From assembly GCA_050084515.1 (NCBI GenBank), contig CM114271.1, positions 26,846,001 through 26,910,000 of the forward strand: DNA of 64,000 nt, read 5' to 3'. This document shows, one piece after another, positions 1 through 64,000 of the stretch. The notes beneath the pieces are model-generated. The model was not told the origin of the DNA, did not search any database, and was given only the letters and a program-made list of their open reading frames with translations. The translations under genes and the position numbers were made by a program. The DNA comes from Blasia pusilla (lineage: Eukaryota). Positions within the stretch are counted from its first letter, which is position 1, and the number at the start of each line of letters is the position of its first letter.

Positions 1-2150
1 TAAATCCTCTTCATGAGTCTATGCCCAAGTTAGCCAACTATAACTTGTAATAACTTCACTACAAATTGGGTGAGACATCCGTGGATTGAATTGGAATCCA
101 TGTGGGATAAGCGTTGTCGTGCGTATGTTGGTCCTCTCTTAGGATATGCTAGTGATGGGGATGCTTGTTGACAAAAATTGATGATGGAAGACTACAGAGG
201 AGCTAATAGTTATGTTCTGAAGTATAGTGTGGGTTGGGAAGGATGGAAACACTCTGTGTCTATAATTCCTAATGGGGATCTATAAGGTTTTGGAGACCAA
301 GATCCAACCCACAACACAAAGAAGGCAATTAACCCACTAGACCGATGTTCTGCTACTTTAGTCCTTGGAGATCAACATGCCTCATTATCTTATGTAACTA
401 ACGTATACAATCACTACAAAGTGACTGAATATGGATTGAAGTGGGATGATGTGAATAGAAGTGACAGACGGAATTGGGTAAGCCCTCAAAGGATAGTTGC
501 AAGGAGAGTGCAACTAGGAGTTTTTTTTTTCACAAAAAGGAGTTTTTTTTTTCACAAAAACATGACTTGAGGGGTCGAGTAGTGTTAGCATCTAAAGTGT
601 CTTGGTTTTTCAGATTTTGTAGGGTTTGGTTGAAGTATGGGGATCATTCTGTAACCGGAAATGTTGGATCTATGAAAAAGAAAAACATGAGATATGTCCA
701 AGCTTTCCATTATATTAACATGTCATGTCATTTCATTGTACTAATGACATGTGCCTTCCATGACAAGTGGCCATATCTCAAAGTCCCTTTTCACTTGTTG
801 GGTTCTGACTGTTGTGAAATATTTTTCAGCAAAGTAGGAGGCATGAGCGGCCATGAACAAAATTATGACTTTGGATCTTTGTTAGATAGTGTTGTGGGAG
901 TGAACCGAATCGCTAGGTTGGAGTTTGGTCCAGAGGGCTTGAAGATAGGTCGTTCGCATCCAAAGCAGGACCATGTGTGGGGTACTTTACATCCCTTAGG
1001 AGCAAAAGAGTTGGCTCCTGATTTTTTTTATTACTCATTAGTTGGGACTAATGAGCTAGTAGTTGACGCCCTCAAAGAGAGCTTGGATGATGCCTAGTGC
1101 ATACTAACCAGGTTGAACATGTCTCCTATAACTTCTTTGCCACTTGCCCAAAGAAGATGGTGGTTGCATCCTTGGGATTTGGAGGCAGAGACATGGCCAG
1201 ACACTGTTGTAATGAAGGAATTTGTGACATGTGATGATGTTGAGGATCAATTGGATCATCAATCTACAGTACGGCCACCTCCTATTGAGGAATCAGGCAT
1301 AGACTGTGTGATGTTGGAAGATCTAAATTGTCTTAATGCATTGACTAATGTTGAAGAAACACATGTGCAGGCTCCTCCCTCTGCTATAGATGGATATGCT
1401 GATATGGATTTAGATCCATCTACCGAGGTTAAGTTATTGGGACATGAGGTAAGACATATATTTTCACAAGTTTTGCAAGATGTCACGGATGTGCAAGTTC
1501 CTTACAGAGTGGTTCTGATAGTGACTTTTGAGGGGAAAGTATACTTCAAATCTAGACTTGTGAGTGAACTATCTTGCAATCCTTTCATGTCAAAGGATAG
1601 GCTAACGCGGATGGCCCAGAAGACATTCTACACCACTGGTAAGGGAAAAGAACGCAACCCAGATTCTCCATCTTGTTTTGTAGATATTGGAAGTGACATT
1701 GTTGTTTTGTTTGAGTCTTTGGCGCTTGCTCGTCCTTGCACTCGATCACGTAAATCAAATAACAAAAAAGGCAATGAAAATAAAGTGGAGCAAACGGTTA
1801 TCACTAAAGAATTTTGGTTAGCTCGCATTTTGTTCATCAAACGAAAGTATGGAAGTCAATGGAGTAGATGTCTTCGCCCCATTGATCTTTTGGACAAATC
1901 AGAGTCCTCAGTTGGACAAACATGGAGTGTATGTCAAATGCCTTGCAATTGGTACCAGCACTTTGGTAAAACCAATACCTTATTCACCTATAATGCATGT
2001 GACGAGCAGTATATTGATATTGAAATGATGATTTCTAATGTCAGTTTGTCTATGAAGCCAAGTCTTACGTCTGGAGTGTATGAATTGGATATATTTGACT
2101 CACATGTTATCAATGAGTATATTTGTAGTGTGTCTTCATTTAGCATGTGA
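1..2150 (+). pseudogene. Degenerate DDE DNA transposase, P-element/THAP9-like (begins before the window)
   Basis: Translation from 121 gives GYASDGD..QKLMM, DQDPTHNTKKAINPL (DxxH then K) and DRRNW..QRI. ORF 474-1097 gives LLGSDCCEIFFSKVGG, resembling the P-type S.D..E..F third-acidic motif. In-frame stops and a ~22-nt tandem duplication at ~518-560. Confidence 0.55.
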
Positions 2151-2959
2151 GTTGCTTGCATGTAGGAGTACTCGAAGATTATCAGATTTGATATTTTGTT
2201 GCTTGCTTAGGTATGTAGAAGGCATCCCAAAATTATGTAGTTGTGATGTTTGGTAGGTGGGAATAGGCTAGGGGGGATGATGGGTTGGAAATTTGAGCAT
2301 CAAGCTCATTATGAGGTTCAAGTCCTCTCTGTCATAGGTGCCAACCTTATCGGGAACAGTTGAAGTTATACCAATTAGTGGAGATGTCATATAGGTAACT
2401 CTCCCTAAATTTGACTTCACATGTTCATTGAATAATCCAAACCACTTCCCAAAAGATTATGCCCCTACTCTAAATGTCTCATTCTACAATCTCAATGACA
2501 AGCACGGCATTGTGTACAGACTCTACCTGAAAATTAAAAGCAACTTCGTCTTCTAAGCTAGTGGGCTCGCCATTTCTACAATCTTCACAGTTCTATGTAC
2601 ATATCAAATCAGTTGAAGTAACAATCTTGAATTTCGAAATTAAACCTTGCCCTTAAACCTGATTTGGTTGAGTGTCAATATAATGAAGAGACCCAAGTGC
2701 TTGGTTACCAATTAACCTCAACCTGCACAACAACTGGTTGAACTTAGGACAAGGTACTTTTCTTTACTTTCAAGCCCCTAAATAAATGAAGGACGAGAAA
2801 TTACTTAACAAAATATAGGGATCTTAATTTTTGGAAAACTCCAGATTAAAAGTAAGTAAGGGGGGAATTAAAAAATTAGACTTATAAGTTAGGGGCTCTA
2901 GACCCTAAAACGTCGTACGTGGTATAAGAGGTTTTCATAGAGTTCCCCCCCTTCCCCCG

Positions 2960-3290
2960 AGAAACCATATTTGGGTTGAGGGCCAAAATCAAGGGCCCGA
3001 GGGTGACAATAGGGAAGGTGGAATTCTCTAGGAGAACCTTAGAAGTACCTATAGGGGGGAACACTCTACCTCTATATCTGCTCGATCCCTTGAATAAGGA
3101 ACCAAGTGTGATACGTGTGTGGCCATGTTTAAGGTTTGAGCTAAGGGACACGTTTTGAGGAATTAACCAACACACTCCGGTTAGGCAAGCAACTTGAATG
3201 ATTGGTGAAGGCTTGGGTAAGAGGCTTCCTAGGGAGATACTACGCACTTGAGGAAACCTGACCCGATTAGTGCTTGGAAACTACTCGACT
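2960..3290 (+). repeat. Degenerate fragment loosely related to the solo LTR at 8757-9758
   Basis: Shares blocks such as aagggcccga and ggagaacc..agaagtac..agggggga with ~9200-9270. Confidence 0.35.
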
Positions 3291-3874
3291 ACCTTTGTAA
3301 AGAAGCTTACAAAAATTTAATCAATAAGAGAAATAGACAATATCTTATAAGTTTTTCTTGAAGTAATTAGCCTATTATCTAATGTCTTCCATGTAATAGG
3401 TCCAACATCAAAGATTATGAGTAATTTGCCCATAGGGTACTAAGAAAAGTACGAATGTTTTGAAGCAAAATAGTTTTAAAAAATTGGTGTAGATAACAAC
3501 ATCATAAAAGCCTCATGGGAGCAAGACATAACTTCAAGATCATCCTCCAAAAGTTCCATTTGTATTTTTTTCTCCTTGAAGGTTGTATAAACTACTCCCT
3601 CAAAGATTTTTAAATCTTGATAAGATTGGGTAGCTCAAACATGATGTAGAAACAACTGTAAATATTAATGTTCTTCATACTCTATAGCAAATTAAAGAAA
3701 ATACCTACATATATTCTAGAATCGTGATAATGTAAACTTTATATTTTCAAAAAATAAACCGCTAATTTAAGATTAGGAAAAAAAAGATTTACCTGGATGT
3801 GTGAGATTTAATCGACCTATGGGGTTTTCAAAAAAATCCTAATTTTCTAGGTTACGAGTTCTTTGCACCTTTAC

Positions 3875-4229
3875 TTCAAGAGTAATATAATGGAAATTCC
3901 ACCTATAGATAGATACGCTTGTTTGTTTCAAATCACTCCGTAATGGTTGTCCCCTTGGTTCGCTTGGAGATATCCTCAAGAATATCAATGTCACAAAAAT
4001 ACACCATTTGAGTATATGGAAGATATACAACTAATTCTTTGGATCTTTATTCCAAGAGTAATATAATGGAGATTCCACATATAGATATTCTCCAACAATC
4101 AAAAAATTACTCTGGTTTGTTTCAAACCACTTTGTAATCATTGTCCTCTTGCTTCACTTTAAGATATCCTAAAGAGCATCAATATCTAAAAAAAAAACCA
4201 TTTGACTATATGGATGATGTACAACTAAT
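3875..4229. repeat. Diverged tandem duplication, two units of ~160-180 bp
   Basis: caagagtaatataatgga(a/g)attccac...tttgtttcaaa...gatatcct...ccatttga.tatatgga.gat.tacaactaat occurs at ~3877 and ~4053. Confidence 0.8.
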
Positions 4230-5199
4230 CTCACAATATTTGGTTATTTCATATGCAAACCAAACTTAAATAATCACCACGTGCTTCAAAACAAAATACA
4301 TATATGTAATTATCCAAAAATATATATGTCTATAATTATGCCAAAAAAAATTTCTAATTCATTTAACAAAAATCCAATATAATATTTTTTTCAAAAATTT
4401 AATTAAGAAAATCTAACTTTACATGACATCAGGAAATGGGGAAAAAATTATCAACACTATTGGCACTTTTTGAAGTATTAGGTCTCATGAGTAGTGTGTA
4501 TGATATCCCATCGAATCCTTTATAGACATAATTGTAAATATATTTTACACCTAAGATACTCTTGATAATCTCCAAATAGATATGACCAAAAAATAAAGCA
4601 CATAACATAGGTTATATGGAACCATCCAACCATTATCCAAGTTATTAGTCATGTGTTGCCTTAATAGATTTCCCACTATTATGCAGATAAAAATAAGACT
4701 TTTTTGAATAAATAATTTAAACTATATAACTCTTAGTACACTTCTTTTTAATTTTTGTTCATGCACGAAGCACTAGGTTCTAATATTCTATATTGACCAT
4801 AAAATCATACAAATCTGCACTATAACAAATAGTCTCGAATGGGATAGCATATATGATATTTTTATAAATATAATCTCATCAAAAGCTACAGTATTCTTTG
4901 GCTTATCCTTTTTGAAGAGAATAATCAACACACGTGTGGTAAACCTCTTTTATGAACCTCTTCTATTTTAATGGACCCACTGCCTTGTCATAATATATGT
5001 TTTTCAACTATTAGTAGTGATAACTCTTTATTCTTTTATTAAAAACATCAAATAACCATTTATAATGTACTGATTAGAAGCTAATTGATCTTGTAGTGAA
5101 TTTGGGGTGATGTCATACTATTTAGGATTGCATCTCATTGTCAAAAAAAAAATGTAACCGGCCTTTCTTAGAATATCTAACATTGGCCATTGCATCTTG

Positions 5200-8100
5200 T
5201 GTCATACAAATAAACATTTTTGCCAATATATATGGGTTGTCATACACAAAAATCTAAGATCCATCTAATTATGAATCCCAACACATCTACACATGAATAA
5301 TTGGAGAATCCTAATATACAATGTGAAGTTGATGAAATATGCAATCAACTATGCCACGTCTAGCATCCATTCAATGATACACACTATAGTACTAATAGGA
5401 GTAAGAGAGAATATGCAATGAACATTCAATATGTGTGATCTCCAATTAATCCTAAGCCACTCTTTCACAGAGAATCTATGTTCAATACATGTAAAATGCA
5501 CTATATCACAAAAACCAATATGGGTCTAATATAATTAAGGAAGATGAGTTGTGAATGAACTTCATCGAAGATATACCCCCTGGGCACCTCCATGGGTGAC
5601 ATGTACACAAATGTAATCTCCTACTAGCATGTCATCAATGACCTAGAGTAAAAAGTTAGTAACTCCCTAACTACACATATGGTCCTTTCTTAAGACCAAT
5701 TACTATCCGATTTCCAACTAACTCTTGGACCCAATAAGCCCAAGTGGCTCCACATAAAGGATAAGAGGGTCAACCTCTCTAAGGTTGCCACACCTCATAA
5801 GGAAAGGGTGACCTACCTTTATACATAACCTCACAATAGCATTTTGAGAGGTCAAATAGGACCTCTCAAAATAAAGCACTACAAGACTCCTCTAAGGCCT
5901 TTATACTATCTTGCTCCACATCTCATCTACCTTAAGAAAGCCACAATCATATGCGCTCTAGTCTGTGGGTTTAGGTCAAGATGCCTAAGAATCCAATCCT
6001 TCCATGTTTTCACACTTTTTTAGGAGATTGACGTGCCCTCTTATGATGCTTCATAATAGGCAATGTCCATCCATGATTTGAACCACTGTTGTTGATTTTT
6101 TGGTCTTTATCCAATTTCGTAGTATCTTCATCTTAGTCTAATCTCTTGCCCTTACTGCCACTATGCTTATTCTCAACATCATTCCTCCTTCCAAAGCACG
6201 GCCATACCTACAATGTACAAAATCTTACATAGAAATTTGTTTCATTCGTAGCTTCATATAAACCTTGAAATGTAGGATACTCTTACTATGAAGTGCATAG
6301 TCGAACTCCTCAAATATATTGAACATAAACCTTTCCTTTTATTTTCTCAACTTATACATAGTCGTCCAAAACAACAAATTAAATGATGTGAAAAACTTTC
6401 CAAATGCAAGCTTATGAAGATCAACAATGTAAAGCACCAACATTGTGTACAACTTATAAGCATGTCCTGTCTTTTCCTTCAATTTTGTTCTTCACATCAC
6501 ATTACGCTCCAACCAATTTTGAAAAATCCATCTTGTGGCTGGCCATATCTCTACCTATCCAAGGTTTTCAATCTTCAAGAGGAACGTCAATCCCCAAGTC
6601 AATAATCCCCTCTTCCCATGTAAACAAAGATTCTTCATGTTTGATAGAACATATTCCATATGGATCTAATTTTAGATTGATCCTCACTTTTTTACGTTGA
6701 ATTATCGACAATAAGAAATGCATAGGATGCAATTGAAATATTCGACAAAGTAACAAAATATTCCATCGCGTGACCAAGGCAACGTCCAAAAATATAGTTC
6801 TCACACAAAGGTGTATACCAAGTGCATTATGTCATAGTGATAAAAAAAAATTGTGTGGGAAAAATTTGCAAGAAGAATGTGTACAAGACCAAGAACATTG
6901 TAGCCTAACCATGGTATGGTTAACTCGAAAGAATTCTCTTTAGAAGAGTAACCCTAGTAAAAGAGTTGGGGCTTCATACTCATTCACACCATGACTTGGC
7001 ACGAGGCTGGAGGTATAGGTGAGTATACTTAATGCTTGGGGGCTATGGTTGAGATACATACTTACGGACAAGGTATGATTTAGTAAATAGCTCATATTTT
7101 CACCTTGGGATCCGCACGGAAATTAGTATGAACGTCTAAAATATTCACACAAAGTTCATTCGCAGAGAAGTAGCCCACACCATTAAGGACTCATAAAGAA
7201 AATATAAAGGAATCTCCAAATATAATAATGAAGGAATGATTTTTCAATATTATGTTTGGAATATGAATGATATTTGAAGCTTGCATGGTTTAGATGTTGT
7301 GTGAGTTTGGAAGATTAAATGGATCACTTTGATATGATTTGCTACCAAATATGGAGTCTAAGGGTCATGAAATAAAATTGGCCCAAGAAACTAGGATAAG
7401 TGAAGGGCGTGCTAGCTAGGATATCGAAGATAAAAAGAAGGGGCAAAAGTCTATGATGTTGGTGAATCCAACTTAGGAATTACCTTTAGCATTCTTAAGG
7501 AAGGGGAAAAGGGGGAGGGGGCATGACTCAAGTCAATAAGGATGTCTAGTCAATGCAACTAAGAAGGGAATCATTATTATTTTAGTAATCTAAGATATAC
7601 AAGTTAGTCTAGATTTGCGATCCGAATCATGATCACGAGTCAAGGGATGGCAAAACGTTTGAGTGAATACCAAGGTGGAACCTAGACTAAATGAGTTGTG
7701 AGATTAGGGAAGGAGGGAACGTTTGGATACTCTAAAGACAAATTTTGGCCGTGGTTGAGGTCACATGAATAATCTTAATCAAGACAAGTGCAAGATCTTA
7801 GGTATGTCTTTGAATTAAGGGAAAAGATCACTAAAGTGATGATATGGAAAGAGGGTGGGAGAGCTCGGATTCCAATTCCAAGTTATTGATAAATGGATGG
7901 GAAATCTATGAATTTCTATCCAAGAATCATGACTTGGAATTTGGGGTTCATTATTTTATTATGTTTTGACTAGTTTCAAGTGTGAGCCAGAATATCATTT
8001 GAGGGACACTCAGAGGGATTAACCATTGCACTTTCGAGATGGTGAGAAATGAATGAGAGATATTGATCAATGGCGAGGGGATGGGGATGTGTGTACCAAG

Positions 8101-8600
8101 GGAGTCAAGATACTATGCACCAAGGGAGCCTCATGTGATCAATGTTGTTTCCTAACTTCATTGAATTGACCTCATAAGAAGTGCTACTAATTAGATCGAT
8201 TAGGGGATCCAATCCAAGTCTTAAACTTGAAAGGTTTAAGTTGGGAGTCTCTTTGCAAATCAACAAAGATGGTAGAGGTTGGACTCTACGAAATGGATTG
8301 CTTAAGATAAATTTTATTTTTGAAAGAAATAAAATATATGTAGAAAAAGGATGGGAAACCCATCACGATACAAAAGAGGGGGCATGGAGAGCCAAAATGT
8401 AGACCTCAAGAGGCCGGAACCGGCCACGAGAAGATAATTTGTAGAAGTATTGAGAACTGATTCCATGTGGAAGCAAGAATGGTTTCCTTGCAAGGAAGGA
8501 GAAGGGGCGAAAATAAGTTTTCTAGAAAAGTAGATCCATATTCAAATTTCCAATGTAAAATATTAAGGGAGGAAAATTTCTATGCGTAAAATTGGCTAAA
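5200..8600 (-). mobile_element. Highly degenerate LTR-retrotransposon pol-like relic (tentative)
   Basis: Only scattered, frameshifted integrase/RNase H-like fragments on the minus strand. No intact ORF and boundaries unclear. Confidence 0.3.
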
Positions 8601-8756
8601 AGATGTAGATGAAGAAAATTCAGGAAAAATCGCTTTGAGAGAAAGAGTTCCCTTTGTTGAATTTCAAGTGATGGATACTTTTTTTTCCTTGGGAATTTTC
8701 TTCTTAGAAAAACACGAGTAGTTGTGTTTACATTTCTCTCTAAATCTAGGGTTATG

Positions 8757-9758
8757 TGTCGCGACCCTCATGACCAAACAAGTGCCAAGCGGAACATCGG
8801 AACATTAGCGGGCTCACGCTAAGATGGTTTGCGCGTTGGAGTTGTCTCAAAGAGGAGACAAGAGACGAGTCGCGAGCGATGAGTCGCGTTTCAGGGTTAT
8901 GGTCGCGACTGAGAAACCTGGACCAAACGCGGAATGAGACTTGAAAGAAGTCGAGTCTAGGAAGTGGGTTGCCAAAGGGAAGATCCGGATTTGGGAAACG
9001 CCACTAGCGTTTGAGAGTTTCCGACTGTATTTATGGCCATAACTTTTAGCGCCGAGATGCGTTTGGGGCAAATAAGTTTGGTTTGGAAAGCTTACGGAGA
9101 GCCGGTCAAAACGCACTAAAGATCGCTGCAAACGCATAAGCAGCAGCCGAGATACGACCCGAAAACGACTGTAGTGAAGTCGGGTTGAGGGCCACAATGA
9201 AGGGCCCGACCCTCTTTTCCCAAAGGGGAGGGGTTATTGGAGAACCCCAGAAGTACTAGTAAGGGGGAAGGTCTCCGAGAGTGCTTGGAACCCAAACCCC
9301 ACTTTGGGCGCCGCGGGGCGGCTCAAGGGCATGGAACGGAACGCGAGTTTGGGCGTTGGGTTGGAAAACCTGCACCAAGTCCATTGAGGCGATTTTAGAC
9401 ATCCCTCTTGGATTTCACGCCGCGACTCAATTACTTGGGTCTCGGTTCGGAACTCACACGAGGACCGTTGAACAATTGGGATCGCTAGGCGTGCAAGTGC
9501 CGTTTCAGATCCCTGGACTAACCAAGAAGTCTGTTCCAAGTCTTGAAGGACTTGCCATGTGTTGGGAGCTAGGAACTAAGGAAGGTTGAGCTTGATGAGA
9601 CGCCGAGTTGAGGACTCGGTGGGTTGGAACGCCGGTTGGCCAAACCCGACTAACGAGAGTGCGTGTTTGGGTGCAGATCGGCGATGAGTTCGTGACCTAC
9701 TGAACGCACCCTTCCGCAACACTAAAGATTGACGTTCAAGGAGAGTAGGGGCGCGACA
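8757..9758. mobile_element. Solo LTR (1002 bp) with 5-bp TSD
   Basis: Termini TGTCGCG...CGCGACA form a perfect 7-bp inverted repeat. Flanked by TTATG at 8752-8756 and 9759-9763. GC-richer than its flanks. Confidence 0.88.
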
Positions 9759-11037
9759 TTATGTGCAATGAGTTTCCATAAAGTGTGGCTCAAAGAAAAT
9801 ATTTTGACAATCCTAAATCAAAGAATTACCGTTAATTTAGAATATAATTTTTTGTTTTTCGCTCAACAAACCGGAGGATCTTTGATTTTTTTTTGAGTCG
9901 ACTGTCTCCCCGCTGACTTTGAAACTATCAACGAAGGTCACCACTTAGCCCCATCTCTGCAAAAGTCTTCACAAGGTCCTAGGTCGAAACAAGTCTAGCT
10001 CTACATGCATCTTGACATGGCAGAACTTATCAGTAGACATGAAGGCAACCTATAGACTATTTCATGTAAGCTATATTTAGACAAATAATGCCACTTCAAC
10101 TTTACAACTAATCTGCATTGTGCATGTTTCTCAGGTTTACAATCCCCGACGTGTGCAGTCTCAGAGTTTCGAGCAGAGAACAACTCTTAACTCCCAGCAA
10201 CACATCTCTGCAAAAATCTCCAAAAGGTAACTGCGGAAGAGATCAAGGAGTGCACTTAGACAAATCATGGCAACAAGAACAACGGCAAAAAAGTCGATCC
10301 AAGAAAGGGGGAAGATTATCTCTCTCAAGACGTTTCTTCGTAGAAGTATTTTGGTGTGAAGCCGGCGGATCCCGAACTATTAGAGAGCTCCCCTTTGTCT
10401 CCAAAATCTCACGACGAGTGCGTTCGCTTGACTGCTTGGAGAAAATCACATTTGGACATCTTCCCTCCTTGGGGGGCATAATACAACCCAATGGATGCAC
10501 CAGACTTTGGGGACAAGCGCAAGGATTCTCTGCCAAGTGAAGGATAAGCTCCAGGATCAGAAAAAGGTTATTTCCCCCAGCCTGTCAAGGACCCGGGAAA
10601 ATCTAAAGATGTCTTGATAGAAGTCCAAGGGTCCCCACAATATCAATTGAAAAGATCCCACAACAAAAAAGAGTAGGAGGGTGAAACTTTGTACGCAAAA
10701 AAGAAATTGAAAACCCCTCCAACCTGTACTTCTGATAGGTGCCGACCATCCCAACTACGGAACCTTGTCTCTCTTGGAGAGCCGACCAACCCTATCCCAC
10801 AAGCATCTAAGGTGATTTGTAAAGCACAGAAGGCGTGGTGGTGAATGTGTAGATAGTGTTGTGACCTCAGATTTTTCAAGAGCCTGAGTGCAACATGTAG
10901 ACAAATTAGCCAGGTTGTATTGTAGTTGTAGCCTCAACATGTAAGACTAACTTGAAATGGGAAATTTTCTTGCGAAAAACCTGTCATGAACAATGGAAGC
11001 ATGTGTATGGATAAATTGCATGTGCAACTCACCTTGG

Positions 11038-11192
11038 AGTTGACATACATTTCACTCCTTAAAGAGTGAAATGTATGTCAACTTCAATATCCTTACCTTC
11101 GATAGTTTCACTCCTTAGAGTGAAAAATATCCTTACCTTCGATAATTTGGGTAACCATGGTTACCCAAACTATCGAAGGTAAGGATATTTTT
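11038..11192. repeat. Cluster of hairpins/palindromes
   Basis: 20-bp perfect stem with a 6-nt loop at 11038-11083. 70-bp palindrome centred on ccatgg at 11123-11192 with one mismatch. Internal direct repeats of aatatccttaccttcgata and tttcactcctta. Confidence 0.9.
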
Positions 11193-11266
11193 GTCTTGGT
11201 GATCTTCACTTATTTCATACCATATAAAATGATGTATTCATGAATTCTTATTGTGTTTTGTGTAGA

Positions 11267-14200
11267 TTGGAGAATGAGAGAGCAATAATTAAGCAAGAGC
11301 ATTCATTAGATAATGGTTGGGTGGTGCTGTACAATCCTATGTTGTGCACCCTCTTTGATTGTCATATTAATATGGAGATCACCAGTAGTGTTTCTATAGT
11401 CAAATACTTATAAAATATGTATATAAGGGATATGATGGAGTGTCATTTAAGCTGTCAAAGAATATGGATACATCAAGTCATACTGATATTATTGATGAGA
11501 CTTTCAGACTTAACATATCTTAGTTCATACATCTTACTTCAATACTTGGAATTCTTATTCCAGATATATCTCTTCTTCAGAGGCGTGTTGGCAACTATTG
11601 AAATTTAGTCTACATGCAGAATCTCCGAGTATTGTGCGATTAGCAGTTCATCTTCCGGAGAATATTTAATTTACTTCAATGATCTTGACGTTGTTGAGGA
11701 TGTTTGCAACAAAATAGAGAGACAAATTTAACTCAATGATTTGCAACGAATAGATCTGACTCTAATGCTGGACAATATCTTTATATTGATTTTCCTTTTA
11801 TCGTTGGAGTAATGAGAAATGGATTAGTAGGGTACAAAGAAGAAATGGTCGTGGTCATCCTATTGGTCGTTATACCTTACTCATCCATGTATATAATTAT
11901 TTTTCTTTTACCTATTATTACTTTCAACTCTAACGTATCACGTTTTAAGTGAGAAATCTATTGTGGAATAGAGGGGACTAATTCTTTTCATTTATTTTCT
12001 TCAAAGGTGAAGGGGAACGCCATTGGTTAAGATTAGTGCTTCATCATGTTCGAGGAGCATCTATATATGAATGTTTGAGTACTATTAATGGAATATTGTG
12101 TCCTACATTTAAGGAGGCTGCTATCCAATTGGGACTCCTCGAGGATGATAGTGTTTTGTTGCTTTGACGAAGCTTCTACGATGCGTACGGGTTATTCACT
12201 ACCTCGTTTATTTGCAATCATTTTAGCTCACAACACTCCTGCTCAACTTGCTACATTATGGAATCAATTTTTGGTTCCACTAACTGAGGATCCCTTTTTT
12301 GAACGACGTCAGGTAAGCCTTGATTTGTACAACTCCTTACATCATTGCTTCCTTCTTTATTAAGCATGAAATAAACTAGTCATGATTTCTTCATATGTTT
12401 GGACCTTTCCATTGTAGAAAATAAGAATTCCTAATCTTCTTGTTGATGATGCTATCATTAATAATGCATTGTTGGAAGTGCATTATTATTTTCAAGATTA
12501 AGGAAATAGATTTTCTGATTTTCAAGACATGCCTCAAACAAATTTCCAAAGTCTACAATCAGATTCATATTTAGAGGAACAAGAGCTATTATATGATACC
12601 GAGGAGTTGTATGAACAAGTACAATTGGGAAAAGCATGTTTGAATAAAGGGCAACGTGTTATTTGGGATGTTATTCATGATGAACTTGATCAAATATGCA
12701 TGAATGCCCCACCATCTCCAAAAACAAAAATCATCGATAGACCAGGTGGAACAGGAAAGACTTTTTTATATACTCTTCTCCTTGCTAACGTTAGGAGTGC
12801 AAGAGGTATAGCTTTGGTCGTAGCATCTTCTGAAATAGCTACTCTATTGTTAGATGCAAGACGTACTACACATTCATGCCTCAAGATACCCATCAATCTT
12901 CATGAGAGCTCTACTTGCAAGTAAGTGCCTTATACATTTACAACTTTATTACAATTGTGTCAATACATACATATATGTTAATACCTCAAATTAAGTATTA
13001 CAAGTTTTAACATACTTTCATGTGTCTTTTGTAGTTTATCGGTCAATAGTGATGGAGTGCGCTTAATCTGTGATGCGATGCTCATTATATGGGACGAAAC
13101 ACCTATGGCTCATCGTCATGCATTTGAGGTAGTGAACCAAACTTTACAAGATATCATGGGAGTAATCTTTGATGATTAACGACAAATACCATTCGGCGGT
13201 AAACTCATAATATTTGGTGGTGAATTTCGTCATAGGGATCGTCCACAAATCATTCAAGCCACTATAAAGAGATCATCTCTATGGTCTTGACGACAAACAT
13301 GAGAGTTCAAAGGTTGGAAGGTCATTTACGTGCTAAACAACAAGCTTTTGCTAATTGGTTAGTAGAGGTGGGAGAGGGTTGTGTACCTGTACAACCTCAT
13401 TTGAGAGAAGACTATATAAAATTACGGTCTGAAATGGTTATTAAGAGTAACAAAATATGCAATCTTATTGATATTATCTATGGAATATCTCCCAACCGAT
13501 TCCATGATATTGACTTCTTGAGAGATACAACTATTTTGACACGAAGGAATATAGATGTTGATGACATTAATGCAAATGTCATATCACGATTTCTTGGACA
13601 GGTATAAAATAATTTTGCATATTTCTTTAAGAATACACTTTGTTTATTTACGTTTGGATACTAATAAAACTTATTCCTTGCTAATTCGTTATTATGAATT
13701 GGTACAGGAACATACATACCTCAATGTCGACTCGATTGCGAATGAAGAGATGAGCAATATATATCCAGCTGAATTTTTGAACACGTGCTTACCTTCCGGG
13801 CTACCTCCACATTGTTTACGTTTGAAGATTGGTGCACCAATCATGCTCTTGCGGAACATGAATGGATCATAGGGACAACCAAATCATCATTGGGAAGAAT
13901 ATTGGAGACCGAGTTTTTATTCCATGTATCCCATTGATTGAATCCGATTCCGGTTTGCCATTTGATCTAGGTAGGTTTCAATTCCCTATTCGTCCAACCT
14001 TTGCAATGACTATTAATAAATCTTAAGGTCAAACTCTACAAAAGGTAGGAATTTACTTGCCCACTCCCATTTTTTCTCATGGCCAATTGTATGTAGCATT
14101 ATCTAGAGTAGGCAAAAAGAGTTCTATCCACATTACGATCGGAAGTGATGAACATTAAAACGAGGAAGGTAACTACACAAAAAATGTAGTGTATAAAGAG

Positions 14201-14319
14201 ATTCTTGACTGAAAATAAAAATAAAAATAAAAATTCAAACCTATATTTATTTATTATTTTTTCTCGCATATTCGCAGTCGTCCCTCTTACACCCGTGCAT
14301 CGCATGGGCATCTTCCTAG
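11267..14319 (+). mobile_element. Helitron relic: intron-containing Rep/PIF1-helicase pseudogene with intact 3' terminus
   Basis: DNGWVVLYNP..CHINME..KY..KGYD (Rep C-terminal part); PGGTGKTFLY (Walker A); IWDETPM; PFGGKLIIFGG; LTTNMRV; PSGLPPHCLRLKIGAPIMLLRN; QFPIRPTFAMTINK; FSHGQLYVALSR. GT-AG introns (e.g. ~12922-13034, ~13602-13707). 3' hairpin cccgtgc-atc-gcatggg followed by CTAG|T at 14316-14320. Confidence 0.92.
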
Positions 14320-14789
14320 TTTATTATTATAACTCATATCATTGTTTTCTCCTTCACATTCAATGCTTAACACCTATCACATTAATGATAAGAATCTTTT
14401 GTCGCTTAACCACAAATATTACATGGGTGTTTTTTAATTGAGGAAAGGCAATACCAAAATTAAATTATTGTTCCATCTACATAAACTATTTTCTTATAAT
14501 TAGTAATAAAAATAAATGAGTGTGTAGAAAAAGTTGAATTAGAGAAAAAAAAAAACAAAATCTTAGTATACCTTTTATGAAGGGCAACTTGAGAACAACT
14601 CACTTACTTATGGAACTATAATCTACATTTGTAGATAATATTTGACATCCAATTGCGGAAGGGAAGTAGGATGAGACGAATAAACTCGTTCAATTGGAAA
14701 TATGTTGGACTTGCGTCGCCATCACGTACATTGTTTTGGCCGCCACCGTCATCAACCAGTGATGGCATATGACCTTATGTTATAGTGTT

Positions 14790-17700
14790 TGAGTTTTGAT
14801 TTCATGCTGCTATGTTGTGACTGGTAGCCGCTCAACGACGATCGGGTACCGTGTCGTGACGCCCGTAGCCGCAACGCGCCGCCGATTGCCGCGTCGTGCC
14901 GCTCGTGGCCGCACCGCACCGTCTCGATCGCGGAGCCGCTCCGGCATTGTGGAGCAGAGTGGGGGTTTATTTTTGATTCAGGAGCTTATGCCGCCGAGTG
15001 CCGCATCCCATCATCGAAGGCCATGCCGTTCGTAGCCGTTCCGTGCCGCCTGCAACGCCGCACCGTTCCGCTGGAACCGCACCGTCTATCGAGGAGTTTT
15101 GAGCAACGTCAGTACGGGAGGAGTATGACTTGCTGATTGGATTGGAGGATATGTCTCCATGACCAAGTTGGGGTTGAGATTTGTAGTTTCTAAGGAGCGA
15201 TATTGACATGTGTTCATGTTACCCATTCTGGTCCTTTACCCTGTACGTCTGAGGGATTCTGGGATTTTGGTAGTTTATTTGGGGATACTGGGTGTGTGGA
15301 TAATGAGAGCATCATTTATGCATGTGGTTTAGGGGACATAGAAATGTGTGGGATATCCGGAGTTGAAGGTAGGTTATCGATGAAATGATAGCATGGTCGA
15401 TTTGCCCCACCACGCCGCTTATTGCCGCACGTTACATGTCTCGAGGAGGGAGAGTGTAGATCGAGTGCCGCATGTTTGGGATGAGTGATTGAGGGATTTC
15501 TCGCGAGGCAAGAGTGATCAGGTGAGAAGGGAACGAGGGTCATCACGGCGTCCATTCGGGTCTTTGAGAGGCGAGGTGATGAACGTGAGAGTAGCTCTAG
15601 AGGTTTTACGTGGAATGGCGTGAGGTTCCGAGGGTCTTCACTTCAGGGACCACCTCGACCTCCTTCAGTGTCATCGTCAGACAAGGGGAAGGGTGTAGAG
15701 GAGTTTGTGAGCACATCGCCACACATTGTGAGTGGTCCTACTAGTTGGGCGTACGAGATGGACGAGCGACTTAGAGGACCGCATAGGTTTTCAGGTGCAG
15801 TAGGTACGATTGAGTTGCACGATTTCATAGCAGAGTTTAGGAGTTGGTGTGACTCCCAACGGGCCAGGAACTCTAGAGAGTTCAACCCGTTTACAACATG
15901 GAATGGTATGTTCCAGCATTTAGAGGGGGAACCCATGGACGATTACCATGAGTTCTCCCACAGATAAGCCCAGGAGATTGAGGCATGGTGACTCTACTAC
16001 GACCCCCACTATGTGTCATGGACGGACCCGTTCCCAGATGAGGAGGAGGAGTCAGGAGAGGCTACTTCCTCTTCCACTAGTGATGATTTAGGAGGGGTCA
16101 CTCGTACTGGAGCAGTTGCACCGTCTAGTCGGGTTCATCCCAGGTTCAACCCCGTGGTTGAGTTTTTTGCTGAGGTGAGGGCGAGCTACCAAGGGGTACA
16201 GACGGAAAAGTTACGGAGCATCCAAAACTTCCAGAGGCGCCCTGGTGAGAGTTTACGTGAGGCTTACACTCGCTTGCGCCGGTTGATCAACGTCACTCAG
16301 GGGGTGACAGAGGCTAAGGCTATCCAGTCATGGTACGCGATGCTGGACCAGACCCTACGGCCATGGGTGCGGGAGGGGTGCTTCTTATGAACACCTCCCC
16401 TACGTTGAGAGATGTTTTTAGGACCGCCGAGAACATTGAGCGCAACATGGTGGAGGAGAGCGTAGCCACCATGGGTTCTTGGTGAGAGCAGTCGCGATTG
16501 GCTGCACCACCTATGCAACAACGTGGACTCCGAGATAGGTCAACTGTGGCATCACGAGCTCAGGGAGGATACCGGGAGCCCGTGGCACAGAGACCTGCGC
16601 CTTCATATGCGGCTCAACAGAAGCTGCCTACTATTACTTGTTGGTCATGTGGTGGAGCCCATCATCAACGCGATTGCACTCGCCAGGGTCATGGACATGC
16701 GCCTCAACCGGGAGGAGGAGACGGTGCTACAAGGTTAACAATGTGACTATTGTCAGAGGTATGGTCATACATGCACTAGGTATCTTAGTTTACATTCTGA
16801 GTTACGTATGGACCGAGAGCCAGAGAGGGCACCGCGGCGAGTAGCCATTCCGAGTGAGCCTAGAGATCGTGCACCAAGTGGTCCCGTTGGGTGACGAGAA
16901 GCTGGAGTTGCTCGACAGGGTGGTAGAGCTGCCTGTGGAGGAGGTAGAGTACTACCACCTAGACACGCCCAAGGAGACGCCGGACGTGAGGCAGGGATGG
17001 CTGCTCAGATACAGCAGCTACATGAGCAGATTGCCACTATGGCATTGAGGTTACCAGATGTCGAATCCGTGGCATCGACATCATATGGAGCAACCAAAGA
17101 TCTAGAGGATTCTGGTTGGATGTGCGGGGTTGCCCAGATGGAGGCCGCCGCAGTTGTGACGCGTGGAGCAACCGCAGAGTTGGATCCACAGCGAGGGGAA
17201 GCCAGGAAAGAGACTAGGCTTCCTCAGTCTTTCACGTTGGCTGAGGCGATGAGGACCCCATTGATGGGTCCTGATCAGAGTCCTTGGAGAGCTGGTGATG
17301 TTGTTGGTGTGCAGACACGGAGGGCAATGGGAGAAGCAAGTACGACAACTCCTATTTTTGATGCTCAAGAGGGGCATGTGCCGAGCACATTGTTGGGGGC
17401 GGCCACCATTGTGTATCAAACTCCTTTATTTTTTTCTTCCGATGTTATGGCGTTGGGGGGCACGCCCGCTAAGGCTTTTCGGCTGGCCGCTTTACTATGT
17501 AAGCGCAAAGTTGGAGTTCTTGCATCACGTTCAGAGGTGATTGCAGAGGAGGTGATGGACCTGCCCTTGGAAGGGATGCTCGGGCCGTCCACGTGAGATG
17601 CATGGCAGGCTGCGGCTGCTAGGATGGCGGAGATGCCCGCTAGACCCACGATAGAGCGTGCCATGGCTTCTCCTAGTGTTGTGTTGCTGGATAACCGAGG

Positions 17701-20066
17701 AGAGGTATTCCAGTTGGTGAGTCCTGGAGGTAGAGCTTTTAGTCGGCAGCGCATCTTGTTGGATTCAAGAGCGCAACCCTTGATGTTGGGAAAGGCGTCA
17801 TTCAGAGGATTGGGCTTGACGAGAGCCGATGTGGAGTGTTGTCCATTCCGGATTCAGACATCCTTGGGTGGATCGAGTACCTCACAGTATATCACCCAAC
17901 ATGAGGTCGTGGTGAGAATTCGCCCGGGACATCCTACAGATGAGTCCGTGGTGCGAGCCAAGGCGATAGTGATTGATGCATAGTCCTACGACGTCTTGGT
18001 TGGTGGAGCAGTGTTATACCCGATGGGGTTTGCCCCGGATTATTGGGAGGAGTCAGCGTCCTACAGATCAGGATGATAGTCAGGTGATGGGCGCCTTAGT
18101 TCATTACTCATTCGATTCATAGGTCCAATGATTGAGCAACGGCTAGGAGAGATGGCGACCTTAGCAGCATTTAGCAATGCCATCACTTGGCCTAGGATTT
18201 GATTGAGGGACATATCCATGCAGAGGATACTCCCGTTCGTGATATTTCTATGGAGAGGAGTGTTATTGTAGCTGCATCATTCCGTGGAGGAGAGGTGCCG
18301 CTATGGGGCTTGACTGAGAATCTTTGACGATTGGCAGATGAGAACGTGCAGACCGCGTGGAGCGAGGCGTTTGCACCAGAGCGGGATGGGTCTGAGGAAC
18401 CCGAGGTAGCAGGGAGTGCTACGATGACATCCTTAGATACCACACCCATTGTGTGGTGTATCCTGGAGGAGGGTATCCGAGTGTTAGATCTCTTTGGAGG
18501 AATAAGCACCGGGTTATGTGTTGTTTTGCAAGCAGGAGTGCGAGTACAGCTGTACCTATATGTGGAGAGTGTTGATGTTGCGAGGCGCGTCTCACTACGA
18601 CATGTGGCACAGTTACGCCTCCGTTTTCCTGACTTATTGTCTGCGTCCGCGGTACAGGGATACCAGAGTTCCCTACCGAGGGATATTTCCTTGTTCGGGG
18701 CGTAGGACTTAGAGTGGGTAGGGACCATTGATTTGGTCATTGCCGGTTGGCCATATCAGGGCCAATCGAGTGCTGGACGAGGTAGCGGGTTGGTTGACAC
18801 TTGGTCCAGATTGTTTTGGGAGATGTTGAGGTTCTTACGGCAGTTGCAAGAGCACCTGTCTCGTTCTCCAGGCTACATTCTAGAGAATGTGCCGATCTAA
18901 GGAGACTCCAGGTCACGGGTGGTGACGAGTGCTCATCATGTGCATGCCTCGATCGGCCCAGCAGTGTTCTTGGATGCGGCGAGTGTAGGTTCTAGAGCCC
19001 ATCGCCCGCGTCTATGGTGGACCAACTTGTTGCCCCATGCGGTGTTAGGGAGGGCGTATGCGAGAGTGGAGCGCCCCTCCCATTTGTTAGTGGATTCCAT
19101 TCTAGATCCAGGTTGTCGATCACAAGCAGTGAGGCACGATGATCGACCACCGCTGACTGTGGTCAACAGGGTAGGCAGGCCGCCGACAGCCTTTCCCACG
19201 TTTGTGAGTTTTCTCGCTTCCTATGCATACAAGGAGGCCGCTCCTGGCTTGGTTTGGGATGACCAGGTTTAGAGGTTGGTGGAGCCCAACGCCGACGAGA
19301 GAGAGTGGGCGATGACGGCAATCTCGTCAGTATCTGAGGCATCACGACGCCATGTCTTGGGTCAGGCGATGGACTTGAACTGCTTGACATGGATCTTCAG
19401 CTTGGGGGTGGCTGAGCAGCGTCGGATGAGATCGCTACAGATCACAGCGGTTGCGTTGTGAGCCCCATGCCTACCGAGACGGTGGAGGCACTGGCTGGGG
19501 GCGAGACCCAAGGAGATTGACACACCAGGGGAGATTGAGAGAGACACCCTTGGACTTCTTGGGATGTTTTGCAGGTACGGCAGGAGATGATAGCCACAAC
19601 ATCGAGCGTGGTTGTGAGCACTGCATGTGGAGGAGATCAGAGTTTGCAGTTGGCTGCAGAAGACCAGCCGAGCGTTGATGTTCGAAACGGGGTTGCACCA
19701 TAGCAACCACCAATACCCGCGCCAGAGAGTGCTACCGTAGTCACGATGGAGACTTGGGAGCCAGATATGGGCCCTAAATTGACAGGAGTAGAGCGGCGCC
19801 GGATACATATGTTCCTCACGAATTATAGGAGTTGCTTTGCATTTAGCATGGAGGATTTGGGTACCCTGAAGGGAGCGGGTATCCGCATTTAGTTTTCGAG
19901 TGATACGCCAATCTACCGACAACCCTACAGGTACAGTGATATTGAGAGGGCTCTGATTCAGAGTAGGAGCCAGGACTTGGTCAGAGCAGGACTAGTGGAG
20001 ATGTCCGATGGGGAGTATGCATGTGCCACTGTCATGCGTGCCAAGAAGGATGTGCATGGCAACTGG
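14790..20066 (+). mobile_element. 3'-truncated Gypsy-type retroelement, gag-protease-DNMT3-like MTase-(start of RT); copy 1
   Basis: Gag (FQRRPGESLREAYTRLRRL; knuckle-like CWSCGGAHHQRDC); protease ILLDSRAQPLMLGK; MTase motifs at 18470-19400; RT start IYRQPYRYS..GLVE..EYACATVMRAKKDVHGN, then an abrupt break. Collinear with 47350-51660. 5' boundary approximate. Confidence 0.88.
18470..19400 (+). pseudogene. DNMT3-like C5 cytosine methyltransferase domain inside retroelement copy 1
   Basis: Motif I GIRVLDLFGGI; IV IDLVIAGWP(Y)QG with catalytic C mutated; LFWEMLR; VI YILENV; VIII AHRPRLWWTNL; IX/X EPNADERE..RRHVLGQAMD. Confidence 0.88.
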
Positions 20067-20474
20067 AGCCTAATTCAAAGATTAATTAGGCTCCATATTA
20101 TTTTTGAGAAAGTATGATCCATTATTTCACAAATGTATGATAGATAAAACACATGGAGATGCAAATATGGAGGGGGTTTCTTATCGTAAACCGAGATTTT
20201 ATGCATAAGACTAAGACAAGCATATCCATACAAAATTTCACCAACTTATCTTCACATATTAAAATTTTATTCAAAGAGAAAGAAGACACAACAAATGCTA
20301 TTAGATCTAAAAAGACTTCGACCCCAAAGGAAAGATAGATGTTTCCACTAACGCAACATCCGTGTCTTCATCATAATATGGAAGGGTTTTCCCGAATTTT
20401 ACTTAATTTATAAATATTAAAATCGTAAAATCTTAAAATCTCCACATTTTAGACAAATAATACTTTCGAAGATT

Positions 20475-21990
20475 CTAATATAAATAAATAAGTATATATA
20501 TAAATATAAATATACTCTATGAACCTATGAACCAACCGCGGGCCTTGAAAAGAATTCACCTCTCGGGAAAAACGTTGATTCTCGCCGAAAGGAGAAGAGG
20601 AAGACCGGACGGCGGTGGAAAGAAATGAGATATATTTTGACTTTGACCGCCTGTGACAAAACCTTCTCCCACCACGTACGTAAAGACCCCTTTAAAAGGT
20701 GCAACATTGACGCAAGCTTCGGGTGCCCCGGGGGCATGATGAGAGAGGGAGCGGTCGCTTCGCTATAAAGCTCCTCCCTCCCATTTTCTTGCGCCACAAC
20801 ATTTTCGAAGGAAAGGGGGAGGGTGGCTCAAGCGGGTCCATGGTTTTGTTGGGACATTTTTCTCATCATACTTTCTTAGAAAGGGCTAACGCCCTTTCTA
20901 AGAAGCTCCATGTGAGTGCAGGTAATCAGTTCTTGTTTAATTTTCCCTATACTAAGTTACGATTTGATTAGGAAAGAGGTTTTTTAATATTTTTTTTGGT
21001 TTTAAGATAAATTTAAATTAAAAAATAGAATCTCAAAAACAAATTGACCCTTTTTAATTATCATTTTTCCCTTTTATAAATTAAAATTATTATTTCAAAA
21101 TTTAGGAAAAAATATAACTTTTAATTTCAAGTTAATTTTGGAAGGGAAATAAAATATTGCTTTAGAAATATGTCGTTTAATCTCGTTTTCAGGTTTAATT
21201 GTGAGGGATTTGTTAAGGATATTTTGAGACAAACTTTGGATCAAAATGAATGGAATTTTTTAACTTATTGAGAAACTTTGAAGACCTCTATCCAAATTTT
21301 CCATGACTTCAGAATTTTTTCTTAATTTTATCCTATACTAAGCAGAAAAAAAGAAAGGGCAAGGTTTTCATAATAATTAATTATTTATAATTAACTCAAA
21401 TTCAAATTGTTTGAATTTGAGTTCATTATAAATAAATAATTAACCATAGAGTTCTAGGGCTAAACCCAATGAAATCTTCTAGAGTCTCTATCTATCTCTT
21501 TTTTAATCTTTCCTCATTTAAAATTTAAAATTATTTTTTCAAGTTTCATGAAAACGAAATTTAAAGTTTAGTTTTGAGGGGAAATGAATGTTTCTTTTGG
21601 GAAAGAAAGAAAGAGATAATAGGACACTAATGGTAAAATAATTATTCTTAAAAATAAAGGAAGACATATTATTTCTATTTTATTTTTAGCTTTCAAGTTA
21701 GATTGGGGGAAAAATTTAATCCCTCTTTTGAGGAAAAAATTCAGCAAAATAAGTGATTTACTTTTATTTATTTAAATATGGGGATTGGAAAAGGGGTAAA
21801 TTATTTTTTCAAAATTAAGAACAGAAAATCTATGAAAATTTTCTTGAACCAAGTTAAATGTATTATAAAAATATGAATCTTTTTTATTTATTTTTATTAA
21901 AAAATGAGTTTTATTCATTATCTGCACTCTAATTTCACATTATATTCTTCTACATGTGAGTCACCCGATGCATCGCACGGTGATTACTAG
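20475..21990 (+). mobile_element. Putative non-autonomous Helitron (3' end clear, 5' end tentative)
   Basis: 3' end tcacccgatgcatcgcacggtga-ttaCTAG|T at 21961-21991 resembles the end at 14319. AT-rich body with an internal hairpin at ~21380-21440. Confidence 0.55.
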
Positions 21991-21999
21991 TATTTTAAG

Positions 22000-23560
22000 T
22001 TTGTGTTCAACGCCCCGTTTGTCCCTCAACAGAAAAAAATTCTCCATGGGACCCCATTGATGATCTTACGAGGATTGGTGACCCTCAAGTCGCCTTCGGC
22101 ATTCTCTCTTCTTGTTTTGCTCGTAGACCTGGTTATCTCACTAGAACTGTCTGGACATCTGGTCACCTTTCTTCCCTATATAGATCCTTTGATAGGAAGC
22201 TCATGCAGGTGTTTGGGGATCTTCTAGGACCCGGCTCCTTAGAGTGCCCCATGGGGGAGTTAGCTCGTAGACAGGCCTCTTGGCCGATTTCTTTTGGTGG
22301 AGTAGGTCTTCTCTCGACCGAGTTAGTGGCGCCCTCCACTTTTTTAGGGAGTTGGGCCATAGTGGCACCCCTCTTTTGCTCCCGATTTTTGGTTAGAGAT
22401 AGACCGCTCCTTCTACACTACGTCTCCCAGGTCGAGGATGGCTCTTTCCCACTTCAGTCTTCACTCACACTTGTAGAGATTCCTTGAGTTGAGGCCGAGC
22501 CGTTCTCCCCACTTTCTCCTCCTTAGTTACCTCCGGTCGATGCCGGGCTCCAATCTTCCTTGATGGAAGCCCACTTTGAGGCAGTTTTTAGAGGCACTAT
22601 GTCGGACGGGAATATCCCCATGGAGGTTAGGGCCCGATTCGCTCTTGCTCGGAAAGGGGGGAGGCTCATGGGTAGGGGCGCCCCTTCTCCAGCTTTCCGA
22701 TCGCACCACTTACCTATACCTATACCACAGCGATGCGGTTCCGCTTGGGCCTCCCCAACCATCGGTGGTTGGTTCGACACACCGCGAGTGTCGCCGAGCC
22801 TGGATCCACTTGGTGTGCATTTGGCACGCTTTGTCGATTGGGGTGAGAGGATAGCCACTCACGATGCAAAGGCGGGATATCATGTTGATTGCTCGGGAGA
22901 GTGGCTTCCATGTGCAGAGAGAGAGGCACTACTCCATGCGGGATTCCCTCATTCGTGCCGATCTCTACATGACACGTGAGGTGAGGTGGTTGTGGCGGGA
23001 CGTGGTAGTCACAGATCCCTACGCGGGAGGCGGCGAGCCCAAGTGGTGGCCCAAGGCGAATGCTACAAGGAGCGGCGGGGCGGCGAAGAAGACACATATC
23101 TCTGATCGACTACACGAGGACACATCTTCATCCCCCGGCCATAGAGATGTATGGGGCTATGGGGGAGGTTCGACTCGTTCTTACGGATCTGCGCCCATCA
23201 TCTCCACTCGAGAAATGGGTTGTCCTTAGCTATCTGCGATTCTCATTGTAAGGCGGCGGGTCTCCATAGCGTTGCGGCGTGCCCAGGCTAATGGGATTTT
23301 GCGGCGGGCTCAGGCTGTGGGAGACGTCGGCGCTAGAGGCCCACTTAGTAGTAGTCATAGCTCTCTTGTTGTTGCTGATATTGTCTCTGCTGTTGGTGAG
23401 TTTCGTCGTTAGGTGGGGGAATGCCCCCTTCTTCCTTTTCTGGTCGTGTTGTGGCCTTCAGGTTTTGACTCTTTGAGTCCCCCTCTTTTGTACTTCCGAT
23501 GGGTTTTCCATCACTCGTTTTTATCGGAGTGCATCTTTGTTCTAAGTGATGCCAAAAAGA
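22000..23560 (+). mobile_element. 5'-truncated non-LTR retrotransposon with restriction-like endonuclease (CRE/R2-type), pseudogenised
   Basis: QASWPISFGGVGL..APSTFLGSW (post-RT region); G.H...GERIATHD (degenerate Zn knuckle); RADL...DVVVTDP and PAIEMYG (RLE PD-D motifs); RRVSIALRRAQA; ends in an A-rich tail at ~23553. Confidence 0.72.
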
Positions 23561-25560
23561 AAGAAGATGTCCACTCACAAAGGCATTAATGTTGGATCTT
23601 CTTCTTGCTTCTCTCCACTGCATCATCCCCAGCCACATACGTATATCCCTACACAAATAATAATAATAATAATAAAGACGCTCCTCTCTGGTTGAGGGAA
23701 GTGGCATTTAATCGTCCCACAACTCGTGTGGAACCCAAGATTCCCATTTGAGCTAAACCCTTCATTTGTGGGGCAAACACCATACGATTTTGCGTACCAT
23801 CAAATTTCCGAAAGCCAAGTGTTGAAGAAAATAAGGTGGGCTAATGTGATGTCCTTGACTCCTTGAGGGATGGAAGTATGATTTGGATTTTCTTCATGGA
23901 GGTAGCTTTTTCACTTGGTTTAAATTTTTTTATGAAATCTTGGAGTAGTTGATATCAAACGAGTAAATGGCTATGGGAGGTGAACATCTGAAATTGGAGA
24001 GGGTTTGGATGATATAGAGGAGTGGTGTGAAAGTGTGTAACGTAGTAGTCATAAGTGAAAAAAAAATTTACTCTCATGAAAATTCATATGAAAAAAATGT
24101 CCGAACATAGAAAGAAGACATATTAGTTTTAAAATGGAGAGCTTAAACCAAAAGGGAAAGAAACGTCACTTTTTGGAGGAAGAAATTCTCTTGATCAGTA
24201 ATATAGATGGGATAAAATCTACATTATTATTAAAGACACCCTTCCCGCAGTCAAATATGATAACTTTCATTAACACGAGTTCACTAAGTTGCTCATTTTT
24301 GGGGCTGATTAAATTATTTTAGAGCACTTATGGCTAATTTAAATTACCCATCATTTTTAACCTCTGCATCTTACAGGTAACGAATATTAATAATTATAAA
24401 TGCATATCCTTCAATATGGATAGGAACATGCTCTTATAGTTACTACAAAATGCAATATTTTCATTATTAGTTTATGAATATTCATGAAATAAAATTGCAT
24501 TTGATAATCCTAGTGGATGTTGTTCGATTGCAAATGGTTTATTCCGAAAAGAAAGTGTTGCACAAGGACACAAGTTGCTTCAAGAAGTCTGAATTAAATT
24601 ATATACCCATGTGCTCAAAATTAATACTCTAAATTATGGAACCCATGTAGCTCATAAGTGAAGTTTAAAAAATAAATTAAATGGAAATTTTATATAAAAA
24701 ATATAGAAATATTGATGTCTAAAGAAAATTATTCGATGGGTTTTTTTTCTCTCTCTTTAATTTTTGGGCAGCTATTCCAATGTGTTGACTTTTGTATGGA
24801 ATTAAATACACATAAGCCACATATCCACGAGTTGATAATTGTAAAATTAGTATTTTCTTGGAATCTCCATGGTGTGGGCTAGGCTTCTATGAGAAAAGGA
24901 AAGTTAAAAGAAAAATTATATATGATGGTCTCAAAGCAAGATCAAAACAAGAAAATATTGTTGCAACTGGGATGCTCATATGACATGGCTAAACCGTACT
25001 TTTGTCCATCACACAATGGGAAAAAGTATGGTCCTTGAAAGGATTTTGAAGTTTAGAATATTTCTATTGAGGAGGCTTGCTTGGTGGTGATATTGACATG
25101 ATACTTTTGGTCTTTTGTATATTTTCAAATATAATATAAAACGTGGTATGATAAATGTCATAATATAAACTACTTAGTCTTCATAGATTAATTTGGAAGT
25201 TTATAGTCTCTGTGGGCGTGGGGCTTGCATGGCGGGCTGAGCGTGGGTTGGGAGCTAGTAGGGGGCTGGCATGGCGGGCTGGGCACGGGTTGGGGGCCGG
25301 CAAGCGGCGCCCATCTCGCCATACGGGCTCCTACTGCCCCCCAAAGGATAACATTTTTATTTTTCCAATATTCAACACCAGTCGTCCATGGAGATATATA
25401 ATAAAATCCTATTCAAGTAGGAGGATGGATAATGATGTACTAAATGAATTTGTAGAGGAAACTTATTAAGGGTAAAAACAGCTAGGTTTCAAATCTACAT
25501 CTATATCTCTATTGTTGGTAACACCCTCTAGCACTAAATGACAAAATAGTCCAACCTTAT

Positions 25561-25592
25561 CTAGTAAGAACGCCCATGCCATGCACCGGCTT
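25561..25592 (-). mobile_element. Helitron-type 3' terminus (minus strand)
   Basis: Reverse complement reads gccggtgcatggcatgggcgttcttaCTAG, the same hairpin+CTAG family as 14319 and 58263. Confidence 0.5.
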
Positions 25593-26488
25593 AGAGTGAT
25601 TGTGATCTTAACATGGGTATTTTCTATCGATTTCCTAGCCCTTCTCATGACGCCCTCACAAAATTATTTGAACACTTGTGTGGATGAAACTAACCTCACA
25701 TGCAAGTCGTGAAGATATGAATTTCGATGTTTCATTTCTTGTAGATTTTTTTTCTTTTTACTCTCCTTTCTCCTACTTATAGTAATCCCCATGTGTTTCG
25801 TTAATAATATAGATTTTTCGAGGATAATAGCAGTTTTCTTTGCAAGAGCCTATGTTCTTAACATAGGATATTAGGATAATAGGAAATATATTCTCACACT
25901 ATGCGCAAAAACAATTACTTATTTGGTTGCACAACTATAAGTTGTGAGTATGATATAAACTCAAATGTAGTAATAATTAGAGCACATAGTCATTATTTTT
26001 CAAAAACCTAAATTTCTTGACCCATATTTTCCCTCGCGATTATTCATCTTCAGATTAGGCCATGAAGGGTGAGAGTCGAGTTAAGCGAGGAGGGACACTG
26101 GGGCAAAAGCAAACTTCGCATCCAGATTCGAACACACAAGCTGTTGTTCTGCAGGGGGAGGAATTGCCCATTGTGCTAGAGTCTCCAATGACTCTCTATT
26201 ATGCTAGAAGTAAGGAGAACGTAAAATATTTATTCTTATTTTACAAGAGAAATCCAAAGAGGGATTAGGGTTAACTGACCCAACCTTGGGTTAGAAAACT
26301 CGAGGATGAAAAGGCGCGGGGATATTTTTTGTGAAAGGAATGTCACATTATTCAAGCTTAAGGTGTGTAGTCATGTAATGAAGTGTAGGTGGAACTAAAT
26401 AAACATAAAGAGGACTGAGTTCTAATGCATGATTTCAATTTAATTTTTGCATGGCATTGATCATAAACTAATTAGTTGTATAGTCATA

Positions 26489-26699
26489 CTAGCGTAGGCT
26501 CTTGTGATGCACAGGTTTAAATAACCTCCCAAAATAATAAATCCTAATTAAACTCTCAAAATTATCATGTGCCATTTTAAATCAACTTTGAAAAATTCTA
26601 TTGGCTCTTAAAATGAGTGATGCTATTGGTTGAGAGTGCCAAGTGTCAAGATGAGAGTAGTTTGCAAAATGAAGCAGCACTCTACAATAATAATATAGA
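26489..26699 (-). mobile_element. Mini-Helitron, degenerate
   Basis: Minus strand begins TCTATATTATTATTGTAGAGTGC and ends cctgtgcatcacaagagcctacgCTAG|T. Both ends match the 58263-58433 element. Confidence 0.65.
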
Positions 26700-27233
26700 G
26701 TGTAGTCTTCCTTTTAACTCTTTTTATTATCATCCACGAGTCAATTTAGAAATAGAGAATTTGAGCACTATGAAGACATTTTAGAAGGGTATGGCGTGTC
26801 TCTCTTACCCATATTTAACATTCTATCATTTTCCTTCTTGTTCAATATTTACTTTGAAGTTATCTATAGAATTTTTTAATCATGAAGCTTTAAGATGTAA
26901 AAAAAATACAACTCAGCCGAAGGTATTAGATTAATACCAAAACTTGTTAATTGATGGATCAATTTAACCTTGGAATTAAAAAACGTTTCCTAGCATTTCT
27001 TGCGGGGGATTTGGAGCATGAGTGCTAATAAGTCTATGTATGCATCTCTATCATAGTCATTAGAGGACGGGGTCTTAATCCAAGGAATTTTTCGGAATTA
27101 ATAACTACTATTTGAATGACTCTTGCGGTGCAAGAAGTTAAACTAAAAAATATTCTAACAAAAATATCTCTAATTAATGAAATTGAAGTTTATTTGCAAA
27201 ATCCCCTTTGTCGAAGGCATGACCTGGAAGCAT

Positions 27234-27238
<5 letters not shown>

Positions 27239-27264
<26 letters not shown>

Positions 27265-27268
27265 AAAT
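27239..27268. repeat. (TAAA)n microsatellite
   Basis: About 7 tandem taaa units. Confidence 0.9.
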
Positions 27269-27779
27269 ATTTTGGGTCTCTTCATAGCACCCGCTCCCTC
27301 TAGTTTGAACAAAGGGCGTATGGTGGGTATAGAGCATTATAAATTTCTCTAACCTCGATGATAGTTTAGATTTTATATTACATAAATTCCTTAATAATAT
27401 ATGTTCGTATTTTATTGTCTACTCTTAAAAGATGTCAAATATTAAATCCCGTGCTCGTATTTCTCCTCCCGCTAGAATTAAATTTCCATGATAATCATAT
27501 TGAAACTTACAAGGAAACCTATCATTTAATTTTCTAGCGCTAGAGAATCTAGAATTTATTCAGATTTTTAATCAAAATTCCACAATATTTTGACCAAAGT
27601 AAATTTTCATCGACGAGAATATTTTGCAGTGTTCCCACGGGAAAATTTTCATTGATTTTCCTTTGCAGATGGAGTCTAATATTCTCTTCCTGACCATTTT
27701 AATGAAGATTTCATCAAAGTTTTTAATGAGATATTGAAACAGTTTTCACCCTCCTCCTGCTCTTTGCCCAATTAAGGTA

Positions 27780-28650
27780 CCAAACGGCTGAGGCGCAAAT
27801 GGTCCAGACCTAAATAATTGTCGGATGACGAGTGATACACACATAGAGGAGCATCTGGAGGAAACGACCGATGGGGCACACAATTAAAGGGCGATGATGT
27901 GGTTGCCTTTAGGGTCGTACTCCAACGTCGGAACGGTCACGTCGCCGATCGACGATCAATCTCATCCGCCTTTGACGACGGAGTAATTACTCCTCCGACG
28001 TTCGGGGAGCGTTGGGCCTCCGCTATCTACTTTTGCCGGAGCCGCCCGGTCGTCGGCGAGCGGTGAGGGAAACCGCCCTAGGGTTAATCTACCCGGGTTC
28101 GGCGACCTGAGTACTGGATGTGGGCCGTTGACAGGGTGCCAGATAGCCGGTCGAAGGGGTTGGTCCCGGGCGCGCGGTTACAAGCGGGGCCGGTGAGTCG
28201 GTGAAAGGGCCAAAACAGCGGAGGAGGAGCGCGTGGTAACAGTGAGTCAAGCGCGCACACTAGCGGCGCCGGGACTCGGTACTAGAACGGTGCATTAGAA
28301 CATGGACCGTTCGACGCCGGTGAGTGAGAGCTGCCCGGCGCGGGCGCGGGCGGTTTACTCCTCGTTTTCACGGAGAGGAGAGGGCGAAGGCGGATCCCTC
28401 TAATTTTACCTCGTGAGTTTATCCTACCCTAAACCCCTCTCGCGGAGATCTGTTGCCCCCCCGGTCGCTCTGCTTCCTCGTCAGCGCTCGCTCGCTCTCG
28501 CCATCTCGTTCGGCACTGCAGCTCTCGTGCTGGAGAGGCTTGGTTCGCGGTTGCGTCGATCCGTCGCGTTGCGCCTGTTTCAATTCGTGGAGGCTGTTAT
28601 GTTTCTGCTGTTTCGAGAGCGTGTCCGGGGGATGGGTCGGTGGAGGGTAA
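27780..28650 (+). promoter_or_regulatory. CpG-rich promoter/5' region of the WOX gene with telo-box-like motifs
   Basis: Sharp GC/CpG enrichment relative to the flanks. ccctagggtt at ~28076 and ccctaaaccct at ~28427. Followed by 5'UTR/intron-like sequence up to the acceptor at 29783. Confidence 0.55.
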
Positions 28651-29813
28651 TTTGGTGAAATGAAGTGGATTCGCTGTTGGTTTGAGTAAGTCTCGATACA
28701 GGAGGTAGTGGAGGTTCTTGTAAATCTTTCTGCTCTCAGCGGAAAGATCTGCCGCCTCTGCTTACGTGATGAGTTGTGTATGGGAGGCTGGAATTGTTGG
28801 ATTGATGATATCTCCTATGGGGCTCAGATGAAGACGCATCTTGGGGACTTCTCATGTATTCTTTTTCGGGATTTCGTGCATTCTGTGCTTCTTCGGTTCT
28901 GTTCATGACACTTGTCAACTACGGTGCGACGGAGGTGGATAAATTTTCCACGTTTTGAAGAATTCACTGGCTTGTTGGAGTTGATCACCATGTCCTGGTG
29001 AGGCTGGTGTTCACGAAACAGCACGATCGCGGGCAACACCGTGAGGGGGTGTTCACACGGCATGGAGCTGACATTTGTTGTTCCTCTCCTCTCTTGAGAT
29101 CAAACCACGCGAAGAATTCAGACGCACAGAAGCATTAGCGTCCTGGTAGATAAAGCATGTCAGGAGGTGTGTAGGGGGGTTATTGGAGTTGTACAAGTAC
29201 GGCTACGACCGAAGTGCAGCCGTTTTGAGGGTCTTCTCGCTCGGAGCGGAAGAAAAGCTGGTATTAATCCCCCGCTTTGGTCTTCAGTAATGTAAGGTAG
29301 AACGCCATTCGTGATCCTTGCATCTAAAAGTGATATCCCCTGGGACTTGCCCTATCTTGAGTCTGAAATATCCTGCACTTCCCGATCGCTCTTGCCTTTC
29401 TTGGTGTTTGTTTGTGCAGTATCGCTGTCAACGGTGTTTGTTTTGGGAGTTACTCAATTCTATTTGCATTTCAATCCGCCGCTGACAACGGACTTTGTGG
29501 TCTGGATACTTTTTGACTGGTAATGCCCAGCCAGATACGTGTTATAGTGGAAAGCGGGATACTTTTCTCGATCAAATCACGAGCTGTATCTACCGATGGT
29601 CAGCACGTCTTCGAGTACTAGAAGTCATGGAAGCCGATTTTTCCACATGTGATCATGAATGATGGACACGCAGATGGCCAATGATGTGGTAAACGGCGGA
29701 GAGAGAAACTGTCAGTAGCGCGCTCCTATCTCAGAAGGCATTTTGTGTTGGACTCGCAATTACATAAGTTGCATATTCTTCAGGTCTCGGTGATATGTGA
29801 AACGAGCAGGAGA

Positions 29814-32800
29814 ATGGAGGGGGATGCAAGGGTAGGGGGAAAGGGGAATGTGGAGATGGCGCCACTCCAGCAACAAGTTCAAGTGCAAACTGTGGGCGGA
29901 GGGACGGCGCTTGTGCTCACCCCAACAATGGACAGTAACCTTCCTCAACCTCTTTACATGCTGGGATCGGGGCAGGTGATGACCGACGAGCAGCTGGAAA
30001 CTTTGAGGCGACAGATTTCAGTTTATTCAACTATTTGCCAGCAGCTTGTAGAGATGCACAAAGCGAGTGTCTCAGCACAGTCATCTTTAGCTGGTTAGTT
30101 TCCTTTACTCTGCTCAACTATATTGAAGGCAACCACCTAAATGGGGTAACTGAAGTTTCTTTGTCATTACGGTGTAGGGATTGAATGGTAGGCGAAGTGC
30201 TAATGGAAGTCGAACCTCTTGAATGGCTTTCGTGCTGTGTTCGGTACAACCTTACACTTCGCGTGGCGCACAAGCGTTGAACGATTTAGTATAAGCTTAG
30301 GGGGGCAATTACTAGGTTCTTCAGGGAAGTGAAGAACACACGAGTGTGTGTTCTAAGCTTTTTGTAGTCTCAAAACTATGGTTTGGCGGATACAGGGCAG
30401 GGCCTCTTCAGCCCCTCCCAGATGTCGCTTGTTGATGACTACTGCGGAAGGATGCTACACAATTTTCAAGAAGCGTATTCCAATGTAGAAGTCTTCTTCT
30501 AAGCTTTTGCTCAGAAAGCCAGAGAAGTAAACAATCTGTGCATGACTTATTTACTTTTCATGTGTCTGTCATGGGCTTTAAGCAGTATGCGTTTTTGTTT
30601 TCATACATGCTAGTAAGTAATAAAGTTGTTTATTTTTGGAGTAAGGAAAGAAGATGATATGGTCTACATCCTGTTGCTCTGGTAATGAGTGAGTTGCAAA
30701 TCCTACATGATCTGGCCCTCAGTTTCTTTTTGGCGGAGTGAAAGACGAAGGATTGTTGTGATCAGTGGGTCCTTGACAGTTGAACACTTTGTAGACTGTG
30801 CTCTCCCATTTTTTATGAAATTTACTTAACGAGAGTGATGACACATTCTGTTTATACAAACCATATGTACAGATGTGCTTGGTTTACCTTTCCTGATCCT
30901 CTGAATCATGTGGGGGTCAGGACATAGTGCATTAAGCAACAAAGGGTGGAAGAAATAAATATAGGATATCATTTGTTAAATGAGTTTGCTGACTCCAGCG
31001 ATTTATTTCAGGCATGGTGGTAACCCAACATATCGCTTATGATTCACTCATGGGTACACCTAATCACAAAACTACTGCAAGACAGCGATGGACGCCAAGC
31101 CAGAATCAGCTACAAATTCTGGAGAAGCTTTTTGATCAGGGGAATGGTACACCAAATAAGCAACGCATTAAGGAGATAACAACTGAGCTGAGTCAACATG
31201 GGCAAATTGCAGAGACAAATGTCTACAATTGGTTTCAAAATAGAAAAGCTAGGGCCAAGAGAAAACAGCAGCTGGTAACTCCCAAGGATGGCGAATCAGA
31301 GGTGGATACAGATGTCGAGTCTCCCAAAGAGAAGAAGCCCAAGTTTGAAAAAGATTGTGGCCAGGAAAACTCCAACAGTGGTGGGCGGGCAGAAACCACT
31401 GGAGGACAGAGTTCTGATGGAGGTGGTACAACTGCATATGACCAAAAGCCAACCATAATTGACCAGTTTGAACCACAAGAGAGTGCCTCTTCGGGGCTCA
31501 TGCAACCTCAAGTGGATTCAAAGCAAGGTGGACTAAAGTTTGGAAGATCTGTCACATATGAGCGGGGATATGTCCAAGGGGGTCAGTGATCTCCCCAACG
31601 ACCTCCCTCTCCATTCTATACTGCTGAGGTTTCAGTGGTCATGGTTCTAGTGTGAAGTCATGTTGTAGCATTATATCTCAAGGCAGTTCATGTGAATGAT
31701 AACTACTATGATTCTTTTGTAGAGACTTCCAATTATTTAGGTAAATAATCCACTTTTTCCTTGTACACCTGATCGCTTGCACCGTCTATGATTGGCCAAG
31801 AGTTTTACGAGTTCTGTGTTTGAGTTACAATTGGAAAATTATGCCAAGTATCTCTCTCTCGGTAGATAGTCTGAGTTCACTCCTGCTGGATGTGATGAAG
31901 TAATGAACTTGCAAGGTTACGGGGAGATGATTGCCTCTAGAATTTTAAAGTAGATCTGACTAAAAGTGCATCAGATGTCCTCCTTCTGGATACACAGGAT
32001 TTAGGTCCCTACTTTGAAACCTTTCTGCAAGTTTGACGTGTGATAACAAATCACATAATGCCAGTGGGGTATGGAGATTTGTGGATCTCACAACATGAAA
32101 TGCCAGCAGGGTCTTGAGTTCAACTTTGATGTGCCTTGGACAAATGAAGGCTTAAGAATTAAGAGGGATGAATACAGGCAGAAATAGAAAGTGAATTTTC
32201 TGTGCAGTAGGAGCCTTCCTAGCCAAGACTTTCTTTGTTTTGTAAGGCCTCATAAGTACTTTTTTGGGAGCAATGGGCAATACTCTCATTGTTACCTGTC
32301 TGTTGTCTCTTTTCCTGTTCCTTCCACCGGGCACGTGGACCCTCTTCCTATGTCTCAAAGGTTTGTCTTCAAAGTTTAGAAATGTAGCTATTTTTGGCCG
32401 GCATCAAGGAATGGCCAACGGTTCATGGCCACTGTAAAGCCTTGATAGTACGAGATTGTATGGCCTTAGCAGTTGGACATGTATGATTCACAGGTTCTCA
32501 GGACCCTTCAATGTTGACAGTGCTGGTTGATGGCAAGCCATGGGAGGTGTCGGCTGGAGCGATTGATGTGAAGGGTAGCTTTGGTGAAAGTACAGTTTTG
32601 ATGGATGCTTGTGGCCAAACTGTTAGGAAGGATGAGGCGGGAATAACCATCCAACCTCTTCATGCAGGAGAGAACTACAGACTTAATCCAAGGTAAGTGT
32701 CCCTTGTGCTGTCTTTCTTGAAGGTTCAGATGTATGGTAGAGTAAAAATTGAGTTGCACAGCAGATTGTTTTAAAGTACCTGACCATATTTCCAACAATC

Positions 32801-33019
32801 TGATAGCTGGCAGTGGCCCTACTTTCAATCTTTATGCCACATTTATGGTATACAGGGCTTAGACTGCCCATTACCTTGTTTTGCTAAGGAGGTTGGATCT
32901 CTTTCCTTGTTGTGAATAGCCTTGTCGATGGTGTGGGAGGATCAGCACCAATGACTTCTGAGGGTGTGCTGGGACACAATGCTGCTCAGCAGGTGGTGGG
33001 AATTTTGAACAATGGTTAG
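29814..33019 (+). CDS. WOX13: WUSCHEL-related homeobox protein, WOX13 (ancient/T1) clade. Predicted exons 29814-30093, 31012-31581, 32494-32692, 32920-33019
   Basis: WOX13-type N-terminal motif [28 protein letters not shown]. Homeodomain [61 protein letters not shown] junctions keep frame (phases 1,1,2). Last exon less certain; unspliced stop at 32694-32696. Confidence 0.9.
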
Positions 33020-33552
33020 TGAACCAATGTCCTTCTGTTGCCTCTGTATACTTGATGATCTTCATAAGCCAGTACTTCCTTATGTGGTTAAAGATGTGGG
33101 GGCTATTGACTGTGCTGGGGTTTCTTTCTAAGCAGTCTGTGTGTGGATGTGTGTACAGGCCTGGCAAATGGTACAATACTACGGTCTCAAACACAGAGCT
33201 AGATGGGAACCCGCTTCAGTTTTGGTAAACACAACGGACAAAAGTCTAGCATCCAGTATACAAAAGAAGTCAATTCTCTTCTAATACACAAGCGTGCCCC
33301 TTATATCATTATGTCATCAGTGGCGGCATCCTGGGAAGGGTCCATGCAAACTACCCATTTTGTTCGAAGTTTTTTCCAGGGTTTTGGGGAATCTATCACC
33401 CTCCAGTATAAGGATAGCCTTTCAGCATTGGGAGTTCTCATGAAATCTCTGATGCAGGCAAGGAGGGCTTGTAACGTATACCCACAAGTGGCTGTTGTCA
33501 ATATAGGAAATGTCAGGTTTTATTCATTGCAAAGCAGTGGGCCTATGTGTTA

Positions 33553-33752
33553 TCCACTGTGGCACGAAAGGTCTCTGTGATGATTCCAGGCCAAGCCTGT
33601 TGATATTGAAGGATGAACCATCCTAGCTTGGTTAGGGCATCATTCAGTTTCTCCACTGTGGCAAGTAAGGGTTCTGTGATCATTCCAGGCCAAGTCTGTT
33701 GATATTTGAGGATTGCACATCATAGACTGGTTAGAGAGCATCATTCAGTTTC
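33553..33752. repeat. ~99-bp diverged tandem duplication
   Basis: tccactgtggca...ttccaggccaag.ctgttgatatt...gcatcattcagtttc at 33553 and 33652. Confidence 0.85.
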
Positions 33753-35639
33753 TCTGTTCAGCACATATTTATCTTTGGCCTGAATTTGGGTCCTTGTTTG
33801 GTCATGTCAATACCTTCAAAGTCAGCTCGACGACCATTCCAGACTTCTTTCTTGGTACTGTCCATTTCGGGCATTGGATCTGGCTATTGGGAACTTCTAA
33901 AACTTGGTTGGAATGGTGATGTCCTTTCGATTTGACCAGCCAAAGCTAGCAAGCTGCTGACTTCTGAAGATCATTTGTTGATACCATTGGACCAGAGAAT
34001 CACCTAGAACTCTATATTCAGGTGGTATTCTACCTGGCACATGTCATTGGTTTTAACCTATTTAGCTGGCCGCTACTTTGTAGAATGTCTCTAGTACTAC
34101 TGATCTGAAAAGTGCAAGGGGACAATCAGCTAGGCAAGTTGCTACTGTATTCCTAGGGAAAGAAAGCACTGGTCCCAGGTGGAGGCGGCTCATGTTGATG
34201 ATGTTTTATTGAATCGGACTTCCCTTGGTAAGTGATAAGGATGTGCTTTGTACTCAAAGTCTTATATGTGAAAAGAAAGGATAGGCTCTTTTTGATTAAC
34301 TTACACTTGGGTTATGAAGTTCAAGAAGGGCCTCATGGCATCTTAAGGGCCCTCCCACTTGAGTTTATTTTAAAAGAGCAGGTTTCCCAATTGGCATTAT
34401 GACTCATATTGAATGTATTAACTCTAGTGGATCTGGTGTAAGTTCTATTGTTTATCCAAGTGGAGCTGACTTATAACATTAACCATTGTTGTTAGTTGTA
34501 CAGGTTAGCTCAGCATTACCTGCCCAATGGCAAGTACCTGACTACTTGTTTGGAAGACGAACCCCAGGTGATATTGATATGCATATCGTTGATTATGTAA
34601 CCTTTTGCAGTCTATGGAGGCTGTTGACTGACCAGCACTCTTTCTTCATTTGGAGGACTCTCGTGTTCATGTGAGGACAAGAACCCTTACCATAGGCATG
34701 AGGTTTCTATGATCTAGTATTATAGCAATCCTTCCAAGACAATTGAATTCGATCATTGATATACTTTTTAATATGTCACTTCTTGTAGCAGAGTCAGGCT
34801 ACTCCTAACTGAAATCCAGCATTAGATCAAGGTGACAGCAGTACATCTCAACAGGCTTATGATATGTTTTCATGAGATAAGACAATAGACCACAGCCAAA
34901 AGTCTGGAGCACAAGCGCCCAACCGCGGAAAACTCTATCAGTTGATTGACGCACGTCTATTTTGCTAAAGCGATCTGAGGGGTGCAGGTTCAAGCCAATA
35001 TCTTATATCTTGTGTAGTCCATTGCCAACATGCACAATCACCTGAAGTTTCTTCCTCTGAATATGTGCTGTTGAGGTCTCGTGGGCGCAACCTTCCTAGT
35101 TATTCCACTTATCCATGGCTGTCATCTTTCATTCACACCATCATGCTGACCTTCAAGAATGAAAACTGTTCATGTGGTGAACTTACCACCAGCAGAACTC
35201 CACTCGCGGACTCATGTGTGTTGACACTATGAGATATACTGTGGATGATTTTGAAATGCTTTCCAACCTCTTGAGCTGCTTTTACCAAAAGTTGTCACCT
35301 CCATAGCTTAAGTCACCTAGCCTTCCCTCTCAAAACTTGTGGGAAGTATGAGATGTTGACAAACTTAAGCTAAGTGAGCCAAGGTCCGGGGAGGTTTTTG
35401 GCGGAAACCTGCTGGTTGCCGGAAAACCTTGAAGTAGGACGGTTTTAGGGAAATGTTAATCGGGAAAAAAAGGCAGGAATCTTTTCAGGCGGCAAATATC
35501 TGATATATTATTTTTTTCCCAGTGATTATCCTTCTTTTTAAAAACTTTCCCGGCAGATTTCAGAAACTTTTCAGACAACCTCGGCAACTTTCCGGTAGCT
35601 AGAATATGAACCGGCTAAAATTTTTTTTTACTTCAACAG

Positions 35640-35792
35640 AAGCTTTCTGATGAGAAATTGGCACTTATTGATAAATGGTCAAGGAGGAGCTTAATCTTGT
35701 GGGAGAGCTAGACGTGGAGGTCGTTCGTGCCCTCTATCGTAGAGGCTTGGTGTTTATAGTAGTTCCAGTGTATCCGGATGACCATTTTCAAG
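35640..35792 (+). pseudogene. FAM91A1-like exon fragment captured inside the hAT element
   Basis: KLSDEKLALIDK/VKEELNLVGELDVEVVRALYRRGLVFIVVPVYPDDHFQ resembles the plant FAM91 N-terminal segment (..LYRRGLVYFDVPVYPDDRF). Flanked by cag| and |gt splice sites; one frameshift. Confidence 0.7.
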
Positions 35793-36429
35793 GTGGGGAT
35801 TTCAGAGAACTTCTCATCTTGTGTCTGCTGGATGATTACAAAGGAGAGTGGGGTACAGAGATGCTGCCTGTAATCGGATATGTTTTTCATTGTGTTATAT
35901 GCTTTGGAAAGGATTGATGTGTTCTCTGTTTCTGTATCCCCATAGATGGTTATATGCCATAGATCGATGGACCTGACCTGCAATTACATGTTGCTTTGGA
36001 GTGAAGAAAGTTCAATTCCCAACCAGTTGAGAACAGGGTGTATCGCCACATGGCTAATTCTTTGAATATATTGAATGACATACTGGGAGGTAAGGATTCC
36101 ATGTGAGGATATACATGAAGCCGAGTGCATCTCAAAAAAAAATTTTGCCCTCTGTACATTTTCCCCGTTCATATTTCTTGCTCAAGCACTTCCTACATTC
36201 ACTCCATGATTTCTTCTAATTCCCGGTTCCATCTCCTTAAACTAAACTAAACTCTAAACTCTTTCCTCCCTAAACCCCACAAGTAATATCTTTGGCAGGA
36301 ATTGAACTTGGCTTGGCCTCCACCCAACCGAGAGCCAAGGATCCTACCCCTTCATAATACATTGAAGATTTAGAACAAAACTTCAATGTATTATGAAAGG
36401 GACCTCTCACATCTCTCTTTTCCCACCAA

Positions 36430-38676
36430 CTAAACATTTGAAATTGGGGCTCTTGGAGAATCCTCTACATTTGCAACTTCCAATGGAGCATCATTCTTAC
36501 CTTTCACATATTTCTCTGGATTAGAATACACATATCTAAAGTTAACAGAATTTTTCCAAAGAATTACTGATTCTATCAACAAATCCTCGTAATCCAGTAT
36601 CTTACCCTCTAAAGCTATCCTGAGAACAACATCTAAATGCTTAGTCGTCAATCGATTACGACTTTTTGTTTTGATCAAATTCTGCACAGAGAAAGCTCTC
36701 TCACAAATTGCAGTACTCACACATTGTACTCTAACAATGTTAGCTAATACAAGCAAATTAGAGAACTTACATTGCAGAGATGGGCTCCAACTTACCATTG
36801 CCCACAAATCTCGAAAGTTTCTATCTTTCCATTCTGTGGTGGCCATGAGCTTAAAAGATTGAAACTCAGACTTCACACTTGCTGAATTCACAAGAGGTGG
36901 TTGCAAGTGACCCCTACAAGGCATTTCCCTTCCAAAATGTGCGCAAAGATCATCCACTTCCTTGCAACCCCAACTATTCAACCCTACTAACCTCGAGGGC
37001 ATATGAAGAGGATTCAGAATTTTCATTGCATCTATCAAACTATTATCCCTAAATCTATCATGTAAGGCTACACATACATTCTCAACAAAGTTCTTCTGGA
37101 AAGTTAGAGCAACCTGTAAATCCCTTCCCGTACGATCTCTCGACATTTCTATGCTATGGAACTTTCTTCCCTAATCTCAGATTCAAATCGTTTGGTATCC
37201 ATCGGGAGGTCCAAAATCAGGTAAGAGATGATAACTGTTTCTTGAGAGAATGTAGAAGCATTCAAGTCATGATTCTCCATTACAAAGTTCATTGTAATAG
37301 AGGCTATCTCAGAATTCACAATACTACCAATAGTACTAACATCTACAAATTTGTATTGGAAAACCTTACTCAAATTAGCAAGGATAAACAATATGTCTGC
37401 CAAAAAGTACAATTGATAGATCATTTCAAATGATCGAGCTTGTTGTACATGTTAGTAGCATTACCATCATCTTTGAGCGGGAATGTCCCTGAAATAGGTG
37501 AGAACAGATTCCAGGGAGTCGCACAAAGTAGTCACGGCTTGCCATCGAGACAACCAACGAATTTTATGATATCTCCTCATGACCTTCTGAGAGTCATTCA
37601 ACTTCTCTTGCAAAGTTGCAAGAGCACACTTCCTCTTTGAGGACCTTCTAAAGTATCCACTCTGAATTCAAGATGGAATCAATCTCTATAGATACATCTT
37701 TACAACCTGGTCCTTTGGTTTTGTCAAAGAAGCAAGATTGGTCCTATGTGCAACACAATGTACAGAGAGCAAAAATGGGTTCGCTTTCAACTTCAACTGA
37801 GATGCTACTCCATTCGACTACCTACCATAGTTGAGGCTCCAAAATCGATCCAAAAGCCAGCATCTTTGAACTCTCTAGTCCCGAGTCCTTGATCAACTCC
37901 AAAAGATTGTTAGTAATGGCATTTGAACACTTCTTTGGACATTGCAACAATCCTAAGAACTAATTCTCAACCTGCCCTTCTAACAAGTAAGTTACAAACA
38001 CAACGAGATGGCCCGTTACTGAAATATCAATGGACTCGTCAATCATGATCCCAAAGAAAGGAGATTGTTGAACTTTTAAAAGCGTCCTTCTATGCACTAC
38101 CTGACTGATATAATAACACATATCAGCACAAGTCTTCTCATCTTGGTATAAATATCGGGTAATTGGTGCATTCACTGAAAGTAACAACTTACACAAATTC
38201 GGGAATTTCGCAAAAGCCAATGATTCCTTGACGATGAAGTATGCACACTTGAACAATGTTAACAAGGCTTCGTCACAAGTCCGATTAGTAGTGGCAATGG
38301 CCTTGGCCATCGACCTGTGTCCTATATTAGCAGCCCAAGAAAGTTTCATATGCTCAATCGATTTGCCATGATCTGTAAAGGCTGAAACCTTACAATTTAT
38401 GGCACCATCCCTTGCAAAGGAATTCTTACCCTTTCCTTGTTTACAAACCTTACAAAATATTCTACCAGATTCTGCATGAAACTCTATCCAGTCAAATAAA
38501 CTATACCAGACATCCTTCCAAGCCAGTTGATTCTTCTCAACTAGACTACTGGAAAGAGTACCAGAATTCCCATTTTCCCTCCCATCCGAGGACCCTGACC
38601 GGCTTGAGTTCTCAGTAAAGTCTTGGCTTACGTCTTTGGCCAACATTTCGCTCATGGTTCGCTGTCTCTTAGCCAT
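36430..38676 (-). pseudogene. hAT transposase (ZNF862-like), frameshifted
   Basis: N-terminal Zn finger (IFCKVC..H...H); FFGIMIDESIDIS; a CVAH-type motif near 37750; hATC dimerisation STAICERAFSVQNLIKTKSRNRL. Split over several ORFs. Confidence 0.88.
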
Positions 38677-38957
38677 ATCTCAGACAATGAAGGGTTACCA
38701 AAGGTTTAGGTCTAAACAAGGCCTCGTCTTCTAGACAAGAGCAAAACTGGTTCACATCAAAAGAAAGGTGGCAGCCAAGAGTCAAAGACTCAGAGCAAAA
38801 GGCCGAAGTGAGGAAACCCAAGACTCGGACCTAAATCACTTTATGTTGCCAAACCCGAGAGCAAAGCTGAACCCGAATCAAGATAAAGAACGTTAAATAG
38901 GGCCTCTGACTCGCCAGGGTGCCAAACCCGAGTGCAAAGCAGACCCCGAATCCTAAG

Positions 38958-39062
38958 CCTAAACCCTGTCACGAAAGTGTAAACATCCTAAACCCTGTCA
39001 CGAAAGTGTAAACATGAAAGTGTAGACAGCCTAAACCCTGTCACGAAAGTGTAAACATGAAA
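38958..39062. repeat. Three copies of cctaaaccctgtcacgaaagtgtaaacat within the hAT
   Basis: Direct inspection. Confidence 0.9.
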
Positions 39063-39519
39063 GCTCTAGAGTAGAGAGCTCTGTCACAAAAATGTAAAGC
39101 TGCAACATAAGATGTGGCGGTCAGACAAATTCGGTGAGAGAGAGAGAGAGAGATCAAGAACTCTAACTTGAGTAAAGCTGGCCGAAATCAACGGATGCTC
39201 GTTGACAGACATACACTCGAGAGAGCCTCCGGTCACAACGCCGACTGTCCCAATGAATCTGAGCAACTATGAAGAAGACACCAGAGAATGTTCGCACGCC
39301 AAAATGAACTTTTCGAAGATGCTCACATGAACGGTGAACTGTGGGCCGTGGCTGCCGTGGGGTCTTTCCTTCCGCGCTAACGATGGAGCACAGATAGTAT
39401 CCGGCTCATCCGAGTAATGCAAAGTTGCAAACAAAGAAGAAAGGGAGAATGATTCGCCCCGGTACAACGACTGCGCGCACCATGATACGGAGGGAGTGGT
39501 GATTCTGGTGAAAGCAGCC

Positions 39520-40075
39520 CAACACACAACGCATTTTACGAATTACAGCATGGGACACGGAGTCTGGACAGGTGCAAAGCAGTGCAAGACAGGTGCAAAA
39601 TTGCTAATCAAGCTCGAGTCGCTCGCGCCTAAACCCGACTCGCCGATACTGGACTCGAGTCTAGAGTTCGGGCAACTTCGGAAGTTCGGGCCTTCGGGGA
39701 TTCGGGGAATGGATTCAATGGACCCCCTGCAGCGGCAGCAGCCCTCGGAGTCTCGGACGAGTCGGAGTCTCGGACCTCGGTCACTCCCACTCAGCGGCAC
39801 AGTTGAAAGCAGCTCAACACACAACGCATTTTACGAATTACAGCATGGGACACGAAGATTGGACAGGTGCAAAGCAGTGCAAGACAGGTGCAAAAATGCT
39901 AATCACGCTCTAGTCGCTCGACAGCCTCGACCCGCTCGAGTCTCGACAATCTGGACTCTGGGCAACTTCGGAAGTTCGTGGCTTCGGGCCTTCAGGGATT
40001 CGGGGAATGGAGTCTCGGACGAGTCGGAGTCTCGGACGGTTGGACCTCGGTCACCCCCACTCAGTGGCAATGCGG
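39520..40075. repeat. ~295-bp tandem duplication within the hAT
   Basis: caacacacaacgcattttacgaattacagcatgggacacg...ggagtctcggacgagtcggagtctcggac repeated at ~39520 and ~39815. Confidence 0.9.
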
Positions 40076-41799
40076 CACTCGTTCCCTAACATCCCTCCGG
40101 CCCTGCTTTGCGACTGCCCTACTTCGGACGGCCAAGATCTCCTCAAGAGAATCTAACGGTTCTCACGGGGTATCCGGTTTTCCGACCACCTGAAAGTGGT
40201 CCAGCAAAATACCGACCACCGTAAAATGCAATCCGGACGGAATCCGGGAGATGTGACCGGCGGCTGCCATATTCCGGCGTAGTCCTCCCGGGAAACGGCA
40301 TATTTCCGGCGCAAGAAATGCCGGCCATCCATTAACCAGAATATCCTCTGATGCCGTCGGAATCTTAGCCGGCTAATTTTCCTGGGCGTCGTCAATTACC
40401 GATTTTAACCGGCCAGCTTTACTCTAGTTGCCGGTTCTCCCCGGACGTTGAAGTGAGCTTAGAGTATTAAAAAGAGGTTCCAATTTTTTGCGTTAAAAGA
40501 GTTGAGTTTAAGTACAAAATGCATCACTTGACCCACCAATGGTATAAACCTTGGAATCATTGCCCTCACCAAGAGTTTAACCTGCCCTTGCACAACCCTC
40601 ATGGCATGCTGACGTAGGAAACCTGGAAATGCTAAATAAGGTCAAATAAACAAGCATGGAGCACTCCTTTCTATGATAATACTTAGGTAGTGAAATCCTA
40701 TCTCCCTAAATTTGACCTAAGTGGCCTTCCAACTTCTTGTGGTCCTTGTGTGGCATTCTCTTCCATGGTATTGGAATGCAAGCATATTGAACGTGTTGTT
40801 TCCATGTTATGATCATGGCCAATCAAGAATAAGATTCTTGTGTTGTGGCAAGTAGGTGACTCTGAAAATTGAAATTTTTTGCAATGGGTTATTTTTTCCA
40901 AGTCACTAGAAAAATCGAACCCATGATCAAATGTGTTGTGTGCATGCATGTCTTTACATAATATATATAGACATCATTGTCACCAAACACAAACTCAAGA
41001 TACCACATTCACTCGTGACATCCTGTCGCATGGACGATCTAGTATGAAAATATTTCTAATGAAGAGTCACTTTCCAAAATAGGAACTCAATTATGTTTCT
41101 ATGAAGAATAGATCCAAAATAGAAAAGTATTGAACATGGCAAAAAGGATAATAAACCAAGGAGAAAATGTTCTCTCGGATTGTCCTAATCCTCATCAAAT
41201 TATCTTTGACCTCCTAAAGTTGTCCTCTGACCTCTTCAAAGGCATCATACAGATACGTGTCGATTTGCTATAAAAGATGTGACAAGAAGCATAATTGTTT
41301 CTTGACTCTACCTACTTTGAAACAAAGACATAGTTCCAAGCTTGCCTCATGAGCTCGTCTATACTCCTCTGCAAGTCAAGGCATGTATCCCATAATGGTG
41401 TAGAGGTATTAAAATTATAGGAAGAAACATCCACCATGGCATATCTTCCCGTACAATGAAACATTCTTTTCCACGATATCCTTCTCATAGGGGTTTCCCT
41501 TCAATAGCTCTCCCAACGAACACATACTACTAATGAATGTTTCCAATGTGGTCACAATGTCTCATCGAAAACCACCATTATGCCTAAAAAATTGAATGAG
41601 AATATGGCTCAGTTGACCACTGATCATCTAATCGCCATCCCAATTGATAGGAAATTTTCTCCTCCCAAAAATTGAGGATGAAACGAAAGGGATATAACAC
41701 CATGCTCCCTACCAATACATTGTATGATTCTACTAGTGTCATGATCGCACGATCCATTGCATAATGTGGTTGGACTATAACAACTAACTCTTGTTGAGT

Positions 41800-44700
41800 T
41801 ATAAACTACTTGATGGAACAATCCCCATAGAGGTTTGTGTTGCAGAAAAGTGCAAAACAAGTATAATTGATGGGATACGGGTCTCAAACATACATACCAC
41901 CATGAAGAACAAAATTTTGCAATTAGAAAATGAATGGAGAGTAATCTCCTTCTCAATTATATAAGATATGTACAAGCAATCCTAACCCTAATCCTAACCA
42001 TAGTCTCAAATTATACTAACTATGGCTAACTAACCTTATTTAAGATAATCGTGCTTAACTAACTAATCAAGATTAAGTTTTCCTACTTCGTGTAAGTACC
42101 AAATATAGTAGTTCGTGTGTCTAATAAGCTTAACGATAACTGAGTCTTTAAAACTCTCCCTCAAGCTTATATCGATATCTCTAAGACCTAAATGGTTTCT
42201 AAACATCTCAAACTTATCTTTAAGCAATGTTTTTGTAAAGAAATGATAAATTTGTTTATATATATATATATAAAAGATCAATTTCTCCTGCAAACACTTT
42301 TTCTCTAATAAAGTGGCAATGCACCTCAACATATTTTTTTCGAGCTCTGATCTCTCCTCCTCCTAAGGCCACAAAAGCCTATTGCCTTATGGGCATGTTC
42401 CAAAATCATGGAGATCCGTTGTAGACAATAAAGCACTGGAGTAGCTAAAGCTAAACCCATTTCTAGAGAGAAGATTTGAGATCCTTTAGGAATGAGCGAA
42501 ATGTCTTCCTATAATCCCGTCCATCTTCATGGTTAGGAGAAAATTGCAATTGTAGGTTGCTTTTTTTAAGCCTAACTTATAATTGTGCTTTCGAAGGTGA
42601 AAGAATAACCACATGTAGAATGTCTATATAACATGTTTCCTACCCAATATTGATGTATCTCTGAATCCTTGTAATTGTAAACTCGGAGATGGTTCAAATT
42701 GGAGCCCAAACGAAACAAGGAATTTCATATATCTCATAATCTTTCTCAAAGCATCAAGATGTGGTTTTCGATAAGTTTCCATGAACAAGCTCACTATACT
42801 AACTGGGTAGCTCAAGTCCAGCCTAGTTATAGTTAGATAGATCAAACTTCCAACCATGCATCCGTACATATTAGAATCTGCAAGCAACTCTCATTCATCC
42901 ACTTTTAACTTGTCGTGCGTATACATATCGCTACACAACATACATCGCTCGTCACATCTACACCACACAACACCGATCTTCCCCACACACGGGTCGATCT
43001 ACACATGTACAAAAATCAACTCATACATATACATGAAGATCACACAACAATAAAGAATAGTAAAAATGGCACAACCTGGCTAAAACTCCACTCCTCAATC
43101 TACATCGGCATATCGAGCCTCGTCCACCCTGTGCTATCAAGGAATCCGGACGCTAGCACCCTAGTCCTAGCTCACACACATACAAGGGAGGTGCTCCAAC
43201 GGCCCAACATGAGAAAGATGGCTTAGGAAAGCCATCTTCCTCTCTTATATAGGTTGGGAAGAGCCAAAAGGCTCTTCCCCTAAGAATAGCCCTTCCCTTG
43301 GTAACCTACGAGCACAGGTTACCAGGGGCAGGTGACCTGGTCAACAAGTCACTCGGCTGTAAAAGACCTTAATATGAAAGTCGTCAGAAACGACGTTCTT
43401 GACACAATGGACCTATCCTCAACCTCATCCGACACTGTGGGACAAAGTTACACTCAAGATAGTTCGCTGGCTCCTACGCCCTATCCACGATAGATCTCGG
43501 CCTATCGGCTACTCAGATGTGACAAACTTCATACTTTACTCCAACAACGTAGAGATTGGCTTACAAGCCGTGATACCATATTTTTAATGTATATGAAGAG
43601 CATATTGTCGTTGTAATAACAACATGCTCTCTCCAACCGTAATAAACTCAACACCAAGAAAGTACTTGAGTTCTCATAAGTCCTTCATATCAAATTTTGA
43701 TTGTAGCTTTAGCATGACATGTTGTAATATATCCTCAATACTCCCAATAATCAAGAGGTTGTCAATATACACCATAAGGATAATCGTATGGCCTTCTCCT
43801 CTCAAGACATATGGCGAGGAATCAAAATCACAAACCTTAAAGTCAAGCTCCTAGAGGACATATGTAATCTTGCCATACCAAGCTCTTGGAACTTGCTTAA
43901 GCAAGTATAAAGCTTTCTTTAACCTACATATCTGGAATGGAAACTTATAATGCTTGTATCCAGGTGGTTGAGCCAAGTATATCTCCTTATGCAAATTTCT
44001 ATTCTAGAAGGCATTCTTAATGTCCATGTTAGATAGTCTTCACTTCTTACTTACTGCAACCATGTTCTCATAATGCTCATCTTTCGAACAAGGCTAAATA
44101 TCTTCTCATAATTGATGTCATATTGTTGTGTATAGCCCTTGGCTACCAATGTTTTTTTGCATCTATTCACTATACCATCTTGATTGCAAGTCTATATGCA
44201 ACCAATAGCTTACTTACTAAAAGATATATCAACCAACTCCCAAGTTTATTGATATCTTAACGCGCCAAACTCTTCCTACATACCTTCAATCTGTTCGACC
44301 TTACATGCTTCTTCTTCAAAACAACTCTATTCCTATTCTTGAAGAGCAATCATCATACATGCATCATGTATTGCAAAGAATCCTTCATTTATGAATCTAT
44401 GAAAAGGATGTGTGACTCTACTTGATCTATGAAGTTGATGTTCAAAGATTGAAGCCTTTGACATCTTACTTGACTTTTGACTAGTGTGAATAGATTGAGA
44501 CGTACTCTTCCCGACCATATATTGATAGATTTAACTAATAGTCTAGGACCTCTCTTAACCTTGCACTAGTACTTGGAGAATTTATAGACAATATATGTTG
44601 GTTTATAGTCATATCTCCCCCTCAACACACAAGTTTAGAGGTGGTATAGGCTCAAATGGAACATATCATGAATTCAACTGATAAAAAATAACACCCCGAC

Positions 44701-45510
44701 TAATAATAAGCTTCCTAGAGGTTGTAAATTAGTACTTTCATCCCTTAGTTCCATTAGCATAGCCAATGAAGATACATCTCTCAGATTTAAGAGCTAATTT
44801 TTGGCGTATTTTAGAAGGAACATGAGCATAATATTTATAGCCAAATACTTTCAAGAATGAAAAAATCAGGTTTATTTCATGTGAAGATTTTGAATGGAGT
44901 CTTATCATAAAGTCGTGTTGTTGGATTTTGGTTGATTAAGAAGACTATGCATGCTACAACATCTACCTCATATACCTTAGCAATGTTCTTCTCATGCAAC
45001 ATAGCACGTGCCGCCTTAATAATGTGTCGATTTTTCTACTCAACTTCTATATTTTTTTGTGGAATGTAACAACAAGTCCTTTGTCGTTGGATGCTATGTT
45101 GATATAAGTACGCAACCATTAAATTATATTGAAAGGTACTCTCCTCCTCCATCACAATGAAATTTCAAAATTTGTCCACTTTGCTACTCTATCAGAATTT
45201 TGAAAGTTTGGAACATTGAGAATACTTCTAATTTACCTTTTAGAAAGTATACCTAGAGAGATCATTAATAAATGAAACAAAGTATTGGCAACCACTAAGG
45301 CTATATTGTGATGTTGTCCACATATCATTGTAAACCAACTCAAATATCTTGGATGCTCTTCTATCTTGCTTTAGAAATGAAAATCTTGCATGTTTTCAAA
45401 ATTGGCAATCTGGAGATGTCTTTAACATAATATGACTCAATAATTTAGGAGTCCCATTACTAGATTAGATGAAGACTTTGCAATCTTTGAAGATTTATAC
45501 TCTATGACTA
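41800..45510 (-). mobile_element. Ty1/Copia relic, 3' part (integrase-RT-RNase H, PPT, 3' LTR), interrupted by a solo unit at 42911
   Basis: MVGSLIYLTITRLDLSYPVSIVS (Copia RT C-terminus); LKKALYLLKQVPRAW-like; D.GGEY and KSERCIFIGY-like integrase motifs; PPT ttgagggagag (minus) at ~42152-42163. Left boundary approximate. Confidence 0.8.
42911..43524 (-). mobile_element. Solo terminal-repeat unit (A+B, 614 bp) with 4-bp TSD, inserted in the Copia RT
   Basis: Termini TGTCGTG...GTGACA; AACT on both sides (42907-42910, 43525-43528). Inverted homologue of 57479-58103 and 55656-56269. Confidence 0.85.
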
Positions 45511-48500
45511 TGCGTATTGTCATGACCATACGGATTATGTCGTAGAGTATAGTGTGCTAGTAGAGGCCATACCTTATGTAGGGCCGTAGTGTCTAGGTAG
45601 AGGTGCGATTTCATAGATAGGGTTGGGGGTTACTTCATTGACAGTGAATTTTCCAGTAGGGCCCGCTCTTAGGTTGGAGGATATAGTATGGAGTGTACTC
45701 AAAGAACAATTAGTTCTTTGAGTTGAGCGTGTTGCGTTGGGAGTTAGCCTTGGTAGTGAGTAGAGCTCTTGGCTATGGTGGTTCCCACAAGCTTTGACGT
45801 GGATTCTCCCATCGTGGAGTGAGTTTAGCTCGATTTTATGTGATTCTATACGTGTTTTATGACAGTAGGTCTTTCACGGATTTCACTCAAAGAAATGGAG
45901 TAGATTGATGGTAGCTTCGATCGTGGATCAGTAGGATCTGGTTAGGGCTGATTGTGTACTCAACCATGAATGTTCTTGGCTTGTGGCTTATGTTAGAGGG
46001 GTGAATTTGGTTCGTGGTTGGTTGGGAAAGAATTGCCTTGCTGAGAGCTTTCCAACGCGCTTTAGATCTCCGGATTTCGTCAAGGGAGTTGGAAGTTATC
46101 AAGGATTGAAGATTCTGGTTCGTGTTTGACGGTTTTCTGATGTGGAGAGCTTGGAGTGCGGAAGCTCTGTTGAAGTTCATCCAGATTGGGTGAGAGGTTC
46201 TTGTTGCTACCTGTATTTTGATCTCATGTGAAGCTATCTGCTTGAGTGTGTGGAGCATTTTGGATTTCTGTGTGCATGAATCTGGGCGGAAGCGCTGTCG
46301 GATTTGCGATGTTGGAGGTGTATAAACAACAAGTTTGTCTGAGTTTTAGCTCGGAGTAAAGAGCTTGGTTGTAGCTGATTTTTCGTGGAGAGATAGCTAT
46401 GGTGGCCAATTGAATTCTGGTCAAAACAGATTCAATTTTGGTTGAGGATTTGTGGAGTAATTGCTGATCAAAATTTTGTAGACTAGCTCAAGGTCTCGCT
46501 ATGGTGGACAACAGATCTGAGGGGCTGGCTGGTTGGTTGGTGACTCGTCCATTGTACCCGATTGGGTGCGCCTTGGTTGGGCTTCTCTCCATAGCAAAGC
46601 ATGGTGAAGCGTGGCGAACGGGGCATGTCTCGGCGTTTTGAGGCTTCGAGGCAACTCGTGGTAGCTCGGGGCGGAGTAAGGAGCAAGGAGCAAGCAAGCA
46701 AGCTTGCTTGCTTGGGCGTGAGGCAGTTTTTGCAGGATTTGTGAGTTGAGTGTTGCATAACGGGTCACCCATATTTGGGCTATTCTGCTTGGAAGACGCT
46801 TGACTGCTGAGTTCTTAACTATGCTAGTGTATACATTGGTGTAGCTCATTTGGTGCTATTTGGAGATGTGTTAGGCGCTTTATGCATCTCGGGTTTCCGG
46901 TTGATGGACCTCTAGCGCAAAGTACGGTGTGGTCTCTCCATGCAGGTGATATTTACATGTGCTGCGAGTGCGACTAGCACGTCATCGACCAACGGCGGAG
47001 TAGCTATTGCGTTAGAATTGTGTGGTGGGTTCTGTGGATTCAGGGGGTGCCACGTTTGGTGGATTGTTTTACCTTGATTTCCATTAGCGATTGGAGGGTT
47101 GTCATTGGACTTCCTGTGTTTGGATCCCCTCCATCGTTGCTTCTTGCTTGCGCGCCCATTGTTAGGATTGATGCTCATTTCCAGAGTAGTGTTACTCCTG
47201 TGTGCTACCGGTAGTGAGGCTGGAGTGATGAGGAGTAGATCGTGGGAGGCTTCTTGTGGTGATGATAGGTTAGGTTGCCCATACCCATAGCTAGTAGATC
47301 TAGAATAGTACAGCGACATCGACATCACTTGGTTACTTAGTGGTGGTGCCGCATTGGCGTTGATCATCATGGAGCTGTCTGGTGGTCTGGTTGGGGACCG
47401 TGGTGTGGACAATGATGGTTTTACACAGAGTGGATTGAAGTATCGGCTACCTTTCCCACTTCCGACGGTTAATGAGGAGGAGGACGAGGGTGTTCCAAAC
47501 ACCGAGTCTTCTACGTTGTTATCGAGTGTTGCAACTCCATTGATTTGGGACATGGACGGGATATATGGGGCCATGAAGGGCCCACGATAATACTCGGGTG
47601 CACTGGGCACCATTGAGTTGGAGGACTTCAATTAGGAGTTTGATACGTGGTGTGATATGCAGATGTTGCGGAATGCCACGTTGTTTACACCCTTCTTGGC
47701 TTGGAAGGGGTCTATCATCCATGGTGGTATTGGTAGTAGTGCTCCTACTATGCCAGCCAGCCCGACGTTGAGTGGTACAAGTACAAGCCGGAGTGGAGGT
47801 ACCCATGGAGGTACCAGTGGGGGTACTAGTGGAGGTACTAGTGCCCCACCATTGCTAAGCCCGGTTGTAGAGTTCTTCAAGAGGTTGAAGAAGAACTATC
47901 AGGGAGTGAAGACAGAGAAGTTGAGGAGTCTTCACGAATTTGAGCGAAAGACTGGTGAGAGTCTTCGTGAGGCATACACTTGTATGCGACGCTTGATTTC
48001 AATTATCCAAGGTGTGATTGAGGCTCACGCAGTCCACTCTTGGTATGGGATCTTGGACAGAGAGTTGCGCCGCAGGGTACGTGATGCTACTCTTATGAGT
48101 GATGATTCAGCCACATTGGGCCTTGTGTTTGCTATATCTGAGAAGATTGAGCTTAACATGGTGGAGGAGAGAGTGGTGACATCCGCTTTCAGTAGGATAC
48201 AACAACTACTTCTTGTGTTCAGCAGTCCACCTCACAATCTCGTAGTAGTGATGGTGGTAGTAGTAGTGGGAGTCGTGGGGGGTACACACGACCTCAGTGA
48301 GGTCCTAGAGGGACACTTGCGCAGAGACCATTGCCTTCATTTGCTGCCCTGCAGCAAGGACAGTCATGTTGGACATCTGGAGGTGATAATGTCAAGAGGT
48401 TTTGTGCCCAAGAGGATGGAAGACGGACTTTGGAGGATGGGCCTCAGTCAACCCCAACTCATTGTGATCATTGTGGGAGACCAAGTCATCCTTGAGAGCG

Positions 48501-50099
48501 TTACTTTGATCTTCATCCAGAGTTGAGATTAGGCCGTGGCCGTGGTGGAGAAGCTCCGAGAGGCCGAGGTGTTACAGGTGGTAGAGGTGGACCAGCGGTT
48601 GGAGAGCCTACGGTCGTACCACTACAATAGACTCAACTAAGGCTGCCAGGACTGAGCAGTTGAAGCAGAGGTTGGCTACTATGGCTAGTATCCAACATAG
48701 AGCAGGTTTGGGAGGAGGGGCAACCACCTCTTATGGAGGAGATGATCTCTCTTATATGGTGAGTGCAAAACAAGTTGGGGCATCAACTGCAATTATGAGA
48801 GGAGCCAGTCGAGCGTCAGAGCCACGTGGTGCTACTGTGGAGTTGGACCCACATAGGGGTGAGGCTGGGAGGCAGGCTAGGCTCCCCCAGTCATTCTTGT
48901 TGTCTGAGGTGCGTAGGACTCCATCCATGGTTCCTACGTAGCCTATTGAGCCGACAGTGGGGACTGAGGCATCTACATCGCGTGTAGTAGACACGGATGC
49001 AACATCCAGTGCAATATTGCGGATGGCAACTTTAGTGTTGGGATCCCCATTGTTTTCAACCACGGAGCTGATGGCTTTAGGAGTTGACTTAGCTCATGTA
49101 TTTCAGCTAGCAACCACGTTGTGTAAACCTAGGGGTGTTACTGCTACACGTGCTGAGGTGGATGAGGGTGTTGGGATGGAGCGACCCTCTATGTCAGGTG
49201 TAGCATTGAATACCAGTGCTACTTGGCAAGCAACAACGGCGAAGATGGATGCATTACCAGCCCGGCCAGCCATTGATCGTGAGAGGCTTACACCTGATGT
49301 ATGTATGTTGGACAACCGAAGTGGAATATTCCGATTGGTGAGTCCTACAGGACAGGTGTATAGACCAGATAGAGTCTTGTTAGACTGGAGTGCACAACCT
49401 TTGATGTTGGGAAAGGCGACATATATTGGTTTGGGTAATTGGAGGTTAGAGCTTGAGCCTTGCCCATTCTAGATTCAAACATCACTTGGAGGAGCCAATG
49501 ATAGGTCTCAATTTATGATACGGGAGAAGTTTTCTGTACAGTTGAGACCAGATCATGCGACATATAGCTCCCGGTTGGGAGTACGTGCAGTGGTCACATC
49601 AGCCGAGTCGTATGATGTACTAGTTGGAGGAGCAGTATTGTACCCGATGGGTTTTCATATGGACTACTGGACTAAGACAACGTCTTATAGACCTGTTTGG
49701 CAGTTCGGGGATGGACGTATGAGCCAGGTTCCTATGAGATTTATTTATGGGGCTCGACCAGGAGGGTCTTCCCCAACGGTGTTAGCATCTGTGGCTGGTT
49801 TTTGTGGAGTAGTCACTTGGCCAGGAGACTTTTTGGAGGGTTATGTTTCTGCTATGGATTCTCCTGTGCATGAGGAGGTCCCTAGTTTTGCAACAGTGGT
49901 ATCCTCATCGTTGGATGTGCCACTTTGGAGTTCAGGCGGTGCACTATGGGAGGAGGCTGATCGCCTGGTGCAAGAGGCTTGGTGTGAGGCTGTTATACCT
50001 CACGAGGAAGAGGAAGCTCCACGACGGACTCCTACTTCTAGTCCAGTTGGGTAATCCTCTTTGGATACTACACCCAGTATATGGCAGTATCTTCCGGAG

Positions 50100-51050
50100 G
50101 GCATTTGTGTGTTAGATCTCTTTGGTGGGATTAGCACTCGTTTGGATGCAGTGTTACAGGCCGATATTCCTATACGGAGATACGTGTATGTGGAGCGAGA
50201 TGAGACGGCCCGGAGAGTCTCATCCCGACATATTGGTCAATTGATGCGGAGATATCTTGAGTTGTTGCCACCATCAGCTATTCGTGGGTACCACCGTGCT
50301 TTACCGTCACACATTGCATTGTTGGGGACGTAGGACCTTGAGAGGGTTGGTCCTGTGGATTTGGTGATTGCTCGATGGCCATGTCAGGGTCATACACGAG
50401 CTGGTCGTGGTGAGGGATTACACGACCCTCGGTCTCGATTGTTTTGGGAGATGTTATGGGTGTTACGACATCTTCAGATTCATCACGCACGTGCTCTAGC
50501 TTACATTATGGAGAATGTTCCATTGTTGGGTGACATTCAAACTCGGATGATGGCGAGTGTTCATGAGGTGCGGTCTTGGATTCGACCAGCGGTGTTGTTG
50601 GATGCAGCGCGAGTTGGCTTGCATGCACATCGTCAACGCTTGTGGTGGACAAACTTGTTGCCTAGGGAGGTTCTACATCGAGCATATGATGCAGTGCAGC
50701 GGGATCCTTGCCTTACAATGGATACTATCTTGGATACGGGGCGACTTTCTCAAGTGGTGAGGGTTATTGATGGGTCACCCATGGTAGTGGTGAACTATGT
50801 GGGCCAGCCTAGGATGGTAGTACCCACATTTGTGAGTTTTCCCTCGTCACATGCCTACAGGGAAGGTGGTCCCGGGCTTGTATGGGATTCTCATGTGCGA
50901 CAGTTGGTAGAGCCTAACGTTGATGAGAGAGAGAGCGTGCGATGGGATTTGCTATTGGTCTGACAGCGGTTGCTTCCATTTTTGAGGCTTCACGACGTCA
51001 TGTGTTGGATCAGGCCATGGACCTGAATTGTTTGACCTGGATTTTGAGTC
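50100..51050 (+). pseudogene. DNMT3-like C5 cytosine methyltransferase domain inside retroelement copy 2
   Basis: GICVLDLFGGI (I); YVYVE (II); DLVIARWPCQGH (IV, catalytic PC kept); LFWEML; YIMENV (VI); AHRQRLWWTNLL (VIII); EPNVDERE/MGFAIGLT..RRHVLDQAMD (IX/X). Confidence 0.9.
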
Positions 51051-54000
51051 TTGGTATGGGCAAGCAACGTCGACTTCGGACTATGTCTGTGGGTCTTCCA
51101 CCCCTTGTGATGAGCTCGATGGCTACCGGGACGGTAGAGACATCGGTTGGGGGCGAGGAGAATAGTATTTTGCATCCTTGGAGTAAATAGGATGTAATGG
51201 CTGGGCATGTGGAGTTGGTTGCTCATGCTGGTGGAGGAGTTATTTGCTTAGATGATAGTGTAGCTAAGGATGTACCATCTTGTGAGGGGGTTGCATAGCA
51301 TCCAATGGCGTCATCCTCTCCCTCTAGTGTGCCAGTGGAGGAGACTTGGGAGCCATTACTTTGGCCCAAGCTTACGGGAGGTGAGAGACGACGCTTGACA
51401 CAGTTCCTACGTGCTTATAGGAGTTGTTTTTCCTTTAGCATGAAGGAGTTGGGTGCTCTGGTTGGACCCGATATACGGATTGATTTGGCTAGTGATATGC
51501 CAATCTTTCGTCGTCCCTACCGATATAGTGATATGGAGAGGGACCTAATTCAGAGTAGGACGTTGGACCTTTTGGAGGCTGGATTAGTGGAGTTGTTGCA
51601 TGGAGAGTATGCATCAGCCACTATCATGCATGCTAAAAAGGATGTGCATGGCAACTACACGGATAGGCGGATGTGTGGAGATTATCGTCATATCAATCGG
51701 TAGACCAAGGCCGATAGGTATGCCTACACATGAGGAGATCTTTGGTATGGTGGGACAGGCAATGATTTTCAGTACTTTGGATCTTCCGGCATGATACCAT
51801 CAGTTGACGATTCGAGAGAGTGACAAGGCCAAGACAACATTTTGGGGTGTCAACTCTCATGGCAAGGATTGTTTGTACCAGTGGAAATTCTTACCCTTTG
51901 GGTTGAAGAATGCACCTACCGAGTTTCAGAGAGTGATGGATAGGATCCTAGCAGGGTTGGATTTGTTTGGTGTTACATTGATGATATCTTGGTGTTCAGT
52001 AACACGATGGAGGAGCATCAGATACATTTGCAGATTGAGCGGTTGAAAGCTCATGGTCTACGTTTGCATCCAGGAAAGTGTAAGTTCTTCCATAAGGATG
52101 TTGAGTACTTGGATCATGTGATCTATACAGGTGGGTTGGGAGTTCAACAAGCAAAGGTGGAGGCTATTGCATTTATTCCTCGTCCGGTAGATGTGAGTAG
52201 AGTTCGGGCATTCATGGGATTGGCGAACTACTATCGGAGGTATGTGAAAGGATTTAGTGCTATGGCAAAGCCTTTGAACCAATTGCTGAAATCCGATCAT
52301 GAGTGGCGTTGGGGAGATGATCAGGAGAGAGCTTTTGTGGAGCTCAAGGCCTAGTTGGTGGTGGCGCCTATCTTGAGGAGACCTATCAGAGGGCGCCCAT
52401 TTCAGTTACACACTGATTGGAGTAGGTTGGGACTTGGAGCGGTGTTGACACAACATGATGATGAGCACATGGAGTTTGTGGTGGCCTATGCAAGTCGTTC
52501 AAATAATGCAGCAGAGTCGCGCTATAGTCCATATGAGGGAGAGTGCTTGGTAGTAGTGTGGGCTGTGGCACACTTTAGGTGTTACTTGTTTGGCACACAG
52601 TTTACCCTTGTTACTAATCACCAACCGCTCAAGTGGTTGATGAGTCTGACAAGCTTACAAGGAAGCTTGCACGGCGGGCTCTTATCTTAGAAGAGTATGA
52701 CTTCCAGGTGGTACATAGACGTGGAGTTGCCAACCTTGATGCTGATGGGTTGAGTAGGAACCCATGTACTAGCCAAGAGGATGCAACTGGGGCTAGATGG
52801 CATGGCGAGGTTGATGAGGAGATGGTGCCAGGTTGGCATGCATCCACCTTTTTATGTTGGTTAGGGGTGGACTCTAGTATGGAGTCCACCCCTAACATGA
52901 CATCTTATTCTAGTCAGAGGGTAGATGGCTAGCCTTCAGATCCGAAGGTTGGAGATGGTGGTACGGATTAGCGTGATATTCATGATGATGCGTTGGTGTT
53001 GGAGTTCCTACGGACCACTAGGGTGCCACGCATAGTGAGTGCCAAGGAGCGAGACTGTGTTCTTCAACTTGCTAAGAGGTATCGATTGGAGGGAACACAT
53101 ATTCTCCGTGTGTGGGAGGATGGTAGAGTACGAGTAGTGCCGCATTTGGCTCAGAGAGAGCGCATTGTGCGACATGCCCATGAGGAGTTGGGACATTTTG
53201 GGGTAAAGTGTACGTATAGCTTACACCTTCGTCAGTATTGGTGGCGTGGCATGCATACTCAGGTGCAGAAATTGGTGTCACATTATATGGTTTGTGATTG
53301 GGTGAGGGCATCATTCAATGCCCCTACACCACAGTTACACCCCTTGCCTATTATGGGGTTGGGTTATCGTTGGAGTGTGGACTTTGAGGGACCGTTATCG
53401 TTGAGTGTACGACATCATCGATATGTGTTGATGATGGTGGAGCACTTCTCCAAGTGGATTGAGTTGGTGGCATTACCTGACAAGGCAAGTGAGGGAACGG
53501 CGTATGCGTTTCTTGATAGAGTGCTTAGTCATTTTGGTGCACCAGATGAGGTGCTGACGGACCAGGGCACAAAGTTTCAGGGTGAGTTTCAGGTCTTGTG
53601 TGACAAGGCGTTGATTGATCATCGGACCACGTCTCGAGATCATCCAGAGGCGGATGGTTTGGTTGAGCGTGTGGTTCAGACGGTGAAGAGGGCATTGCGC
53701 AAATATGACATACAGAAGAGGCATCTTGGAGACTAGGATATTCAGTTGCCATGGTTAGCCATGGGGTATAGGTTCAGTTGCCAAGGATTCTTGGCTTCCT
53801 TCTCACCTTATTTTCTGTTATACGGCCTAGATCCAGACTTGCCAATAGCAATTTTTCGGGAGTCTAGTGAGGTGGTGAACCTTGATGACCCAGAGATGTG
53901 GATGAGAGTGTGTTCTCAGCGGGCAAAGCTCTTTCGGAGAGTTATGCCAACAGCCTTTGAGAACCTTGCCATTGCTCAACATAGGGATACGTTGCCGTAT

Positions 54001-54276
54001 GCAACCATTCGGGGTGGAGGTTATCGACCATCGATTTGTAGGTTCCATGTGGGGGACTTTTTCTATTTGCAGTAGATTGCATCGACAACGTTGGATCTGA
54101 CGGCATGCCGCACTGTTTTACGAGTGCGCGAGGTGTTAGCTTCTGGAGTTCTCATGTTGGAGGGTCGTGATGGAGTTGTTTGGAAGGACCATGTGCGTAA
54201 TTGTGCGCCATGTCATCTTCCAAATGTGGATGGTACTGTTGACCCAAGCTTAGCCATGATACGTGCTAGCTTGAGG

Positions 54277-54418
54277 TGCATGTTGTGTGGGTCTCACCGG
54301 TAACGGCCGTATGTTGTTGGTGTGTGATCGGTGTTCTACGGGTTGGCACATGATGTGTTTGACTCCACGTATGGATGTTGTTTGTATTGGAAGGTGGGTT
54401 TGTCCTCGATGTACTTAG
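54277..54418 (+). pseudogene. PHD finger at the integrase C-terminus
   Basis: CMLCG then, after a frameshift, MLLVCDRCSTGWHMMCLTPRMDVVCIGRWVCPRCT*, a C4HC3 pattern with the typical W.CP.C end. Confidence 0.85.
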
Positions 54419-55168
54419 GAGAGGTAGATGACTTGATCTTTGCGTGATATGGATTGCAGATACGCGACTAACGATGGGGCAACCTAGCACCCGACCTTCT
54501 GATTCGTGCACCCAAGAAGGTGTATAGCATGTAGTAGATGTATAGGGCTACCTGGGAGTTAAAGGGACCTAACCACCAGTTTGGGGGGCGAGTTGTGGTA
54601 CACTTGTGTTTGTGTATTCTCTCGTCTATGTTATGTATGTATGTGAGTATGGTATGTCAACGTATATGTATGGATGTGGATTCACGCACATTTGTATCAT
54701 GACCATACGGATTATGTCGTAGAGTATAGTGTGCTAGTAGAGGCCATACCTTATGTAGGGCCGTTGTGTCTAGGTAGAGATGCTGTTTCATACATAGGAT
54801 TGGGGGTTACTCAGTTGAGGGTGACTTTTCCAGTAGGGCCCGCTCTTAGGTTGGAGGATATAGTATGGAGTGCACTCAAAGAACAATTAGTTCTTTGAGT
54901 TGAGCGTGTTGCGTTGGGAGTTAGCCTTGGTAGTGAGTAGAGCTCTTGGCTATGGTGGTTCCCGCAAGCTTCGACATGGATTCTCCCATCGTGGAGTGGG
55001 TTTGGCTCGATTGTATGTGATTCTATACGTGTTTTATGACAGTAGGTCTTTCACGGATCTCAATTGTGGTACACTTGTGCTTGTGTATGCTCTCGTCTAT
55101 GTTATGTATGTATGTGAGTATGATATGTCAACGATGTATGTTGTATGACGATGTGGATTCATACGACA

Positions 55169-56269
55169 ATGGAGTCAGTTGACAATGGAGTCATGCTCTT
55201 GGACTAGAGACTTGATATCTTTGGATACCACACCTGTTGTGTAGCAATGTCTAGAGGAGGATGTGAGAGTGTTAGATGTCTTTGGAGGGATCAACACGGT
55301 GGGTAGCTTAAATATTGCAAGATAACATCCGGATACGTTGATATCTCTAGGTGGAGATAGATGAGATGGATCCGAGGAAGAGTATATGTTGGTAGATGTT
55401 GCGGAGATAATGGCATCGACGATGCTAGATGTGCTTAGAATAGTAGATTATGTTAGGTATATGTGATGTTTACTATTAGGAGTTAGGGGCATCCAACTAC
55501 CAGCTAGGAGGGTGGTTGTGTGGTCTCGATAGATATGTGTGAGTATATTTTGCTTATTAGTGGATCGGCCCGTGTGTTGGGAAGATCGGTGTTGTGTGGT
55601 TTGTAGATGTGATCAATGATGTGGATTGTGTAGCGATGTGAATGTGCACAACAAGTGTCTCATCTTAGTTAGCTTAGAGATAGAGTTCTACGACGTCGAC
55701 GATGTAGAGGGCCAACGAGAAGTTTGGCTATAACTTTGTCTCGAGATGTCAGACAAGGTTGACGAGTGGTCTCTTGTGTCGGGAATGTTATTTATGGCAA
55801 TTTCCCTTTTTTTGCTATTTTTGGCCTGATGACCCGTTAATCGAGTTACATGGTCATGTAGTAACCTATGCTGGTAGGTTGCGGTTTGGAGGCTATTTTT
55901 GGGGGAAAGAGCCAAAAGGCTCTTCCCAAGGCTATAAGAGAGGGAGCGATAGCATTTCCAAGCCATCTTTCTCATGTTGGGCCTTAGAAGCACCTCTCTT
56001 GCTTGTATACATAGGAACTAGGGTACTACTGTCTGGATTCCCTCATAGCAGAGGGTGGATGTGGCTCAATATGTTATGTAGATTCAAGAGTGGAGTTTCA
56101 GGTCATGTGAGCCATTTTTATTCTGATTTTGTTGTGTGGTCTCAATGTATATGTGTGAGTATATTTTTTTTATGAGTGGTTTGACCCGCGTGTTGGAAAG
56201 ATCGGTGTTGTATGATGTGTAGATCTGACTAGCGTTGTGGATTGTATAGCGATGTGTATGCGCACGAAA
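55169..56269 (+). mobile_element. Internally deleted third member of the MTase-Gypsy group with B1-A2-B2 3' end
   Basis: SLDTTPVV*QCLEEDVRVLDVFGGINT (MTase motif I) at ~55220-55300; a short post-integrase-like fragment at ~55400; PPT-like ctaccagctaggagggtggt; B1 55517-55653, A2 55656-~56130, B2 56133-56269. Confidence 0.78.
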
Positions 56270-56289
56270 CACACATCGCTATACAAACC

Positions 56290-57470
56290 AAACTACCAAA
56301 GTGAAATCAATCACTATATGCACAAAAAAAATTACAAAGTTAATTCGTAATTCCTTCAACTTACCAAACTAGGAAGGGAAGTAAGTCACTACACATGGGA
56401 GAAATTGAAAGGGCACTTACACCATAAAAGGAAATTCATACTTACCAATTGGTTACACTTAAGTGAAAGTGGTTTATTGTAAATCATGACATAATTTTAG
56501 TTTCTAAGGAATTTTAATTGGTTAACTTGCCTCAAAACACCATAATAGATTGAAGGTCAATTATCTAATTGATGTGTAAGAGAAATTGAAGGAAGGAAAG
56601 GGTAGTCAATTGTCAAAGAGAAAATGAAAGAAAGAAATTATACAAATCACGTTTTTTTGCATTTTCACTCATCAACGTAATCAATACTAGTTTTCATGTT
56701 ATCATATCAAATTTTCCTATTGGTCTTGAGCAACTTGTTGTCCTTTATAACCAAAGACCGTCTTTCTTCTTGGCAATTTGAAATTGATCTATGCCATCCA
56801 AAATGCATGTCAACACCTTCAAATTACTTATCATGTTGCAAAAATCCTTCATAGGCATTATTGTAAATCTCAAGCCCTACTTGTGAGGGTCCCTAAAGCC
56901 AAATGTGTTACTACTAGAATGCCCACCTGAAAGATTGATAAAATATGAGGCAGGTAAAAGCATCCCAACGCAACTTCTCCAAAATCCAAATAAGCATTGG
57001 TGATTGGATATAAAACTTATTTTTACTATTAAGGTAGCAAGTTTCTTTTTCGAATGGAAACTCACTTACCAAAGGAAGTAAAGACTACTAAAAATAAAAA
57101 GGATATGTAATAAGGCACTAGAAGGGATTGAGGATTCCTTGCGGCTCCATTGCTAGTCCATCATAAGTCGACTTTTGCCAGTCTAATGTCTATGTGTGTG
57201 TCTCCTCGCAACTTTGCAAGTCCGGATAGTCTTTTTGCCATTGTGACCATAGTGACTTGCAAATGAACGTGTGAGTTAGACTTGTGATTTGTGACTTGCA
57301 TTCGAGTCGTACGAGACTCGTGAGTCATGAGTCCCGTGACTCAGAACTTATGAGTCATTTGTGAGTCTTGAAACTCCTAAATTGATGTTTGTGAGTCCTA
57401 GAACTAAAATATGGGCCATGAGTTTCCCTTTAGCCTCCAAATCGCTTCATTTTCTCTTTTCCTCCTAACT
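56290..57470 (-). mobile_element. Probable 5'/gag part of the Copia relic
   Basis: Degenerate gag-like minus-strand translation in the same orientation as 41800-45510. No intact ORF. Confidence 0.45.
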
Positions 57471-57478
57471 TTGCGAGA

Positions 57479-58103
57479 TATCACACCTTAGTAACTGATA
57501 GGTAGAGATCTATCGTGGCGGAGATATAGAGAGCCAGTGGATTGTATTTAGTGTAACTTCGTCTCGAGGTGTCGGATGAGGTTGAGGATAGGTCTGTTGT
57601 GTCAGGAACGTCATTTTTAACGACTTTCCTATTTGGGTCTTTCACAACCGGATGACTTGTTGAGCAAGTCACCCGCGCTCGGTAACCTATACGCGTAGGT
57701 TACCAAGAGGATTGCTATTTTTAGGGAAGATGTGGGAAGAGCCTTTTGGCTCTTCCCACATCTATATAAGGGAGAGAGATGGCTTTCCCAAACCATCTTT
57801 TTCATGTTGGGCGGTTGGAACACTTCTCTTGTTCGTGTATGAGATAGGACCAAGGTGCTAAGGTCCGAATTACCTGATAGTAGAGGGTGGACGAGGCTCA
57901 ATATGTCGATGTAAATTCAGGAGTGGAATTTTAGGAGGAATGTGCCATTTTTACTCTTATTTTTATTGTGGGGTCTTGATGTATATGCATGAATTTGTTT
58001 GGTTTATGAATGGATGGACATGTGTGTTGGGAAGATCGGTGTTGTGTGGTGTGTAGATGTGACCAACGATGTGGGTTATATAGCGATGTGTATGCGCACG
58101 ACG
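57479..58103 (+). mobile_element. Solo terminal-repeat unit (A+B, 625 bp) with 4-bp TSD
   Basis: Termini T(A)TCACA...GCACGAC(G); GAGA on both sides (57475-57478, 58104-58107). Collinear with 55656-56269. Confidence 0.83.
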
Positions 58104-58262
58104 GAGATTCTTCCTATCACTTTGCAAAGAGTTTCTTTCTATTGTGGAGTTAGGTCTTGAGATTTATTGGTGCATAAATTTTTTTGATGTTGAAGGATAT
58201 GTAGTTGGGTGAAATACATAGTAGTTCTTTTCCCAAAATTATTCATTCTAAAGTAAAAGAAA

Positions 58263-58433
58263 CTAGTGGTCATCTCGTGCTATGCACGGGAGTGAAGGGA
58301 CTAATTATGTTGGTCACAAAATATTTTTCTTGCTGCCCGTAGAGAAGGAAACATTTTCTTCATGCCCGGTTGCCACATGTCAAGCAAAAAGGTGTTCGCA
58401 AATCAAGAAGGCACTCTCCAATAGTAATATAGA
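58263..58433 (-). mobile_element. Complete 171-bp mini-Helitron
   Basis: Minus strand: A|TCTATATTACTATTGGAGAGTGC...cccgtgcatagcacgaga-tgaccaCTAG|T. Canonical TC/CTAG ends, subterminal hairpin and A^T target. Confidence 0.88.
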
Positions 58434-59199
58434 TGAAGGAGAAAGAAATAACACAACCATCCTTAAGAAAAATTGGATGGAGTCGAGTTCCACTTGGAAA
58501 AATGGTCTAGAGACCCAAAAATGACTCCAAATTGAATAAAAAAATGTAGAAAATGACTAGTTTGTGAGTATAGAAAATCACTACTTTGCAAGTCTAAAAC
58601 TACTATAATAACTCAGTTTTTTGAATACTTGGATTGGCAAATTTTCACAATTTTCACAAGTTTGCACAATTTTGCAAGTAAGTTGCGAGTGAATTTTTGC
58701 AACTTATTTGAGACTACGCGGATTCGCAATTTAGACGCTCTTTACGGGCCAGTTGCAAGTTCCTCGCAACTGACTTGAGAGTTTTTGCGAGTGTTATAAC
58801 ATAAGCTTGCAACCACATTGGAGTCGTAGAATGCAAGTCGAGTTCTCTGACATGTGAGTTTTTCGCAAGCGCGGAACTCACAAAATTACTGCTCGTGAAC
58901 AATTCTTCCGCGACTTTCGGAACTTGTGAAATAACGACAAATGTAATACTATTTGGTGTGTACATAACCGTTTCCTTTGTGGGAGCAAATAGAAACATTT
59001 CTATGCATCCCTCCCTTGGAAAATTTTGATTTTGAAAAATTGAAATCATATCTTTTATCAATATCAATATGGGAAAGTTTTTGTTATTTGTGAACACTTT
59101 TCTGTCTAACACATGGACAACAAGAAAATATTTTAAATATTACGGAAAAAAATAAATTTAAATGGCGTGCAACATTATTAATCTCTTCCTTTAACGACA

Positions 59200-60000
59200 A
59201 CCACCCCATTTTGAACCCACCCTAAACCCCTTTTGGAGTAATCGGACGAAAATGCCCCCGACACAACGGTCAACGCAATCAAACCAGAATTCCCAGCCTA
59301 GTTTAGCTGGACACAAATCGGGGACCATTTTAGAGGCCGTCGCGAAAACGTCCGCTTGAGAGCCCCGGGTCTCGACTCTCGACGCGTGCCCAGGGAGCTC
59401 GCCTCGGACCGCCTCCAGGCCGCCGCTAAAGTGAGACCGCCTCCAGCCTGCAAGGCGAGGCGCTCCGGGTCTGGCAGCAGCGCATTATTTTAGGGCAGCG
59501 CGTCGTGGGGCCACACGATCGCCCAAAGGAGGAAGCCCGACTCCCGAGGGAGAGAGAGAGAGAAAAGAAGAAGAAGGAAGCGCACAGGACGAGCGAGCTC
59601 GAAGGGTCGGAGAGCTTCTGAAGGATCGAGCGATCGCGAGGAGGAGGAGGAGGACAGGGGAAGTGGATGGAATGGTGTCGGAGGATCTGTTCGATTGACG
59701 AGAGAAAAGTGGGTCGAGGAAGGAAGCGAGCGAGCGATTGAGCGGGCTGGCTGGCTGGCTGGCGGGCAGGGCGGGGAGGAAGGAAGGAAGGAAGGAAGGA
59801 AAGCAGGGCGGAGGAATGGTGGCGTGGAGGAGGAGTGGAAGGGGAGAGTAGCAGGCAGAAAGACAGGAAGAAAGAAAGAAAGAAAGGCGAGCGAGCGAGC
59901 GAGCGAGAGAGGAGGGAGGCGAGAGGAAGGCAGAGCTGAGATTGACTGAGAGGGAGAGGAGAGTCAGGACGAGTGTAAGAAAGAGGGTAACGTGCACAGG
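59200..60000 (+). promoter_or_regulatory. GC-rich promoter/5' leader of the RRM gene with purine-rich simple repeats
   Basis: cctaaaccc at ~59221; CpG-rich 59330-59560; (GA)n, (GGA)n, (GGAA)n, (GAGC)n and (GGCT)n tracts. Confidence 0.5.
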
Positions 60001-61050
60001 TCGGGGGGTGCAAGATGAGATATGAGATGAGAACTGTGTTGATTGATTGTAGGAGGAAGGAGAATTATTGTGCTTTCGGATCCAAGGGTAATGAGCGGTG
60101 GAGAGAGTGGGTAGGGGGTTAGAGACAGAGGGAGTGCCGAATGAAAGTTCCGGATTGGTTCTTTCCCAGTTGTAGGGTGACCAATCTGGATGTTGGCACT
60201 TGGGGAGGTCCTTAGGTTGCCTCGTCACTGTTAGCCTTGTGGTAGTGCGTGGTCTTGCGCTTCCGATTGCTTGTATTTTTGTGGTAGGAATGGGTTCCTT
60301 TGCAATGGGAATTGGGACGGCTCACTGGGCTTCTATTCTCCTTTCCCATCTGAGAAAGAGACGCAGAGCAAAGCTAAGACGCGTGCATCAAATGCGCGGC
60401 ATTTATGAGGCTAGGGTCTTAACTTCATTTTGGGATCCAAGAACCGCTGTGTAGTTTGAATCACGTTATGCAATAGATCTCCCTTACGTCAACTCTGTCA
60501 AAACTCATCTCTAAGCACCCTTTATGACCTCGCCTGTCGCTATTGTTATGGAATCTGTTTTTGGGTGAGTGGATTTTGTAAATCAAACGCCTGTTTCTGC
60601 TCTCGTGTCGACATTTTCTCCAAAATTTTCCGAGCTGACCTAAAAATTCCCTCCCAACGTGCACTCTTATGTCCGTAGCGAAGGCGTTTGTGGCCTAGCT
60701 TACTTGTGAGAATTGACATGTTAATAACTTCTAAAACCTGTCGCTTCTCCCGGGTCCCACGGTACACGAGTTGAAGGTCACAGAGAGACTGTACTCTTCA
60801 AGTAGTGCCTGTTGTAGCCTTGCGACCATAGACCCAGTGCCCCGGTCGGACGATGCCAAAGAGAGATAGTCAGATAGTGGGTTTCCCTAATTCATGGTAT
60901 AGTTGGTTGATGTGTTCATTTGGGGCATCTATCGTTAATTTTCCTTCCTAAGAGAGAAGGAAAGGAGTAGAATTGCACACTACCGAATTTTGTTTCTTGT
61001 CTATGTTCATAACGCTGTTTTTCTCCTTCATGCAGGAGGAACTTTGAACA

Positions 61051-64000
61051 ATGTCTCTTGGATCGAGAAAACTTGTGGTGAGAGGAACTCATTGCGTTTC
61101 ATACTTGATTAAATTGAAGAGCCAGACGTCCTTTAAGCGCGAGATGTGAATTTAATTCCTTATTTCTCTTTTTCCATCCCCTCAGTTCGGTTGGTCCGGG
61201 CGTGGCCTTCAACTACGCACGAGTATCTGATTTTGCAGGTGGGTGTCGTGGTTGTGCAAGGTGCTGGGTATACCATGGGACGTAGACACAGAAGGACTAC
61301 GGCAGTACATGTCGAAGTATGGAGAGCTCGATGATATAATTGTCATGAAGGTATGTTTGATCTTTTACGTGTTTACTGGACATGCTGCTTTGATAAATGA
61401 TGGACTTGCCAGAGTGCCTCATATGCTTCAATTCAAGTTTTGTCTCGTTGATTGAATTTGGGCTTGTAATGGCCTGCAAATGTCCTTTTGCCCACCTCAG
61501 TCTTTGTTTTGTTTTCATGAGGGGGCTTTCACAGAAGTAAAAATGCGCTTACAGTCTTGAAGTTTTGAATGACTTTGGAACTGTTGTCACCGCCAAGAGT
61601 ATGATGCAGCTGTTATTCTTTGAGGCTGTAATCTAATGATTTTTCGCTTTGCATTGTTTATCCAGGACCGAGCTACAGGCCGTTCTCGGGGATTTGGATA
61701 TGTCACCTTCAGGTCAAGTGAAGATGCAGAGGTGTGAGCTCGAGGATTTTTCATCATTAGTTATGGCTTAGTCACAACTCCGGAGTGACCCTATATAATA
61801 TGCTTACTTGGATCCTTGTCACGCAGAAAGCTGTTGCAACACAGCACTCCCTTAATGGACGAATGCTAGAAGTGAAGGTGGCAACGCCCAAGGTCTGGAT
61901 CTCTTACTTAATTGCCTTTTTTTGAATTAAAATTTTTAAGCAGAGAATCAAAAGGTAACTTGTTACCAGAGGTCTTTTTGAATATTTAAAATCTCATGAT
62001 GTACTAGTTGAACTTAGTACGTGAATGGTGTAAATTAGTGGGATTCTGGTGTTCTGATATAAGCTTGTGCTTATTGTCTTTCAGGAAGATATGAAACCAC
62101 CAACAAAAAAAATCACTCGTGTGTTTGTGGCCAGGATTCCTCCCAGTGTTTCTGATGATATGTTTCGCAGGTAGTATGCTACTTCATGTTAAGATCTTGT
62201 TGTCTCCATCATTCTCGAAATGCTTATTGTTCAGAAACGAGCAAACCATTCCGAAAGGGATGCAATCACTCAAGCTGTCAAGTGTCACGTACAGTGTGGT
62301 GAGCAGTGCTGTCTTGCATGGTGTGTGTGGATTCAATCCTACTTTGGATCGTGTAGGCATCTCAGGGCCCCTCATTGCTCAATATGTTCACATCTTCTCT
62401 TGCTTTGTTCTCTAGCTATTTCGAGAAGTATGGAACACTCATTGATGCGTACATGCCTAAGGTAAGCTTCAAACTTGTCCCATACCTCAACGATACAGAA
62501 AGTTGGCATTTGATGAAGTTAAATAGATGTGTAAGTTTTTAATCTTTCTTACCACTTCTTTACCATAATGGGAAGTTGGTGAAAAGAAATTGCCGATGAT
62601 AGGGTCCTCTTGATGATATCAGGATCAGATCACAAAGGCTCACAGGGGCATTGGATTTGTCACCTACGAGCACCCAGGTATGAATTATCTTGTAGAGATC
62701 GGGCTGTATGTAGTTATTAGAAGGTCCAAGCATTTATCAAACATCAATTGAAGTTGCATGTTGTGAAGTCATTCAGTTCATTAACCTGTGAAATGGTTAC
62801 AGGGACATAGCCGGTCGCATAATTTAAAGCAAATCTTGTCATTCTCTCACATCTTATTCCTTCGGATTTATGGGGCACCACGCCCTAAATGAGAGTTACC
62901 CTCTGAGTGTTGGAGGACCATAAAGTGGACACTACTTTTTCATACTTAATTAGCCCTGAACCTGTGAAATGGGAACAGGGACACAGCTGGTCACATAATT
63001 TTAAAGGGGATCTTGTCATTTTCTCAAATCTTATTCCTTGGGATTTATGGGACACCCTAAATGAGACCTACCCTCTTAGTGCTAGAGGACCATAAAGTGG
63101 ACTATTTTTTTGTACTTCATTAGTCCTGAAGCAACTGATCTCAAGACTTCTTGAAAAGTTCACAAGATCTCACCAATTCATCCTACAGAATCGGTGGACA
63201 AGCTTATGAGTGAATCTCATGAACTTGCGGGTTCTACAATTGCTGTGGATCGAGCGACACCAAAGGTGAAATATGTTTTGAAGGTTTCCTAAGGCTGATT
63301 GTAGCCTTTCTAATTCGTTTTCTTTTGCCATCCCCTGATTGATGATGGTTCCTTTCTAGTGTTTTGACTTTGGAATAATTCACTTGTGGGGTTGAATGGA
63401 GGACAAGTAATTATTTGCTGGGTGCCTTGCATCATTTTCTATTGAAATAATATATCTCTTTTGGACATTTGACTCAACATCATTGGCATCCACCAAAATT
63501 CTCATTGCATGGCATCTCAAGTAATGTGAGTTGCTTTATGGAGCAATAGCCGAGTGAAGGGTCGTATCTCCCTTTACCGGATGGGAAGACTTACTGAAGT
63601 CATTCCAACTAATTACTTGCAGGAGGAAACTGCCAAACCATGGGGGAAAGCATTTCAAAATCCTTATGGTGCATATGGTGTCTACACCAACGCTGCCGCT
63701 AGATTTGGAGCATTTGGTGGAGCATTCTTTCCTGGGTACGACTATTCGGGAGCAGGCCTTGGGACTGACTTAGGTGGAGCAGGTATGCAGAACCCATTTG
63801 GTGCAAATGCTTGGCCTCCACCACCGGCGCCTGGTATGATGGCACCAACCATGGGTGTACCAGGGGGCAGTCCCGGTCCTAACTACTCTACACCTGCTGC
63901 TCCTGCCCAGTCGGTAGCACCATCGAAAGGACTAGGTACCCGGATTTTTGTGGGACGACTTCCGCCAGAAGCCACAGCTGAGGACTTGCGACGCTACTTC
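61051..64000 (+). CDS. Multi-RRM RNA-binding protein (hnRNP A/Musashi-like; resembles Arabidopsis AT4G36960 from memory), runs off the window. Exons 61051-61077, 61261-61350, 61666-61731, 61827-61892, 62085-62170, 62416-62461, 62623-62677, 63189-63265, 63623->64000
   Basis: Spliced translation: MSLGSRKLVVLGIPWDVDTEGLRQYMSKYGELDDIIVMKDRATGRSRGFGYVTF...EVKVATPK..RVFVARIP..HRGIGFVTY..IAVDRATPK..RIFVGRLP. RNP motifs of three RRMs (the third cut by the window end). All junctions GT-AG and in frame. Confidence 0.93.
62783..63130. repeat. ~176-bp tandem duplication in an intron of the RRM gene
   Basis: aacctgtgaaatgg..acagggaca.agc.ggtc.cataattt...gaggaccataaagtggac repeated at ~62783 and ~62959. 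Confidence 0.88.

Follow-up and report, generated by a model that had tools for sequence, protein, structure and literature searches.

How does a retrotransposon that carries a DDE integrase come to have the repeat layout of an element that uses a tyrosine recombinase? This question is raised by a locus in the window analyzed here, a stretch of 64,000 nucleotides of Blasia pusilla DNA (assembly GCA_050084515.1, contig CM114271.1, positions 26,846,001 to 26,910,000). Split direct repeats are read as a signature of tyrosine-recombinase elements. For LTR retrotransposons and retroviruses, the substrate of integration is held to be linear cDNA, with termini determined by the primer site and the polypurine tract (PPT).

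An earlier note on this DNA had described repeats in the order A1-body-B1-A2-B2. This layout is real, as judged by comparing the window with itself (self-blastn) and by direct reading. The following features define the repeats and their borders.

45518-45885, + strand: A1, left terminal repeat, starting TGTCATGACC and ending GGATTTCA (base-by-base reading, self-blastn)
45697-45723, + strand: hairpin ACTCAAAGAAC-AATTA-GTTCTTTGAGT in A1, with the same hairpin in A2 at about 54874-54900 (direct reading)
45886-45895, + strand: primer-binding-site-like motif CTCAAAGAAA, immediately after the CA that ends A1
54583-54592, + strand: PPT GGGGGGCGAG, directly 5' of B1 (direct reading)
54593-54690, + strand: B1, internal B copy, starting TTGTGGTACAC and ending CGCACA
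54691-54692, + strand: 2-nt spacer TT of the B-to-A junction, J1 (direct reading)
54693-55062, + strand: A2, second A copy (self-blastn, direct reading)
55063-55063, + strand: filler base A of the A-to-B junction, J2 (...TCA-A-TTGTGG; direct reading)
55064-55168, + strand: B2, right terminal B copy, ending CATACGACA

A1 (45518-45885), which holds a TATA-like box as well as the hairpin, matches 54697-55062 with 94.5% identity over 366 nt, and B1 (54593-54684) matches B2 (55064-55161) with 89.8% identity over 98 nt (blastn of the window against itself). A2 carries a 2-nt insertion after TGT, which accounts for its previously reported start at 54695 rather than 54693. There is no B to the left of A1: the 168 nt upstream score 22-29 in local alignment with B, and 200 shuffles score 24.9 +/- 4.7. 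The imperfect inverted repeat reported for the outermost ends is evident in TGTCATGA... and ...CATACGACA, and sequencing reads reveal that B2 ends at the exact point where B meets A in other copies. A fragment of a related element is present at 55218-55298, within 50 nt past the window copy, and the neighborhood is rearranged. The 5.5% divergence between A1 and A2 indicates that the window copy is old. Its flanks do not match as a target-site duplication (GTAT on the left, ATGG on the right), and this absence is explained by local rearrangement.

The region between these repeats identifies the locus as the degenerate remains of an LTR retrotransposon that is of Ty3/Gypsy type and belongs to the streptophyte 'Gypsy-DNMT3' kind; the phrase 'streptophytes (Gypsy-DNMT3)' is used in bioRxiv 10.64898/2026.05.21.726589. 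The polyprotein order is gag-PR-DNMT3-RT-RNaseH-IN-PHD, and the window copy is dead, with numerous stops and frameshifts.

45896-47551, + strand: long leader with no recognizable domain (Pfam)
47552-48940, + strand: gag-like region, interrupted by stops (translation DGIYGAMKGPR..EFDTWCDMQ)
48942-50054, + strand: protease-like region (VLLDWSAQPLMLGK in the window, VLLDSGAQPLMLGK in relatives)
50055-51190, + strand: DNMT3-type C5 cytosine methyltransferase domain (PF00145, E 8.9e-07)
51299-52354, + strand: reverse transcriptase, across three frames (PF00078, RVT_1)
52310-52690, + strand: Gypsy-type RNase H (PF17917 and PF17919, E down to 3.8e-29)
52972-54075, + strand: DDE integrase, with H2C2 zinc domain, rve core and C-terminal extension (PF00665; PF17921, Integrase_H2C2)
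54281-54412, + strand: weak PHD finger at the integrase C-terminus (PF00628, E 2.2e-4)

The leader has no Pfam match in any frame. The gag-like translation matches two Marchantia proteins at their N-termini, P0004 (named a CCHC-type domain protein in UniRef) and P0017, and PF13650 precedes the methylase in the relatives P0153, P0156, P0157 and P0159. The methyltransferase domain, which is broken by one stop and further on by a frameshift, lies between the protease-like region and the reverse transcriptase. Its matches among solved structures are DNMT3A, 3B or 3C in 29 of 29 cases, and it is 57-74% identical to proteins from Marchantia, Calypogeia and Sphagnum. Downstream, PF00078, PF17917/PF17919 (Pfam names RT_RNaseH and RT_RNaseH_2), PF17921 and PF00665 succeed one another on the plus strand in Ty3/Gypsy Pol order. 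The Pfam matches bear out the Gypsy-type RT/RNase H and DDE integrase claimed from the sequence. The claimed absence of a tyrosine recombinase also holds, in that no Phage_integrase domain (PF00589) was found at E <= 0.01 in six frames translated through with X at stops. The PHD finger match, at 21.6 bits, is below the Pfam cut-off of 24 bits, and a PHD domain is precomputed for many relatives. Both this weak finger and the DNMT domain, which ties the element to the Gypsy-DNMT3 group, were overlooked in the earlier note.

Perhaps the layout is an accident of a single locus. A canonical two-LTR Gypsy element could look like this after losing B from its left LTR and acquiring a partial tandem LTR at its right one, as could an assembly artefact, and the window copy is indeed old, lacks a target-site duplication and sits in a rearranged neighborhood. 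We give this explanation almost no credence after comparison with 80 related metagenome loci. Among these, the right end is PPT-B-A-B in 16 loci representing 11 distinct insertions, with identical layout and breakpoints on independently assembled contigs, and PPT-B followed by flank in 25 loci representing 20 distinct insertions. Neither B nor A-B is found upstream of A at any of 14 distinct complete left ends (canonical left LTR in 0/14). Furthermore, one RNA run and three independent DNA runs contain reads in which the end of B and the start of A coincide exactly with the outer ends of the window copy, and six loci of the shorter form were assembled twice with identical structure, which speaks against an assembly artefact. 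The earlier note had named two complete LTRs in other full-length copies as the sign of a chance product, and the relatives do not show them: the 14 left ends carry no B, and B-A-B recurs at right ends. The recurrence in 11 insertions, the lack of canonical left ends and the duplications flanking the relatives rule out a one-off event as the account of the layout.

Those duplications had been proposed as a check, and they are present where the integrated ends should lie. Outside the left of A and the right of B, 4-bp target-site duplications match in 9 of the 11 two-ended related loci, although not at the window copy. Six loci have clean 4/4 duplications (AAGG, AATC, TACA, TGTT, ATTA and TACA), three more (L008, L054 and L065) have a 4/4 duplication if the first bases of A are taken as mutated or degenerate, and the remaining two show one 3/4 duplication and one case without a match. 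The chance probability of at least nine matches in 11 is < 1e-14. The integrated ends of the relatives read TGTC...GACA, and these ends together with the 4-bp duplications point to insertion by a DDE integrase. The integrated unit in relatives is A-body-B-A-B or the shorter A-body-B.

These observations bear on the idea that the element replicates in the manner of PAT, Ngaro and DIRS elements. A less-than-full-length RNA would be made up to a circle with the help of the internal B1-A2 copy, and insertion would fall to a recombinase (a tyrosine recombinase acting in trans or an unrecognized enzyme), leaving the integrase as a passenger. Split repeats A1...B1-A2-B2 whose B1-to-A2 junction equals the joined outer ends are the defining layout of PAT-like, Ngaro and Viper elements (and TOC1; DIRS order) as described in PMC4157794, and Symbiodinium DIRS-Dnmt3 elements are described in PMC5890265 as combining A-coding-B-A-B repeats with a methylase of the kind found in the window. 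However, although the family has the split direct repeats of the DIRS order, it lacks the tyrosine recombinase in six frames and instead has a DDE integrase that is 57-84% identical across the 80 loci, TG...CA ends with inverted terminal bases, and a PPT and primer-site motif placed as an LTR element needs them. Tyrosine-recombinase retroelements are not known to make target-site duplications of the kind found at 9 of 11 loci, and insertion without duplication is a trait of the DIRS order. The DIRS methylase is a Dam-like domain, whereas that of the window element is of the C5 DNMT3 type. We disfavor this route and consider it very improbable.

The earlier suggestion of a possibly undescribed class is not supported in that form. 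Gypsy domains with DIRS-like A-coding-B-A-B repeats were noted for KnitGypsy-Dnmt3 of Klebsormidium nitens in the legend to Fig. 4c of de Mendoza et al. 2018 (PMC5890265). By that published description, both elements have these repeats and a Gypsy-type Pol that encloses a DNMT3-type methyltransferase. KnitGypsy-Dnmt3 is algal, whereas the best named relatives of the window element are of bryophyte type (Marchantia, Calypogeia and Sphagnum). No Klebsormidium-named protein is among 66 protein matches, most of which are without a name, and common descent with the Klebsormidium elements is putative. The main-text passages on KnitGypsy-Dnmt3 in PMC5890265 report neither target-site duplications nor the anatomy of the junctions, and they mention no short A-body-B form, no PHD finger and no mechanism; the supplements may hold more.

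If an integrase inserts these elements, then it is the location of their ends that is unusual. The family shares with canonical Ty3/Gypsy elements the PR-RT-RNaseH-IN order, a PPT, short duplications and TG...CA termini (the duplications being found in relatives and not at the window copy). In contrast to the two complete identical LTRs of such elements, the window copy has A on the left and B-A-B on the right. Also unlike them, the family has no complete left LTR, its integrated ends fall in the middle of the LTR as set by the PPT and primer site, and it has a second insertion class with no terminal repeat. The PPT is clear and conserved: PPT-side sequence leads straight into B in 47 related loci, and 39 RNA reads from other Blasia pusilla copies cross the PPT into a B variant. 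On the other side, CTCAAAGAAC follows the end of A with at most two mismatches in 15 of the 17 related loci that hold A and leader. Given that the PPT adjoins B and the primer-like motif adjoins A, reverse transcription should yield an LTR composed of B+A.

The priming site has its own peculiarity. A tRNA-type TGG... site is not conserved after A, and so the right boundary of the LTR made by reverse transcriptase (RT) is less certain than the left. The 10-nt motif following A1 is complementary to the 3' arm of the hairpin, which in most relatives is conserved at a distance of about 20-25 nt on the 3' side of a TATAAA box. Because the motif is complementary to an arm that lies near the likely transcript start, minus-strand synthesis is probably self-primed. 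Self-priming is a feature of the Tf1/sushi group of Ty3/Gypsy LTR retrotransposons, which the window element would resemble in drawing a possible primer from the 5' region of its own transcript. The element family is transcribed in sense orientation at read depths of 20-157. RNA read starts pile up at 54856, upstream of the TATA-like box. This pile may reflect the edge of an alignment and does not settle where transcription begins.

The junctions suggest how the integrated ends might arise. In other Blasia pusilla copies J1 is GACA-GC-TGTC, a perfect palindrome, whereas the window copy has a TT spacer. Joints from 55168 to 45518 with GC between them occur in the independent DNA runs X2 and X3 and in RNA run X22. 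The GACA-GC-TGTC word is seen in about 70 RNA reads and at a depth of 455 in X3 and about 600 in X2 contigs, the contig depth being a measure of coverage and not of copy number. The spacer in relatives is AC, GC, AT or GT. The J1 palindrome, GACA-NN-TGTC, is the two integrated ends plus 2 nt. J2 in relatives is TTTTCA-G-TTGTGG or TTTTCA-A-TTGTGG, where CA-G-TTGTGG can be compared with the PPT edge GAG-TTGTGG, and one relative has a 21-nt insert at J2 that ends with the last bases of the PPT, CGAG. J2 looks as though the A end had been fused bluntly to the base that immediately follows the PPT.

We lean toward a model in which integrase cuts the internal J1 palindrome in circular or end-joined cDNA. 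Reverse transcription would make an ordinary LTR, B-J1-A, on each side of the body, and integrase would leave these RT-made ends unused. It would instead cut after CA on both strands of J1, as retroviral integrases can at the LTR-LTR junction of a circle. A one-LTR circle or an open-circular intermediate would give A-body-B, and cDNA whose A end has become linked to the B start (J2) would give A-body-B-A-B. J2 might form in a two-LTR circle, through a template switch between the ends, or through end-joining by the host once the left LTR has been cut. A downstream A is kept only in A-body-B-A-B, and only this longer form could then replicate again. All of these mechanistic steps are inferred from junction anatomy. 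None of 11 full-length metagenome copies examined, which come from short-read assemblies, has an open reading frame spanning the polyprotein, all being degenerate.

There is a precedent of sorts in foamy virus, where retroviral integrase has been reported to cleave the palindromic LTR-LTR junction of two-LTR circles. Both systems have a CA-spacer-TG palindrome in which cuts after each CA would give two recessed 3' ends for strand transfer. They would differ in that the palindrome of the window family is built in between B and A and would be a regular, not occasional, source of ends. If a two-LTR circle were cut at random at one or the other palindrome, A-B-A-body-B insertions would also be expected, yet they are missing from the 14 left ends (P ~0.01 by our own arithmetic from locus counts). 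The circle model therefore needs an unexplained directional step. As a further counterpoint, A-body-B copies might not be primary products and could have arisen later by deletion between B1 and B2.

This last point is central to a competing explanation that we find rather unlikely, in which insertion is solely as A-body-B-A-B, from linear cDNA made by RT without a circle, and A-body-B arises afterward by deletion between the paired 115-bp B repeats. For example, the last-finishing plus strand might switch from the A end onto the finished B start and stop at J1. Such a directional polymerase step fits the missing A-B-A-body-B form better than a random circle cut does, B1-A2-B2 is a partial tandem duplication able to collapse, and the J2 fillers of 0-1 nt and the one templated insert fit template switching as well as end-joining. 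Terminal branch lengths do not distinguish the forms (Mann-Whitney p = 0.23), which neither supports nor excludes collapse. However, A-body-B is the more common form (20 versus 11 distinct loci), the older clade does not contain a significantly larger proportion of it (13/19 versus 7/12, Fisher p = 0.71), loci assembled twice have the same form in 11 of 11 cases, and a precise stop or cut at J1 is still required. On the side of the J1-cutting model, both forms are intermixed on a star-like tree (11 label changes versus about 10 in shuffles), which indicates one source for them. A1/A2 identities (86-94%) and B1/B2 identities (88-96%) are also alike within each copy, as expected of repeat pairs of the same age.

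We continue to infer a non-canonical replication route, on much better evidence than the earlier note had. Cutting of the built-in palindrome might even characterize a whole clade, a broader proposal that we advance tentatively and with some doubt: streptophyte DDE-integrase LTR retrotransposons may have abandoned RT-made cDNA ends and may integrate from an att-like GACA-NN-TGTC palindrome cut in circular or end-joined cDNA, giving two insertion types of which only A-body-B-A-B replicates.

In the sources cited here, the basic oddity was mentioned once, in a figure legend on an algal relative; the new aspects are its breadth (bryophyte-type hosts), the junction anatomy and a testable model. 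Here is an integrase-bearing family whose integration ends fall midway along the LTR that RT defines, with normal 4-bp duplications and many insertions without a terminal repeat. LTR finders will overlook such elements or divide them wrongly, A-body-B copies offer no LTR pair for dating, and the integration enzyme is not predictable from repeat layout. The family is also a natural system for asking whether a palindromic junction can serve an integrase as a regular substrate, and its DNMT3 domain and PHD finger have a bearing on how transposons engage host chromatin. If the model is true, then these elements would represent a natural and obligatory version of the long-discarded idea of the circle junction as an integration substrate, as well as an integrase-based analog of DIRS/PAT replication that arose by convergence.

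The window copy, a decayed Ty3/Gypsy-type element, carries four terminal repeats, which are present as the earlier note had described them. When the window was compared with itself by blastn, the two A repeats (45518-45885 versus 54697-55062) matched at 94.5% over 366 nt, and the two B repeats (54593-54684 versus 55064-55161) matched at 89.8% over 98 nt. Base-by-base reading of the termini gives the following order, to which we add a conserved hairpin located in A.

45518 onward, + strand: A1, the left end of the element
45697-45723, + strand: conserved hairpin of 10-11 bp in A, ~20-25 nt downstream of a TATAAA box
54583-54592, + strand: polypurine tract (PPT), GGGGGGCGAG
54593-54690, + strand: B1
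between B1 and A2, + strand: spacer TT, 2 nt
54693-55062, + strand: A2
between A2 and B2, + strand: single filler base
55064-55168, + strand: B2

The outer ends of this copy read TGTCATGA... on the left and ...CATACGACA on the right. No B is detectable 5′ of A1, as the 168 nt upstream score 22-29 against B and shuffled sequences score 24.9 +/- 4.7.

Split direct repeats of the form A1...B1-A2-B2 define the PAT-like, Ngaro and Viper tyrosine-recombinase elements (PMC4157794). The window copy encodes on its plus strand, in broken frames, gag-like and protease-like regions, a C5 cytosine methyltransferase domain (PF00145), reverse transcriptase (RT), a Gypsy-type RNase H, an H2C2 zinc domain and an rve integrase core. 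Pfam scans of the copy in six frames, with stops read as X, revealed no tyrosine recombinase, and its minus strand gave zero Pfam matches. The structural reading proposed in the earlier note, in which split repeats flank a Gypsy RT/RNase H and a DDE integrase, is right. The solved structures matched by the methylase are DNMT3A, 3B or 3C in 29 of 29 cases. Among named proteins, the methylase and integrase are closest to those of Marchantia polymorpha, Calypogeia fissa and Sphagnum species (57-89% identity), from which the host is probably a bryophyte. A PHD finger lies 3′ of the integrase (54281-54412, + strand; E 2.2e-4), and its score of 21.6 bits is under the Pfam cut-off of 24 bits; PF00628 is precomputed after rve in many relatives. 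This domain occupies the place that the chromodomain takes after the integrase of chromoviruses, and may serve in targeting as a reader of chromatin.

An alignment of 18 integrase sequences led to 414 related metagenome stretches, of which the best 80 of 414 were kept (loci L001-L080). Their A and B are recognizably the same sequences as those of the window copy. When the loci were compared with themselves and searched with A, B, leader and PPT-side queries, 60 of the 80 gave matches, and in 47 loci the PPT side continues straight into B. The right end reads B-J1-A-J2-B, where J1 is the B|A junction and J2 is the A|B junction, in 16 loci with 11 distinct flanks. In another 25 loci (20 distinct flanks), B is followed by unrelated flanking DNA without a second A or B; this class requires at least 300 nt of remaining contig, and a 26th locus with 128 nt shares one of its flanks. 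Ten loci were left unclassed: the contig stops within B (L017, L068, L069), A-B occurs without a detectable B1 (L051, L062), A2 is truncated (L063, L064), or the locus is diverged or has no recognizable B (L012, L058, L070).

On the left, A is followed by the leader in 17 loci, which reduce to 14 distinct ends once the shared flank of L004 and L006 is counted once and L010 and L011, whose A is 5′-truncated, are left out. None of these 14 has B or A-B upstream of A, and so relatives with two complete LTRs, the finding that the earlier note had named as contrary to its reading, did not emerge among them. Both ends are available in 11 loci. In six of these, clean 4-bp duplications flank the unit beyond the A start and beyond the B end (AAGG, AATC, TACA, TGTT, ATTA and TACA), and another three show a match once the initial bases of A are taken as mutated or degenerate (L008 TCTC, L054 TGTG, L065 AATG). 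The L046 duplication matches at three of four bases, and the flanking 4-bp sequences of L059 do not match. Duplications thus flank A on the left and B on the right in 9 of 11 loci, for which the chance probability is <1e-14. The left ends, right ends and duplications of the relatives therefore favor the split layout, which is spread over many related insertions and is not a one-off. Judged from these termini, the integrated unit is A-body-B-A-B (long form) or the shorter A-body-B (short form), and its insertion leaves short duplications such as a DDE integrase typically makes. Two loci, L028 and L032, also carry at 8735-9071 an A with the primer-site motif and without leader, ~1 kb upstream of the integrase and inside another copy, which is a nested or truncated insertion.

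Across the window copy and its relatives, J1 reads ...CACGACA-NN-TGTCATGACC..., where NN is AC, GC, AT, GT or TT, and it consists of both ends of the integrated unit with two unconstrained bases between them, in a palindromic arrangement. J2 reads ...TTTTCA-G-TTGTGG or ...TTTTCA-A-TTGTGG. Because the PPT reads ...GCGAG-TTGTGG, the G form of J2 corresponds to an A end joined bluntly to the first base past a cut inside the PPT. In one locus, J2 contains 21 inserted nucleotides whose final bases, CGAG, are also those that close the PPT.

Contigs of three DNA sequencing runs (X1, X2, X3) and raw reads of one 2026 RNA run (X22), all with the same species label, were compared with 45000-55700. The family is high-copy in these runs and is transcribed in sense at a depth of 20-157, with the first mate on the minus strand. 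The strongest joints among those listed connect 55168 to 45517/45518 with GC, G or C between; their contig word depth, a coverage measure rather than a copy number, is 455 in X3 and ~600 in X2, and ~70 RNA reads contain them. We attribute these joints to the B|A junction inside better-preserved copies rather than to circles of the window copy. They place the B end and the A start exactly at the outermost positions of the window copy, and they show that J1 of other copies in the host is GACA-GC-TGTC, a perfect palindrome. The PPT continues into a variant of B in 39 RNA reads, the B end continues through GT into a variant of A in 32 RNA reads, and one X1 contig has the A end joined to B with a different filler. 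A pile of RNA read starts at 54856, upstream of a TATA-like box, may be an alignment edge and is not taken as a transcript start. Separately, 16 RNA reads with 11 start places jump from 52936 to 53945 and so lack 1008 nt within the integrase (ends CA..TA); they may come from a transcribed deletion derivative or reflect a non-canonical splice.

The motif CTCAAAGAAC lies directly 3′ of the final CA of A1 (45886-45895 in the window), and 15 of 17 loci keep it. The 5′ arm of the conserved hairpin in A has the same sequence as this motif, and the 3′ arm is complementary to it. Transcripts are predicted to begin at this hairpin and to finish at the TTTTCA end of A2. Self-priming is a known mechanism in the Tf1/sushi group, and the complementarity between hairpin and motif suggests that minus-strand synthesis might be self-primed here rather than started at a tRNA primer site. 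A candidate site of the latter type, TGGTAGC, occurs 22 nt past A1 and again at ~14826 in a second element of the window, and it was rejected because it is not conserved in the metagenome relatives.

In LTR reverse transcription, the PPT sets the left LTR edge and the primer site sets the right edge. By this established logic, the cDNA LTR should be B-J1-A at both ends. The integrated copies are circularly permuted relative to this product and opened at J1. We infer from the sequences a model in which the integrase acts at this internal palindrome. The integrase would cut J1 after CA on both strands and leave 2-nt 5′ overhangs. A one-LTR circle or an open-circular intermediate would then yield A-body-B, and a molecule carrying J2, in which the end of A is linked to the start of B, would yield A-body-B-A-B. 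Random cutting at either J1 of a two-LTR circle predicts equal numbers of A-B-A-body-B and A-body-B-A-B, and the former is absent among the 14 left ends (P ~0.01 by our own arithmetic from the counts). For this reason, a directional step is needed. Perhaps the last-finishing plus strand alone could switch onto the finished left end. Alternatively, only the left palindrome might be cut while both products stay in one integrase complex, after which the host would seal the freed end of A to the freed start of B.

In this model, only the long form would be able to found a lineage, because it keeps a downstream A with the promoter-proximal part and R. A maximum-likelihood tree that covers the integrase-to-B1 region of 31 distinct loci plus the window copy is star-like, with long and short forms completely intermixed (11 label changes versus ~10 in shuffles). 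Their terminal branch lengths are not different (Mann-Whitney p = 0.23), and the short-form share is alike in the younger and older clade (Fisher p = 0.71). Loci assembled in two samples agree in form in 11 of 11 cases, six of them short, which argues against collapse of B1 and B2 by an assembler. In long copies, the longest exact match of B1 with B2 is 19-65 nt. Short-form copies may be primary products or later B1-B2 deletions. The full-length metagenome copies examined are degenerate in 11 of 11 cases. We do not count as evidence the pair L001 (A-body-B) and L003 (A-body-B-A-B), which are 99.4% alike to the end of B1 and then diverge, as they could be two young sister insertions or include a chimeric contig.

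B is GT-rich and comes after the TTTTCA that ends A, with TGTATGTGTTTG and TTTTATGATAG lying 5′ of this TTTTCA. B2 might be a downstream element that helps to form RNA 3′ ends at the A2 end, in which case the extra B would gain a function.

The window copy itself has no matching target-site duplication (left GTAT versus right ATGG). An 80-nt fragment of a related element at 55218-55298 (+ strand), matching the start of the DNMT domain, sits ~50 nt past B2, and the surroundings of the copy are therefore rearranged. Another short fragment at 41623-41841 matches the protease-region ORF on the minus strand, opposite to the window copy. Both fragments and the missing duplication suggest that the copy lies in a rearranged transposon graveyard. 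We also considered an element running past B2, given that ATGGAGTCAGTTGA 3′ of B2 resembles ATGGAGTAGATTGA 3′ of A1. This extension was dropped because relatives end at B2 and have their duplications there; a pattern search for the likeness gave 1 match versus 3.5 expected by chance. Elsewhere in the window, a second, diverged Gypsy-DNMT element (14700-20070, + strand) extends from gag to the RT start with 36-64% protein identity and a PF00145 match; it breaks off at ~20070 against AT-rich DNA, and its right end is absent. A PIF1-like helicase with stops (~12600-13900, + strand; PF05970 at 2.3e-34, PF21530) is perhaps the remains of a Helitron-type element. Direct repeats occur to the right of the element at 55511-58101 (+ strand; 141 nt in three copies and 81 nt in two, with spacings of 616 and ~1833 nt) and at 39509-39920 (+ strand), where two 117-nt repeats that are 94% identical lie 295 nt apart.

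We assign the window copy to the Gypsy-DNMT3 kind of element, as a new member of bryophyte type. Among the literature matches listed, which lie outside subscription journals, there is no bryophyte description of the termini of this family, and the titles and abstract starts of the matches listed include no integrase-bearing LTR element with "split direct repeats". The name KnitGypsy was not found beyond its one source in a search of the same scope. That source (de Mendoza et al. 2018, PMC5890265) describes KnitGypsy-Dnmt3 of Klebsormidium nitens, for which the legend of its Fig. 4c notes Gypsy domains together with DIRS-like repeats, and in its main text the terms "PHD", "target site" and "circular" are absent and the sole mention of a TSD concerns Symbiodinium LINE elements, not KnitGypsy. 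A 2026 preprint (bioRxiv 10.64898/2026.05.21.726589) mentions "streptophytes (Gypsy-DNMT3)" and, in the text available, does not treat the termini. As far as these texts extend, the odd termini of the Gypsy-DNMT3 kind have been noted once in print (PMC5890265) and never analyzed, and the suggestion in the earlier note of a possibly undescribed retroelement class was too strong. What is new is that the layout recurs in many insertions, that its split ends are flanked by 4-bp duplications, that the B|A junction is a palindrome and the A|B junction resembles a circle junction, and that a class of insertions, A-body-B, has no terminal repeats. To these observations we add a testable model in which the integrase would act at an internal palindrome.

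Follow-up and report, generated by a model that had tools for sequence, protein, structure and literature searches.

A B-A-B terminus in Blasia pusilla, its Ty3/Gypsy relatives and a proposed integration route through a junction inside the LTR

What kind of retrotransposon ends in one repeat, continues with a second and then returns to the first? This question is raised by a locus at positions 55169-56269 of a 64,000-nucleotide stretch of Blasia pusilla DNA, hereafter the window (GCA_050084515.1, contig CM114271.1), where the remnant of a C5 DNA-methyltransferase (MTase) is followed by repeats in the order B1-A2-B2. The original prediction, made from the letters alone, held that this is the 3′ end of a second subfamily beside a longer element, copy 2 (45518-55168), and that the split-repeat structure is a conserved property of the lineage and linked to the methyltransferase. 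Several questions follow. Are the repeats real? Do relatives of the element have the same layout? How could such an element be copied and inserted?

The repeat order has been met before. PAT, Ngaro, VIPER and TATE elements have split direct repeats, with A1 at the 5′ end and B1-A2-B2 at the 3′ end (PMC6681497). In the alga Klebsormidium nitens, KnitGypsy-Dnmt3 combines Gypsy domains with repeats arranged as in a DIRS element (de Mendoza et al., 2018; PMC5890265, Fig. 4c legend), the order A-coding-B-A-B being spelled out in the legend of Fig. 1e of the same paper, and a preprint names such elements streptophyte Gypsy-DNMT3 (10.64898/2026.05.21.726589). Because the layout has already been published for KnitGypsy-Dnmt3, the element kind is known; the name KnitGypsy occurs in only one of the papers searched. 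The layout itself is thus not new; it is the anatomy of the junctions that points to an unusual route of integration.

Anatomy of the locus and its surroundings

The features discussed here are collected in Table 1. The window is rich in transposon remains. Besides Gypsy elements it holds hAT transposase remains (36430-38680, minus strand; PF05699 and PF25431) and, by eye, a Helitron-type helicase end (13500-14330) and a decayed non-LTR RT-like piece (22100-23550). A host homeobox gene, presumably WOX13-like, lies at 29780-33200 on the plus strand (PF00046 at 30993-31589), a putative host RNA-binding (RRM-like) gene was noted by eye at 61240-64000, and two long stop-free frames of 210 and 350 amino acids at 465-2150 (plus strand) have no Pfam match.

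Table 1. Features of copy 2, of the B-A-B locus and of the solo A-B units (window coordinates)
Feature	Position	Strand	Remark
Solo A-B unit	42911-43524	-	ends TGTC...GACA; AGTT/AGTT duplication
Copy 2 A1, left end TGTC...	45518-45885	+	94.5% to A2
Copy 2 primer-binding-like site	45885-45894	+	complementary to 45714-45723 within A1
Copy 2 body: gag, protease, DNMT, RT, RNase H, integrase, PHD	47309-54413	+	many stops and frameshifts
Copy 2 DNMT	about 50058-51050	+	PF00145 at 50334-50960
Copy 2 integrase open frame	52972-53736	+	rve, D-35-E
Copy 2 B1	54593-54690	+	behind polypurine tract
Copy 2 A2	54695-55062	+	from repeat comparison
Copy 2 B2	55064-55168	+	no target duplication (GTAT vs ATGG)
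Joint, B2 of copy 2/MTase remnant	55169-55193	+	from sequence
C5 DNA-methyltransferase remnant (motif I and next strand)	55212-55386	+	stops and frameshift
Pre-B tract, including polypurine tract	55479-55514	+	homologous to copy 2 tract
B1	55515-55653	+	3′ end CACAACA; proposed outer U3 part
B/A junction spacer AG, 2 nt	55654-55655	+	proposed integrase site
A2	55656-56130	+	5′ TGTC; TATA-like motif at 55933
B2, right end of element	56131-56269	+	end GCACGAAA; C at 56268 in family reads
Inverted copy of B 3′ end, about 20 nt	56270-56290	-	right flank
Solo A-B unit	57479-58103	+	GAGA/GAGA duplication; ends decayed

The three repeats lie within 2 nt of where they had been predicted, homology starting at 55515 and 56131. 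B1 and B2 align with 83% identity over 135 nt (BLAST, E 2.7e-33), and their local score of 155 is far above that of shuffled sequence (maximum 31; 0 of 300 shuffles equal it). The methyltransferase remnant proved genuine as well: positions 55213-55297 are 76% identical to window 18425-18509 and 72.5% identical to 50058-50137, and blastx carries the remnant to about 55386, with a best E of 1.9e-4 among the collected proteins. All other body parts, including the PR-RT-RH-INT domains, have been deleted, and the layout visible at the locus is B-A-B only. The pre-B tract resembles that of copy 2, as had been noticed, in 32 of 43 columns, a score reached by 1 of 300 shuffles against copy 2 and by none of 300 against the tract of L006. 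The claim that the repeats themselves are distinct was also borne out: BLAST finds no match between A and B of the locus and A and B of copy 2, which places them in separate families, and local scores between the two sets (20, 30 and 32) compare with shuffle maxima of 29, 28 and 31. We consider the locus very probably an internally deleted, dead 3′ end from a second family of a Ty3/Gypsy clade whose pol includes a DNMT3-like domain, whose DDE integrase carries a PHD finger and whose repeats follow the order A1-body-B1-A2-B2.

The locus has neither an A1 of its own nor a target duplication. It directly abuts B2 of copy 2, and since a duplication bounds neither piece, the locus has been rearranged. 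At the joint of copy 2 B2 with the remnant there is a 12-nt direct duplication (55166-55177 and 55182-55193) that resembles pieces of the B/A junction. The inverted B end to the right of the locus might have arisen as a templated insertion, or it might be what is left of a copy in the opposite orientation.

Two solo A-B units of the locus family are present in the window, 73% identical to the locus and 79% to each other. The one on the minus strand interrupts what appears, by eye, to be a decayed Copia-type RT (42500-44000, minus strand). No A or B unit of this family occurs among the best 80 of 491 metagenome loci, and a full-length body with such units was found neither in the window nor in those 80 loci. 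Another decayed clade member, at 16242-20064 on the plus strand, contains gag, protease, DNMT and the start of RT, where it is cut off; it shares 64-75% DNA identity with copy 2, its DNMT motif IV reads PY, not PC, and upstream of it there is no A of either window family.

DNA and RNA reads were taken from runs sharing one species label. The copy 2 family is abundant, with a depth of up to about 2000 in a 1966-Mb read sample, and is transcribed on one strand. The B-to-A joint is spanned by 337 DNA reads and by 73 and 110 RNA reads, in which the letters between B and A are mostly GCTG or GTTG. At the locus, DNA depth is about 160-180 on the MTase remnant and 8-18 behind it, and 31 DNA reads link a copy-2-like purine tract to a locus-family B end (54591 to 56242). 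The flank at 56298-56500 has zero depth, so the DNA run may represent another individual or strain.

Relatives and the spread of the layout

Metagenome loci were retrieved with an alignment of 49 relatives, and the counts that follow refer to the best 80 of 491 confirmed loci. B-A-B ends are found in 24 loci (18 distinct insertions) belonging to three families with unrelated repeats. In 19 others (16 distinct) the 3′ end is B alone, a number to be read with the reservation that short-read assembly could collapse B-A-B into B, and 37 of the 80 were left unclassed owing to a contig end, a cut or interrupted copy, or a family too distant for the probes. A1 is also visible in six of the B-A-B loci, which thus have the full order A-body-B-A-B. 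All six start with TGTC, end with RACA and are flanked by a 4-bp duplication, exact in four and with one mismatch in two; a 5-bp duplication was rejected, as it matches at no more than 2 of 5 positions in these loci. Four A-body-B loci have both ends, and their duplications match at 4/4, 3/4, 2/4 and 1/4 positions, only two of them being good. In L057, an f4 element of the clade has received an f3 insertion in the opposite orientation (1611-2093 and 12851-12997, both minus strand). Given B-A-B ends in three families besides those of the window, the 4-bp duplications and the reads with the B-to-A joint, the layout belongs to the lineage, as had been supposed, and it is published for Klebsormidium as well.

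In a tree of 44 integrase rows, the 39 rows of the group form one clade (99/99) against five other Gypsy integrases, and the copy 2 integrase stands beside family f1 (96/88). Named integrase relatives come from Calypogeia, Riccia, Sphagnum, Marchantia and Closterium, which makes a bryophyte host most likely; no sequence named K. nitens was among the homologue matches, and viral contigs gave no match to the element. Many 'hypothetical' C5-methyltransferase proteins of Marchantia (P0097, P0099, P0101-P0116) are polyproteins of the clade, and several Marchantia gene models thus appear to be such elements.

Is the layout tied to the methyltransferase? Most copies with a readable body carry DNMT, which precedes RT in copies of the bryophyte type; in L067, L073, L074 and L080 its place is between RNase H and integrase. 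In these four, and in P0030 and P0049, where DNMT likewise lies between RNase H and integrase, the integrase has a long C-terminal extension that belongs to no tested family. Among solved structures, the best matches of a Calypogeia homologue of the methyltransferase are DNMT3A/B (E 8e-11); DRM2 and bacterial enzymes rank lower. One relative, L075, has intact gag-PR and RT-RH-INT-PHD frames (best solved match Ty3 Gag-Pol, E 1e-78). It lacks DNMT, but the purine tract, the junction palindrome and an 11-nt self-complement are all present. L075 is a circular contig of 9171 nt with a 123-nt end overlap, either a young family in collapsed form or a genuine 1-LTR circle, and for this reason displays the signals and not the A-B-A-B order. 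In 6 of 10 distant loci, which are collapsed contigs counted without a shuffle control, the junction motif lies 59-192 nt past the last G-run. The junction signals thus go with the integrase-PHD clade and are present also in a relative lacking the methyltransferase. The predicted link to the methyltransferase holds for most bodies but not for L075, and the layout is only loosely tied to this domain.

Junction signals and a proposed integration route

The B1/A2 spacer is 2 nt long in all 18 distinct loci (best 80 of 491) and is always GC or a transition thereof (gc in 5, ac in 7, at in 4 and gt in 2). B/A is consequently a constant palindrome with a 2-nt spacer, ACA-gc-TGTC. The Blasia locus, with ACA-ag-TGTC, is off this pattern, and the B1/A2 joint of copy 2 is decayed. 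In every B-A-B locus of the same set a purine tract sits before B1. The A2/B2 joint, on the other hand, varies: in f3 (12 distinct loci) 2 nt are lost in six, 1 nt in one and none in three, and two have larger deletions, the joint types being found in both f3 subgroups of the alignment; in f1 there are one filler and, in L011 and L004, remnants of the purine tract.

B1 and B2 of the same copy are also related in a particular way. In f3 (10 loci), B2 is closer to its own B1 (0.075) than to other copies (0.107), which none of 20000 permutations reproduced; B2 follows its own B1 over the whole length, the first third already doing so (p 1e-4). In f1 (5 loci), B2 is again nearer its own B1 (p 0.034), the thirds singly being not significant (p 0.05, 0.20 and 0.25). 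Duplicates were left out of this test, as were L028 (cut), L059 (deletion) and L048 (single member). We infer that B2 was copied from its own B1; alternatively, gene conversion could have produced the likeness.

Just after A1, 8 of 11 distinct 5′ ends have 10-17 nt complementary to a segment within A, matched by at most 2 of 200 shuffles; L002, L037 and L050 lack it. In three f3 loci the self-complement lies 30-32 nt past TATAAA. The fold at this site is strong in L039 (z -5.5) and no better than shuffles in copy 2 (z -0.7). The predicted primer site of the locus family has five matches in the window, all within the three known A units and none after a 5′ A. In both window families (45697-45723 and the region of 55961-55973) a complement of the predicted RNA start lies ahead of it, forming a short DNA hairpin just past the TATA-like motif. 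In the two RNA sets, depth drops across A2 from 134 and 194 to 61 and 56, and 38 and 59 are left over the A/B joint; part of this drop may reflect poorer mapping; only 215 of 16154 DNA reads are 99% alike.

From these observations we infer where the RNA starts, how it is primed, where the DNA is cut and how its ends are joined. The RNA would start within A1, about 30 nt past the TATA box, cross B1 and end in A2, which the fall in RNA depth across A2 would fit. Its 5′ end would pair with the site just past A1 and prime reverse transcription in the fashion of Tf1. The plus strand would begin at the purine tract and, as this precedes B1, should start at B. Taken together, the tract and the self-complement after A1 imply that the LTR seen by reverse transcription would be B+A, and ordinary reverse transcription would yield a linear B0-gc-A1-body-B1-gc-A2. 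The integrase site of this molecule would be internal to the LTR, at the palindrome GACA-gc-TGTC, and not terminal.

A staggered cut after CA at such a palindrome gives processed ends of the kind used by retroviral-type integrase. Cutting both strands here would leave two CA-3′ ends with 2-nt overhangs, while the true ends of the cDNA (the end of A and the start of B) would be united by imprecise end-joining, before insertion (as a 2-LTR circle) or afterwards as repair; the data fit either. A variable A/B joint and a B2 that follows its own B1 would both be expected if end-joining had attached the left-hand B of the same cDNA as B2. Opening at B0/A1 would generate A1-body-B1-A2-B2 flanked by a 4-bp duplication; no other product would retain both a promoter and a downstream R. 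A-body-B would come from a 1-LTR circle or a double cut, and the 16 distinct B-alone ends (best 80 of 491 loci) are what 1-LTR circles would give; solo A-B could result from a double cut or from A-by-A recombination. Judged from the sequences, this mechanism as a whole (ordinary B+A LTRs, integrase cleavage within the LTR and end-joining of the cDNA ends) is probably correct. One of its predictions fails. Since the two sites of a free circle are equal, copies of the form A-B-A-body-B are expected, and none of 12 5′ ends has B before A (best 80 of 491 loci). Unless the left site is favoured, the repeats would be copied in a manner similar to that of PAT and Ngaro.

Such copying, which we regard as unlikely, would explain the missing A-B-A-body-B copies directly. 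The RNA would extend into B2, and RT would complete A1 from A2 and B2 from B1 and so provide the integrase with a linear A1...B2 that has 2 extra nt at each end; end-joining would be unneeded, and A-body-B would arise later by B-by-B recombination. The repeat order of Ngaro, PAT and VIPER (PMC6681497) and the RNA depth persisting over the A/B joint agree with it. However, a self-priming site after A1 would send the first strand to A2 and leave B2 uncopied, the A/B joint differs from copy to copy, and a separately inherited 5′ part of B2 is predicted, whereas B2 resembles its own B1 already in the first third.

Two further alternatives concern the locus itself. Its repeats could belong to the lineage and its MTase remnant to another broken element, the two adjoining by chance. 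We consider such a chimera improbable, as the remnant, the pre-B tract and B1 lie on one strand in the order of the lineage, DNMT-bearing copies have a homologous tract, and the 31 linking reads join a copy-2-like purine tract to a locus-family B end; in its favour are the position of the remnant directly after copy 2 B2, the lack of a target duplication around either piece, the failure to find a full-length element of this family and the uneven read depth. It is far less probable that B1-A2-B2 is a separate TRIM-like miniature LTR element with B as its LTR pair. B is a 139-nt direct repeat flanking 475 nt of non-coding sequence, with a start close to TG and an end close to CA, but bodies have A again at their 5′ ends, the purine tract is ahead of B1 and not of B2, and the duplications belong to A-B and A-body-B-A-B while B-A-B has none in its flanks. 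This reading was rejected because neither a target duplication of its own nor a purine tract before the 3′ LTR is seen, and ordinary paired LTRs of an unrelated element fare no better, the solo unit being A-B and not B. Integration of a circle at B/A by a tyrosine recombinase, its own or one from DIRS/PAT, is hardly credible: the layout is that of tyrosine-recombinase retroelements, but 4-bp duplications of unrelated sequence and TG...CA ends are marks of DDE enzymes, and no such recombinase family is present in the five long frames of copy 2, both frames of L075, P0020, P0030 or P0097.

Comparison with known systems and implications

The order PR-RT-RH-INT of standard Ty3/Gypsy elements is found in copy 2, the metagenome loci and L075. 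The DDE integrase, TG...CA ends and 4-bp duplication are likewise standard, being seen in all six full loci (best 80 of 491) and both solo units of the window, though not at copy 2 or the locus. In place of two collinear identical LTRs there is A1-body-B1-A2-B2 or A-body-B. In IS3- and IS30-family transposon circles, too, a DDE enzyme acts on abutted ends with a short spacer; these are DNA elements, in which the transposase makes the junction and there is no reverse transcription.

KnitGypsy-Dnmt3, compared by description, shares the Gypsy domains, the DNMT3-like domain in pol and the order A-body-B-A-B, seen here in copy 2 and six loci; it belongs to an alga, whereas the present elements are in a land plant and form several families. 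The available part of its account (PMC5890265) mentions no ends, target duplication, priming, mechanism or PHD. With PAT, Ngaro, VIPER and TATE the elements have in common the split-repeat order and solo A-B units (compare SIRE of VIPER; PMC6681497), but those elements use a tyrosine recombinase, in contrast to the DDE integrase, TG...CA ends and 4-bp duplications found here. Tf1/Sushi elements, the Tcn1 chromoviruses of plants and Tj1 are self-primed, the RNA 5′ end pairing after the 5′ repeat with no tRNA (PMC6317226, PMC4600332). These are Ty3/Gypsy elements like ours, of which 8 of 11 distinct 5′ ends have a self-priming-type site as far as sequence can tell; Tf1 and Tcn1 have paired LTRs and a chromodomain, the present clade split repeats and a PHD on the integrase. 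The integrases of foamy virus and HIV-1 are reported to cut palindromic 2-LTR circle junctions as a side path (PMC1180852, PMC4372172). The likeness lies in a retroviral-type integrase that cuts a junction with a CA...TG palindrome and so produces processed ends, which is what we propose here; the difference is that the viral palindrome comes from joining cDNA ends, whereas here it would be inherited within the LTR and required. The papers searched, which cover the literature only in part, describe no Gypsy element with an integrase site in its interior, and their silence weighs little.

Elements of this kind have so far been known from one alga, where, in the available part of the account, the repeats take up one sentence of a figure legend. 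The locus and its relatives reveal that several bryophyte families have retained the layout, with junction details that indicate how a DDE integrase could make use of it, and they show DNMT3-like cargo in retrotransposons of land plants. Programs that recognize LTR elements by paired terminal repeats would presumably miss the clade despite its abundance. In a broader formulation, an old Gypsy clade of the green lineage may have moved its integrase site to a palindrome inherited within the LTR, every productive insertion passing through an end-joined junction of the 2-LTR-circle type, a proposition we hold to be about as likely as not. Whether LTR circles are true precursors of integration is an old question of retrovirology, and it becomes testable with this clade. 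If the proposed route is true, a 2-LTR-type form deemed a dead end or side path in retroviruses would be the required route for an LTR retrotransposon.
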